A stretch of 63,788 nucleotides of DNA, the filler included, from Phoronis australis (taxonomy: Eukaryota > Animalia > Phoronida): NCBI GenBank assembly GCA_002633005.1. It is 13 parts of 13 records of this genome, joined end to end, with 100 filler letters (N's around TTAATTAATTAA, not from the genome) between each part and the next. Parts side by side here need not be neighbours in the genome. Positions count along the whole stretch, not along the records: positions 15,197 to 41,282 come from NMRA01000331.1; 12 more parts are not named here. One strand, given 5' to 3'. Positions 1 through 63,788 of the stretch are shown here, piece by piece; within the stretch, counting starts at the first letter, position 1, and the number at the start of each line of letters is the position of its first letter. The notes below the pieces were generated by a model. It was not told where the DNA came from and did not search any database. It saw nothing but the letters and a program-made list of their open reading frames with translations. Position numbers and translations under genes: made by a program.

Positions 1-477
1 TTTGTAACCATTTCTGTTAACCTATCCAACAAAACATTTGTCGTTTTGTACCAGAATACAGCTTGCCAGGTCATCATTACACGTCTGATAGCAGCAGAAC
101 AGGAATGAATGAACATTGGACATGCTTTGTAACAAACATGATTTCTAAGAGAAAAGTAGTACGGTAACTTAAAAAACGGGACAAAAGTCACTGTCTGGTA
201 AATTTTTTCAAGTTCCTTAAGCAGTACATGCTTAAAAATGCTACTTTAAAAGGCCAGAATAGTCTAGGCATGTTCAAGATAAGTTATAACACATGACAAG
301 GTGTCCAGGCATGTGTCACCCATCAACAAATATACTGTCGACTTCCTCAAATATTGGTCACTGACCAGTAGCAGCTATCCGTTCAAAATTATTGAAAAAA
401 TAACCCCACTCTGACCGGCACCAGCAACAATGCTCGGTCCATATATAACTCAATATTTCCCTAGCAGTTCATATTTA

Positions 478-1842
478 CCGTAATCGTTCGGGTTAACGCC
501 CATGCTCAGTTAACCGCCCACCCCTACTTTAGGTGGATTTTCGATTTAACCGCCCACTGCTCGGTTAACCGCCCCCCTGCTATTTTTTGAAGATTTCCAA
601 TTAAGCGCCCACCTCTCGGTTAAGCGCCCATCCCCTACTTTTGACGATTGGTGATTACCGCCCTGTGCTAATAGGAAACGCGAATCCCCGACCTTTTAGA
701 TTAAGATCGATGATAACATTGAGTGCAACGACGGCCTCAGAGACCGCGGTTTAGCAATGTGAATTATGATACCAGTAACAAATTATTGTAACGGGTCATC
801 GATTAACTTCAAAATGTAATACTTGAACACTTTGTCACTTTCTTTTCTTCTCATGTTCGCAAACTTTAGGAACCGCGCTGGCGTCTACACCTCNNNNNNN
901 NNNNNNNNNNNNNNNNNNNNNNNNNNNNNNNNNNNNNNNNNNNNNNNNNNNNNNNNNNNNNNNNNNNNNNNNNNNNNNNNNNNNNNNNNNNNNNNNNNNN
1001 NNNNNNNNNNNNNNNNNNNNNNNNNNNNNNNNNNNNNNNNNNNNNNNNNNNNNNNNNNNNNNNNNNNNNNNNNNNNNNNNNNNNNNNNNNNNNNNNNNNN
1101 NNNNNNNNNNNNNNNNNNNNNNNNNNNNNNNNNNNNNNNNNNNNNNNNNNNNNNNNNNNNNNNNNNNNNNNNNNNNNNNNNNNNNNNNNNNNNNNNNNNN
1201 NNNNNNNNNNNNNNNNNNNNNNNNNNNNNNNNNNNNNNNNNNNNNNNNNNNNNNNNNNNNNNNNNNNNNNNNNNNNNNNNNNNNNNNNNNNNNNNNNNNN
1301 NNNNNNNNNNNNNNNNNNNNNNNNNNNNNNNNNNNNNNNNNNNNNNNNNNNNNNNNNNNNNNNNNNNNNNNNNNNNNNNNNNNNNNNNNNNNNNNNNNNN
1401 NNNNNNNNNNNNNNNNNNNNNNNNNNNNNNNNNNNNNNNNNNNNNNNNNNNNNNNNNNNNNNNNNNNNNNNNNNNNNNNNNNNNNNNNNNNNNNNNNNNN
1501 NNNNNNNNNNNNNNNNNNNNNNNNNNNNNNNNNNNNNNNNNNNNNNNNNNNNNNNNNNNNNNNNNNNNNNNNNNNNNNNNNNNNNNNNNNNNNNNNNNNN
1601 NNNNNNNNNNNNNNNNNNNNNNNNNNNNNNNNNNNNNNNNNNNNNNNNNNNNNNNNNNNNNNNNNNNNNNNNNNNNNNNNNNNNNNNNNNNNNNNNNNNN
1701 NNNNNNNNNNNNNNNNNNNNNNNNNCCCCCCCCGATTTCTTGAAATTTCACGTTTAAGCGCCCATGTCTGGTTAACCGCCCACCCCCGATTTTTTGGGCT
1801 CGCCAATTTAACTGCCCAGGGCGTTAACCCGAACGATTACGG
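478..1842. mobile_element. Non-autonomous Tc1/mariner-pogo-type DNA transposon (MITE family A), copy 1, spanning an N gap
   Basis: TIR CCGTAATCGTTCGGGTTAACGCCC at 478 and its inverse GGGCGTTAACCCGAACGATTACGG ending at 1842; TA on both sides (476-477, 1843-1844); repeated subterminal GTTAACCGCCC motifs; closely similar to 48735-49770. Confidence 0.85.
894..1725. other. Assembly gap (N run)
   Basis: Continuous N run inside MITE copy 1. Confidence 0.99.
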
Positions 1843-2571
1843 TATTAACAGTTCCTTGCAGTTGTAACATAGTCTCCAAAGGGCTACTTCCACTGCTGTA
1901 TTTTGGAAAGTTAAACAATTCAGTATTCCACACGACGGTAAGTCACTTAACACAGCAGCATTCAGAGAGAGGCTAAAAAATTTATAGCAATCAGAGTGAT
2001 GCTTCATGTGAACAGGCCAACGCTATGGTAACTGGACATTCTGTGAGGATGTTTTAGCAAGCATATAACAACTTGAATTAATTTATAAGAGTTTCAGAGT
2101 CACAAGCCCACAGTAAGTGCAAATACATCAAGTCTGATCAGTACTACCAAATGCGCCTTAGCTAAAATCCCAGGTGGCCAAATGAAAACTGAGGTCGTCA
2201 AAACCTAAGGTCAAAAGTCGCCGACTAAAAAGTCGTGCCGTTGTCAACAAGCATTATTACAAAATTTACGCATACCTCTTCCATTTCTCACGTGAATACA
2301 CACCATTCAATCTCTAACTCAATTTCTCATACCAACCGAGAACGCAGACGATCGGATATACTAATCGATCTTGCCCCCTTTTTGCCAAACAATTCAGAAT
2401 TCCGTGGTATGTTTACTTCCTGTTGTCAGTAAAGTGCTTGTTGAAATGTGCTGACTGCTTAGGAGAGCAAATTCACTCATTGATTTCACCAAATAAAGGA
2501 AGCAATACTGTAACAAAAGTATTGAATCTTGGGAAAAAGTTACTGTCAAGTTAAGAAGTCACCACAAATTT

Positions 2572-2671
2572 NNNNNNNNNNNNNNNNNNNNNNNNNNNNN
2601 NNNNNNNNNNNNNNNTTAATTAATTAANNNNNNNNNNNNNNNNNNNNNNNNNNNNNNNNNNNNNNNNNNNN
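2572..2671. other. Artificial contig linker N44-TTAATTAATTAA-N44 (first of 12)
   Basis: Identical 100-bp linkers with stops in all six frames at 2572, 6506, 9446, 12171, 15097, 41283, 43633, 46478, 51083, 55049, 57870 and 61401. Confidence 0.97.
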
Positions 2672-3308
2672 ACCTGTAGGTCATAGAGATGAAGTTTTGT
2701 CAGTCTAACGTAACACTCCTTCAATTGTTTACCAATAAGTTTACCGTTATCTTTTAACCCAAAACTCTTTTTTTCATTCTTTTTCCAGTTAATACATTCA
2801 TTTACCCAGAAATCTGAATAAGACTGTAGTTCACATTAGCAGTAAACAAACACATACTATAACTCTATTGTGCATTTAACTTGATTGTAAATTTGTCAAA
2901 TAATAACAAACAAAATTTTTAATCTTCCATTTCAGCAAACTTGTTTACAGTCATTTATACTTTGTTTAAACATACATTTTAGGGAAAATTAAGATTTATG
3001 TAAAATTAAAGCCCCAGGCAGCACCATCTCTGAAACCACCATTTTGGTTCATGTTTGTGGTGGAACACAGCGTTTTGTATTTTAATACAAGTTAGCATTG
3101 CGAATTACACAATGTCATGATAAAACTATGAACTGAATGGAGTTCATTGTTTCAATGGATTGATTTGAAGTTTGTGATTGCATTTCCACTATTATTATTT
3201 ACGCGACAGTACTAAATGCATTAAACCCTTCCTCTGATTTATTCTCTGCATATGACCAAGCTGTAAGTCTTTTTACAAACTAGAACAATGCATGGAGTTA
3301 GCTCAAAC

Positions 3309-5790
3309 CTTCTCTTCTTCTGTGTATCCGTGCACATCAATCATTTCCATTCTGTCCAACAGGGGGCCCGGTATACCCTGAATGCTGTTGGCTGTGGCAA
3401 TGAACAAAACTTGAGAAAGATCGAATGGAACATTGAGGTAGCTGGTGAAGCATTAAGGAGCCTGTACAAAGGCACTTGATATTTGACAAGAATTTATATA
3501 TCTACTACAATTCCACAATTACGAGATAAATGCCGCCGGGATAATCATAACATTTTGCACACAACAAACGCAAGGCGATCATTTATATTAATGATAAATC
3601 CAACAATCTTGATAATTACTGATTCTGTTGATTTCCAAACAAACAAAATGCATATCAAACTCTCTAGAATGGGTGGTTCTAAACAGATTTCTGTCTAATG
3701 ATTAATAGTCTTAACTTCCCACACAAATGTCTCAATTTCAGCATCATGGCATGTTTGTGCGATTAAAATGAACTACAAGCCCTCGGAATGCCAATCCTAC
3801 TACAACACCCTACCACATTATGAGAGTAAGCCAAGATGGTGTACAGGAGTACAGTCCACCCTCGCTTTCGACATAAATTATGATATTAAGCGGGACATTA
3901 CATTAAAGTTATATGGGACCTTGTCTACTAGTCTGTATTTGCCAAAATATTTACAAAACTCAAGAGTAAAGTATATATTTTCTGAAAGTAGAATTTAATG
4001 TTTGACCTTTATACCAATCTGCCATTAATTGGGTCGCGGGACCATGCCATTTTAGTAAAATTTAGCAAAAAGAAAGGTACAGTCAACGCGAAACAACGGT
4101 ATCAATAGCATGATCGACTAAATCTCTGTACAAACCAGAGACTGAATGCAGTCGAGATCTTTCAAAATTAACAATATTCAGGAATATGACAAGAAAAAAT
4201 CATGACATTTTATTAGTTATTTTACATTGGGTTTAATGAGAAATGACTTCTGGCATTTCAAGACAATAACTGGGATATCCTGTTATTATCTGGTATTAAA
4301 GTGGGCTCCACTATATGTGAACATTGAACAAGGATACTGGTCGGTGAATGTGTGGTTCTGCTCGGGGTCAAGAACTTCCAGCAAGGCTGCGGCAGGGTCG
4401 CCGTGCAAACTCTTACCCTGAAAAATAAACACAAACCGTGTTATACTGTACACAGTAAGGTTACTGCCTACATTGGACAAAAAGCCATCCCCAGATTTTT
4501 CAACAATTTTTAGACAATTTAAATACCTTCTAAGGTTTTGTTATTTTAGGCCTAACCGTTCCTCCTTAAAGTCTTGGGTGTACACTAAAACAATAAAAAA
4601 ATTAATCAAAGACATACCATTTTGTCCACCTCATCTAGTAAAAACACAGGGTTGTTAACGCCGACTGTTTTGAGTCCCTGAATAATCCGCCCTGGCATTG
4701 AGCCAATGTAGGTTCTTCTGTGACCACGAATGTCTGACTGATCACACACGCCACCCAGTGAGATCCTGTGAAACAAATGACTGCTAGGCTAGAATTCTAC
4801 AGTACACGTCACAAATTATCACACAAAATGACCAGGGATTTGGCAAGCAGAATTTCCAGTAACAGACACTTAGTTGCTTCCTGTATTTTGAGAACCAATA
4901 TTCTCCACTAAATAACAGGCGTCAAACTGGTTCTCAAAATGCATGACTCCTGTAAATGACTATAACAGTAGCCAGGACTGGGATACGGAATTTTATTAGT
5001 TTACTTATCGAATGAACTATATGCAACCTTGTCACACCAAAATGCCAACTGAATCAGCTGCTATAAATCCGTATATTGTGCAAGAACTAACTTTTGACTT
5101 AGATCATTTAACACTATAAACGTGATCTCAAATTGTTCCTCACTCAGACAAGAAGCGATTTTTTGTTTTGCAAAGAATTGACAGTTAATTGTTGCTCATG
5201 ACCATGCTCAGTGTAAACAAGAACACATCGCGATGAGACAACTTGTATAGTCTGGTCTCAAGTAGTAACTAAATGTCATCTCTCTCCAATCTCACAAATT
5301 ACATCTATATTGACTGAGAAACAAATTGAGACCAACCTCATAACCGTAAGAGGATTACATCAAAAGTTGTTTTTTGTGATGGAAGGCGTATTTAAAACAG
5401 CTTTAAGTAAAGAGTAGTGGGAATGCTTAGCAATTTCCAAAATATGGTACAGTTTGAATCAAGTCTTTTTACGCTACGTACAAAGCCAGGAATAATAGAA
5501 AATGTTTGTGTGGGCAGACTCACATTGTTTTCAATAGATTCAAACTGTCAAATGATGGCAATAACTTATCGACAAGTTGTGAAACTTAGCTACATACTAC
5601 AAACCTGTGGAACTCTCGACCCAGTGTGCTTGCTATTGACTTCCCAACACTCGTCTTACCCACACCAGGGGGTCCCACAAAGCACAGGATGGGACCCTTA
5701 AGCGAGTTCTTTAACTGGCGAACAGCCAAATACTCGAGGACACGCTTTTTCAAGTGGTCAAGGCCAAAGTGGTCTTGGTCTAGTTGTTTC
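3309..5790 (-). CDS. LONP2: Peroxisomal Lon protease, partial (AAA+ domain, 4 exons)
   Basis: GT-AG exons 5605-5790 ([62 protein letters not shown], Walker A), 4618-4765 ([49 protein letters not shown], Walker B), 4338-4417 ([27 protein letters not shown]) and 3309-3441 ([44 protein letters not shown]). Phases join in frame; the sequence closely matches LONP2 as recalled. Confidence 0.95.
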
Positions 5791-7013
5791 CTGGAAAAGT
5801 AGACGTGTGCGAGATTAAACAGTCAACCTCTACATATTGCAATCTAAAATAATGTACGCATTGAAACAAAGTTTGTCTTAAATTTGAGATAACAAAAAAC
5901 AGACCTTTTAACATTCAGGGTTACTGCAATAAAATCTCACCAATTTTGGATAAAATTGATCTTTTTCGTTTTCAAAAATTTTTAATGTTGTTGCGAATGC
6001 TCACAACTTCTCAAAATATTACCAGTAGGTATGGTATAGAAAACTGCATCTATTTGATACTAGTTTAATATATTCATGAAAAAATTAGATGTCACTTGTC
6101 TCTCATATTGTATCCTAAACTGGTGAGACTTTACCATACATGGTCTCTAGGGGTGCCCTTAAATAACAATTCCATTCCACTCACCCTACCATAACTGCTT
6201 GAACATGGGTATGCTGGTAGGTAAAATATTCAAGATTTATTTTTAATTTCCACTTTTCATTGTTGGGGGCATACTAATTTTTGTTGCCACTGATATTTAC
6301 ATATTTACAAATGAAAAATTCTTTTGTCCAATTTAAAATAAACTACTAAATTGCCAGCCACGTACATTTTTCCAGTCATTCAGGCAATGGGAAACGAAAC
6401 TTATTTCAAGTAATGCCTAAATTTTTTTAATGTTACGAGACCCGTACATGACAATATTACCCAACAAAAAGATACTTACTGCACCAGCAGAAGACAAGAA
6501 AAGGCNNNNNNNNNNNNNNNNNNNNNNNNNNNNNNNNNNNNNNNNNNNNTTAATTAATTAANNNNNNNNNNNNNNNNNNNNNNNNNNNNNNNNNNNNNNN
6601 NNNNNCCCCCCCCCCCCCGATTTTTAGATGAGGAATTTATCACTTTTTTAATTGGTAATTATTTCATTTTCAGAAATTCTGTCAAACTGCTGCGCATTGG
6701 CACTTTTCAAACAGCAGTCGTTAGTTCACTAAGTCGCCGCATGTCAGCGCCACCAGCGGCTACGTTGAAGTTTAATGGCATCGCAACTTCACCGTTCGAA
6801 ATAAAGTTGTTACAAAGTTTTTGTTGCGTAAATGATGAAATCCTTCATGTTAAAGAGTGATTTGTTTTCCCAAATGGTCTTTTGTCAACTTTTTGATGTT
6901 TTATGCCATGATACGATCTAATAGTACATGGGATCCAGCACTGAAGTGGGGGAGCTATAGCCTCCCCCAACCCCGTCACTGTCAGGCAATGATGTTGCCC
7001 ATGTAGTAGTATT

Positions 7014-7171
7014 CAGGGGCAGATCTAGGATTTTTAGATAGGAGGGGGGCAGGGCAGAATATTATGCAGGATTTTACCTGTAAGATATTTGCACCCTCAA
7101 ACTGCCAAATGAAGTTTTAGGAGGGCCACGGGCCAGCTAGGCCCCCTTGCCCCCCCCCAAATCCACCAATG
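7014..7171 (-). mobile_element. Short hAT-type MITE (same family as 10241-10400), diverged
   Basis: Ends CAGGGGCAGATCT and AAATCCACCAATG; resembles the reverse complement of 10241-10400. Confidence 0.6.
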
Positions 7172-7621
7172 TGATCTTGTGATTTGATGTGAAATTTCCT
7201 CCTAGCTCGGATGTATTTATTTCTGAGCTGATGTGGTGTCTTTGCTCTTTACCTTTTAAGCTGTGTAATCCATTGTTTTCATCAAACATGATGAGCCTGT
7301 TCTATATGCTATAACAACACACTTAAACAGCAATATCTCTGTAGAAATCTATCCAAATTTTATATAATACANTACCACCATGTTTGTCTCAATTAGACGA
7401 ATCTTTTTATATGCAGCGCATGTATATTCTTTTATTTTTTACGAAATTATGTAAAAAGGCAGATATTTTACGCATAATCGTCGAGTTTCAACGGCCATTT
7501 TCTCGTCAACCGCTCATCCAATTTTTCTGATTTTTGTATCATTTCATTTCTCACACCAAGGGCTTTTCAAAAATGTATGACACATGGGTATTGTAAAAAA
7601 AATTAAAAAAACGTTGTCCTC

Positions 7622-7905
7622 CCTACCAACTACGCCATTTGTAGTAATAGCCGAGATTACCCGACCCGGGGATCGAACCCGCGACCCCCATAAAACCAGC
7701 AAGCATGCTAACCATTCAGCCAATAGGCAATTGCCCGTTAGCGAGTAACTAACAGAGGCTCATATAATTCACCGGAAGCACATCTACAACGCAGGTTTAA
7801 AAGGATAGTGGACGTCACTTCAGAGGTTGGTTAACAGTCATACGCTGTATGATACAGGCGTCCTCAGCTTCTGACCGTCCCCAATACACTATATAGAATA
7901 CTACA
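7622..7905 (-). mobile_element. LTR (7640-7905) with internal tRNA-like Pol III promoter, followed by a tRNA-Ser PBS (Helenus-like TRIM remnant)
   Basis: On the minus strand it begins TGTAGTA and ends TACTACA, then AA plus TGGCGTAGTTGGTAGG (14/16 match to TGGCGTAGTCGGCAGG, the complement of the tRNA-Ser 3' end). Internal A box TGGCTGAATGG and B box GGTTCGATCCC. Confidence 0.65.
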
Positions 7906-8115
7906 AGGTATGAGACTCTGGACTGGAAGGACTGCTTAAAGAAAAAGTTTGATTACTAGAGTAGTTGTTCCAGATGGAAGGAACTAAAGACATTGATGTC
8001 CTCCTAAGGTATCCCTTTATGCGCAAAAGGTACTTATAACAATGTGACTTTTGAGCTTCACTGTCTTGGGTCCAGATAGAGACGGTGGTCGCTGTCTGTT
8101 TGCCGAGATGTGGAT

Positions 8116-8198
8116 AGCACATATCCGCCAGCTTTCAATACCTCCAAGTCCTGTGTGCCATAGCACATATCCGCCAGCTCTCAATACCTCCAAGTCCA
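8116..8198. repeat. 45-bp-period tandem duplication
   Basis: TAGCACATATCCGCCAGCT(T/C)TCAATACCTCCAAGTCC occurs at 8116 and 8161. Confidence 0.85.
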
Positions 8199-10002
8199 AC
8201 TGGCAACACTAACAGATGTGTAAGAGAAAGTTACTCACCCATTGGTTGGTCGTCCTTACCTCTGGATATGCACCAATGACCGCTCTCCAAGTTACTCAAT
8301 ACTCAATAGTCTCACACCAGTTTTCATGTCCAAGCTCCCATTCCCACTACCGACTATGACTGTATAATAGTCGTAGTCGGTCGTCGCAGACACTCAGTTT
8401 TTTACATAGTCGTTGCTACAGCCTTGTTGTTATCAGTTTGACAGTGATTTCAAGGGGAGAAAGCGGGCAAACCAATGTTTACATTGTTTAGATCTCTCAT
8501 TGTCTGTGTTCATCTGATAAGTTCACATTATGCAGCAATTATATTCATTGTAAACATTGCGCCTGGTGCTAAATGGTATTTAAAAATACACCATACAACA
8601 ATAGTTACCTGTGGCTAGTCGGCTTGTGGCTAAGTTTTTGAGTAACTGGTGTTATAAGTTGGCATAGCTGTTCAATTTGATGCGTTTCAAGCTGACCACC
8701 CATAATCGTGGTACGTACCAACTAGCCAAGGGCGGGAACATTTTTGGTGAATTGCAGAAACCCTTACTTTTGGGACTGTCAACGTCGGATGCAATGTAAA
8801 CAAATCCTTATTAGGGCGAGTGTAACCTGAAAAATATCGGCTTAAGTAAATCAATTCTTTCGTTATGCAAATGAGCTAGTCTGCGCATGTCCAGGTGTGA
8901 GGTTGACTGCAATTGCTCCCCAGGAAAAAAGGTGAGTCGGAATAAATTTCAAAGTTTTTGAGTTATGTTAATTAATATGTAATCCTGACAAAAATATAAT
9001 TAACATAATCAACACATGGCTTTTTAATATTATTACGAAAACTGAAAATTTTTCCAGTAAATTTATCACAATTGTGTCACATTGTGAGTTCATAAGCTTG
9101 AAATTTCCTGCTTGACATCTTTCAGTTGCTGAATACAGCTGTGTTTATGAATAATGTTCTAAATTAAGTACGTGATATCCAACGTTACTTTGAATGACAC
9201 AAAAGTGACAAAGGTGCTGAATGGGTCTTTTTATTATAATGCCTGTGCAACCAAGAAAACCATGCAAACCAACTCATCTGAAGAGATAACATTAATAATG
9301 CACCAGATACTTTGTTGAAAATATTTAAATTTGTACCATTGGTAGATATTTGTGATTGGCTATAGTCGCAGGGGTCACAGATTTTGAGCCCCTGTTATTA
9401 CGGTACTGCTGTGTTCGGAAGTGTAATTTGTAGATCATTGTGGTANNNNNNNNNNNNNNNNNNNNNNNNNNNNNNNNNNNNNNNNNNNNTTAATTAATTA
9501 ANNNNNNNNNNNNNNNNNNNNNNNNNNNNNNNNNNNNNNNNNNNNGTCTACTGTGATAATATAGAACGAATACTGGCATCAAGAAACCCCGTGCTTTTCT
9601 GTCAGTGGTCGTCTCCATGAAGATGTAACATATGAAGAGTTATAAAGACAGACGCTTTGAAGGAGGTAAAATCTGAAGATTGAGTATGTAAAAAGTGCCA
9701 AATCTAATATAATGAGATACTTGCCAAATTTCGCTCAAACCCTTTCCCAAGACAATTAATAGAAAACTGCATTTCCCTAACCTCGATGAATATCTATAGA
9801 ATTAAATAGTCAAATATAGCTAACAAATCAGAGGGCCGGCCAGTCCTTCCAAAGTTTGACTGCTTCAGTAAACTTCCAAGCTATCATGACAAGAAAATTT
9901 TTAAGTGCAATGCCACAGTTTTAATTGAAATCAGCATATTTCTTGAGTTTAAGTTTGAGCTATAGGTCAAAAAGGAAGCATAGTTTTAAATTATAGATTT
10001 AC

Positions 10003-12170
10003 CGTTTGTATGTGTCTCTTTCATTGAGCAACAACTCTGTATAGACATCAGGCATTCTTCTCAGCAGTTCTCCTGACCAAGGAAGAGGGTTGATCCTGTG
10101 AAACTGCTCCTCGTATCGTTGGGCCAGTTCCTTCTGTATGGCAGTCAGAATGTCCTCGTGGGAAACGCCAGTAGGGCTGGCCGGCGGACCTGTTGAATGA
10201 AAGCGAGGTCTTACGAATATTTCGAAATCAGGAGGTGGTGCAGTGGCGGATTTAGAGGGGGGCCAAGGGGGCCATGGCCCCCTCTAAAATCCTCCTAGTT
10301 TACATTTGTCAGATGGGGGGGTGCGAATGTCTGACGGGCAAAATCCTGGCTAATACTCTGCCATGGCTCCCCCTAACTCAAAATCCTTGATCCGCCCTTG
10401 TGGTGTACTTTAGTCTGGTATTTTCGTGGCTAAGTCAATACATATACGATTGAACGAGTTCAATGCAGGGCCCTGCGATTTGTGTTTGATGATTTTTCTA
10501 GCTCATATGAGACACAATTATTGAGAGTTAATCTACCTACTCTAGAGCTTGGTACACATTCTAAAAGAAGCTTTTAAAATTTTAACCTTGTCACCCCCAT
10601 TTCAACGGGACATTCTCACAATTCGCAGGACCCCATATAATTTACGATCATCCAACAGGACTAACATTCCTCAGTGCAGAACCACTCGTTACGCTCCGCG
10701 ATCTATGAGAGTCTATGGCTCTAATTTGTGGAACTCTTTATCAGAGGAGGCGAGATCGAGCTCAGATTTAAATACTTTTGTGCCATATGCCAGCCCATGG
10801 ACTGAGCCTCCCTGCAATTAAAGTGCAGTGCCTGTGATTTTCTAATTCAAATATATTCTCTCGTATGGTGCTAATTGTTAATTTTGTGTATGGCATTTAA
10901 ATTTTTGTTTTAAGTTCATTATTTATTTCGTGACTTATGTATTTATTTGTCGGTATACTGTTTTCTCTTGTTTTATTTTAGGTGACTATAAACAAATTGA
11001 CTAGACTTCACTTGTGGAAACTACCTTTATGTGCGCCACTAATCGATCTATATTACGAAGGGGCGACCACATATTTTCGCGAAACGGTATAATGTGTATT
11101 GTTAGTAGGCTCATGGTCCTGTATTCGGATTTTTCGCCAATATAGGCCCATCGCAAATCTCTGAACACTTCCAAAGTTTGTAGAGTTCACAAATTGAGTG
11201 TTAACTGGTGTCAAACAAAAACAAGATTTTGTTTCGGCGCACTTTTGAATTTTCTACAATATAAACTTTTGTTAATTGTCTATCTTTTTGTGAATTGTGG
11301 GAAGCGAGATACTACGTGTTAGGCTCACAGGGACTGCGACCAGCAAAGTGTCTCGTGTTACGTCACGAAGGACTGTGGCCAGTAATTGCACTGTTACAAT
11401 ACTGTTGGGATATTAATGACTGGTATATGAGGACTGATCTACAAAACTGTCGTGCGAAACACTTTCATAGTACGTGAACAGTTGGTTCCAGAAGTGGCCA
11501 ACAAGATCGTCGTTCACGGAATATCTTATCAGAGCTTGGAATATCACTATATCGACATAATTTTAGTGTAATAAACTAATAATAAGTCTTCTTTGTGTTA
11601 ATAATGGACTGTTAAATTATACATCCATTACAACTGTATGGGTACTAGCGAGGCGTCAGACCCAGTGCGACACAAAAATGTCGCCGATCGGATGGCTCTT
11701 TAAACGTCTGATCTCCCTTTTGATAAAACGTCGCATCTGAAATTAGACATCTGATCGCGACATAAAACTATACCGTTGCTTAAAGAAAATTTCTAAATGA
11801 ACTACGACACTTTATAGTACTACTAGTATAAGTGTTCAGATAGAAGATGGCCACCATGTGAATCAAACCAACAACTTTGTGGCATATGCCAACGTAATTC
11901 CTTTACCTGCATGGTGAACGTGGGGAGTTTGATCAAGCCGCTCAACCAAGTACTCGCATCCGCCGTGATTAACCAGAATTTCACGAAACTGTGTGTATGC
12001 ATTGGGACCTTTAGTGGGCAATATTTGCAGCAATAATTCATTCTTGTCTTCAGTCAGGTTTCTGGTACGAATTTCTTTTAAATCTCTTTGATTTATGATC
12101 CCCGTGGAGTACAGTTCTTCGATAACATCTTGAGATACATCGGTGATGAGAATTTGGTGATTATGTTGAA
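10003..12170 (-). CDS. CARD-containing NLR-like (probable CARD-NACHT) protein, partial, 2 exons
   Basis: Exon 11907-12170 (cut by contig edge) encodes QHNHQILITDVSQDVIEELYSTGIINQRDLKEIRTRNLTEDKNELLLQILPTKGPNAYTQFREILVNHGGCEYLVERLDQ, with the CARD signature LLxxLPTKGPxAYxxFxxxL. It splices in phase 1 to exon 10003-10189 (GPPASPTGVSHEDILTAIQKELAQRYEEQFHRINPLPWSGELLRRMPDVYTELLLNERDTYKR), which resembles pre-NACHT segments. The NACHT domain itself is not in the contig. Confidence 0.75.
10241..10400 (+). mobile_element. hAT-type MITE with 5-bp TSD (TGGTG)
   Basis: TIRs CAGTGGCGGAT and ATCCGCCCTTG; TGGTG directly flanks both ends. Confidence 0.75.
10500..10990 (+). mobile_element. Decayed CR1/L2-clade LINE 3' fragment
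   Basis: PYNLRSSNRTNIPQCRTTRYAPRSMRVYGSNLWNSLSEEARSSSDLNTF is typical of the ORF2 C-terminus and is followed by a T-rich 3' UTR. Boundaries are approximate. Confidence 0.7.
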
Positions 12171-12344
12171 NNNNNNNNNNNNNNNNNNNNNNNNNNNNNN
12201 NNNNNNNNNNNNNNTTAATTAATTAANNNNNNNNNNNNNNNNNNNNNNNNNNNNNNNNNNNNNNNNNNNNCCCCCCATATTGAAGGCTGGGTGTGAGCAT
12301 GCTGACGGTGCTGTGGACAAAGCGGAATCTGAATTCGCGGCCCC

Positions 12345-13060
12345 GACGAGTAAGTAGATTTGCAGTTTCGTGGCTAATTCACCAACATAATCACGTGCAC
12401 ATTACTTTGGCTCACTAGTATAGTATTTTCCTGACTAGAAGTTTAGTTTCCAACTTTGGCTGGTTTATGTTCGTGATATCTGATCAGTTTCCGAGCCACT
12501 GGTCGGGATAACGAGTCAATCCGGCCGACCGCGACGGGCCTGACCGGGTTCCGAGACACTGGCCAGGATAACGAGCGTATACGGTGTTTAGAACTCAAGA
12601 AAAATCACAATTCTAAACAACACGACTAGGTTCTCCTGTCTGTATTTCACGGAAAAATACTTCGAATTTATCTCCGAAAAGACCCCAAACTCCTGCTAAG
12701 GACCTTATTGGAATGCCGAGCCGTTGTAGGCTACGACCGTGTCCAAATACCAATAAATCCGTAACAGCGAAATAAAACAACACGTTTATATACGAATTCG
12801 GTATATTGTTAAGGGTTTTACATCGAAGTTTGTAAGATTTATTGGTGTAAAACGATGAATTCAAGCGATAAGCTGACACCAGTAACCCGTGTTGTGAACT
12901 GCTGAACAGATTGCGTGTGAAACCAATTACGTCATTGGATAATTTCAAAACCTCAGTCTGCCGTCAGGTGTCAGGTAACGCAACCGCGCGTGCCGTTATG
13001 GAGTAGAACTACTCGATCTAAATTGATACAAATTAGGTTGTTTTTGGGTGCCATGCTCCT
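12345..13060 (-). mobile_element. Kolobok-type DNA transposon end (second copy of the 33687-35302 family)
   Basis: Ends TTGGGTGCCATGCTCCT|TTAA; about 700 bp align by eye with the reverse complement of 33687-34385. Confidence 0.8.
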
Positions 13061-15196
13061 TTAATACGCTCCGGAAAATTTTTGCTGTACAAATTTTGTC
13101 GAATTTTCGAAGTACATTCATGAATGGTTAAGTGCACATTTTCAAGAGCGCTTAGACGATCGACCTATGCTGCAAAAACGGAGACCCTAACAACAATTGT
13201 CCTGGTCAGGGCCCTCAAATGGTAAACCATACACTGATACCGAGTTTTCAAAGTTCTCTTGAGTTTTCTCTCTGATCAGTATTCGAAGTCTTTCCTTTTT
13301 GTCTTTCCCCATCCCCACACCTTCGTCGGTTGCCATGGTTTAACCCTGAGGCATGCAATTTTTTTGGGGTGGCACTCGCCCTCTCCCCGCTTACGAAGGT
13401 CCTGATGCAAGGAGTCCATCGTTGGTCCAAGGTCAATGTTGTGTTTCAACACGCACTCGTTGTATAGCTTGAGCATTAAATTAAAGGTTTAAGAAATACA
13501 GGAGCAGTTTTGCGCATTTAATTGTGCGTGTAAAAGGTTTTATGGATTCGTACAGAATTTGTTGCTGCAACTTGTCTCATGGGCCTGTACCCGGCGCGTG
13601 ATCACAAATGTGGACACTAATTCGGCTATTGCGCAAGTCGACTGTAGCAAGGTGGCCAGTGAAAATGTAAGGCAGCAGGCCAGTGGGCGTGTGTGCTTTC
13701 TAGTCTCTTATTATGAAAACCATTGAAGGCAATTATCAGCACCTGCAAACAAGAATTTTGAAGTATGGAGAATTTCAACAGGAGTTTGCTGTAGACTTAG
13801 TCGCGAAGCTGCAGACATTCCAGCCACGGTTACTGCCGGTCCTTCGAAGCAATTATAGCACATATATACGATTTTTTAAGAATGGCAAGGGTGCGTTTTG
13901 TGTTGACGGAAATGTCCATTGCGTCGAGGAATCTGAGGCATTTAATGATGAACAACTGTTGTGGCTTAATTTGGAAAAACACTTAGCAAAACTAACTTCC
14001 AAGTATGCATACTGTGGCGGAATTAAGAAATACGATTATGGCAGTGTTAACTGTAGCAGAGCCACAAAGTGTGCTAAAATGGTAGGAAATTAGGCATAAC
14101 ATTTCTGTAGCAGATAAAAGGTTGATTGGCGCAGGAAAAGGCCGAGGTCTTCAATGCTCAGAAAGATTTCGGCAGGCATAAGACTTGCCAAGAAAATGAC
14201 ACAGTTGAGTCCGGGCATTCTAAAGGAAAGAACTGCAGCCAATTCCAGTTACTCGGTGCAACTTCTCTCACCCGACGGCGTTGTTTCACTATACCGCAAC
14301 CTCAAACAACGTCAAAGAAACGAAACGCATAGGGTGAGATATTTCAGAGTAATAATATTTATTCGTGGATACAGGTGTCCAACTCAAAATGAATAACCCA
14401 TGGTCATTCTTTATGCCGATAGCAATGTTTTCGCCAACTGAAGAAGAACAGGAATCATAGACATCCCGCGCGCTCCGTCTATGGTTCTGACACTTCAAAC
14501 TTTCAACACGATAGGTAGCCGCAGAAAGTTCGATGTTGACCTCATGCTAATCTTCTCTGCAATCCACAGTAAAACAATTCAAATCCGCTCCTCGAAATAG
14601 GGCTTGCTCAGCTGGAATTCAGAACTGCGGTCACGAGAGTGTTTTCACCTCCTGATTGCGAAGCGATCGAGTTAGCTGTGGTATCTTCATCAGCGCGTGC
14701 TCTCAGCGGGAGGTCACCGCTTTATGCACTCAAGCGGTCGACAACTAAACTGACGAGAGTCTCAGAACTCCCACATGCAAATTTGATATGCAAATGAGGG
14801 AGTACTTGACTACTGCGCCATCTATACATCGATGGAAAAGCTTAAATACCCGTGACTGCGTGTGGGAAATTGCGATTGCGTGCGCTGAAGTCGATAATTT
14901 CAAAGTACAATTACACCACCGTTTAAGGTTGAAAAGTGAGTTTTTTGATATCATTCTATAGAAAAAGCTTTATTCTCTCTGATAAAATCGTCTCTTTCTT
15001 TTTAAACGAAACTTAAGTTCTGAACTTTAGTCCGGGGAAGGAGGCCAAAAACGGCGGTTTCGCTAGCTGTCCCGCAGTAGCGGATCTACGTTTTCANNNN
15101 NNNNNNNNNNNNNNNNNNNNNNNNNNNNNNNNNNNNNNNNTTAATTAATTAANNNNNNNNNNNNNNNNNNNNNNNNNNNNNNNNNNNNNNNNNNNN

Positions 15197-16288
15197 GAAA
15201 CTTCTCTCAACAATGAGCTAGCCATTATCCATGACTGGCTGATTCAAAATAAACTCACTCTTAACGTTAGTAAAACCAAGTCGATGCTGTTTGGAACCCA
15301 CCAGAAATTAAAGCAACAAAAACTATCCCTTTCTATCAACGGTTCTCCCATCGAGAATGTTGACAAGTTTAAGTACTTGGGCCTTATTTTAGATCCCAAT
15401 CTTAAATTTAATATGCACATAGATCATATCACAAAGAAATTATCAAAGAAAATCGGTGTACTTAAACGTCTAGGCAAATTTCTTAATGTCCGTACCCTTA
15501 AGACCCTTTACCATTGTATTATTCAGCCTCACATTGATTATTGTTTACCGGTTTGGGGGCACACTAGTGACACACTTGTAAACAAAGTCCAAGTAATCCA
15601 AAATAGAGCCGCCAGGGCTATCCCGGGTACTAAAATTAGGGACACTAGGGTTGACGACTTGTACTCCAAGCTGGGATTTATGAAAGTAAGACAAAGAAAT
15701 AAATATCTCTCTGCCTGTTGTATATACAGATGTATCAATGGCTTGGCTCCAGCATATCTCAGCAGTAAATTCAATAGCAGTCAGGCTGTTTATTCTACAC
15801 GTTCTTCTGTTGCTGGCAATGTTTCTTCTAAAAAAATTAAAACCGAGACTGGCAAGAGATCTTTTATCTATGCAGCTGCTATAATATGGAATTCTTTTAG
15901 CCCAGAAATCAAACGGTCCAACTCAATTACTACCTTTAATGTTAATGTTAAAAAGTGGCTGTAATTTACTTAACCTTTTATACCCTGCCTATCTTAATCA
16001 TGTCATTTTTTCATTGTCGTAAATACTCTCATTGTCTAGAGTCATCTCTTAATTTATTTCATCTGTCTTAGTTAATTTTTTACCATTATTTGTCATTTAG
16101 TTATTGTCTTAATTCTCAATCTTAACTGTTTTAATTGTATCTTTGTTACGTATATTTCATTGTTGTTTTATTACTTCATTGTATTATATTACTGTTTTTC
16201 TTGTTGAGGGCCCTCTTGGAAAGCAGTGCTATCACTGAAGAGGCCACCCTCATTTTAAATATCACAATAATAAATAAATAAATAAATA
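15197..16288 (+). mobile_element. CR1/L2-clade LINE 3' portion (ORF2 C-terminus open to 15964, 3' UTR stem-loop, (TAAA)n tail)
   Basis: WLIQNKLTLNVSKTKSMLFG...KYLGLILD...IIQPHIDYCLPVWG...QNRAARAI...WNSF; 3' GAGGG-CCCTCTT...AAGAGG-CCACCCTC hairpin region and TAAA repeats. The 5' end is cut by the contig edge. Confidence 0.9.
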
Positions 16289-16569
16289 CCAAATTTCATG
16301 AAAATCTGTCAGGACTTTTGAAGATACAAAGGTAAGCGTAAAAAACTAAATTTGCCACTAGGGGGCACACCGGTAGTAGGATCAGTCCGAAAGTTCGCAC
16401 ATGCCGTCCCATTCATGAATGGAACATATGTGCCAAATTTCATGAACGTATGTCAAAGGGTTTTGGAGATAGAGCAGTGGACGCCGGATGCCGGACGGAC
16501 GCCGCCCGGACGGATGGACGGAGATGACGGCATAATGCGTCCACATATAAATATGGGGGCGCATAAAAA
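16289..16569 (+). mobile_element. HINE family 1, 3' fragment (interrupted by the LINE)
   Basis: Highly similar to 23520-23784; GGAC microsatellite and terminal ATGCGTCCACAT...ATGGGGGCGCAT hairpin. Confidence 0.8.
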
Positions 16570-17872
16570 TGGCACATGTATGCATTGCTTGTGAATAGAG
16601 TTGGGAACAGAAATAGAAATCAACCCTATTACTCAACCTGTGCCAAGTAGCATGAAATAGTCCCAAACAGGGACTCAACAATGTCCCTTAACTTTTTACC
16701 ACACTCTTGAATTTGTGAATATGATATTGTCCTATCTTGAAAGTGAACTCTAAGTTGAATTATTAAACAGTTTCCACCATGACCATGTGTCTCAAAAAGT
16801 ATTTTATTAATACATCTTATGAGATTTAATAGCCTTTAGTATACCTGTAGCTAAAAAACAAGTAAAAAAATTATAAAAATAGTTTTCTGTTATCGGGGTT
16901 GTACGTAATAGGTGGAAGACCGTCTGCACCATTGTTTTTTTTTACCATTGCGAAACTGAGGAGTTTTTGGTAAAGTCTGCAGACAGCCGTCTTTATCAGA
17001 CATGAAAAGTGCATTTGTGGAGGCTGCAGTAAAAACAACTTGACTGAGGAAGTCACTTGTGTTCAAATTCCTGAATACGTGAAAGTTGCACAGAAATGGC
17101 ATTGGTTTGTGTGCCGCATGCGAGTGTAGAATGTCAGTGTGGAACATGCGATTCAGTTGGGAGCCACACTTTGTTCGGCACCTTTCAAGGAATTGTGATT
17201 CAACCAAACACAAAAACGGCATTACGATGAAGGGCTCGCCACCTTGAAAATTTTATAAATAAGGAACAAACTGCTTTCCTTCTAGGGTGAGTGATGCCAG
17301 GCCTCGATCCCGGCCCAGATCGAGTGCTATGACACATAGTAAACATTGTGTTTTGATCGTGCTCATTCCATCATAGCAATAGTGAATTCAAGTGACCCAG
17401 GTTTACTGTGGCCTTTAGTTGGTTGTGGCTCACATGTCTGCAGCATTTCTTGTGCAAGTGGTCAAGTTCGTTATGGCCTCAAAATCAATGAAAGTTCCCC
17501 AAGTGGGAAATCGAATTCACTGTCTGATTCTTCAAGTATTTGAGTGTGATACCCATGTCATCTCCCTCACTGTCTGCATAATAATTGTCCAGTTTTCCTG
17601 ATCTTCTGCAATTGATTGTCAAGTGACCAAACATCTTCCGCCCATTACATCATTTGGCGGGAAACTTGGCAATAACTAATTTTTCTTCAAATTAAAAAAA
17701 TTGCGATTATTTGGCATAAAAAATGCTTACTTAGTTAGATTGTATGGTATTCATTTCATATTAGCTAAATCAAACCTCAAAAACTACGAAAATGCATGGG
17801 GGAACTCTTCAACATTACTGACAATTAATAGGGTATGTTTTCACACAACATCCCTTATTTAAGGACTACGTA

Positions 17873-19387
17873 CCGTACTCGCCGTAATAACTGCCCATGC
17901 CTCTATAAGCGCCCCCCACGCGTTTTCAGACTTTGCAAAAATAAGCGCCCAGCTCATGAACCTGTACGTGCAAAAAATGCCTTACCTACAGTCCTAAAAT
18001 ACTACAGTAATGTCTTCAATTTATCAACAATATCTGACAGTCCTGAAAAAATCACTGTGCGCCGAATTTGTAGACCACGAGCCTCGCTGCTATGTCGGTA
18101 TTTAGCTGTGACTATACACTTCAAACTTCCGCCATGCCTCAAAACGAAGTCAACACAAAAGTTCTGCTGATATTGCGAGGACCAATGGTCTGGCCTTTCA
18201 GAACAGAAGTAGTGTAATTGTCTACGGGATTGCTTTATATATTTCCAGCTTTCAACTGGAATCCAAATTTCTTTGTAGGCCTACACTTGAAAACCGCGAA
18301 TCGAAGACTACTAAAAAACTTGGCCAGTGTTAAAAGCACGTGGCCAGGAAGCGCGCACTACATACATGAACCTGTCATCAAAGACATTAGTCGGGAACTA
18401 TCCATTCATGAAACGGGTAACATAGCATCGGCAAGAAATGGATATTGGCACTAATTTCCGACAGTTTCTCATACTATAAAAATATTTGCGTTATTTTTAA
18501 GATGAATTGCTTGATTAACCATAATTGGTGTTTTTAAGCCAAATATCTGATAAAATGACCAGAGACAGTGAATGCTTACATACCCTTACACCAAAAAACA
18601 ACTGTCAGATAGTTACGTACGCATCCAGCCACACGGCGACTAATATGGCCTTACCGAGACAAATGTCGAACGTTTTTAGCACATGAGACCGGCAAGTGCT
18701 GATTGAAACACACTCTGGTTTAGGCCTACTGCTTGTGCAAATTTCTCAAGATACAATGCAAATCTAGCTAGTTAGATTACGTGGCTCTGGCCAAAAGACG
18801 GTCTGCTCTGGCAATGAACTCTGGTGACATGCACGCGCTCGCTTACTCACAAACGCCGACAACTTCAAAACAAACGTCATGTGGCAACAACATGTGTGTT
18901 CGTCCAGACATTTTTCTCATGTTGTCGATCATACATGTAGATGGCACGATGTAGCACAGATTTGTACTTAAACCTGCCGTGATCCCGACTCCACGGGAAC
19001 TTAAAAATCTTAGGGACGCTATTTAGAAAACTTAAGGAGGATTTCAGGTAATTTGCTTGAGTCGAAACTGTATTTTTATTCAAGCATTCAAGTCCCCATA
19101 TTGATGATTGCGAGGCAGGCAGTTGGCGAGTTTTCGCCCTTGGATTTAAGCACAATTTTCTGTAAAATGATCGTAATTTAGCATCAAAGTTTGATAGCAA
19201 TGCACCACGGTTTCGTAGAAGGTCTTTCATAGATTACAGATACGTCACACAGCGTAATTATGATGAATCTTATCTTCCGATTTCACCAGTTTCGGAGACC
19301 GGGTTTCAATGGCCTTGGGTTATAATAAGCGGCCTCTCTGAAACAAACTTTTCTAAGCGCCCTGGGCGGTTATTACGGCGAATACGG
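17873..19387. mobile_element. Non-autonomous Tc1/mariner-pogo-type element (family B)
   Basis: TIRs CCGTACTCGCCGTAATAACTGCCCA and TGGGCGGTTATTACGGCGAATACGG, with TA flanks. Confidence 0.8.
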
Positions 19388-19642
19388 TACCTATTTTTTC
19401 ATTGAAATAAGGACTCACTTTTTAGATAAATAGTTTGAAAATGGCATTGTGTCGAGGAGGAAATCATAAATAAAACAAACTGATAGAAGAACATAAGACT
19501 TGTGAGTAAACAAATACATAAATGTGCAGAAGATTTAAGGAAATTAGTCGAGTCGTTATTTGGGAGTTTCATGGAACTGGGCACTGAACCAGAAACTAAT
19601 GACCACAACAAACAGTAACAGACGCATCCAACTCTTACTCAC

Positions 19643-22600
19643 CTCTCGCTGACTGAGGGTTCCACTGAAGTAAGCTTGCCCTAGTCTCCACAAGTCAGGG
19701 AAAGTGTCCGAGAGTACATCTGTCAATGACTCAACAAATTCCACTTTTTGAGGTGTTTTGAACTTTCCCGCTAAAAATAATAAAACTGCATGAACAATAT
19801 GGCAGATAATCATTCCAACACAGGGAAACTGGAAGGAAAAGCAAATTTGATCAAATGCATGCATGAGAAGTGTTTGAAAAACAGCTGTTTACAAACTGCC
19901 AACAAGATGAACAGTCAAGTTTTCCAAAAATTCATTATCCAAAGAGAATATCATCTTTGCATACATACGCAAGTCCACACAAAAGCTACTTAGTTCATTG
20001 ATATGCACACATGCGCATCTAAATTTAGTAAATATGTCACAGGTACTCATTTTTAAAAATATTTCGACGGCATTTGAAAGCATCTGTAAATCTCAGTTAA
20101 GCTATAGAGCTCATCATGAACACATTGGCAGCTATTGAGGGAGACTCAATGACAACTTGCCACTAAGGGGCACCAAAGTTCTTACAATTACTTCTGAACT
20201 GTTTCCATTGTATTTTTGTAATTAACATTGAAAAAGGAAAACTCCACTTCAGTCTTAAGCTGATCTCTGTACTGTACAGCTGTGATGAATCAACCCTCAC
20301 GGTAAAATTTTGGAATATTTCTTGCAAACTAGTTAGTTTCTGAATACTCAAAAATAAGAAAACTGGCAATGATTTCTCAGCAAAATAGCGTAGCAGATCC
20401 TTGCAGCAAGATAGCCAAAACTACTCGTCAAGTATACAAGCAGTAAGGGAGCAGATTAAAGTAAACATTATTTGAAAAACTGGAGACCCATATCCTTACT
20501 AAATGTGACATATAAATTGGCTTCTTCGGCTGTGGCTGAAAGGTTAAATCCCGTTTAAGGAAAACTAATCAGTAAGGACCAGACAGGCTTTGTTTCTGGA
20601 AGAAATGTGAACGAAAATATCCTTGTGCTATATGATTTAATGTTTTATGCCCATTTAGCTAAAAAAACCAGGACTGCTCTTACTGATCGATTTTGAGAAA
20701 GCATTTGATTCATTGTAGTGGAATTTTATTCAAAAAACTTTATCTTTCCTTGATTTTGGTTGGTTGACGAGAAGGTGCGTAAGAGTCTTTTACAGTAATA
20801 TTAAGGTGTGTGTTATCATAAATGGTCACCCATCTTCCTGGTTCAATGTTTCGTGGGGCTGCAGACAAGGTGACCCTTTGTCTGCCTACACTTTCAAATT
20901 GTGCGCGGAGCTTTTGGCGTATTTAATCAAGAATAATAAAAACATTACCGGCGTAGTTGCAGGAAATAATGAATATTTGATTTCGCAATATGTGGACAAC
21001 TCACCAATTACTTTGGATGGGTCGAATTTGCGATTGACTAGTACATTGAATGTACGTACTACATTTGGTTGCTAGTGTCTCCGGTCTCCACGTCAATGTG
21101 GATAAAACAAAAGCAATATGGTTAGGAAGTAAAACTGGTAGTGATGACGGGATTCCTATAAAAGAAAGCCCGTCTTGGACAAAAAAACCTTTTTGATTTT
21201 GGGGGTGGATTTTGACACTTAATTGGATAGTATGACGCATAAGAACTTCACTGCAAGAATGACTAAGATTAAGTCTTTATTAAAAAATTCAACACCGTTT
21301 GGTAGAGTAACTAAAATGAAAACATAAGCTATTTGTAAGCTTATTTTTTTGTTGTCAAGTTTACCAAATCCACCAGTGAAAGTCTTAGATGATTTGAATA
21401 CGATATTCTTTATATTTGTATGGCAGGCTCCTAATGATAAAATTAAATGAACTACGGCCTGTTTCGGACTAGACAAAGGGCGACTTCAAATGATTAATAC
21501 ATACTTTCAGCAAAGCTTTAAAACCCGACATGACCCTAAGATATCTTGAAAGCCCTGCGTCAAAAAGTGGTCAGTTACTATACTCCGTCTAACCATTCTT
21601 AAAAAAATTTTGCTTCATTTGGAGAAGACTTTATTCAGTCGAAGTTAACTCAATTGATAATTCCTAACGGTGCAACGTATTTGCAAGTATGACATCTTTT
21701 GCTCAGTGGTGAATCTACTGCATCATAATCTTCACTTGAGAATGAAACACGTATGTTTCGAAATATCGTGTGCCTTTTAATTATGTCGCTAGGTCAGTTA
21801 CTGCATCTATGTTCAGTTGAGAGTAGAGTTTTGTTCTGAAGGTACGAACGTAACGGAAAAAAGACTTTGAACAATGAAAAGTGTCGTGCGTTTAACCAAT
21901 TCTGTATCTTTCTATAAGAAAATAAATGTTGCGAGTAAAGAAGACTTTTTGAAGCAAACTTTGTGGTTTAATGGTAACTTGGGAATCGGAGACAAAAGTG
22001 TTTTTTATAAGTCTTGGAACTTTATAAAAGGCTTAAGATTTATCAGAGATATGTATACCTCTGATGGCAATTTCATTTGTTTAGACCATATCATAAATGT
22101 GATCCATGTAAAAACCAACTTTGTAGAATATTATGGTGTTGTCTATGTTCTAAGAAGGTTTCAAAAAAGTCTATCTCAAAGTAAATTTAAAAGACAGTGT
22201 TCATGTCTATTCTCCTTGCATGCCTTTAGCGGTTACTCAGATACCGGAAAGATATGAAGGGTTGTAGACATATTCTTTCTATCTTTAACGACATTAAGAA
22301 ACCTTCTAAGTCAGAGTGTAAATGGGAAACAGAATTAGATTTGAAGAAAATATGCGCATTGCCTTATGAAATTACAAAGGATCCCAACCTTAGATGGTTC
22401 CAATTTAGAATATTACACAGGATTACTGCAACAAATACAATTTAGTCAAAATCCAAGTTCGGTATTCTAATTCATGTTCCTTTTATAATAAAGCTCCAGA
22501 GACACTGTCACACCTTTTCTGGGAATGTCGTCTTGTACAAGATTTTTGGAAAGAATTCAGAAAACTACAGTCAAAAGTGTCTCATTCAGCTTGCCAACTG

Positions 22601-25600
22601 TCTCTCTTACAAACGTGTTATTCTTAGACTTAATGAGACACATGATATTCTATTTAACATTTTGCTGTTTAGCCAAATGGTACATTTACAAGGCTAGAGA
22701 GATGGCACAAAATATACCTAATATTCACAAGATTGTTACATATACTAATGAGCACTATAATGCTGAAAAATTGCATATAAAAATTGTGTATGACAGCTTG
22801 TCTGTGAAATGGGAAAATTTCATTGTTCAAGCTAACTCCATGTAGCAGTTGTTTACTTTATACGAGATACGAGAATGGTCTTTCCTGAGGTGTGCATGCA
22901 TGAATAAATGGATGTACTTGTTTCTTTTTGGACTTGTATATCAATGATAATAAATATCTGAAACAAGAGCAACGTGGATCGTTGAAATGCGCCCACGAAT
23001 GCATTGCAAATGGTGTGCTGTTAGGGTTATTTATTTGTATCATAAAAATGGCCACTAGATGGCGCAAAAACATACAATCCATCCAAAAAGAGGAACATGC
23101 CTCATTTCACAAAAATCTGTCAAGGAACTTCAGAAAAACAAAGGAAAACAGAATAAAATGAAATTAGTGGGCACAGTGTCCGTTGGATCCGCCTGAAAGT
23201 CATTGTCGTCTGTTGTTATCTTGAAATAAATACACTTACTAAATTTATTAAAGATCCTGCACTGGGTTTAGGAGATAGAACTATAGGCGCAAAACAAAAC
23301 TACCACTAGGAGGCCCCACAGTAGTCAGTCACCATCATCAAAGGTTGTCTTCACACTGAGAAACATATATGCCAATTTTCAGATGATTTGGTTGATTTAG
23401 GGGTGGACGCCAAAAACAAGATTTGAAAACAACAAAAATGGCCACTTGGTGGCGCAAACTATGTCGAATCCATACAAAAATGGGAGGATAGCACCATCTC
23501 ACTAACAGGTGCCTAAATACCAAATTTCATGAAAATCCCTCCAGGACTTTTGAAGATACAAAGGTAAGCGTAAAAAACTAAAATTGCCACAAGAGGGCAC
23601 ACCGGTTGTCGGATCCGTCAGAGTTTGGTCATGCCGTCCCATTCATGAATGGGACATATGTGCCAAATTTCATGAACGTATGTCAAAGGGTTTCGGAGAT
23701 AGAGCAGCAGACGCCAGATGGAAGCCGCCCGGACGGAGATGACGGCATAATACGTCCATATATAAATATGTGGGCGTATAAAAAGTATACAGGCAGTAAA
23801 CACTTAAATGCAAACTAGTTAATAAAATGGCCACTTTCGGTAACCTTCTTACCATTGGGGTCTCCTCCAGGTACATTGAGACTGGGTGGATGTGGTGTGG
23901 CTGAAGGAAAAGTGACAATTTGAGACACACACAGCAGGATCTTAAAAATCAACAGAAAGCTAGATATATTCTTGGGTGACAATTTTGACAAAATCTTAAG
24001 TAAAGAACCACGAAAACCATTGAGGTGTGCCCACAATGCACCACAAATGGTATGATTCTAGGGGTGCTGATCGGGTTCGTTAAGATACATGACCACTTCT
24101 TGACTTCTAGGGTAGGTGCAATAGTCAATGTCAAAGAAAAAGTGATGGTATCTCACCATTTAAACCAACATCAAATTAAAAAAGATAAGAAAATGAAGAT
24201 AACAAAAATTTCAAATAAGAAATCAAAATGAAAGAATGGAACACAACACTAGGTATAAAACATGTCAGGTGCCGTCAATTTCTTTTCACAAGAGCAATGC
24301 AGAGTAGTGAAATGCACCTATGATAGCACAGCAAACGGTGTTCTTCTATGGGTGTTTCTAGTATGATAAAAATGGCCATTAGATGGCGCAAAATGCATCA
24401 CACCCATCCAAATTGAGAAGGTAGCATCGTCTCTGTAACACACAACTATTTGCCAAATTTCATGAAAATAAGCCAAGGAACTCTCAAGATATAGAGGCAA
24501 ACTAAAGGTAAAAAAACAATTGAAACTAGGCGGCACAGCTATAGTTTGACATGTCAGAAACTCATCATCATCTGTTGCCATCTCTATAGAAGACTATCTG
24601 CCAGATTTCGCAGCTCTTCCAAAGGGTGAAGGTGACACAGTCATAGATGCAAAAAAGCAAAATTGTCCCCAAGGGGAACCAGACTAGTCAAAAACATCAG
24701 AAAATCAACATCAGCCAAGGTCTTTGGATCAGGAACACAAATGTCAGGTTTCATAATCATCCTTCAAGTGGATTGGCAGATAAAGAGGCAGACAGTAAAA
24801 ACATACGTGGAAATTTTTAAATGGCCACCAGGTCCTGCAAAAACGTCAAATCGGTCTTTTGGATGGTTCGGCAGGGCGGCCAGAATTAAAAATACAGGCA
24901 AAATATAAACAACAGCAACAAAAGGCATTGAAATGCGCCCACGAATGTAATACAATTGGTGTGCTTTTACGGTCTATATTTGTATCATAAAAATGGTCAC
25001 TAGGTAGAGCAAAAACGTCAAATCTGTTCGAAAACGGGAACATATCACTGCTTATTGAATAGAAAGCTTTTCACCAAATTTCATGAATAACTATCAAGGA
25101 ACTTCAGAGAAACAAAGGAGCACGCATTCATTGGATCCACCTGAAAGTCTATTGTTAGCTTCATATAAATACACTTACATGACTGTACGAAATTTAATAA
25201 AGATCCTACAGTGGCTTTAGGAGATACAGCTCTGGGTGCAAAACAAAACTACCACTAGGAGGCCCTGACAGTAGTCAAAGACGTCATTCTCAACCGTCCT
25301 CTTAACACTGAGAACATATACGCCAATTTTCAGAACCATCCTTTGAATGGTTTGGTTGAATTTGAGGGTTGGATGCTAAAAAACACTCAAAAACAGTAAA
25401 AATGGCAACTAAATAGCGTAAAATACCTCGACTCCACCAAAAAACAAGAGGATAGCATCATCTCAAAAATAGATACCTTTATTCAAAATTTTAAGAAAAT
25501 CCATTGAAGGCCTTTGAAGATACAGACTGAGGTAAATGTAAAAAACTAAAATTGCCACTAGGAGGCACACAGATAGTCATATCCATCCGAAAGTCATTGT

Positions 25601-28600
25601 CGTCCGTTGTCAACATCATATAAATAGTCCTGAGAAATTTAGTAAAGATCCTCCAAACGGTTAAGGAGATACAGCCATAGATGCAAAAAAGCATAACTGC
25701 CACTAGGAGGCGCCACGGTAGTCAAAGTGGTCTGAAAATCATCATCCGCCATCCACTTTGTAGTAAAATCATAGACTCCAATTTTCACAATCTTTCTTAG
25801 AGTGTTTCAGTTGATAGAGGGCTGGACGCCAAAAAAACAGACTAGAAAACAGTAGAAATGACCACGAGTTGGCGCAAACTATATTGAATCCATCTGAAAA
25901 CAGAAGGACAAAGTCATCTTACTAATAGATGGCTAAATGCCAAATTTTATGCAAATATGTGGAGGACCTTGGACGACACAGAGGTAAATGTAAAAAGATC
26001 GTAAAATTGCCACTAGGGGGCACACAAGTAATCAGATCCGTCCGAAAGTCATCGTCATCCACTGTCAATTTCATATAAATACACTCATCTTGCTAAATTT
26101 AGTAAAGATCCTGCAAATGGTTTAGGAGATACAGTCATAGGCGCAAAAAGAACAAAACTGGGACTAGGAGGCGCCACAGTAGTCGGAAGTCGTCGGAAAA
26201 TCATTGTCAGCCATCCCCTTCATGGTAAGAACATACATGCCAATTTTCACTATCACCTTAGAGCAGTTTGGTTGATAGCCAATTTTCACTATCACCTTAG
26301 AGCAGTTTGGTTGATAGCAGGGTGGACGCCAAAAACACTCGAAAACCGTAAAAATGTCCACTAAGTGGTGCACACTACATTGAATCTATCAAAAAACGGG
26401 AGGAAAGTGTCACCTCACTAATAGGTGGCTATATACCAAATTTTATGAAAATACGTTGGAAACCTTTGAAGATACAGAGGTAAATGTAAAAATTTAAATT
26501 CCCACAAGGGGACACACTGGTAGCCAGATCCCTCCCACAATTCGCTCATGCCGTCTCATCTATCAAAAGAACACATGTGCAAAATTTCATGAATATACGT
26601 CAAGTAGTTTTGGAGACAGAGCAGCAGACACCGGACACAGGATGGACGCTGGATTGACGAACGGAGGTAAAGGCATAATGTGTCCACATATTAATATGTG
26701 GGCGCATGAAAAGTTACTTGAATACTGACCATTTCCTCAATAATATCAACTGGTGAGCCGTCGGTCAAGTAACAAGAGCAACGCGGACCATTGAAATGAG
26801 CCCACAAATGCACCGCAAACGATGTGCTTCTAGAGTTGTTCATTTCTATCATAAAAATGGCCACTAGATGACGCAACATCTCTAATCCATCTGAAAATGG
26901 ATTGCTTCTTTAATAGAAAGCTATTTACCAAATTTCATAAAAATCTGTAAAGGAACTTCAGAGAAACAAAGCAAAATGGAAAAAAATGAAATTTTGCTTA
27001 GGGGGCACAGCATCCACCTCAAAGTCGTCATCTATTGTTAGCTTCATATAAATACACTTATTAAATTTAATAAAGATCCTACAATGGGTTTACGACATAC
27101 AGCTATGGCCACAAAACAAAACAAAACCACCGCTAAGAGGTGCCACAGTAATCGAAGTTGTCAGCGTAATCGTCCTCTTCACACTGAGAACATATAGGCC
27201 AATTTTCAAAATCATCCTTAGAATGGTTTGGCTGAGAGCAGGGCTTGGAATGACCAATGACAAAAAACGCGGAAACTTTTACGGCCCAAATCATGTCCGA
27301 TAACCAGCCTTGAAATGGGAGGACTAAAAAAAAAAAAAAAAAGAAAAAAAAACGTTACCACCATCAAAAGCATGCGTCTGCGTCCTTTTAGCTCGCCCGT
27401 CCACTCCCAACCCAAACATTTTTGGCTGCAGAGCGGTAGTATTTGTGGCCGCGCTTAACAATAACACGCGACGCCATTGAAAATCACACCACGCTGTCCC
27501 AGATGCCCCGGCAATGTTGACAATTTACGTTCCTCCAAAACATAAAGAGCAACTTCCGCTTTTCGAGGTGAACGTCGTCTGCAACGCAGCGGTAAGAAAG
27601 GAATTTGACGCGGAAATTTGAAAAAAGCGGAAATCCGCCTTTCCGCGGAAAATTCCAAGCCCTGTGAGAGAGAAGGGTGGACACCAAAAAACAGTAAAAA
27701 CTACGAGAAGCAAAATACCTCGAATCCATCTGAAAATTGAAGGATAGCGTCACCCCAATAATACATATTCCGAATTTTATGAAACTCTGTTGAGGACCCT
27801 TGAATATACAGCGGTAAACAAAATACTAAAATTGCCACGGGGGGGGGGGGGGGGGGGGNCTGGTGATCAGATCCGTGCGAAAGTCATCATTCGTTGTCCA
27901 TATCATATAAATACACTTGCTAAATTTAGTAAAGAGCCTGCAAACTGTTTAGGAGATACAGTCATGGACGCAAAAACAAAACAAAACTGTCACTATGAGG
28001 CAGCACAGTACTCGAAGTCATCGGTTGAAATACATAAATGACAATTTAAAACACACTTGCAGTAACGAAAATAGCACTTTGTATCCCGTTTCGGCGGCAC
28101 GTAGAAAAATCGCACTCAAGTGGTCAGGCCTAGCATTAGCAGCCAACGCCAACGGGCGTACATGCGGGATCAAACAAAAGAATTTCATACATCACTCACA
28201 TCCCACAAGTCCAATCCAACGAATAACCGGTTACGGTTGAATTTCATTTCAGGAAGCGTTGTTATTTCTAGTGTTTCATAGTTTTCAGTCGATTCTCCGA
28301 CTCCACTTAGTCCAAGACGACTCGGCCACGCACTCCGTAATTGTTCCTCTCTCAAAGTTTACAGAGCACAAAGCTTGGTTTGTGACCGTTTCTTTTATCC
28401 ACTTTTTCCACGAAATATTCAGTCTACTCAATGCTCCATGCACTTTTGACCGCAGAATCGCACTACTCGTCACCGCCACTTTATATCAAATGCAGACGCC
28501 AATGATGAACCACGCTATCCCAGGCACAGTCACTTGAATTTATCTCGATTGCCACTGACATCACTCTGTACTAAGAAAATATGGTTCTTATATATGGTTA

Positions 28601-31600
28601 CATGAGTCATCAGGAAATTCGAGCGCCTGTGATCCGCAATTACAATTTTCGTTCCACCGAAACATAAAGAACAGTTTTCACTTTTCAAGTCGTCGGAAAC
28701 GCCGCGGTGAGAAACCAATTTGCCGCAATAATTTTATGCCAAATTCAATTTTTGCCGCGGAAATATAACGAAAAATACGCGAAGGGAATAAAAATAAAGA
28801 AAAAAGCGGAAATCCGTGTTTCCGCAGAAAATTCCAAGCCTTGATGCAAAACCATTGATTACAAAGGTGAGCAAAAAAGGCTCATTGGTTGGACAAACAT
28901 GGGACCAGCTACAAGGCTCAAGATACAGTTGAGTCCCATTTAATATGTACTTCAATTAGAAAAGCCTGAGCACAGGAATATGACAGACATCCAAGACAAT
29001 AATCACAGTTTACCAGAGGAAGTTGTAGGCAAACTGGGCTTCACTACTGGGACTCCATAGCTTAACCACCATCATATAATAAGCTTCTGTGTACCTGATT
29101 TTAAGTTTGTAGGATGAGCCAGCTGTGCCTTAGCAGGTTTGACAGGTGTCTTGAACTCGCTCTCTGTTTGCTTAGATTTCTCTGCAAGACAAATTACCAG
29201 AGCAAATGCCAATCTAATGCACTTTATCAACATAGCATGAACATGATGTTGCTCAATCATATTAGAAATTGAGAAAATTAAGTCTTTGACAACAAGATTA
29301 TGAAAGTATCATTTCCTCATTTTCAACAGTGTCAAAGCCACGAAGATACACATATATGCTAAAACCTATATGCTAACATGGTTATATAAAAGGCTTTATC
29401 CCATAGGCATTGAATCAGTCCAGTGCAATACAGTCACGTGATATTGTTTTCCATATTCACCTCCAGCACAACTTCAACAATGCCCTCTGACGTGGAAAGT
29501 TCCAAAGGAAGGTCAATGTTGACTCGACGTCGTTAGCCGGTTCAATCATCAAACTTTCCGAATATAGTTTAAATTAATCCAATTGCAGCAGTATAAATAT
29601 CACACGACATGCAATCAGGTCCCAAACGTAACATCTGGTACAAAACTGTTAATTATATGAACTTCTGTCTCAGTTTTCAATTGCTAAATATTATATCATC
29701 TGCAAGTCAGGAGCCGATTCCTCAGTAACTACAATATCAAATATTTTTGTTATTTAACTATTTTCCGGAAATGTTACAACTTCAATGCATAATTACCGTT
29801 GTTTTCATCTTTATTATCTCTTTTCAAGTAAGAAATCGTTACATTTTAAAACTATTTATTTTACTAGAGAAAACTTGTAACCTATCGCGAAAGTATATAT
29901 ATATATATATCACGTGATCTGCCACGTGAACAGTCTGGGTGAAGAATTACAAAATTGCCACAAAAATGAAAGAAACTTAGGAATTCGTAGCATATGAGAT
30001 AAATACTTTGGTCTCAGTCGACACGCAGAATAATGTCTAGTGGGATATTACTTCATCTACGCCACTCTCAGCACTTTTGGGGATATATTTCCTGAAAGTA
30101 TGCCAACGGCACTAATGTCAGAAAAAGTTTCCATGGTTGGACATTGAAATTTACCCTTTAACTGGAAATGAACACAAACACCTTAACCTTTTCAGTCACA
30201 TTTTAAAAAAGTTTCCACAGATATATAATCTTGAGGACAATGCCCTGAAATTAACTATTTAAGCACCAATTACACATTAAAATGCCCAGGCTGATGATTG
30301 GTCCTGGTCTGATATGCGTTGCACAAAAGAGAGCACAGGCTGCCAAATGTATGCCTAAGAAGAGTATATTTTGACTTTCAGTCAGAAAAATACCATCTGT
30401 GGTATAAACATCTAAGGGTTATCAACAGAAATCCCCACTTTTAACAACACAGTTGCACAGTATCAATAGACCCCGTAGCTCTAATTAGGTCAACCCAAAA
30501 TGGGAAACCTTGAACTCAAATGAATCAAATTGGAAGCTGACAATTTTCCATTGAAACAATATGATGAACTCCTTCTGGTACATGCATTTATCATGTCTAA
30601 TTAGGAGTACTAACCTACCATATAAAAAACGAAACAAAAGGTTCCACTCCCAAACATGGACCAAATTAATGGTTTTCAAACATGGCGCTGCATGGACCTT
30701 AACATTTATGTTCTATGTACCAAGAACCTATTCGAAGCAGTACGCATTGTTCCAATAATTATGAACTGCTTCGACAACTGCGATGCAATCATTTTCAGAG
30801 CTTATTTTCCATACACTATACTGTAACAACATACATGATGCCAAGTCAAATGTCACCCACCAAACTGTATGTAAGTGTCCTTACAATCCTTGAACAGACT
30901 AAGAACCCAGGTATGCTGATTCTCTAGACACTGCCAGGCTGGGTCACCAGGAGCTCCTAGTTCCACAAGATACCTAGCAAACAAATCAAGTTAATATATT
31001 TATAAATGGCAAGAACCCCTACATTAACAAAGGAAAACAGCTGTCAGTAGCCAAGTCATCGAATATGAAAAGAGTAGCAATATTTGTGGTAAAAATTCCC
31101 GAATTTAATATGGTCTCCCGAATTTCAGACACCTAAATCCAACCCCAAACTGAACTTTTTGATTCTGAAATTTGGAACACGGTCGAATGTGACATTCACC
31201 ATATTTCTCAAATTTCGGACACATCAGTTTTAGCGTTATTGGGCGTACTTCACACATTTCCAACAGTGCGCTATTTCGCATGATCGGTGATTATTTACAC
31301 ATCGTTTATAACTGCCACCGGTGTAATGTATTGACTGATGTCACAGTCTATAATTATCGATGTGGATGGTTTGTGTATATCTCGCACATTTTCTTGGCAG
31401 TCGTAATCACGGACTCAAAATATCTGCCACGCTTGATGGCAGTTTCACTATGCAAATGAAATGTATGTGATGAGACCGTTGTGTTACCAGGTCGAATCCC
31501 GGGTTCACAGTTTCAATTTTTTTCTGTGAACCTGCGGCCCACTTACTTTCCTCTCTGCGCCCTGACATTCGCTATGCCATGTGCCCGAATTGGCAAAACG

Positions 31601-34600
31601 ATGTTGTTCAATGTCAAGTTAAAGCAGACTTTGTGAAATCAAAAATCTATGATCTAGTTTGTAGCGCAGTATATGCTAAAAATGTTCATGTTGTAAAATT
31701 AATGTAGTATCTTTATGTCCCCCTACTGACATCCTGTTTCCTAGCCTATTTTGTATTCTACACAAAATATTTGGGCCCTCTTGCTTCAAGGTTAAGAATT
31801 TTGAAGTCATCTAAAACAGAGTGTGAACCTATTAATTTTTAGTCAAAGTTGCTCTGTTTCCACCCGTCCCCAGTCCCTTTCAAGGGTCGTCTGACCCAAG
31901 GCGTGTGATTTGTAAAATGAAACCTGGGCCCGTAGCAGATATCGATCTAAATCTGCATATGTACATAAAAAATAAATTAGCAGACAGCACTGCTATCGGG
32001 CCGGAGTGAACATAGGATTGATAAAATTACAACAGCAGTACAAGGAATGCAGCGGCCGAAATTATTGGGACAAGCCACTTTTACATTAAAGCATAATTAG
32101 TGTTGAAGAAACTAACGCCCTTGTAGTTGGCTACTTAAGAACAGTCACTTGCACGTGGTGGTGTTTTGTGGTTAGACCTACGTCTAGGCTCTACCTCAGT
32201 TAAATTGTGATCTGGCCTACGGCTATGTTCCGGAATAAAAATTCCAAACTTTTATTGATTGAATATACTCCTGTCGCATAAAGCAACTGTTAGTTCTATA
32301 ACTGTCAAATAAACGCCCAGATACGTAATCGAGCTACAACAGCGGGGACCTTATTTACATGTATCTCATTGGCGGGAACGCTGTTTCCGTAGTCTCTTTG
32401 AGTGACAGGTGACTCATAAGTATGCCGCACACACTGCACCAGAAACAAACCAGGGTAACATATTCTGCAGGCACGTCGTCTGTGTTTAATTTGTGAACAG
32501 TTTAACGTGAAGATGTTGAACAACCAATGGATATTGCGAATAATCAGTCAAGGCATGTTACACGACAAATATCCATATTTCCCATCACAAAGTTTGGCAA
32601 GTCAATTGTGTTCAGAGTCAGTAACATCGCTGCTTATGTTTTTGAGGATATCGTATGAATTTCTTGTCAGCAATAACGATCATAAATTTGTGCGGCTGTT
32701 CAAATTGTCTGTAACTGCAAAACGAAACATTGTCGGCAGCTGACCGCATAAATGCTAAGATTTCGAACACCGTCGATTTTGCCGTCTTTCTCATATTTCT
32801 TGAATTTCGGACAATCAAAATTGCCTATTTCTGATATTTCGGACAGGTTCAAAATAATTATTTTTTCACTGTCCTAAATTCGGAAATTTTTAATGTAAAA
32901 CTATTATCCAATTGAGATTTCAATACAATCAGTTTAAGACAAACCCAAATCAATTTTCTGGATAATGTCACTAACTTAGTGGGCAAGTTCCTAGGTTTAC
33001 TTTTTAATTGAGGACAGAAGTCAATACCACATGGTCTTTGAATAAGAGAATATATACACACCTGATTATCTTTTTCTGTTCCTCAAGTGAGGAAGGCACT
33101 TTCAAGAGCTTGTCATGTAAAATTTCTCGGAAATCATTAATCTGGCTCTCAATTTCTTTGTACACTAGAAAATAAACGCATAACTCATGAGATGCTCAAT
33201 TACACAATGTTGAACTTTCTACATTCTACTAAAATGATACAACAGAACTCGAGACAAAACATAAGAGATAATAATTCATAATACAAATGACACTAAATAA
33301 AATAAATAATTTATTTCAATTTAACCAATTTATGTCCGACATAAAATATAATTACAACCCATAGATTTTTAAACAATTGCAATTTTTGACTACTAAAATC
33401 CAACAGGTTAAAGAAGATTAACACGAGAATTTTCATTCTTGGGATATTTCACGATTTCTCATTTTGCATTACAGAACCTCTCCTGTCAGGAATGGCTGCA
33501 GTGAGCTGTGGATAGACTAGTAGTAAAGTTGGGGACAATCTATCCACAGCTAGGTTTTTGTTAGAATTGGCTGTGGACAGTGCCAACTAGGCTATAGTGT
33601 TCTGACTATTACAAGACATTGTCAGATGTTTTCAAACCTAGCTAAGCCTATTAGTTGACCACATACACAGAAAATCACTAACTTAAAGGAGAATGCCACC
33701 CAAAAAAATGACCTCGAGTAGTTCTACTCGATAATGCACGTTCGATTACGTTACCTGACACCTGACAGCAGACGGAGGTGTTGAAATTATCCAATGACGT
33801 CACTGGTTTCACACGCAGTCTGTTCAGCACTCACAACACGGGTTACTGGAGTCAGCTTATCGCTTGAATGCATCGTTTTACACCAATAAATAATCAAACT
33901 TCGATGTAAAACCCTTAAAAATACACTGAGTTCTTATAAAATGTGTTGTTTTATTTCGCTGTTACGGATTTATTGGTATTTGGACACACCGTAGCCTACA
34001 ACAAGTTCGGCTGGCCAATTTAACAAGGTCTGTAGCAGGAGTTTGGGGTCTGTTCGGAGATAAATTCGAAGTATTCTTCCGTGAAATACAGACAGGAGAA
34101 CCTAGATCTGTGTTGTTTACACTTTGGAGTTCTAAACACACAAAATGCTTGTTATCCCGGCCTGTCGCTCGGAACCCGATCAGGCCTGTCGCGGCCGGAC
34201 TGACTCATTATCCAGGCCAGTGGCTCAGAACCCGATCAGGTCCGCCGGAACTGTCACGAACATAAACCAGCTTGAGTTGGAAACTAAACCTTCAGTCATA
34301 AAAAGACTATAATAGTGAGCCAAAGAAATAATGTGCACGTAATTATTTATGTGAATTAGCCACAAAACTGAAAACCTACTTACGCGAGGTCGGGTTCCCC
34401 TTTCACAGACCGTCAGGGCAAAGGTTGTACTGTAACACTGATTTGAATGTATTTGTATTAAATAAAGATTCCTCTTACATGTGACCGTAGCATATAAAAT
34501 CGAGTAATTGTTTAACAACAGCTTTCTGTCAGTAAACACTGAATTGTTGCCCGCATCAAAAGCCGGTAACGCAGTGGTTAATTCATTGCTGGCTTCTCAA

Positions 34601-37600
34601 CATTAGCACTCACAAATACTGCAAAAGCATTACAAATTGTAGCTAATGAGACGGACTTTGTTTCAGTTAAAAGTATTGGTTAGGATGAGAACAATTCATT
34701 TTGAAACAGAACGCAGAATAATAAATGTCTACATGGCAACTCATCCGGCACCAATCCTGATTTAGTCAAGAGCTCATCCGACGAAGACTTCATGGGTCGG
34801 ATCGTTAGGTTTCACAGGCTATCAGTTTGAACCAGAATACACTGATCAAGAAATACTAGAGAGGCGCCGTGAACATGCACAGGCAATGGAACGTATGAAT
34901 AGTTCTTTGAGCCAGAATTCGTTAGAGAAATCACTGTCGATGAAATACCGGCCACAGACATGGAGATGTTTCACGGCCTCATACTTGCTATTAACAGTGT
35001 ATCTTTCATTCCTTACTACTGTGAGCCACTTCCTAAGCATTTCGGGCTCTCGAGAAAGTCAAAAAAACGATGTACCCGCTTTCTTTGCAGCTTCACAGTT
35101 CGAACAAGCGGGAACGATGTACCGCAAGATAGCGGCATTCACTCTGCAGACGAAGCACTCACATCGCTGTGTCATTTCTCACCTTCCTCACAGGTTAACG
35201 CGACACCTCTCGGCAAGGTGAGGTCGACCGTACAAGAGGCGATGTGGATATAGACCGATTAAGACGGTAAAAATGACTAATTAAATTGGGTGGCATTCTC
35301 CTTTAATGGTCAGCAAAGAGGGGAGAGGGATAGTTCTATATTGGAAGTTGTTTATAATGACATCTTACTAGCAATACATTGTATGAAATGAAAGGTTCAG
35401 AACTGACCTTTCTTGAACAGTTGGACTTCAGTATCGCCAAACAGAGACTTCACTCTGGCATAGTCATTAATAACAAGGTCATAGTCTCCCTGGAAGAAGC
35501 ATAAAAGTTAAAAGATCATCAAGTCATTCCAACATACCTTCAATGGAATAAGGCGTAGGAAATCTGATTAAGGGTCTAGATCTATGATCCACTCCAAGAA
35601 ATCCCTTTCTTTGAGACTTCCATATGTTGAATCTCTGCTGTGGTATGACCATCTTTTGTTTTTGTTGGGGTGAAATTTGCGAGAGAATGTAATTACATTT
35701 AGAGTCATGTCTGTGTTGTTGTGAGACATAATGTCTGCTACTCAGAAGCAGAAAAAGCATCTGTTGCATCAAAACAGAACAGTCAAGATCAACTAAGTTC
35801 TGACTGGAAAAGCCCAAGAGGTCGAAACAAAAGTTTAGCCAGACCACTAAATTCACTGATGGCACCGAAAAACCCTGTGCAGCACAGCTAAATCCAATGG
35901 CTATCTCAAAAAATACTATGCCCTGTGGCCACACCAGGTAAATTTGATAGCTAGGGACCAACTCAGTGGTCGGTGTTGAATCCAGGGGTAGGGAAAGAAA
36001 TACTACGCATGGACCAAAGGTTTGACAGTAATTGACTGTTGGGTGAATAAGGTACATGCAAGTGTAAAACTATTATACAGTAAAATATACCTTTTGTATG
36101 TTTCTTTTCATCATAACTGGTAGATAGAAAAGGAAACGGAATCTATTGAGCACACTTAAAGCATTGCGAGTGGAATCTGCTGTGTCTTTACGTTTGAGAA
36201 CATCTTGAAATAACTTGTCCGCAACAAAGTTAGCATCTAAAAGAAAAGATGCATCAGTTAGGTACGACTCACTTCAAATGAAACACAAGCATGATGTAAA
36301 CGCAAAAGCGATGCAAATCATTGAAATGCATCACTGACTGGACCGCAAATGATATGTTCCTAGGGGTGTTCATTGGTATCATAATAATAATAGGTGACAC
36401 AGAATATGTTGAACTTGTAGAAAAATTAAAAGACCTTTCGTCTCACTAAGCATTGAAATGCGCACATGAATGCACTGCAAATAGTGTGCTTCTAGGTGTG
36501 CTTATTTTTATCATAAAAATGGCCACTGGATGGCGCAACATACGTCAAATCCATCCGAAAACGAGAACAAGCCATTGCTTCTTTAATAGAAAGCTATTTA
36601 CCAAAATTCATAAAAATCTGTCAAGGAACTTCAGAAAAACAAAGGAAAACGGAAAAATGAAATTGCCACTATAGGGCACAGCCTTGGTTGGATCTGCCTG
36701 AAAGACATCGTTATCAGATGTAACTTCATATACCGGTAAATACAATTACTAAATTTAATAAAGATCCTGCAGTGGGTTTAGGAGATGCAGCTATGGGTGC
36801 AAACCAAAACAAAGCTACCACTAGGAGGCGCCACAGTAGTCAAAGTCGGCATCGTCAACCGTCCTCTTCACACTGAGAACATATACGCCAATTTTCAAAA
36901 TCACCCTTAGAATAGTTTGGTTGATAGAGGGGTAGATGCCAAACAAAGACTCGAAAACAATAAAAATGGCCACTAAGTAGCGCAAACCATGTCGAATCCA
37001 TCCGAAAACAGGAGGATAGTGTCATCTCACTAATAGATCTATATGCCAACTTTAATGAAAATACGTCTAAAACCTTGGAGATAGTGCTAAATGTAAAAAA
37101 CTAAAATTATCACTAGGTGGCACACCAGTAGCCAGATCCATCCGAAAGTTGTCGCTGTCCGTTGTCAACATTATACAAATACACTTGCTAAATTTAGTAA
37201 AGATCCTGCAAATGGTTTAGGAAATACAACCAAAAAAAAACGAAACGGCAACAAGGAAGTGCCACAGTAGTCGAAATTGTCGGAAAATTATAGTCAGCAT
37301 TCCTCTTCATTGTAAGAACATACATGCCAATGTTCACAATCATCCTTAGAGTGGTTTGGTTGATAGAGGGGTGGACGTCCAAAAACAGAGTAAAAAAAAA
37401 ACAAAAAAACAGCAACAACGGCCACTAGGTGGTGCAAACTACCTCGAATCCATCCAAAAATGAGAAGATAGTGTCTACATGCCAAATTTTATGAAAATAC
37501 GTTGAGGACATTTGAAGATACAGAGGTAAACGTAAAACTAAAACTGTCACTAGGGGGCACACTAGTACTCAGATCCATCCGAGTGTTTGCTCCTCCGTCC

Positions 37601-40600
37601 TGTGCATGAAAGGAACAGGTGTGCAAAATTTTATGAATGTATGTTGAACAGTTTTGGAGATAGAGCAGCTGACAACAGACGGCTGGACAAACAGACGGGG
37701 ATGCGTCCATATATAAATATGTGGGCGCATCAAAATCCGTCTGTCTGAAAGTCCTTGTTCGTATTCACCTGCATATGAGTAAACTTGCTAAATTTAATAA
37801 AGATCCTCCTGAGGGTTTTGGAGATATAGTCCTGGACGTAAAAAAAACAAAACTGCTACAAATTTAATAAAGATACTCCTGAGGGTTTAGGAGATATAGC
37901 CCTGGGAGTAAAAAAACAAAACTGCCACTAGGAGGTGCCACAGTATTCAAGGAAAATCATCATCAGTTGTCCTCTTCAATTAGGAACATACATGCCAATT
38001 TCCACAATCATCTTCAGACTGGTTCTGTTGACACAGGGGCAGAATCCACAAAGACTTGGAAACAGTACAAATGGCCACTAGATGGCGGTTTGATTGATAC
38101 GGGGGCAGACTCAAAAACATTTGATCATGCTGGCATGGACCTCTACTGCAACAAACAGAACCACAGCCGAGTTCCTAGTTTTGTTTGTGAGAATACACAT
38201 GTACAAATAGGTCACCAATGGCTTCAAAATCATTTTCAACAAAACATGTACTTCACAGTGACGATAATAATGACACAGTAGTGGGGAGCATATTTTGAGA
38301 ATTTTCAATCTTTCTCCTATCAGAAAATACATTTAATGGTTGACAAAGCATTAGTTTTTTGATATTTGAGGTCATTTGTTAAGGACCTAGATAACATTAA
38401 ATTAAAAGAGAATTAACTCAGCAAGCAATTACCTCCCTCAATACTTCAATAAACCTAAATCAATAACACATTTTGCAACAGGAACATTTACTAAACCTAG
38501 TAAATTTCTAGCCTACCATGTCGCGGGAACATGTAAAGGCAAAGATAGCCTACCATTTTTGTGCCACAAAGACTGCTGTGAATGAAAGCTTTTTAAAGCT
38601 TAAAAGATGTTTTCATGACGCACTTAGGGCACATATAATGCAGATCACAAATATACGGAAAACAAGTTATGAAACATGCCTGTCACTCATGAAAGCACAA
38701 AAAGGGCTTCACAATCGGATGTATCCACCTGAATAAACCATACACTATTACAGAGTACCTAAAGATAAACAAGCACATTAATGATATTTTGCAAATATTT
38801 TCTTTAACATTAACTAAATAAATGTGAATTAACAATAAAACATGAATGTTATTGACAGCATGATTCATAAAAATGTCAACCAAGACACTTAACATTAGAC
38901 TACCACTCAATGCCAAAATCCTTCAAATGAAGTCAAATTTCATAGAAATAGTTTTCCCACTCATTTGTGCTATGAAATAGCTTGCCTGATCACATAATCC
39001 TGTCATCACGATAAGAAAACAACGCAACACAACTATACGGTACCTACACTGTCCGTTTGAGTCAACCAGACACCTGCAGGAACAAAGCTTGGCATGTCAG
39101 TGGGTTATTGTTGTCAGAATAAATATTGATTAAGTAATTAGTAAGAATAGATCCACTTCAAGTTGCCCAAAATTTGGGCATATGTACTTTTTTAAATCAT
39201 GGGGTCAAACTTGCTGACATGTATTTTAACGTCAAAATCTATTCTTAGATGGTGTATAGTTTACTGCTTTGGTTCTGGGGTCAAAGCACTCTAGACATTC
39301 TAGAAATTTCTGAGAGCAAATTCTAACAGCCATTTATATGATTAGATAAGATCATGTGGTTTTTATTAGCCAATCGCTAAATAAGAAGAATATTATAATA
39401 TGGGCTGAAATTAAGTGGATATTACGATGAGCTATAGTAGTTGAAGTATTAAGACTTGCTACAGTGTACAGAGGAAATTGCACAACAGAGCCATCTCGTG
39501 GAAGATTCTAAAGAGGATCTTGGCAAGGGCAAGGGTTAACGAACAGGAAGTTAACTAAGAACTTTTCACTTGCATAGTGGGTAGTAAGATACTGCCTATA
39601 TGTGTTGCGTCAAGAGGGACTGTGACCAGCGAGTGGAATCGTAGGTAGAAAATACTGCAGGCAAGCGCTGCGTCACAAGAGACAGTGATCAGCAAGAAGA
39701 ATTGTGGGTAGAAGATACTGCCTGTAGTTATTGTGTCACCAGACTGTGACCAGTAAGCACACTGTCGCAATACAGTGTGCGTAGTTCAAAGATTCACCAA
39801 CAGGACTGTCATCCAACAAGTGGAGAGTCCTACAGCTTGGACAGCAGATAAGACATTTGATTATTTTGGTTGATAGATTGAAATAAACTCTACAGAGGGC
39901 GCTAGCATAGTTACTCTTCTTTACAGTTAATTACTTAATTAACAACAGCTTTCATTTGTCTAATTAGTGGTTATCATATAATAAATTAATTACTGGATTC
40001 AATCATTTTCCCTCCATCTACACACAATCTCAAAGCAAAGCTACTTTTTAAACAAACCCACAGTCAATCTCTGACAATTGTCAATCACAATCTATGAATG
40101 GGATCAAAGGCTTGGTGTTATGGATATACTACTGCGTTTGCTTTCCCCAGGACCCATTTTGATAATGCGGCTCTATACAGCAAGTTTCTGTGAAATATGA
40201 TCACAACACATTCTGCTGTAGCTTGCAAGACTTCCATCATGTTGGCGCTGCACTTGTGGGACTTTGATGTGGTAGCTATGATAGGCATGTCCTATCTGCC
40301 TTGAGTTTGTCAGAGCTATTCATTGACTTCATTAGTATTACAACAACTGTAAGGAGGTCCTAAACTTGACGAAATATCTGGACTTGGGACTTACTTCCAA
40401 GAATCTGATGCAGATCATTTGTTATGCAGCTATTTTCAATACATCTTCGACTGTTGTCACTCATCAATCGTGTATGCATGGCTGAAATAAAATAAGATAG
40501 TTTAAGACATTGTACACTAAGGGGTGACATGTCCATATGCCAAAAAAGTTATCACACACAAATTCTTAATTCTTTGCGGAAGAGTGACTTCCTTTTATCA

Positions 40601-40925
40601 GACAGTGAATTCAACTAGTAAAGAAATGTAATAATAACACAAGTTCAAACACACATATGGAAAAGGGATTAAGGATACAAAAACAAATTTACTAAAACAC
40701 CTTTCAAGAGCCCACCTTCAAGGCTATCTTGACACACACATGGAAAAGGGATCAAGGATACGAAAACACAGATTTACTGAAACACCTTTCAGGAGCCCAC
40801 CTTCTAGGGTATCTTGACACTCCATAAAAGTGGATAAGTTCTGTTTAACAAAGGCCAGAGGTCCTTCTGCTCTGTTCTTATCTCTTCGTTTTAAGTACGT
40901 CAAACCTGCTTTTAAATCTTCAAAA
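19643..40925 (-). CDS. EXOC2: Exocyst complex component 2 (Sec5), partial, 9 exons
   Basis: Phase-compatible GT-AG exons: 40801-40925 ([41 protein letters not shown]), 40395-40481, 36091-36236 ([32 protein letters not shown]), 35408-35489 ([27 protein letters not shown]), 33062-33164, 30861-30973 ([20 protein letters not shown]), 29095-29181, 23853-23900 and 19643-19770 ([35 protein letters not shown]). The two linker exons (29095, 23853) rest on splice signals and phase only. Confidence 0.93.
20455..22860 (+). mobile_element. Decayed L1/Tx1-clade LINE ORF2 (RT to C-terminal zinc finger)
   Basis: Frameshifted motifs [35 protein letters not shown] (YADD position), [12 protein letters not shown] and [11 protein letters not shown] ~200-bp insert lies at about 21701-21905. 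Confidence 0.9.
22962..23784 (+). mobile_element. HINE family 1 (Helentron-associated, DINE-1-like), full-length ~820 bp, with CTCF-like motifs
   Basis: 5' ACAAGAGC...ATGCGCCCAC is inverse to the 3' GTGGGCGTAT; internal ~150-bp units; GGAC microsatellite remnant; 3' hairpin followed by an A run. Confidence 0.8.
24287..28020 (+). mobile_element. Head-to-tail cluster of HINE family 1 copies (about 24287-24860, 24909-26712, 26771-28020)
   Basis: Repeated 5' starts ACAA(G/C)AGCAA..TGAAATG; a 3' hairpin ending at 26712; tandem units with CCAAATTTCATGAA and CCACTAGRNGGC. Confidence 0.8.
27239..27664. mobile_element. hAT-type MITE nested in a HINE, apparent 6-bp TSD (TGAGAG)
   Basis: 13-bp perfect TIR CAGGGCTTGGAAT / ATTCCAAGCCCTG; host repeat resumes after the insertion. 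Confidence 0.8.
28021..28843 (+). mobile_element. Truncated longer relative of the 27239 hAT family
   Basis: Same right end AAATCCG...GAAAATTCCAAGCCTTG; internal 28030-28440 matches the reverse complement of about 55825-56205. Confidence 0.65.
31087..32895. mobile_element. Old TIR DNA transposon with (C)CGAATTT/TTTCGGACA subterminal repeats
   Basis: TAAAAATTCCCGAATTTA near 31090 and the inverse TAAATTCGGAAATTTTTA near 32876. Ends are diverged. Confidence 0.5.
33687..35302 (+). mobile_element. Kolobok-type non-autonomous DNA transposon (1.6 kb)
   Basis: TTAA TSD (33683-33686, 35303-35306); perfect TIR AGGAGAATGCCACCCAA / TTGGGTGGCATTCTCCT with AG...CT termini. Confidence 0.85.
36451..38115 (+). 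mobile_element. HINE family 1 copy (36451-37735) plus extra tandem units
   Basis: Same 5' motif and ~150-bp units; GACA/GGAC microsatellite; 3' hairpin ATGCGTCCATAT ATAAAT ATGTGGGCGCAT. Confidence 0.8.
39578..39758. repeat. Degenerate ~63-bp minisatellite (3 units)
   Basis: GTRGGTAG..ARATACTGC...GACWGTGAYCAG recurs three times. Confidence 0.6.
40650..40820. repeat. 85-bp tandem duplication covering an EXOC2 5' splice site
   Basis: GGAAAAGGGAT..AAGGATAC...AAACACCTTTCA.GAGCCCACCTTC..GG.TATCTTGACAC occurs twice. Confidence 0.9.
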
Positions 40926-40996
40926 CTGGAAGAAACAAAAAAACAAATCAATGCAAGAAACACCTGGGCTCAAGCAATAAATGAAAGCGCTCTGAG

Positions 40997-41282
40997 GAGC
41001 GAAACTTGGCGAAATTAACCAAAAAAAAAACACGTTCGAGAGGACGAGAAAAGACGACGACAGAGATGATGACGAAGATGACAGCTATGACGACGATGGT
41101 GGCGATGATGGACAACCCTAGTTATGATATTCATATAACGAACGTAGAGGTCAGAAATCACTAAGAAATAGGCTACAGTCTTGAGCGACACTTGGCGAAA
41201 TTAACTGAAGAAAAGACGACGTCGGAGATGATGACGAAGATGACGAATATGATGTTGGTGGTGGCCATGATGAAGAACATCA
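40997..41282. repeat. ~185-bp duplication with GAT/GAC-rich tract
   Basis: GAGCGA.ACTTGGCGAAATTAAC...AAAAGACGACG..GAGATGATGACGAAGATGAC occurs twice. Confidence 0.7.
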
Positions 41283-41382
41283 NNNNNNNNNNNNNNNNNN
41301 NNNNNNNNNNNNNNNNNNNNNNNNNNTTAATTAATTAANNNNNNNNNNNNNNNNNNNNNNNNNNNNNNNNNNNNNNNNNNNN

Positions 41383-42473
41383 TCTTCATTTTTGGTGGAC
41401 TGGGGACATCAAATACTACTCGGGCACTGCATTCAATACCAGCTTGTTCTTCATTCATCAACATGGACTCCTCGAAGTGATGAGAGCATAAGTTGCAGTT
41501 CTTGGACAAGTAGGTTGCATCTCTATTCATAAGGTCGGCTCCAAGTGCTTGCACCTGAACAGAAACCAATGAGAGACTCAGGAACAAACCTCATACTCAC
41601 CAGGTTCACAGATAACTGGTAGCCTACACTAAACTACACTACGCTACATAAGTCCTGTTGTACTGTGATTGCGATAGAGACAAAAGCGTCTTGGCGTCAA
41701 CTAAAAAAAACTAGGACTCAAATGTCGATCCACGGATATTTTAAGGGGCCGCACAACTTTTCACCGAGACCCACAGATTCCATAATGCTAAATCGTCGTG
41801 AGAGACCGTCCGGAGTTGGTATATGGTGCAACTCTGGACGGTCTGCGCTCAACAGAAAATCACAGTTCTTCTGTGAGCCTACACCAATGTGATAATCTCT
41901 CAGTTTTATGACACAAAATGTGTAACTGGGCAAAGCCTTTTCAGGCTAGTGTATATAAATCAGTGGAGCGTGAGACCCATGAGGCGACCTGTCAAGTCCT
42001 CACGACAATTCTACGTTATGTCTCTAACTTGACTAATGAAAACTTGAGCCCCTGTGGCTGTGATTGTGCCATGGCCGTGTCACCCCGATGATTCATATTC
42101 ACCCATGGCCATGGGTATGTTTTCCTAAAATTATCCCTGCGATCGTTAGAGTGACATTTTGATTTGGAATACATGGACTGCAAGTATCCAAAAAGCTGAC
42201 GATCACATCGTACGTTAATCAGTAGTCCTTCCGCCGGCTGACCAGTAGGCCTAGCCTACACTGCAAACAACAGCTCAGTGGCACCGGGACGTGCGATCGA
42301 CTTGTCTAACAACTGAACAGAACACACAAAATGAAAGACAATGTATTNTATTATTGAATAACATATAATACTTACCTTTCCGGATCCTTAGAAAACCTAA
42401 AAAACGACACGTCTGGGGTTGTCGTGGATGAATTAGTGCAATTTATTGCACTGCATAATGCGTCCTTCCCCAT
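41383..42473 (-). pseudogene. THAP-domain (THAP12/PRKRIR-like, hAT-related) pseudogene or decayed transposase 5' end
   Basis: Exon 42376-42473 encodes MGKDALCSAINCTNSSTTTPDVSFFRFSKDPER followed by GTAAGT. Exon 41383-41554 contains ADLMNRDATYLSKNCNLCSHHFEESM, KLVLNAVP and FDVPSPPK in different frames; the spliced frame stops after RCKHLEPTL. Confidence 0.8.
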
Positions 42474-43453
42474 TGTTTTTGGCGCTTCCTGGTTGACTGT
42501 TGCTTGTTCATCACTTGGCGGCGCTAGTATTAGCGGTAACAGCGATCTCACAAGTGAACTCTCCTATACTACTACACTCCTTGCTACAACTAACTGTTCT
42601 CGTGATCTTCGAGATTTACTTCTTAGATGACTGTTATTTTAATAACTTAGTTATTTCTAACTACACCTTGTTAGTCTTTCATACTTGTGCTAGAGGTCAA
42701 ATTTTTCATTTGATCAACATGAAATTGACGTGCAGTTTTATTTTGTCATTAGCCAGAGTACTTTTCTCTTTGACAAAATCGGACACAAAATGGCGCAGTG
42801 ACAGTCAGTTTGTTGAATTGTGTTTGTAGGGCTCTAGCTTTGGTGATCCTTTGACCAAACCCTTTCAGATTTGGTCCATAAATAGATCTTCTCATGGGCT
42901 CTGCAATACTTTGGTGTAGTAAGCTTTGTGGTCATGGTTGTTGATGTTTTTGGTTTCCTTGTCAACCTCATGTTTAATTTTCAACCAGTGTCATTCCCGT
43001 GAGCACTTTCATATGTTTGTTTCTTTTTTGCAGATGGCATAATGAGATTTTATATATTGAATAATCATGTCAGTTCAAAATGCAAGAATTTCCTTTTGTA
43101 GTTTTCCACCAATCAAATTTTTACTCGGACAATTGGATTGTCTCGGTAGAAGCATGAAAGTTGTAAACTTTTTTGAAATCTACCTTCACAAACTAGCTTT
43201 GACCAATCTTTTGTCATCTTCTTCAACATTTAAATCCAAACTTGAACTTTCTTTCTGCTACTCCTAATTCTAGGTTGGTTTGTCAAAAGTGTTAAATGAG
43301 TTTCTTGTTCCGTACCCTTTTCAACACTGAATTGCCAACTTTGTTAAAAACCTTGCCTCTAGGCAACCATTCCTGTGAAGGCTTGAACACAGTTCACTCA
43401 AGCTGACCAGCTGATTTTCTCTGAACACTTAAAACTCATTTTCTTAGGCTCTT

Positions 43454-43632
43454 GTCATCATAACAAACACATCCCATGGTTTGTTGGTCTGTTTTTACTT
43501 GTCACCATAATAAACACATCCCATGGTCTGTTGGTTTGTTGGTACTTGTCTTCGCTATGAACACATCCCATGGTCTGCTGGTTTGTTGATCTGTTGGTAC
43601 TTGTCATCATAACAGACACATCCCATGGTTTG
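43454..43632. repeat. ~47-bp minisatellite (4 units, runs into linker)
   Basis: Repeated ACACATCCCATGGT(T/C)TG(T/C)TGG...TACTTGTC. Confidence 0.85.
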
Positions 43633-44222
43633 NNNNNNNNNNNNNNNNNNNNNNNNNNNNNNNNNNNNNNNNNNNNTTAATTAATTAANNNNNNNNNNNN
43701 NNNNNNNNNNNNNNNNNNNNNNNNNNNNNNNNTCCTGCTAACAAATGATGCACTCATGTTTCAGAATGTTCCTATCTTGTTCAGGTTAATTGGGTGTTTC
43801 AGATTTTTGAGGTGATTGATTTTCTTGGGAAATCTTGGATAACATCTGTATCACTTTCAGCAACTTCAGCTTTAGTACTACTGTTGGTGCCTTGAAACGT
43901 TGCTATGCCGTTCTATGTCTTTTCAATTTTCTGGTCTGACACTTGGTATTCTCGTCTATAGCACTCAGCAGTATACTGTGTAGGCTACCAGGACATGCAG
44001 CTGTTTTCTGCACAAATGTTTGTGACACCTCTTCTTCTTTTTAATCTACTGATCTACAGAGTTCCACAGTCAATCAGCTTTCGTCAGGAAGCTTTCCTAA
44101 GCTTCTTTAGGCTCTGACATCACAATTGTGTGCTGTTTGATAAACCTTGACTTATACAGACATCACATTCCATGGGAGCAGCTATATTGAAGTAACTAAG
44201 CACAACAATACAATCTGGCTCT

Positions 44223-44423
44223 CTGATTGGTCAATTCACTAGAAAGGCGCCATCAAGTGGCAGGAATATGCATCATATTTTGTGCAACAAAAACACCTTT
44301 TTTAAAAAAATGTGCAAGTGTAACTGATTGGTCAATTCACTAGAAAAGCGCCATCAAGTGGCAGGAATATGCATCATATTTTGTGCAACAAAAACACCTA
44401 TTTTTAAAAAAATGTGCAAGTGT
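44223..44423. repeat. 101-bp tandem duplication containing CTGATTGG (CCAAT box) and a CTCF-like motif
   Basis: CTGATTGGTCAATTCACTAGAAA.GCGCCATCAAGTGG...TGTGCAAGTGTA occurs twice. Confidence 0.9.
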
Positions 44424-44539
44424 AGACGTGGGAACTTTTTGGAATTTGATTTTTCGTTATATTATCTAGCCACATAGAAAAAACTAGGTTGCCCCCCCAA
44501 AGTACTCACAAGGATGAACGCTATGAGATTTGGCCCACC

Positions 44540-45188
44540 GACTAGTGGTCAGTCATTCACTTTTTAGCTTTTGCGCTTATCTGTATGACTTACATCCGGC
44601 GACGAACGCGGTGCTTCCAGCTCGGTACATGGCCTGGGTAAACGCCGGCAAAAATCATACGTCATCCCTTGTTCATTGTCTCGCAGGCCAGGAAACCTAA
44701 CGTCCCATGACGGAAACCATCCCCGCACTCTTTTCGTTTCATATTGTTGCTTTGATTCTTCCTGTGAACTCGTATTTTTAGCATCTGGACGACTTCCTTG
44801 TTTGGACGTTTTGCCAGAGTGCAGACGATCAGCAGTGTCACGTGACAACTTATTCAGAAACTGCAGGGCACGTTCAGAGAATCGAAAGGATTTGACCGCG
44901 GGTGTCATCTATGCATGCTGCATCACACTCGTTCTATTTTCCTTTCGGTGCTCATTCGAAGACGGGAGTTTCTTTGACGGCCACACGAGCTTTTTTCGAT
45001 GGTTTTTAGGCTTGTGTCGGGGTTCGTTACTTCGGAGCAAATGTCAAGCAGACAATCTTAGGATCTGCTTGCCTATACGGCCAGCTTTTTAACTTGCCCA
45101 TCGGGCAAGTANCTTTTCAAATTCCACTTGCCCGACGCAAAATCTACATGTACACGGGCAATCGGGCAACCGTTAGTGTTGAGCCCTG
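44540..45188 (-). mobile_element. Decayed hAT element end with N-terminal zinc-finger (TTF/ZNF862-like) remnant
   Basis: Minus-strand terminus CAGGGCTCAACACTAAC with TTGCCC subterminal repeats; peptide KRVRGWFPSWDVRFPGLRDNEQGMTYDFCR. Confidence 0.6.
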
Positions 45189-45524
45189 TAGTGGAAACTA
45201 ATTTAACTAAGTTTTGAAAGCTGGGTGTGTTAATCAAACTTACGACATGAAAAACAGAGCCTAATACAACTGCAGTCATATACACTTGTCAAAACTAACT
45301 GTATAGGCACAAGCCTTCAACAGAGTTGATGGGCTTATAACTGCATGATCGGACACTTTGTGCACAGGAAATTGTACATGCAAGATCGCTTCGCAGGTCC
45401 ATCAGAAAAAACAGCGTGTAACATCACTACACAAGCTGATACGTAAGAAAACATTAGGAATGTTACAGCAATACCCATGTTAAATACACAGATGGCAACA
45501 GTAAATATATAAGGTACACATTAC

Positions 45525-46175
45525 CTTCTGCAGCAAAGTACACCCTCTGACCCATACTGTTCTTAATCTCATACTTGTTGTTGGTCTCAAATCCAGTAAA
45601 AGCTGAAACAGATAACAAGGTCGTGACAATCCCTGATAGGTATACACTTTATGTCTGCTTCCAGCTGCGTAAATGAATTCTAGAGCTAACTGGCATAACT
45701 GCATTTAATCTACAATATAATAAAAGGTGTTGCTGAAAACGATGGAGAATCCTTTCGAAAAATAACTTGTCAAAGTTGACTTGATGATCTTATAAAACAT
45801 TTTCTTTCTAGCATTGCAGAACCATTTCCCATTTACTGAAGATCCGTTTTGGTAAAGACCAAAACACGAGGGTTCCATGACACAGTCACACATAAGTGAC
45901 TGGTTATTCACTGCACCCCAACCCAGCAGGAATATATAAGACACAGTACTGTTGGAATTATCTAATTTTCAGGACAGCAATGCAGGTAACGTAGTGATCA
46001 CTAAATGGATTGCTTGAAAGTTCCATGAATATCAAGACATACAATTCAGACAAGGTCATACCTTCCAGCAGCTCCACCTGTTGGTGGACTAGAAGCTGGT
46101 CAATCATAGTGAGGTACTCCAGGCCTGGCGGACAGTTGGCAGGCATTGGAGGTGGTGCCATCCATTGGCCACCGC
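45525..46175 (-). CDS. PLSCR: Phospholipid scramblase (PLSCR family), partial, 2 exons
   Basis: Exons 46062-46175 ([37 protein letters not shown]) and 45525-45602 ([26 protein letters not shown]); GT-AG sites; phases compatible. Confidence 0.93.
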
Positions 46176-46577
46176 CTAAAACAAACATAAGCTCCAGTTG
46201 CAATAGCTTCAGCATGAATTTTCAAGTTTGCAAACATGGGAACCAAAGGATCGCAGACTCAAAGCCTGAGGCCGCCACTCGCAGGTGGACACAATGGAGT
46301 AGCATGGTAATGGAGGGATGTCGGTACAAAGTGATTGTCATTTAACATTATGACATTATCGTATTCAAAAACAAATCCTAATGAACTTAATTTCAGAATT
46401 TTTCAAAAATATGGAATCTAACACTGAGTGCACCTTATATAAATAGCAGTTGAACTGTCATTTCTCGATCAATGGCTNNNNNNNNNNNNNNNNNNNNNNN
46501 NNNNNNNNNNNNNNNNNNNNNTTAATTAATTAANNNNNNNNNNNNNNNNNNNNNNNNNNNNNNNNNNNNNNNNNNNN

Positions 46578-47872
46578 TAGATGAAGGTCAAACTGTTCAA
46601 GCCACTTGGGATCCAACGTCTTCTGTCTCACCTGGACAAGAGAAAAGGTAATCACTAATGGAAAGCCATGCCCAATTAACTGGTGACTGTATTTATATGC
46701 AACAATGAGGTAAAATATGTAACACTTATATAGTTACAAAGATCCTCATCTGGTTATTGTTTCCTATTCAGATGTTTTTAAACAATGTTTATTCTATTTT
46801 ACAGACAATTTAAAGGTGCCCAAAATTAAACCGACTATAATAACTTGCATTCCATCACAAAAACATCAGATTGATTTAGACCACATACCATGATACTGGT
46901 CTCAAATTGCAAAATGGAGCTGATTAAAGAACTCCAAAAAACTGAAAGTTCGTCATCAGTTGAGGCAAGACTCTACAAGTTGGCTTACCATGACGTGTCA
47001 TGGGTTAAGACAAGACTCTACAACTTGGCTTGCCATGACGTGTCATGGGTTGAGACAAGACTCTACAAGCTGGCTTACCATGAAATGTCATGGGTTGAGA
47101 CAAGACTTTACAAGTAGGCTTACCATGACATGTCATGGGTTGAGACAAGACTCTACAAGTTGGCTTACCATGACATGTCACGTTATACATCAAGCACCAT
47201 CCCAATCTCAAGGAATAATGAACTGATTTCTTAGCGAACTCAAAAATGACTTCTCATATGAGTAATGGCGAACAAAGAGATTTAGGGGTGGCACTGTGGC
47301 CCGCTTTCTTTACTAGAGTTCGTGGGTTGGCATCTCCCTGGGCCACACTGCTAGACCAATGAGTCGGGTTTCTAGCTCCTCAGTCCGGATTTAACTGTAT
47401 ATAAATGGTTTTAGGCGTTCCGTGCAATTGGCCCCACATTCGCAGCCTGCACACGTCGCGTGTACCAGACCGCGTGAAATTAATTTTTAGAGACATCTGT
47501 GTAATGACAGAACTTCTCCATGTCATGGCACTGTGAGTGGGTGACACTATAATTCTAAGTTAACTTTCTATTCTTATAACTAACTTTGAAACGAAAAGAC
47601 ATTAAGTTTGCAACTATACATCTACGAGTAACTCAACACTGTGGCAATACCTTGCTCTTGTACTTTTCATTTCCGAGTTTAAACCTGACGTAAGGATCGC
47701 TGAATCCGTTGTCATCCATAGGCAGCAAATTACGCCCCTCCACCAGGGTTACGCTGACAATGCAATCCCACACCTGCGACTTGATTCGGCGAGAGTCCCG
47801 TCGCTGAGATTCAGTGCGCTCTCGTTCCCNAGATTCAGTGCGCTCTCGTTCCCGTAGCGTCTGCTTGACATA
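46578..47872 (-). CDS. MCTP: Multiple C2 and transmembrane domain protein, partial (second C2 domain, 2 exons)
   Basis: Exon 47651-47872 encodes YVKQTLRERERTES...QRRDSRRIKSQVWDCIVSVTLVEGRNLLPMDDNGFSDPYVRFKLGNEKYKSK and includes a 24-nt N-joined duplication. Exon 46578-46631 encodes VRQKTLDPKWLEQFDLHL (cut by contig edge). Neither is in the ORF track. Confidence 0.88.
46960..47180. repeat. 45-bp minisatellite, ~5 copies, in MCTP intron
   Basis: Unit TTGAGACAAGACTCTACAAGTTGGCTTACCATGACGTGTCATGGG. Confidence 0.95.
47285..47452 (+). mobile_element. Diverged tRNA-derived SINE (related to 60522)
   Basis: Shares GGCA.TGTGGCC, CCACACTGCT, CTCCTCA...TTTAACT.TA and GCCTGCACA with 60522-60690. Confidence 0.5.
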
Positions 47873-48223
47873 CTGTAAGAAAATTAAAGACTGAGTAAAA
47901 AATCAATTATAGAAAACAAATTTCGCAGATAAACAGAATTCAACGATGGCCTTATTTGCAAACAAACATTTAGTCAATCTGATTCACTTTGGCATTCTAA
48001 AAGTTTCTGCATTCCTATTCTAACAGTTTACAGACAATGAGCGATGTCATATAAAGAATTGAGCAAAATTTTAATGACTTGCCTGTATATCTGATCAACG
48101 CGTTTGCCACAGATGAGAGGAACAAGAATTGAAGAGCAAGATGTAACCCAGTGAATCCCCAGCCAGTTCCCTAATAGCTAATTTTGCATAAATAAGTGGA
48201 GATGGACCCAAAGATTTAGAACA

Positions 48224-50035
48224 ACAAGAGCAAGCTGAAATGCTCCCACGACTGCACGCAAACTGTGTGCTTCTAGAGTTGTTTATTTGTATCACAAAAA
48301 TGGCCACTAGATGGCGCATATCATCCAATCCATCTGAAAACGAAACACGCCATCGCTTCTTTAATACAAAGTTATTTACCAAATTTCATAAAAATCTGTC
48401 AAGGAACTTCAGAGAAACAAAGGAAAAAAATGAAATTGCCACAAGGAGGCACAGCGTCCGCCTGAAAGTTATTGTCTATTGTTAGCTTCATATAAATATA
48501 CTTATTAACTTTAATAAAGTTCCTGCAGTGGGTTTAGAAGATACAACTATGGGCGCAAAACAAAACTACCACCTGACAGTATTCAAAGTCATCATCGTCA
48601 ACAGAATGGTTTGGTTGATAGAGAGGTGGACGTAAAAAAACTCGAAAACAGTAAAAATGGCTGCTAGGAGGCGCAAAATACCACCAACCCATTTGAAAAC
48701 TGCAGGATAGCATCACCTCACCAATAGATGTTTACCGTAATCGTTCGGGTTAACGCCCATGCTCAGTTAACCGCCCATCCCCGACCTTAAGTGGATTTTC
48801 GATTTAACCGCCCACTGCTCGGTTAAGCGCCCCCCTGCGATTTTTGAAGATTTCCAGTCAAGCGCCCACCTCTCGGTTAAGCGCCCATCCCCGACTTTTA
48901 AAGAATGAAGATTTAGCGCCTAGTGCTAAGGAAACGCGCGATTCTCCGACTTTTAGAAAAAGATCGATGATCACAATGAGTGCAACGACGCCGGGACTCC
49001 GAGACGGTGGTTTAGCAATCTGAATTACAATACAGGTAACGAGTTATTGTCTTGGGTCATGAACTCACTTCAAAATATAATACTTGAACTTTATGTCACT
49101 TTATTTTCTTCCCTTGTTTGCAAAGTTTAAGAATGCCGCCGGCGTCAAAACCTCCGCTTTCAGCGACTTTGTCTGCCGCGCTGAATTTCCGTCTGCAGTG
49201 CATTAGATAAAACATACATGTATATTCAAAAAGATCAGGCCAGAGAAATGTGACAGTGGTTTGCGCCAACCCTCCAAATTCTATTAAGGTGGGAAGCTCT
49301 CGTATTTTGAACAAATCTCACTTATGCAGGGTCACATCTTGAAACAGTTTTAATTCTAGTGGAGGCTGCGAGGTCACTGGTCCTCTGCGCACCGCAGGAC
49401 GACACGGGGCTATTACTCAGCAATTTTGTAAATTTAATAGTGAATGACTAATCTGAGGGCAAGAGAACCTTTGTTGGGATCATCCGCTGTTATGACGTTG
49501 TCACAGTCATTTGGCGACGTGACGATAAAGCTCTTTGAAAAGGGCTACGCGTTCGGAGTATGACTGTCGTGTCGGGATTTAGATCGCCAGGTAAGATTAA
49601 CCGCCCAGGGCGGTTGTCTCACGTAATAAGCGCCCATGTTCGGTTAACCGCCCATCCCCTACTTTAGGTGGATTTTCGATTTAACCGCCCACTGCTCAGT
49701 TAACCGCCCTCCCCCGATTTTTTGGATTCGCCAATTTAACCGCCCAGGGCGTTAACCCGAACGATTACGGTATATTCCAAATTGTATGAAACTCCATTGA
49801 GGACCTTTGAATATACAGGGGTACCCGTAAAAAACTAAACTTGCCACTAGGGGGCAAACTGGTAGTCAGAGAGGTACGGAATTTATTGTCTAATGTCGTC
49901 AGCTTGATAGGAACACATCTGCCAAAAATCTCATCAAGATCCTGTGAGGGGTTTAGGAGATACAGCTGCTGACACCGGATGCCCAGAAAGAGATGAAGGC
50001 AATATGCGACCAGATAAAAATATGTGGGCGCATAA
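48224..50035 (+). mobile_element. HINE family 1 copy carrying nested MITE A
   Basis: 5' AACAAGAGC..TGAAATGCTCCCAC; CTCF-like units; 3' ATATGTGGGCGCATAA. Confidence 0.8.
48735..49770. mobile_element. MITE family A, complete 1036-bp copy
   Basis: 24-bp perfect TIR CCGTAATCGTTCGGGTTAACGCCC; TA TSD; many GTTAA(C/G)CGCCC subterminal repeats. Confidence 0.92.
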
Positions 50036-51540
50036 CGATCGATATTTTGTCAAGTCATCAAAACTTCTCCATTGCAATAATCATAATGAAACTAAGAGGT
50101 TACACTGAGTCCCCCAATTCTCAATTTCACACGATTAAAAATTTTCACAGGACAAAAAACCTCTGGATAACAAACAGGAAAAGAACTGTCATTCAAACCA
50201 TTTTGACACCTAATAAACATAAACAACTGAATACAATGAAATGCTCAACATCACCACAAGAGCTTACAAAGTCCAAACAAGCACATGAAAATGAGCAGCA
50301 CACCTGAATTGACAGCCCCCAAATAAAAAAAATAGAATTCTTTCACGAAAAATCACCAGAAATCATATTATTGTACACCAAAATTAGAAACATTAAAAGT
50401 GACAAAAAGTCAACCAATAGGTAAGAAAAGAGACCAGCCTTCCTTACCAAGGATCAAATTTTTTAATTAATCAATTATAGACTCGTAAACTATACATTTC
50501 AAAATCCTTGATGATTGCAGAATATCATCAAAATGAATCATTTTGTGTACAAAAATAATTTCTAAATCTTCATGATCATGAGGCGAATGTTTTCTAAAAA
50601 AATCACTGTAATTTCCATAAACATAGATTTTTTAAATTTAAAACTTGAAAACACTGCTTTTTAATCAAAAAGCTACAAACGCACGTCCAGCATTTCGATT
50701 AAAGGCCATTTAGCTCAAGAACTCAGCTGTAAAAAACGAAGACATCATACATTCCTGCAGTTTTGACCCCGAGTCCTTATTGCTAACGTCTTTGAAAGAA
50801 AAATCAGCGGACACACTTGTGTGGCTAATAAAACAAAGAAATAGAATTTGTGGGCTTCGTCTGAAAAAACTGTTTGTGGAATATATAACGATCTCAGTGA
50901 AAATCACAATTGTTTAAAAAAAACGCAGTGATGTTGTTATGAACATCAGGACATTTTGTACATACTAGTAATGTGATTCCTGTGGTCATCAAAGACTTTA
51001 AAATTCAGTTTTATGGGTCAACAATTCCATCCTTGGACACAAAGGTAGCCCAGACCCATTCCCACTGCCAAGAAAACAAATTNNNNNNNNNNNNNNNNNN
51101 NNNNNNNNNNNNNNNNNNNNNNNNNNTTAATTAATTAANNNNNNNNNNNNNNNNNNNNNNNNNNNNNNNNNNNNNNNNNNNNAATGAGACCTGTTTAGAC
51201 AGATTTTTATGTAGATCATGCATGGTTTTTCTTGCAGAAATTCATGCACATTTAATTTTAGTTTCAAGCTAGTTAGATTCCATGCATACGTTTTCAACAA
51301 GCAAATTTCATGTTTGTGTTTTGTTCTAGCACACAAGCATGTTCCATCTATTCTTGTCATTGTAGGCTAAAGCTCACCGGTGAATACCACTTGAAATTTT
51401 GTTCCTACACGGATATTCATAAAAGTCTGACATGAATGCGTCCAATCTTTACTGACCTCATTTGAAGTTTGGCATGATGTTACTTCTGGTTTGTGTGAGT
51501 GTAACTGCATGTTCCATTTTGCAGCTATATTGTTTTTCAG

Positions 51541-54500
51541 TTATGGTATTGTCACCTGGTCCGCGTGGATATCGTATCTCCAACCCACCCCCGTTACTGT
51601 GTGCGCCACTAGAGGGCACCTTTCAGGTTAGGGTTTCAAATTTCTAGCTTGTTTTTAGCTTAGCACTTTGTTTCAGTTTCGAATTTGAAACTGCTAACGG
51701 CTTACTTACCATAACCATGCTTCAACTAGGAAACAAATCAAATGTTGGTGTTCAGAAATGGACTATGATAATCACATTTTTTGAATTTTGCTTTATTTTG
51801 GATAAAAGTGACTTCACTTTGTTACTCGTTTTTATTTTAAGCAATTGGAAATACAGTATGGGCCGAAATTATGAGATAGAGTTATTCTGAATTTCTTGCG
51901 GAATTAACCGGTAGAGTTGCTGAAACGACATGTCATTATCCAAACTTTTCCTGATTATTTTTGGCTGTTGTGCTGTTGCCAGAAGTTCGAGTCTTCTCCC
52001 GCTCTCTTAGCATTTCAATCTTTCCAACTACATTATGGAGAGCCTCACTTTCTATGTTTTGAGGGGCGGTCTGGCCATGTCTAATAGGCGTAAGTCAAGC
52101 AGGATTGCCTCAGTTAAGATTTATCCCCAAACGCAATGGTTCTAAAAGGAAAATGGTGAACAAGAGTTGTTGAATTCAATTTTCTTTCCCTTTAGTTTTC
52201 CTTTTTGTCTCCCTTTTCTTCCCATTTACCGTGCATGCATGCCTGCCTGTAGTTTCCATTGTCTCTTTAATATACTCACCTGACAAAAAGCTGTGTATTC
52301 TCGAATGCTTGTGATTGTATTTTTGCATCTGTACTTGATACTGGATAGGTTATTCAGACATAGACCCTATGTCAATGTCAGTATGCTGTGCGGAAATGCA
52401 GTGGACTAATACGAAATGTGTTGTATTTTACATCAGGTGTTCAAGAAGACCACCATGTCATCTCTCCGTCAGAAGTCCCTTCTACTAACGGGATACTTAG
52501 AGCTCCTTCTGAAGATTTTGTACAGTAAGCCTGATGACCCCAGCAGTACAAAGCCATACGTGACAATGATAACACCGTGTAACCCTGTGGAAAGGGGATG
52601 CATGCTGTCTTTGATGTTTTCTGTGAATATTAAACACGTCTTTGAAGAGTTACAGAAGCGAGGTGTCTCGGTATGTTAAACTGATCTTAAGGTCATTTCG
52701 CACCTTATCAACAATTCTGTATTTAGCCAAATATCAACAAAATGGTAGATTTTAAGGCAAAAAAGTATAACGTTTTCTGAAATTAGAAAGGCTTTAGAAT
52801 TTGATTTTTAATTTTATCTCCCATCAAAAGGGTCACGTGACCATATCTTTTTCTGTACAATTTAGCATAAGGGAAAGGTACATTTTCTTCTACTTTTGCC
52901 CTTCACACTCGAAGCTGAGTATTCTGAAGTGGTTCTCATTCATTCCTCACTATGAAGACCGAGCTCAGAAGAGTAGGAAACACTTTTGTGCAATACTCGA
53001 TTGTCTGTCAGTAAAACCAGAATTCAAACCACAGTCTCCCAAGTGTGAGGCCAGAGCTCACACCACTGAGCCCCACTGTCTCCTCCTAAGCAAAACAATG
53101 GTGACAATACCACGACCAAATTTTGTTTGATATAAATGATCAAGAGGAATTCTCAGTTTTCTAATGTATCATTTCTTTTTTTCATTTTTTGCAACTTTTG
53201 ATTATTTTCAGAAAAATTCATGAAAGTTCTATTTTTTATAACTTTTCATACAAAAATGAAAGATTTTAAAAACAATTTGCAACTTCATGTTGGAGAATAG
53301 CGCGTAAAGTATAGTAACTGAATAGCCATTTTTGAGACACGATGTTCCGAAGTTCGGCAAATTTTTTCTGTGGTCCTACAAAACCTTAAATGTACTGCAC
53401 GTGATTAGAGTGTGCAAACCGACTTAATCCTTTGAAATGAAAACTGAAGCATCACATTCAATATTAAGGTAATGCCTCAGAGTACTTTTGTTTGAACTTA
53501 GCGAAGATGTCTCGTCACTGTCTTAAAGATGTATTGCATGCTCTTAACTATGCAGGAACTAAACGACATTGCTGTTTGAACACCATCTACGCTAAACAAA
53601 GTGCAGTTGTGTTCATTGACAACTTGTAAATGTGAAAGCTGAAGCTTATGCAAATAGGTGAACTTTGCACTAATGATGTACTGTGGGGGTTCACATAGCC
53701 CACATCATGCAGTGTTATTCCCCAACACCATGTCACGATACTTACTGGACACGGTTGAGTGATTTACGGCAGATCATTTTCAACACAAAACTCATTCTTA
53801 AAAACATTTGGCAATTTTCAACCTAATTCATATCCACACTGTCGCTATATGTTGCATTTTTAACTAATTTGACCAAGCGATCACAGAGACTAGGAATTAG
53901 AGTGCAAGTTCCACTTTAAAGCCTATCTTCAACGGTAACACATGTAAATTTGGTTCGTACAGTATGTTAAGAGCATCGCTCTGAACCCACTAGTGCCATA
54001 AATTGCCAAATGTAACGAACTGTTAGGCGTAGTGACTTGCTTTTGTCTACATCACTGCGAGAATCACCTTTTAATTCAAACAGCTGCAAATAACACCAGC
54101 ACGCAATGGTGTTCTATTGAGACCTCTATTCAATACAACCTTTTGTTGTTTGTGCTGGGATCTCGCGGTGACGCAACATGGCACGAAAAGGCAACTTCAC
54201 TTGTCATTTGACGGGCTTACACTTGCATGATTGAACTCGCGTTTTCTTATTTTACTAAGGCTTTGCTAGGACAAAATTCCGTTGAAGTTAGGTTTTAAGT
54301 GCTGTTGAAGGCTGGACTTTTATAATTGTCTGGGAAGAGTGTTCATGGAACTCAACTTGATCAATATTATGACATACTGAGAGCAAACTTACAAGTTAAT
54401 AAAAAATTCATGTGTGGTTTTGTATCTTCACCTGTTAAGGTCTAACCACAGTTCAATATTCAATTTTGTTTTTTTTGTGAGATTCATGGCTTTTTATTTC

Positions 54501-54645
54501 TAATGACTTCTTTTTATTTCAGTGTGACGAGCGTCTTCCCAGTGTGATTCGCGTTGCCCCTGTTCACATCTACAACTCCTTTGAAGACGTTCACCGCTTC
54601 GTAACATTCGTGGGGGAATCCCTGCTGGCAGCTGCTGCTTTATGA
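51541..54645 (+). CDS. KYNU: Kynureninase, last 3 coding exons
   Basis: Exons 51541-51626 (MVLSPGPRGYRISNPPPLLCAPLEGTFQ), 52437-52670 (VFKKTTMSSLRQKSLLLTGYLE...ERGCMLSL...ELQKRGVS) and 54523-54645 (CDERLPSVIRVAPVHIYNSFEDVHRF...stop). Confidence 0.95.
52880..53088 (-). mobile_element. Diverged tRNA-derived SINE
   Basis: Minus strand GGAGGAGACAGTGGGGCTCAGTGG (A box) and GGTTTGAATTC (B box). The 3' boundary is approximate. Confidence 0.5.
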
Positions 54646-55299
54646 GATTTAACTGTCTACTGTTCTTCTATTGATTGCAGCCTTTTCAAAATCTTTCACA
54701 AGATAATTACAATTGCGATTGTCTCAGATGTCTCACTGACGGATCTAGGATGTCCGTGAGGGGGGTTCCAACCACATTGTCAAAGGGAGATGTGGTCTTA
54801 GAAATTGGTATGCCGGTCGTGTTGATGATTCTTTTTGGTCATGACTGGAAAGTGTCCTGGCCATTTCAAATCTTCCTGGGTTTCTTTGTTTGACAAAGGA
54901 ATTTCTTTATAAACTTTTTTGTCTGTAAGACGTGTGCTGCCAGGTACTTAGCCAAAGTTTACAAACCTGTAAAGTTCCAGAAGCTGAAGGATTGCCATTT
55001 TACATACTCATCCGAGGCAGGGGAAATACACAGCTCCAAATTTAATAANNNNNNNNNNNNNNNNNNNNNNNNNNNNNNNNNNNNNNNNNNNNTTAATTAA
55101 TTAANNNNNNNNNNNNNNNNNNNNNNNNNNNNNNNNNNNNNNNNNNNNTGGGTATCAGACAAAACTAGAATTTGTAATGTTGTGTAACAAATTACAGATT
55201 ATATATATTTATGATGTAATAACAGATTACATTAAATTCATCAGTAAAAATACCAAAATAATTTACATGCAGTACCCCTCCCCCCCCTCCGCAAGAAAG

Positions 55300-55745
55300 T
55301 AACAAGCAGAAACAGAATTTTTGATAATGGCTGCCTTTATTTGCATAAATTATGGTAATTTATCGTGCAACTTGCAAACTGATTTCATTAACTTAATTGA
55401 CCATAGGAACATAGGTTCAAATATCATGAGAGTTTACCTGTGGTGCTTGGTACCGCAGCTATAAGCACAAGTAGCTATATGCACAAGTAAAATTTTGAAT
55501 AATGGCGCCCTTAATTTGCATTAGTTCTGCAAATTTGCATTAATTATACATGCAACAACATGCAAAGCGATTTCATTTAACTAGTTGACCAAAAAAATAG
55601 TTCATCTGAGGTGCCTGGTACAGTAGCTATAAGCACAAGAAGAATTTTGAATAATGGCAGCCTTAATTTGCATAAATTATGCAAATTGACAATGTATTCA
55701 CCCAAAAACTTATACTATTAAATTCATTGACCATGGAAACATAAG
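55300..55745 (+). repeat. HINE-like tandem repeat (~150-175-bp units) with octamer ATTTGCAT motifs
   Basis: TTTTGA(A)TAATGGC..CCTT.ATTTGCAT unit occurs three times; it starts with AACAAG like other HINEs. Confidence 0.6.
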
Positions 55746-55750
55746 TTGAT

Positions 55751-56205
55751 CAATGCCGTCTGCATACGCTATTAATCGCCGTCACAAATAGTGTGATTCT
55801 GCGGCCAAAAATGTGTGGAGCTTGGAGTAGACAGAATATTTCGTGGAAAAGTGGATAAAAGAAACGGTCAATGTGTTCTCAAACCACAAAAGTCTGAGTT
55901 TGCGCTCTGTAAATGTTGACTGACAATTATGGCGTGCGTAGCCGAATCATGGAGGACCTGAAAACAATGAAACACAAGAAAGAAAAACGCATTCTGATAG
56001 GAAATTCAACCGTAACCGGTAATTCGTTGGATTGGAATCGTGGGATGTGAGTGATGTATGAAATTCCTTTGTTTAATCCCACGTGCAAGCCCCTGCTGGC
56101 AGTTAGCAAGTTGCTACGCCCGAGTTCAATATACTGTGTGCCGCCGAAACGGGATACAAAGTGCTATTTTTGTTACTGCAACTGTGTTTTAGATTGCCGT
56201 TGATA
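55751..56205 (-). mobile_element. Internal fragment of the hAT family seen at 27239 and 28021
   Basis: GTGCCGCCGAAACGGGATACAAAGTGCTATTTT is the exact reverse complement of 28068-28100; further similarity to 27415-27480. Confidence 0.65.
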
Positions 56206-57757
56206 TATTCCAATATATTTTGACATTTTTCATGGTTTATTTTTGTTGAAACAAGTAGTTTTGACCAGCTCAAGTTTTGCAGTTCAATACGGAAGTAGTC
56301 ATGTGGTAGGTTCTGAATGATCTGATTGGTCCAAGCCATTGTTTACAAATTCTGCTAGCCTATTTTGGGTGTCCTTGTAGTTATTTCTTATGTCACATAG
56401 TTTGTTCAACACTAGTATGAACAATTATATCCTGTATTAATACTGTTTTAAACTGAAAAGTTTGGCCTACTTAACTCTGGCCTCAAGACGTAAACAGCAC
56501 AGTTAACTGGACCGTTCATACTGGCTTCGGTAGTTAATGAACATCAAAGTAAACGGTTGGCGACACAGTCATCATTGAAGTTATCGCAGGGTAGCGCTGC
56601 ATGCCAAGATTTTTCAATGTGACAATTTGGGAACATTTACAAGTACTAAGTGACATTAAACTTATTTTTAAATCGATTGGAGCAAAATATAAGCAGCTAT
56701 TAGTAACGACACTACCCTGTAACTGTTGACGATAACAGTGGCACCTGGCGATAACTTCAATTGGACCGAAGTTAAGCGTCCATACTGGACTGCAGCTGTT
56801 AACTGCGATCCAGGACCGGAGTTAAGCGTTCATACTGACTGCAACTCCGCAATCCATCGACGCGTTGACGTTAACAGGAAAGGCCCTTGAGGCACCTTAT
56901 TGTAGACATTCTCAATTTATCAGCTCTGACTAAACAATATAATCCACTGTGTTTTCGTGACTTTCTTACAATTTGCCAATTACCATAGTTGTCTATCAGA
57001 CACTTCTAGCAATCAAAGCCAGTGTCTTACCAATTAACTATGCTTAAATTACATTACAGTTTATTGAATAAGATTTAGCTCAGCCACTAAAGCATTTGGC
57101 TCTAACAACAAAGGATGCCTGTTCAAATCTGCGTTGAGGCTATTCTCAGAAAATAACTTTTCTCCCCGAAGTCACTAATTTCATCTTCATTTGTGATGAG
57201 AAATTTCACGCAATAAATTACCAGTTATCCACAATATTGTGAATAAGTAGAAGAACTATGCCAGATAGCTAACACAGAGAATAATCTTATTGTGAACATA
57301 ACTTACAATCCAGATGAGATGCAACGGGAAGACGGATTGGTTAATAAATAGGCATAACCTGTGATGTCATCAAGCCAAGTGTAAATTGAGTGTGCATTTG
57401 TAACCATTTGTGGAGATGAAATCAAGTAGTGTTTGCTCTTCTTGAAACAAGGCTGAACTTTGTAGTGCAAATATCAACACTGTACACAGGCTGGAGGCTT
57501 GGAAATTACATGCAATATGTTTATTAGATCACCAGGATTAATAGAAAGACTGAAGACATATTGTAAATAGCCGTGTAAATTACAAACCACTTTACATCAT
57601 CAAATACAATGAAAGGGAGGGATGCACTTATATTTAAACAGTTCCAAATTTAGTTGGAGGGTGCTTAAAAGGACATGGATACTTATCAGGGCGAATAAGA
57701 TATGAAGAACACCAGTTCCATGACCTGCACCCGAGATGAGACTTTAGGTCGACTTAC

Positions 57758-57842
57758 CTGTACGGGAAGTTTGGACTGGTGAGCCAGCCTCCAGGTGTAG
57801 CACTGATGACTGGCTGGTTACCACAGCGACGGGGAAATGAAG
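57758..57842 (-). CDS. Exon encoding the start of a CUB domain
   Basis: TTTCAG acceptor and GTAAGT donor; SFPRRCGNQPVISATPGGWLTSPNFPY matches the CGx(n)GxLxSPNFP CUB motif. Confidence 0.75.
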
Positions 57843-57969
57843 CTGAAAGAGGTAGAGGGTAAAGTTCCANNNNNNNNNNNNNNNNNNNNNNNNNNNNNNN
57901 NNNNNNNNNNNNNTTAATTAATTAANNNNNNNNNNNNNNNNNNNNNNNNNNNNNNNNNNNNNNNNNNNN

Positions 57970-58155
57970 ATTTGGGACTCTACAGGACGGAGCATGACGG
58001 GCTTCACACGTTGGAGACCTGGACAAGGTCCGACCCAGCTGAAATCCAGCGACCACAATTGTCACATCTACTGGAAACCGGACTTCTTTAATTGGCATGA
58101 CCACCCGGCCACAGCTACTGATTGTGGCTTTATTTGTGAGAAACAGACAGCGTAG
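57970..58155 (+). CDS. C-type lectin domain, C-terminal part (last coding segment)
   Basis: IWDSTGRSMTGFTRWRPGQGPTQLKSSDHNCHIYWKPDFFNWHDHPATATDCGFICEKQTA followed by a stop; 5' end cut by contig edge. Confidence 0.8.
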   Translation: MWDSTGRSMTGFTRWRPGQGPTQLKSSDHNCHIYWKPDFFNWHDHPATATDCGFICEKQTA

Positions 58156-58408
58156 ATCTAAAGGGCTGAAGCGATATCTGTGCAAGCTTACGGGCGACAA
58201 TGCAACTAGAAATGATAACATTCTTTGATATTGCTGACCGCGACACCTAGCTTGAAATCGTGAAATATCGACGAGTAAGGCAAATATAACTGTTTTAATC
58301 TGAGATAACACAGAATTATGAATATCCGACAGTCAAATATTAAAAGCATTAAGAAGTCAGTCATGGAATATCTGGTGCAGCATCCACCGCTGTTATGGTA
58401 AAATGAAA

Positions 58409-59660
58409 ACTAGAAAGATTATTGTCACGGCGTGACAATAACGGACTCGCGCGTGCGTATTACTGGAATTATTATGGGAAGTTACTGACAGCAACCCGTT
58501 TACCAATATGAAAAGGAATTCTTTAAAATTGTAGAAATTACATATTAATTTTTTGATGACCTTTCCACTAATTGACCTCTTCCGGTGCATTATGAACACC
58601 GATGAGGGAATAATTGTTAACTCGATTAAAAGTGTGGTTAATGCTAATAATCACAGATGTTTTACTTTAAGCACTTCAGAAATAATTCTGAATACAAGAT
58701 GAAGTGGTCAAACTTTCAGAAGAAAAATGCACTTAATGACCCCATGGGTGCAAGAAATAACCTGAAAATTTAGAATTCAAACTCAATTGCACTTAGTATA
58801 CAGATACGTAATTCTGAAGTCTCTAGCTCAAAATTTTAGTTTGCACTCAATGACCTTTGACCTATTTTTCTGATTGGTAAGGCCTATTGCAAAGTAAAGT
58901 AGGGTATTCAATTGGCATGTTGACTTACATCAGTGTGCTGAAATTGAAAAGACTTCCTTGAAAAACGTAAGACATATAACATTTTGAACGTTACATGACC
59001 TTTGCACTAATTTACCTTATCCGGTGCATTTTAAGCATCTTTAGGAGAATTATTTCAAAGCCCATGGAAAATGTGTTTAACGCTGAGAATCACAGTTGTC
59101 TAACGGTTGACACATCAGAATACTTGCTGATTGAAAAGGTCAAATTTTCAGAAGAAAAATGCACCTAATGAACCCATGTTTGCACTAAATGACCTGAAAC
59201 TTTGGATTCCGATTTGATTTACCTGTGGCAATCAAACCTGTCAATTTGAAGTGTCTAGCTCAAAAGTTTAGTTTGCACCTAATGACCTTTGACCTATTTC
59301 ACCTGATTGGATGACCCGATTACTTAGAAAAGTAATTTTTTAAATTGTTATGTTGACTTCTACCTGTGCACTGAATTTGAAAAAGACAGCTTTAAAACTG
59401 AAGGAGTAGCATTTTGAAAATTCTATGACCTTTGCACCAAACGACCTCTTCCGGTGCAATATGGAATATGATTATATAACAAATCAAAATCTATTTACTG
59501 TCAAACTAAAGTCATACGCTGAATTTAAAGACCGTACCTGCACCCAATTTGGAGTTATTAAGCCTCAAAGTTGGTCGGAAAAAGAATAAGAATAAGAAGA
59601 ATAAAATTGAAGAAAACCCAGGAACAACAGTACTCTGCGCTTACACGCGCAGAGTAATAA
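58409..59660 (+). mobile_element. HINE family 2 with ~430-bp tandem units containing TGACCTTTGACCT
   Basis: 5' ACTAGA and hairpin TTATTGTCAC-GGC-GTGACAATAA; subterminal ACTCGCGCGTG inverse to 3' CACGCGCAGAGT; (AAGAAT)n microsatellite; 3' hairpin TACTCTGCGC-TTACAC-GCGCAGAGTA. Confidence 0.8.
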
Positions 59661-60521
59661 AGAACAAAAGAAAACAGCCGATAACTCTAGGTGAGTCACA
59701 TTTGCTTCACCCGCCAAATGTGATTAACACCCTGTTGGCGACAGGCAATGTTGATTCCCAGGAACAAGTATACTAACGCTCTCAGCGAGTTCAAACTGAG
59801 GTCATAGCATTTGATTGACGATTATTTCTGATTTTTTTTGGAGACACGAAAAACCGTGACAAGCGAACGGCTAAAGAATGCAAGGACACGGGACTTTGTC
59901 ATTCAAAAGGACAGCATTCGTTTCAACGTTGGCTATACAAATACGATACAACAACCAGTAGGCTAAATATGAATTTTAGCCGCAGTATTCGTCAAAATCG
60001 AGTGTACAAACGTTAGATAAAGAGGTATCAACGCCAGTTACCCAGACATTCACAAGGTTAATGTATTGACAACAGGGTGTCTCACGCAACAGTTTCACAT
60101 ACTCAGGAATGTGCCATCAGCAGAAGATCCCTAAGAGCGCTATCTTTCCCCTTGTTAGTTACATGTACAAGAATAATTGTTTAGGATTGTTATATTTTTA
60201 GTTAATTACAGGTCAACTTACAATACATAGACAAGTCAAGTTGGTGAATCACAAAATACATTTTGACAAATTGTTTTAGTAAACATTTTGAAGCAGCATT
60301 TAACTCCTGCCTTGTGTCAAAAAAGAAAATTTTGACTTGGGCTCCTTACTGCGATGAGATTGATCTCAGATAGTTCGTCAGTCAAAATGACTGCGAGAAT
60401 TGATAGCCTGTTATTTCCTCAGACCACAATAATCAAGCCCTGGTCACGTCTCACTTCTAAACTGAGTAAGGAACAAGACAAAACCAATTCTATCACTGTC
60501 ACGTGGTCTAAATCAAAACTT

Positions 60522-60690
60522 GGAGGAGGCAGTGTGGCCTAGTGACATAAGTGTTCGGGCTTCCTTTACTCAAAGTCGTGGTTCAAGTCCCACTGGACCA
60601 CACTGCTCCTCAACTCGGTTTTAACTATAACAAAGCATAAAAACAGGTGATGAGTACAATAGGCCCACCTGAGCGGCCTGCACAGTTATG
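60522..60690 (+). mobile_element. tRNA-derived SINE
   Basis: A box TGGCCTAGTGA and B box GGTTCAAGTCC; the body resembles 47285-47452. Confidence 0.6.
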
Positions 60691-62002
60691 GTACAATGTG
60701 TACCATACTACTTGCAATTAATTTTAACAACTCCAGCTTAATACCTTTAAATGACACTCCACAAAATAAGTGAGCTTTTACACTGAAAACTTAAGACTGG
60801 ACATTAATGATGAGCCTAGTATGAATAATAAAATTGACAACTGTCAAGCTTTGAGAAAGGCTACTCTGTAAGGAACAAATGTGTTTGTATCAAATGTACA
60901 TCAGTACCAACCCCTTCTATGACTATTTACATTTTCTACAGCAGTAATTTACAAATTAATAACAAAACAAGCTTCCAATAAAATATATGATGCATTGAAC
61001 ATGTCACATTAAATGCACAAGGGATTAAGACAACGTACATAAAGTTCAGACGAAGACTTCTAAGCTTATATGCAGCAATTCCTCACTTAATTTTGGACAA
61101 AAATAATTGCCAAATTTGTTATATTTTTTTTTTCTATTTTCCAAAGGCGGATTACTGTGCTGAAAATTCACCAAATGTTGCTTGTTGACATCTACATGTG
61201 TACACTCTAAGAACAAGCTAAAATGAACTCGAATTTTCTTAATCTTTAGTTTTGTTGATAAATTTGGTAAAACAGAATTTCAATAGTCGGCCACATGGTG
61301 TGCTAAATAGGCAAAGAATTAACTCACCCTTCAGAGGGTGATAACAGACAGACACATGTACCTTTTGAATCATCAACACTAGCACTGTAGGCCACTGTTC
61401 NNNNNNNNNNNNNNNNNNNNNNNNNNNNNNNNNNNNNNNNNNNNTTAATTAATTAANNNNNNNNNNNNNNNNNNNNNNNNNNNNNNNNNNNNNNNNNNNN
61501 TTGTAAAGCCGACAATCAAAGCCTGCCGTATTCCGCATTACACTTTGAATTGAACGCTAAAATATTTAGAATTAAGACCCATTCAAATCACACAATGAAA
61601 TGGGCAATTAGTTTAAAATAGGTCTGATGCCCTTCAATTGATTTCGCACTTGTGTGAGTAAAATCAAATACTCCTTTCTCATTTACAGATGATCAAATAT
61701 TCCGCTCATAAAAACCAGTCAGACATTATAACTATAAACCGAGGCAGAACGAGAGGGATTAGTTTTATTTTTTAGTTCTTTTCAGGCTCATGTTTTTTTA
61801 TACCTCTTGTAAATTGTAAACATGGAAAGCAGGTCTCAGCTGTAAAACAAACACTTGAAGAAGTATGCTTAGCTTAATGGACACGACAATGTTCACTGCA
61901 CAGGGGATTTTTAAAGAAGGCTTATGTTACCATTTATTTCCATAAATTAATAGAATAAAAGAAGATGATGTTTTCATGTCACCTAAGTCCCAAGCATTAT
62001 CT

Positions 62003-62282
62003 GGCGTCTGTTTTATGAAAGTGACTTAAGACTTGCGACACAAATTTGGTCTTACGTTTTCGCTTCGCGGTTGCTGAAAAAATTAGCCTCGTGAAAATGA
62101 GCGCGTTGCAGAATAAAAATAATTTGTGGAAATTATCTCAGTAACTAGCAGTTATGTGAAAGTTCCCAGAGTCTTTGAATTTTTACTCAATTGAGATTTG
62201 ATTATTTTTCAAAAACAGTTACGTGGGGCGTAAGACCAAATTTTTCATTAACTCGTAAGTCGCTTTTCATGAAACAGATCCT
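62003..62282. mobile_element. ~280-bp MITE with long imperfect TIRs (possibly PIF/Harbinger)
   Basis: GTCTGTTTTATGAAAG..GACTTA..AAATTTGGTCTTACG at the left end is inverse to CGTAAGACCAAATTT..TAAGTC..TTTCATGAAACAGA at the right end. Confidence 0.65.
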
Positions 62283-63788
62283 TGGACTAATGTAAAGCGG
62301 TTGATTCGGTTAAGGCATTGATCTAAGACGTTTCCCCTACGACGTGTTACACGAAACAAAAGGCTGCAACTTGGTTAAACGCCCTTAGCTTTAGCTTTAG
62401 TGTTTCCGAGTATATCGTCCACAACAAGAACACTGGGACCTGTGCCGGATTGAGGTTTCTCGGGGCCGTATGCTATATGAAGTTTGTTGAAGTCCTTGNG
62501 CCGCCACAATTTTCGACCTACCCTCGCTACGATTTTTCCCAAGTTTTACAAGGAAGGGACCCTGTGGCTGCGATGCGGTTCAGAAAGTACAAAGCAACAT
62601 AAAAAATGTAAGTAAACGTGGTGCGGTATATGATGTATTTTTTGCACACGCGTACTATGCCGCTGTGTCCTGCATGAGAATGGAAAACCAATGACAGGAA
62701 CTTCTCGTTCTAATTTCTGCTTTTTTCAATTCTCACGCACTGCAGATCTATCAGTTTTGTGAACTACGTTATAGGCTTCACATACCTAAATTCAACTCTA
62801 CTCAACCAAAATAAAACAATGAGAAAATGTTTCTACATTTTCTATTTTGACTACGTAGCTCTGCAATTAACGCAAGTATTATATGTGTCTTATGTTTAAA
62901 AGCTTTGGTAAAGTTTCTTCAAAACACATAAGGGCGAAAATTGAAATAATTGTTCATCATTATTTCTGCAAAAATAAGCCAAAATAAAATTTCGTTTCAT
63001 TTTACCTTTCTTCATCATCAAGGTTTATAGCTTATGCTCTCAAAACTTACTACAAAGCAAATGCAATCAGCAAGCCTTTAAAAAAAACTTGACGACAGAG
63101 CAACGTGGAAAAAGACGGCCGTAAAACACTTTTATTCGACTTTGAACAAACTTTACTATACGTGCGAGCGTTCGGCATCACAAAAACATTGTTTGATGGA
63201 TAAGTTCGACAACTTGGGGTCATGAACTTGCTAAACAGTAGATGCGCTAACAAGTAGTAACGTTGATAATACATGAGCGCTGTCACTCTGTACAACGACC
63301 TCTTCACTCAAGTTCTAAAACCCTCTCAGCTGCGTGTATCTCAAACAGATCGTGTTACCAATTCGAACAGAGATACCGTGAAATCCACTGTTGACAAATT
63401 TTCTCCATTTTTTGTTCGATGCCATCCCGTATGCACTTTCAATTATATCGTGAATACAAAGACGAAAATTAGAAGGCAGTGGCGTGTACTCAAATACAAC
63501 GAGCCACTATGGAAACAAGAGGAAATTGAATCAATAAGTTTGACATTTGTAAAATAAAATACGATTGTTATTTTTAAACTCTTTCCCATTTAACAGCTTT
63601 CCTTAACTCACGGCACCAGTAAATTGAAAAAGAATCCATAGGAAGTCACTAAACAATTTGCTAGAGCATCGATATTGTACAGAATATAATGAAAGTTCTA
63701 ACTTTCACATACGTGACTGACAAACGTTTCGTAGCTTTTTACGACAGTAATTGTAGAAGTGTACGCTGTGTTTAATCGGCTGTAATCT

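What the first reader, a model, noticed from the sequence alone, without database searches (positions are those of the whole stretch)
22962..28020. HINE family whose ~150-bp tandem units each carry a CTCF-consensus motif, forming co-oriented arrays
Seen in sequence: nearly every internal unit contains a variant of CCACTAGRNGGCRC. Examples: CCACTAGATGGCGC (23052, 48304), CCACTAGGGGGCAC (16355, 26010), CCACTAGGAGGCGC (25700, 36818), CCACTGGATGGCGC (36523). I count more than 30 by hand including degenerate ones, all on the + strand. Consecutive starts at 25252, 25406, 25555, 25700, 25863, 26010 and 26161 give about 145-163 bp spacing. The motif looks better conserved than the surrounding unit. 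Established: CCASYAGRKGGCRS is the bilaterian CTCF core, site orientation governs loop-extrusion blocking in vertebrates, and mammalian SINEs spread single CTCF sites. Inference: this rolling-circle-derived element could act as a mobile, nucleosome-spaced, polarised insulator cassette, here packed into EXOC2 introns. I do not know whether this has been described for this family.
Basis: partly seen in the sequence, partly recalled or inferred. Interest (0 to 1): 0.85.

Follow-up and report, generated by a model that had tools for sequence, protein, structure and literature searches.

The report
Jumping element keeps CTCF docking sites
A very common non-coding jumping element in a likely invertebrate genome carries, in each of its ~145-base repeat units, a strong match to the binding site of the chromatin protein CTCF; the match is preserved across the element's unit types but decays in inserted copies, so it likely helps the element spread and likely is not a boundary kept by the host.

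Summary
Observation confirmed. A recalled CTCF matrix finds 32 hits (p<1e-4) in 6,910 bp of element copies, all on +, against 1.2 in shuffles. The span 22962-28020 is four copies of a non-autonomous Helentron-type element (HINE anatomy on the minus strand) in an EXOC2 intron. The units are five diverged classes, 41-62% alike outside the core, yet 11 of 14 core columns are invariant and the 4 between-class changes are all CTCF-tolerated (P=0.003). After insertion the core decays neutrally (P=0.33; CpG test). So selection acts on transposing masters, not on host loci. The polarised-insulator reading is weak: the host looks invertebrate, where CTCF orientation does not set loops, and 140-180-bp units are generic for oyster HINEs, which lack CTCF words. 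Extra finding: RNA reads from many loci carry the element 20-90:1 in one direction. CTCF binding, a host CTCF gene and the autonomous partner are untested. This scan holds no look-alike of this family, but noted other transposon-borne CTCF arrays on other DNA.

The parts
22961..23784 (-). HINE copy 1, complete, units A-B-C-D-E (canonical 5' end at the right, 3' end at the left)
   Evidence: Termini seen directly; depth steps up at 22961-22963 and flanks are diverse, agreement 0.38-0.45
22970..22984 (-). 3' terminal hairpin (CAACG...CGTTG); the family-majority letters at 22975 (C) and 22979 (G) would extend the stem to 6 bp
   Evidence: Sequence; majority letters from reads
22987..22996 (-). 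3' subterminal inverted repeat ATGCGCCCAC
   Evidence: Pairs with 23770-23779, 1 mismatch in 10; no variant listed among the 40 of 54 rows shown
23750..23784 (-). 5' end: T-run, subterminal inverted repeat (23770-23779) and its nearby inverted partner (from 23750), forming a hairpin
   Evidence: the equivalent end at about 26678-26709 folds into a 13-pair stem
23710..23745 (-). Degenerate (GTCC/GTCY)n microsatellite next to the 5' end
   Evidence: Sequence; same motif class as oyster Cg_HINE
23052..23065 (+). CTCF-type core, class A unit (24.4 bits)
23303..23600 (+). CTCF-type cores of classes C, D, E at 23303, 23442, 23587
24288..24860 (-). HINE copy 2, more diverged, left terminus kept; core at 24376
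24905..26713 (-). HINE copy 3, about 11 units (A, part of B, C, D, B, C, D, B, C, D, E); cores at 24997, 25252, 25555, 25700, 25862, 26010, 26161, 26358, 26502, degenerate at 25406
26770..28020 (-). HINE copy 4, left terminus kept, right end missing; cores at 26861, 27835, 27990
27239..27664 (.). Nested 426-bp element with perfect 13-bp terminal inverted repeats (hAT-like by its ends; label recalled) inserted in copy 4
   Evidence: loose ends at 27239 and 27664
16272..16570 (-). Truncated copy (unit E and 5' end); core at 16355
36300..38090 (-). Cluster: terminal fragment at 36300, 8-unit copy 36450-37736, partial copy to 38090
48222..50040 (-). Copy beside an MCTP-like exon, split by a 26-bp-TIR element at 48733-49772
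40802..40927 (-). EXOC2 (Sec5) exon, profile 52-92
   Evidence: Pfam PF15469 E 2e-8
36091..36261 (-). EXOC2 (Sec5) exon, profile 131-178
   Evidence: Pfam PF15469 E 1e-11
19643..19770 (-). EXOC2 (Sec5) exon, profile 345-380
   Evidence: Pfam PF15469 E 5e-5, just under the cut-off

Best explanation
This is a high-copy non-coding element with Helentron (HINE) end structures whose five diverged repeat-unit types all keep a strong CTCF-type motif, likely because copies that can dock host CTCF transpose better, while inserted copies lose the motif like neutral DNA. Shown: end structures, precise end with many different flanks, motif enrichment, conservation between unit classes, neutral decay after insertion, one-directional presence in RNA. 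Inferred: mobilisation by an autonomous Helentron Rep/helicase in trans; CTCF as the bound protein; the benefit (sites 126-130 bp apart would keep a donor copy nucleosome-poor and less methylated, hence accessible to the transposase). Any insulation at host loci would be a side effect in young copies.
For: Between unit classes: 41-62% identity outside the core, 11 of 14 core columns invariant against 26 of 142 elsewhere; best 14-column window, P=0.0005 by column shuffle; all class consensus sites score 19.8-25.9 bits; the 4 distinct between-class changes cost 4.0 bits against 18.7 expected, P=0.003. After insertion: 44 core changes in 29 units cost 4.17 bits on average against 4.36 neutral, P=0.33; at the core CpG the damaging C>T (matrix position 15) is as frequent as or more frequent than the tolerated G>A (position 16) in 4 of 4 runs: 11.5/7.8, 14.6/12.6, 20.6/12.5, 20.0/16.6%. 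The motif is not generic Helentron cargo: CTCF words are sporadic in 3.35 Mb of oyster Cg_HINE arrays (CCACTAG 54, GGTGGCGC 8, AGGGGGCA 9). Precedents: Helitrons carry bound arrays of heat-shock elements (PMC6927752); DNA transposons carry bound CTCF sites in zebrafish and lamprey.
Against: No binding data, and the host's CTCF gene could not be checked (no genome held); lineage is only 'invertebrate-like', with one cnidarian in the comparison. The matrix is recalled and vertebrate-derived, and the family was picked because it resembles CTCF. Variable core columns are not significantly the low-information ones (P=0.12). Within classes the core deviates a little less than the rest (10.5% against 15.1%, P=0.013), which fits master-level conservation but also weak host selection. 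CpG decay inside the core shows that inserted copies were methylated, so any protection is incomplete. Three B/C units with gaps or runs were left out of class tests (27835, 27990; also 23167, 26996), as were 24376, 24523, 24668, 48661. No autonomous partner was found.
Confidence: 0.55

Rival explanations
1. The conserved box is read by another protein, the Helentron transposase or a different zinc-finger factor, and only resembles the CTCF site.
For: Conservation is at the level of masters, as expected for a transposition signal; in reads the box is as invariant as the subterminal repeat; a second, weaker box (AAATTT) is also kept; binding is untested.
Against: Matches reach p 3e-9 to 7e-9 on a 19-column matrix; between-class changes follow CTCF tolerances (P=0.003); oyster HINEs of the same architecture lack the box; the box is internal, whereas Helitron cis signals are terminal (recalled).
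Confidence: 0.2
2. One reading: the arrays are polarised insulator cassettes that the host uses and keeps.
For: Dense co-oriented high-scoring sites; CTCF motifs are enriched at echinoderm domain boundaries; slightly lower core deviation within classes; a paper title reports Helitron-marked loops in Xenopus sperm (title only).
Against: Neutral decay in copies; no orientation pattern or CTCF looping reported in echinoderms, protostomes and lancelets; several clusters sit inside one housekeeping gene; unit length is generic.
Confidence: 0.12
3. A CTCF site was captured once in the founding unit and stays alike between classes because unit shuffling and conversion happen at this box, without any protein-binding selection.
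For: Reads show many joints between units; arrays vary in unit number.
Against: Class-specific letters persist inside the core (positions 11, 12, 16) and are CTCF-tolerated, which plain homogenisation does not predict.
Confidence: 0.1

Closest known systems
Cg_HINE elements of Crassostrea gigas and HINE/DINE-1 (PMC7492417: parts 1-2 of the text, passages and supplement searches; PMC4067079: passages and supplement search)
   Same: Subterminal inverted repeats, 5' inverted partner, GTCY-type microsatellite, 3' hairpin, T-rich ends, short central arrays of 140-180-bp units always oriented alike within the element.
   Different: Here the array is an ordered set of five classes only 41-62% alike, each with a CTCF-type core; CTCF words are sporadic in the oyster arrays (cells cut at 400 characters); the subterminal repeat words were not found in the Thomas 2014 supplements.
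Heat-shock-element Helitrons of Caenorhabditis (PMC6927752: abstract and passages)
   Same: Rolling-circle elements that carry dense clusters of a host factor's motif.
   Different: There binding and gene effects are shown; the factor is HSF-1; canonical Helitrons.
Transposon-borne CTCF sites: zebrafish TDR13B and other non-autonomous DNA transposons (PMC7182764: passages, supplement 1 search, supplement 2), lamprey hAT-Tip100 #274 (PMC5504073: passages), mammalian SINEs (as cited there)
   Same: A mobile element spreads CTCF motifs to hundreds or thousands of loci.
   Different: Those are vertebrates with ChIP evidence; the passages seen describe no rolling-circle element and no per-unit array; the visible part of zebrafish Table S3 lists no Helitron and the word did not occur in that file.
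Helitron-derived PATC insulators of C. elegans (bioRxiv 10.64898/2026.08.08.743475: abstract and passages)
   Same: Intronic Helitron repeats proposed to act as chromatin barriers.
   Different: Mechanical 10-bp periodicity in a species without CTCF, not a protein motif.
gypsy retrotransposon insulator with tandem Su(Hw) sites (recalled, no call)
   Same: A mobile element with an array of insulator-protein sites.
   Different: LTR retrotransposon, different protein, insulation shown genetically.

Membership tests
HINE (non-autonomous Helentron) | Subterminal inverted repeats near both ends | tested here: met
   10 bp, 1 mismatch, 22987-22996 and 23770-23779; a little shorter than the 11-15 bp; the left one lies 26 bp from the end
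HINE (non-autonomous Helentron) | Short palindrome at the 3' end | tested here: met
   22970-22984; family-majority letters extend the stem
HINE (non-autonomous Helentron) | 5' inverted partner of the subterminal repeat and a microsatellite | tested here: met
   Five right-hand ends in the window share both
HINE (non-autonomous Helentron) | Insertion in T-rich sites, variable T run, no target duplication | tested here: inconclusive
   Ends at 22961-22963 vary by 1-2 bases with A/T-rich, unlike flanks; no empty site was recovered
HINE (non-autonomous Helentron) | Interspersed, non-coding, high copy | tested here: met
   Summed contig depth 345,000-898,000 against about 45-52 on unique pieces, order of 10^4 copies, rough; no Rfam hit
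HINE (non-autonomous Helentron) | Autonomous Helentron partner sharing the ends | not testable with these tools
   No genome held; no Rep/helicase motif in the window; 3 viral-contig hits to the end word share nothing beyond it
CTCF binding site | Match to the core motif above chance | tested here: met
   (matrix recalled)
CTCF binding site | Substitutions follow CTCF tolerances | tested here: met
   Between classes P=0.003; not among inserted copies, P=0.33
CTCF binding site | Upstream (U/M2) motif of vertebrate two-part sites | tested here: not met
   By eye the upstream bases are A-runs; optional even in vertebrates, and ambulacrarian CTCF lacks fingers
CTCF binding site | Host encodes CTCF and binds the site in vivo | not testable with these tools
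Orientation-dependent insulator / loop anchor | Vertebrate-type CTCF loop extrusion in the host | tested here: inconclusive
   Host looks invertebrate; such looping is reported absent there
Orientation-dependent insulator / loop anchor | Sites kept by selection at the host locus | tested here: not met

The most novel reading that the evidence does not exclude
A rolling-circle transposon family has evolved an ordered array of CTCF sites as its own tool: CTCF holds donor copies open for the transposase, and the element inserts almost only in the direction of host transcription, so it has seeded on the order of 10^4-10^5 identically polarised CTCF motifs through gene bodies of an invertebrate, with young polymorphic copies acting as transient chromatin barriers. 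This would be a selfish, loop-independent use of CTCF and a ready route to mass-produce oriented sites.
Probability: 0.3. Interest if true: 0.8.

Novelty: new variant of a known kind. Interest (0 to 1): 0.55.

Why it matters
What CTCF does outside vertebrates is open. A family with thousands of copies, a graded series of intact to decayed sites and probable presence/absence alleles would be a natural experiment on CTCF binding, methylation and insulation in an invertebrate. The contrast between conserved masters and decaying copies points to transposons using CTCF for themselves, a different logic from the usual exaptation story. It also warns that motif scans in this genome are dominated by one repeat. 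The 20-90:1 direction bias in RNA needs an explanation of its own.

Tried and rejected
No whole genome is held, so no genome-wide alignment, empty sites or CTCF orthologue search. Host lineage: EXOC2-exon and CARD searches gave nothing; the ten best EXOC2 relatives carry no species name; a 50-residue MCTP exon gives only 'invertebrate-like'. Metagenome scan: 10 loci; L002, L005 and L007 look bacterial and are chance; L004, L006, L009, L010 are one locus without an array; L001 has two motifs but no family likeness; L003 and L008 are a different animal-type repeat with one strong site each, picked by the motif itself, so not independent, and they match the unit profile only at the motif. Viral scan for the end word: 3 hits with no further likeness. 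Rfam: 0. Tandem Repeats Finder misses the units. Information-content test of variable columns not significant. Poly(A)-signal counts do not clearly explain the direction bias (AATAAA 11 against 5, ATTAAA 3 against 10). No indexed RNA holder was listed; three raw-read RNA runs of the same species label were laid instead. Literature: ten searches showed no listing describing CTCF motifs in HINE central repeats or a Helentron orientation bias in introns; most subscription papers and Repbase/Dfam notes are not covered. Shi et al. 2023 (PMID 36827186, Helitron-marked loops in Xenopus sperm) is not held; only its title was seen and it may bear on novelty. bioRxiv supplements were not seen. PMC13544226, PMC10760524, PMC13438756, PMC12341078: term look-ups only; bioRxiv 10.64898/2026.02.06.704447: abstract only, not used.
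Full report
1. Observation. The motif is real. The consensus with up to one mismatch gives 22 matches against 0.28 expected. A CTCF count matrix recalled from memory gives 32 hits at p<1e-4 in the 6,910 bp of element copies, all on +, against 1.19 in dinucleotide shuffles; the best are at p 3e-9 to 7e-9 over 19 columns. The quoted coordinates hold, apart from 25863 (25862) and 25406 (degenerate). Spacing is 144-162 bp in the longest run, with one 197-bp step caused by a 39-bp duplication.

2. What the element is. Read on the minus strand, each copy begins with a T run, a 10-bp subterminal repeat with a nearby inverted partner and a GTCC-type microsatellite, and ends with the second subterminal repeat and a short hairpin. 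These are the features given for HINE/DINE-1 and oyster Cg_HINE. Laid reads show a sharp end at 22961-22963 with unlike, A/T-rich flanks (agreement 0.38-0.45 in DNA and RNA) and a summed depth of 345,000-898,000 against about 45-52 on unique pieces: roughly 10^4 copies, a crude figure, and run X1 may be the source of the window. The finding's span holds four copies; five more copies or fragments lie at 16.3, 36.3-38.1 and 48.2-50.0 kb. Three Sec5 exons on minus bracket the copies from 23 to 38 kb. The window is a string of pieces joined by N spacers; 15197-41282 is one piece. No Rep/helicase motif lies in the window, so the partner is untested.

3. The units. They fall into five classes, A to E, ordered A-B-C-D-(B-C-D)n-E on + (31 of 37 listed units were assigned for). 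Class consensuses are 41-62% alike outside the core but share 11 of 14 core columns against 26 of 142 elsewhere; no other 14-column window is as good (a second box reaches 8), P=0.0005 by column shuffle. The four distinct changes between classes sit at matrix positions 11, 12 and 16 and cost 4.0 bits in all, against 18.7 for random changes of the same type (P=0.003). A weaker test on column information content was not significant (P=0.12).

4. After insertion. The 44 core deviations of individual units from their class cost as much as neutral changes would (P=0.33). Genome-wide, for the class A core, the only listed variants are the two CpG transitions (40 of 54 rows shown), and the damaging one is no rarer than the tolerated one in all four runs. 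Core deviation is somewhat lower than in the rest of the unit (10.5% against 15.1%, P=0.013), but the rest includes differences between subfamily masters. The simplest reading is that the motif is maintained in copies that go on transposing and erodes, with methylation, in copies that sit still.

5. Specificity. Oyster HINEs have the same build and unit length but only sporadic CTCF words in 3.35 Mb of arrays (cells cut at 400 characters, exact words only), so neither length nor Helentron biology demands the motif. A different animal-type repeat in L003 and L008 has one strong site as its longest shared block, but it was found through the motif.

6. Direction. All nine copies or fragments in the window (four clusters at least) run in the sense of the neighbouring genes. 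In three stranded RNA runs (one study, 18-19% of each read), calibrated on unique EXOC2 intron bins, element reads from many loci are 21:1, 20:1 and 90:1 in that same sense, while other repeats in the window are 0.7-1.6:1. The RNA carries the T-rich strand (A-runs of 5 or more: 62 on +, 2 on -), the opposite of what oligo-dT mispriming would give. The cause is open: insertion into the exposed non-template strand, selection against the A-rich sense, or loss of such transcripts. The bin holding the nested, equally A-skewed inverted-repeat element is also biased about 8:1, which points to a general composition effect and away from CTCF. Local self-nesting could also align neighbouring copies.

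7. Host. CpG observed/expected is 0.72 and the MCTP exon scores 189-207 with named bilaterian invertebrates, 173 with one hydrozoan and 114-128 with two fish proteins. A bilaterian invertebrate is likely; a CTCF gene is then expected but was not seen. In echinoderms CTCF motifs are enriched at boundaries without an orientation pattern (PMC13317027, passages), and a 2026 preprint finds no CTCF looping in protostomes, echinoderms or lancelets (part 1 and passages). This undercuts the polarised-insulator reading. With 126-130 bp between motifs a full nucleosome does not fit between two bound sites, so occupancy would more likely exclude nucleosomes than phase them (inference).

8. Mechanism and verdict. 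Best supported (0.55): selfish docking of CTCF that keeps donor copies accessible. Rivals: another protein's site (0.2), host-kept insulator (0.12), homogenised box (0.1). The element is a HINE by every structural test that could be run. Transposon-borne CTCF sites and Helitron-borne motif arrays are known; their combination, with evidence of selection on masters, did not appear in ten searches, though one relevant paper could not be read. Other notes of this scan describe transposon-borne CTCF arrays in other genomes and a similar host-factor-docking idea for a mollusc element; none matches this sequence. New variant of a known kind; interest 0.55.

Noticed in passing
window 22961-23100 and all copies: Stranded RNA reads from many loci carry the element 20-90:1 in its T-rich, canonical direction, and every copy in the window is co-directional with the neighbouring gene; cause unexplained.
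   Followed up: partly
window 27239-27664: 426-bp element with 13-bp terminal inverted repeats and a long A tract nested in a HINE copy; abundant in RNA, and its bin is also strand-biased (about 8:1).
   Followed up: partly
window 48733-49772, related sequence at 471-893 and 1726-1845: Element with 26-bp terminal inverted repeats and internal ~55-bp repeats, inserted in a HINE copy.
   Followed up: no
window 44223-44424: A 101-bp tandem duplication with a CTCF-type match (about 16 bits) in each copy on minus; a different repeat.
   Followed up: no
window 20160 and 51606: Solitary strong CTCF-type sites (18.4 and 20.6 bits) outside the family; candidates for ordinary host sites.
   Followed up: no
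window, 12 places (e.g. 2572, 15097, 41283): N44-TTAATTAATTAA-N44 spacers join pieces holding fragments of different genes (Lon-type AAA protease 5598-5789, CARD 11866-12168, EXOC2, scramblase 45958-46218, MCTP-like C2 47648-47797), all on minus; neighbourhood across spacers should not be trusted.
   Followed up: partly
L008:377-430 and L008:1499-1520; L003:253-273: Two different dispersed animal-type repeats in one short record each carry a strong CTCF-type site (20 and 27 bits); suggests the motif recurs in other elements.
   Followed up: partly
window 40649-40820: 85-bp tandem duplication overlapping the low-coordinate end of the EXOC2 exon frame.
   Followed up: no
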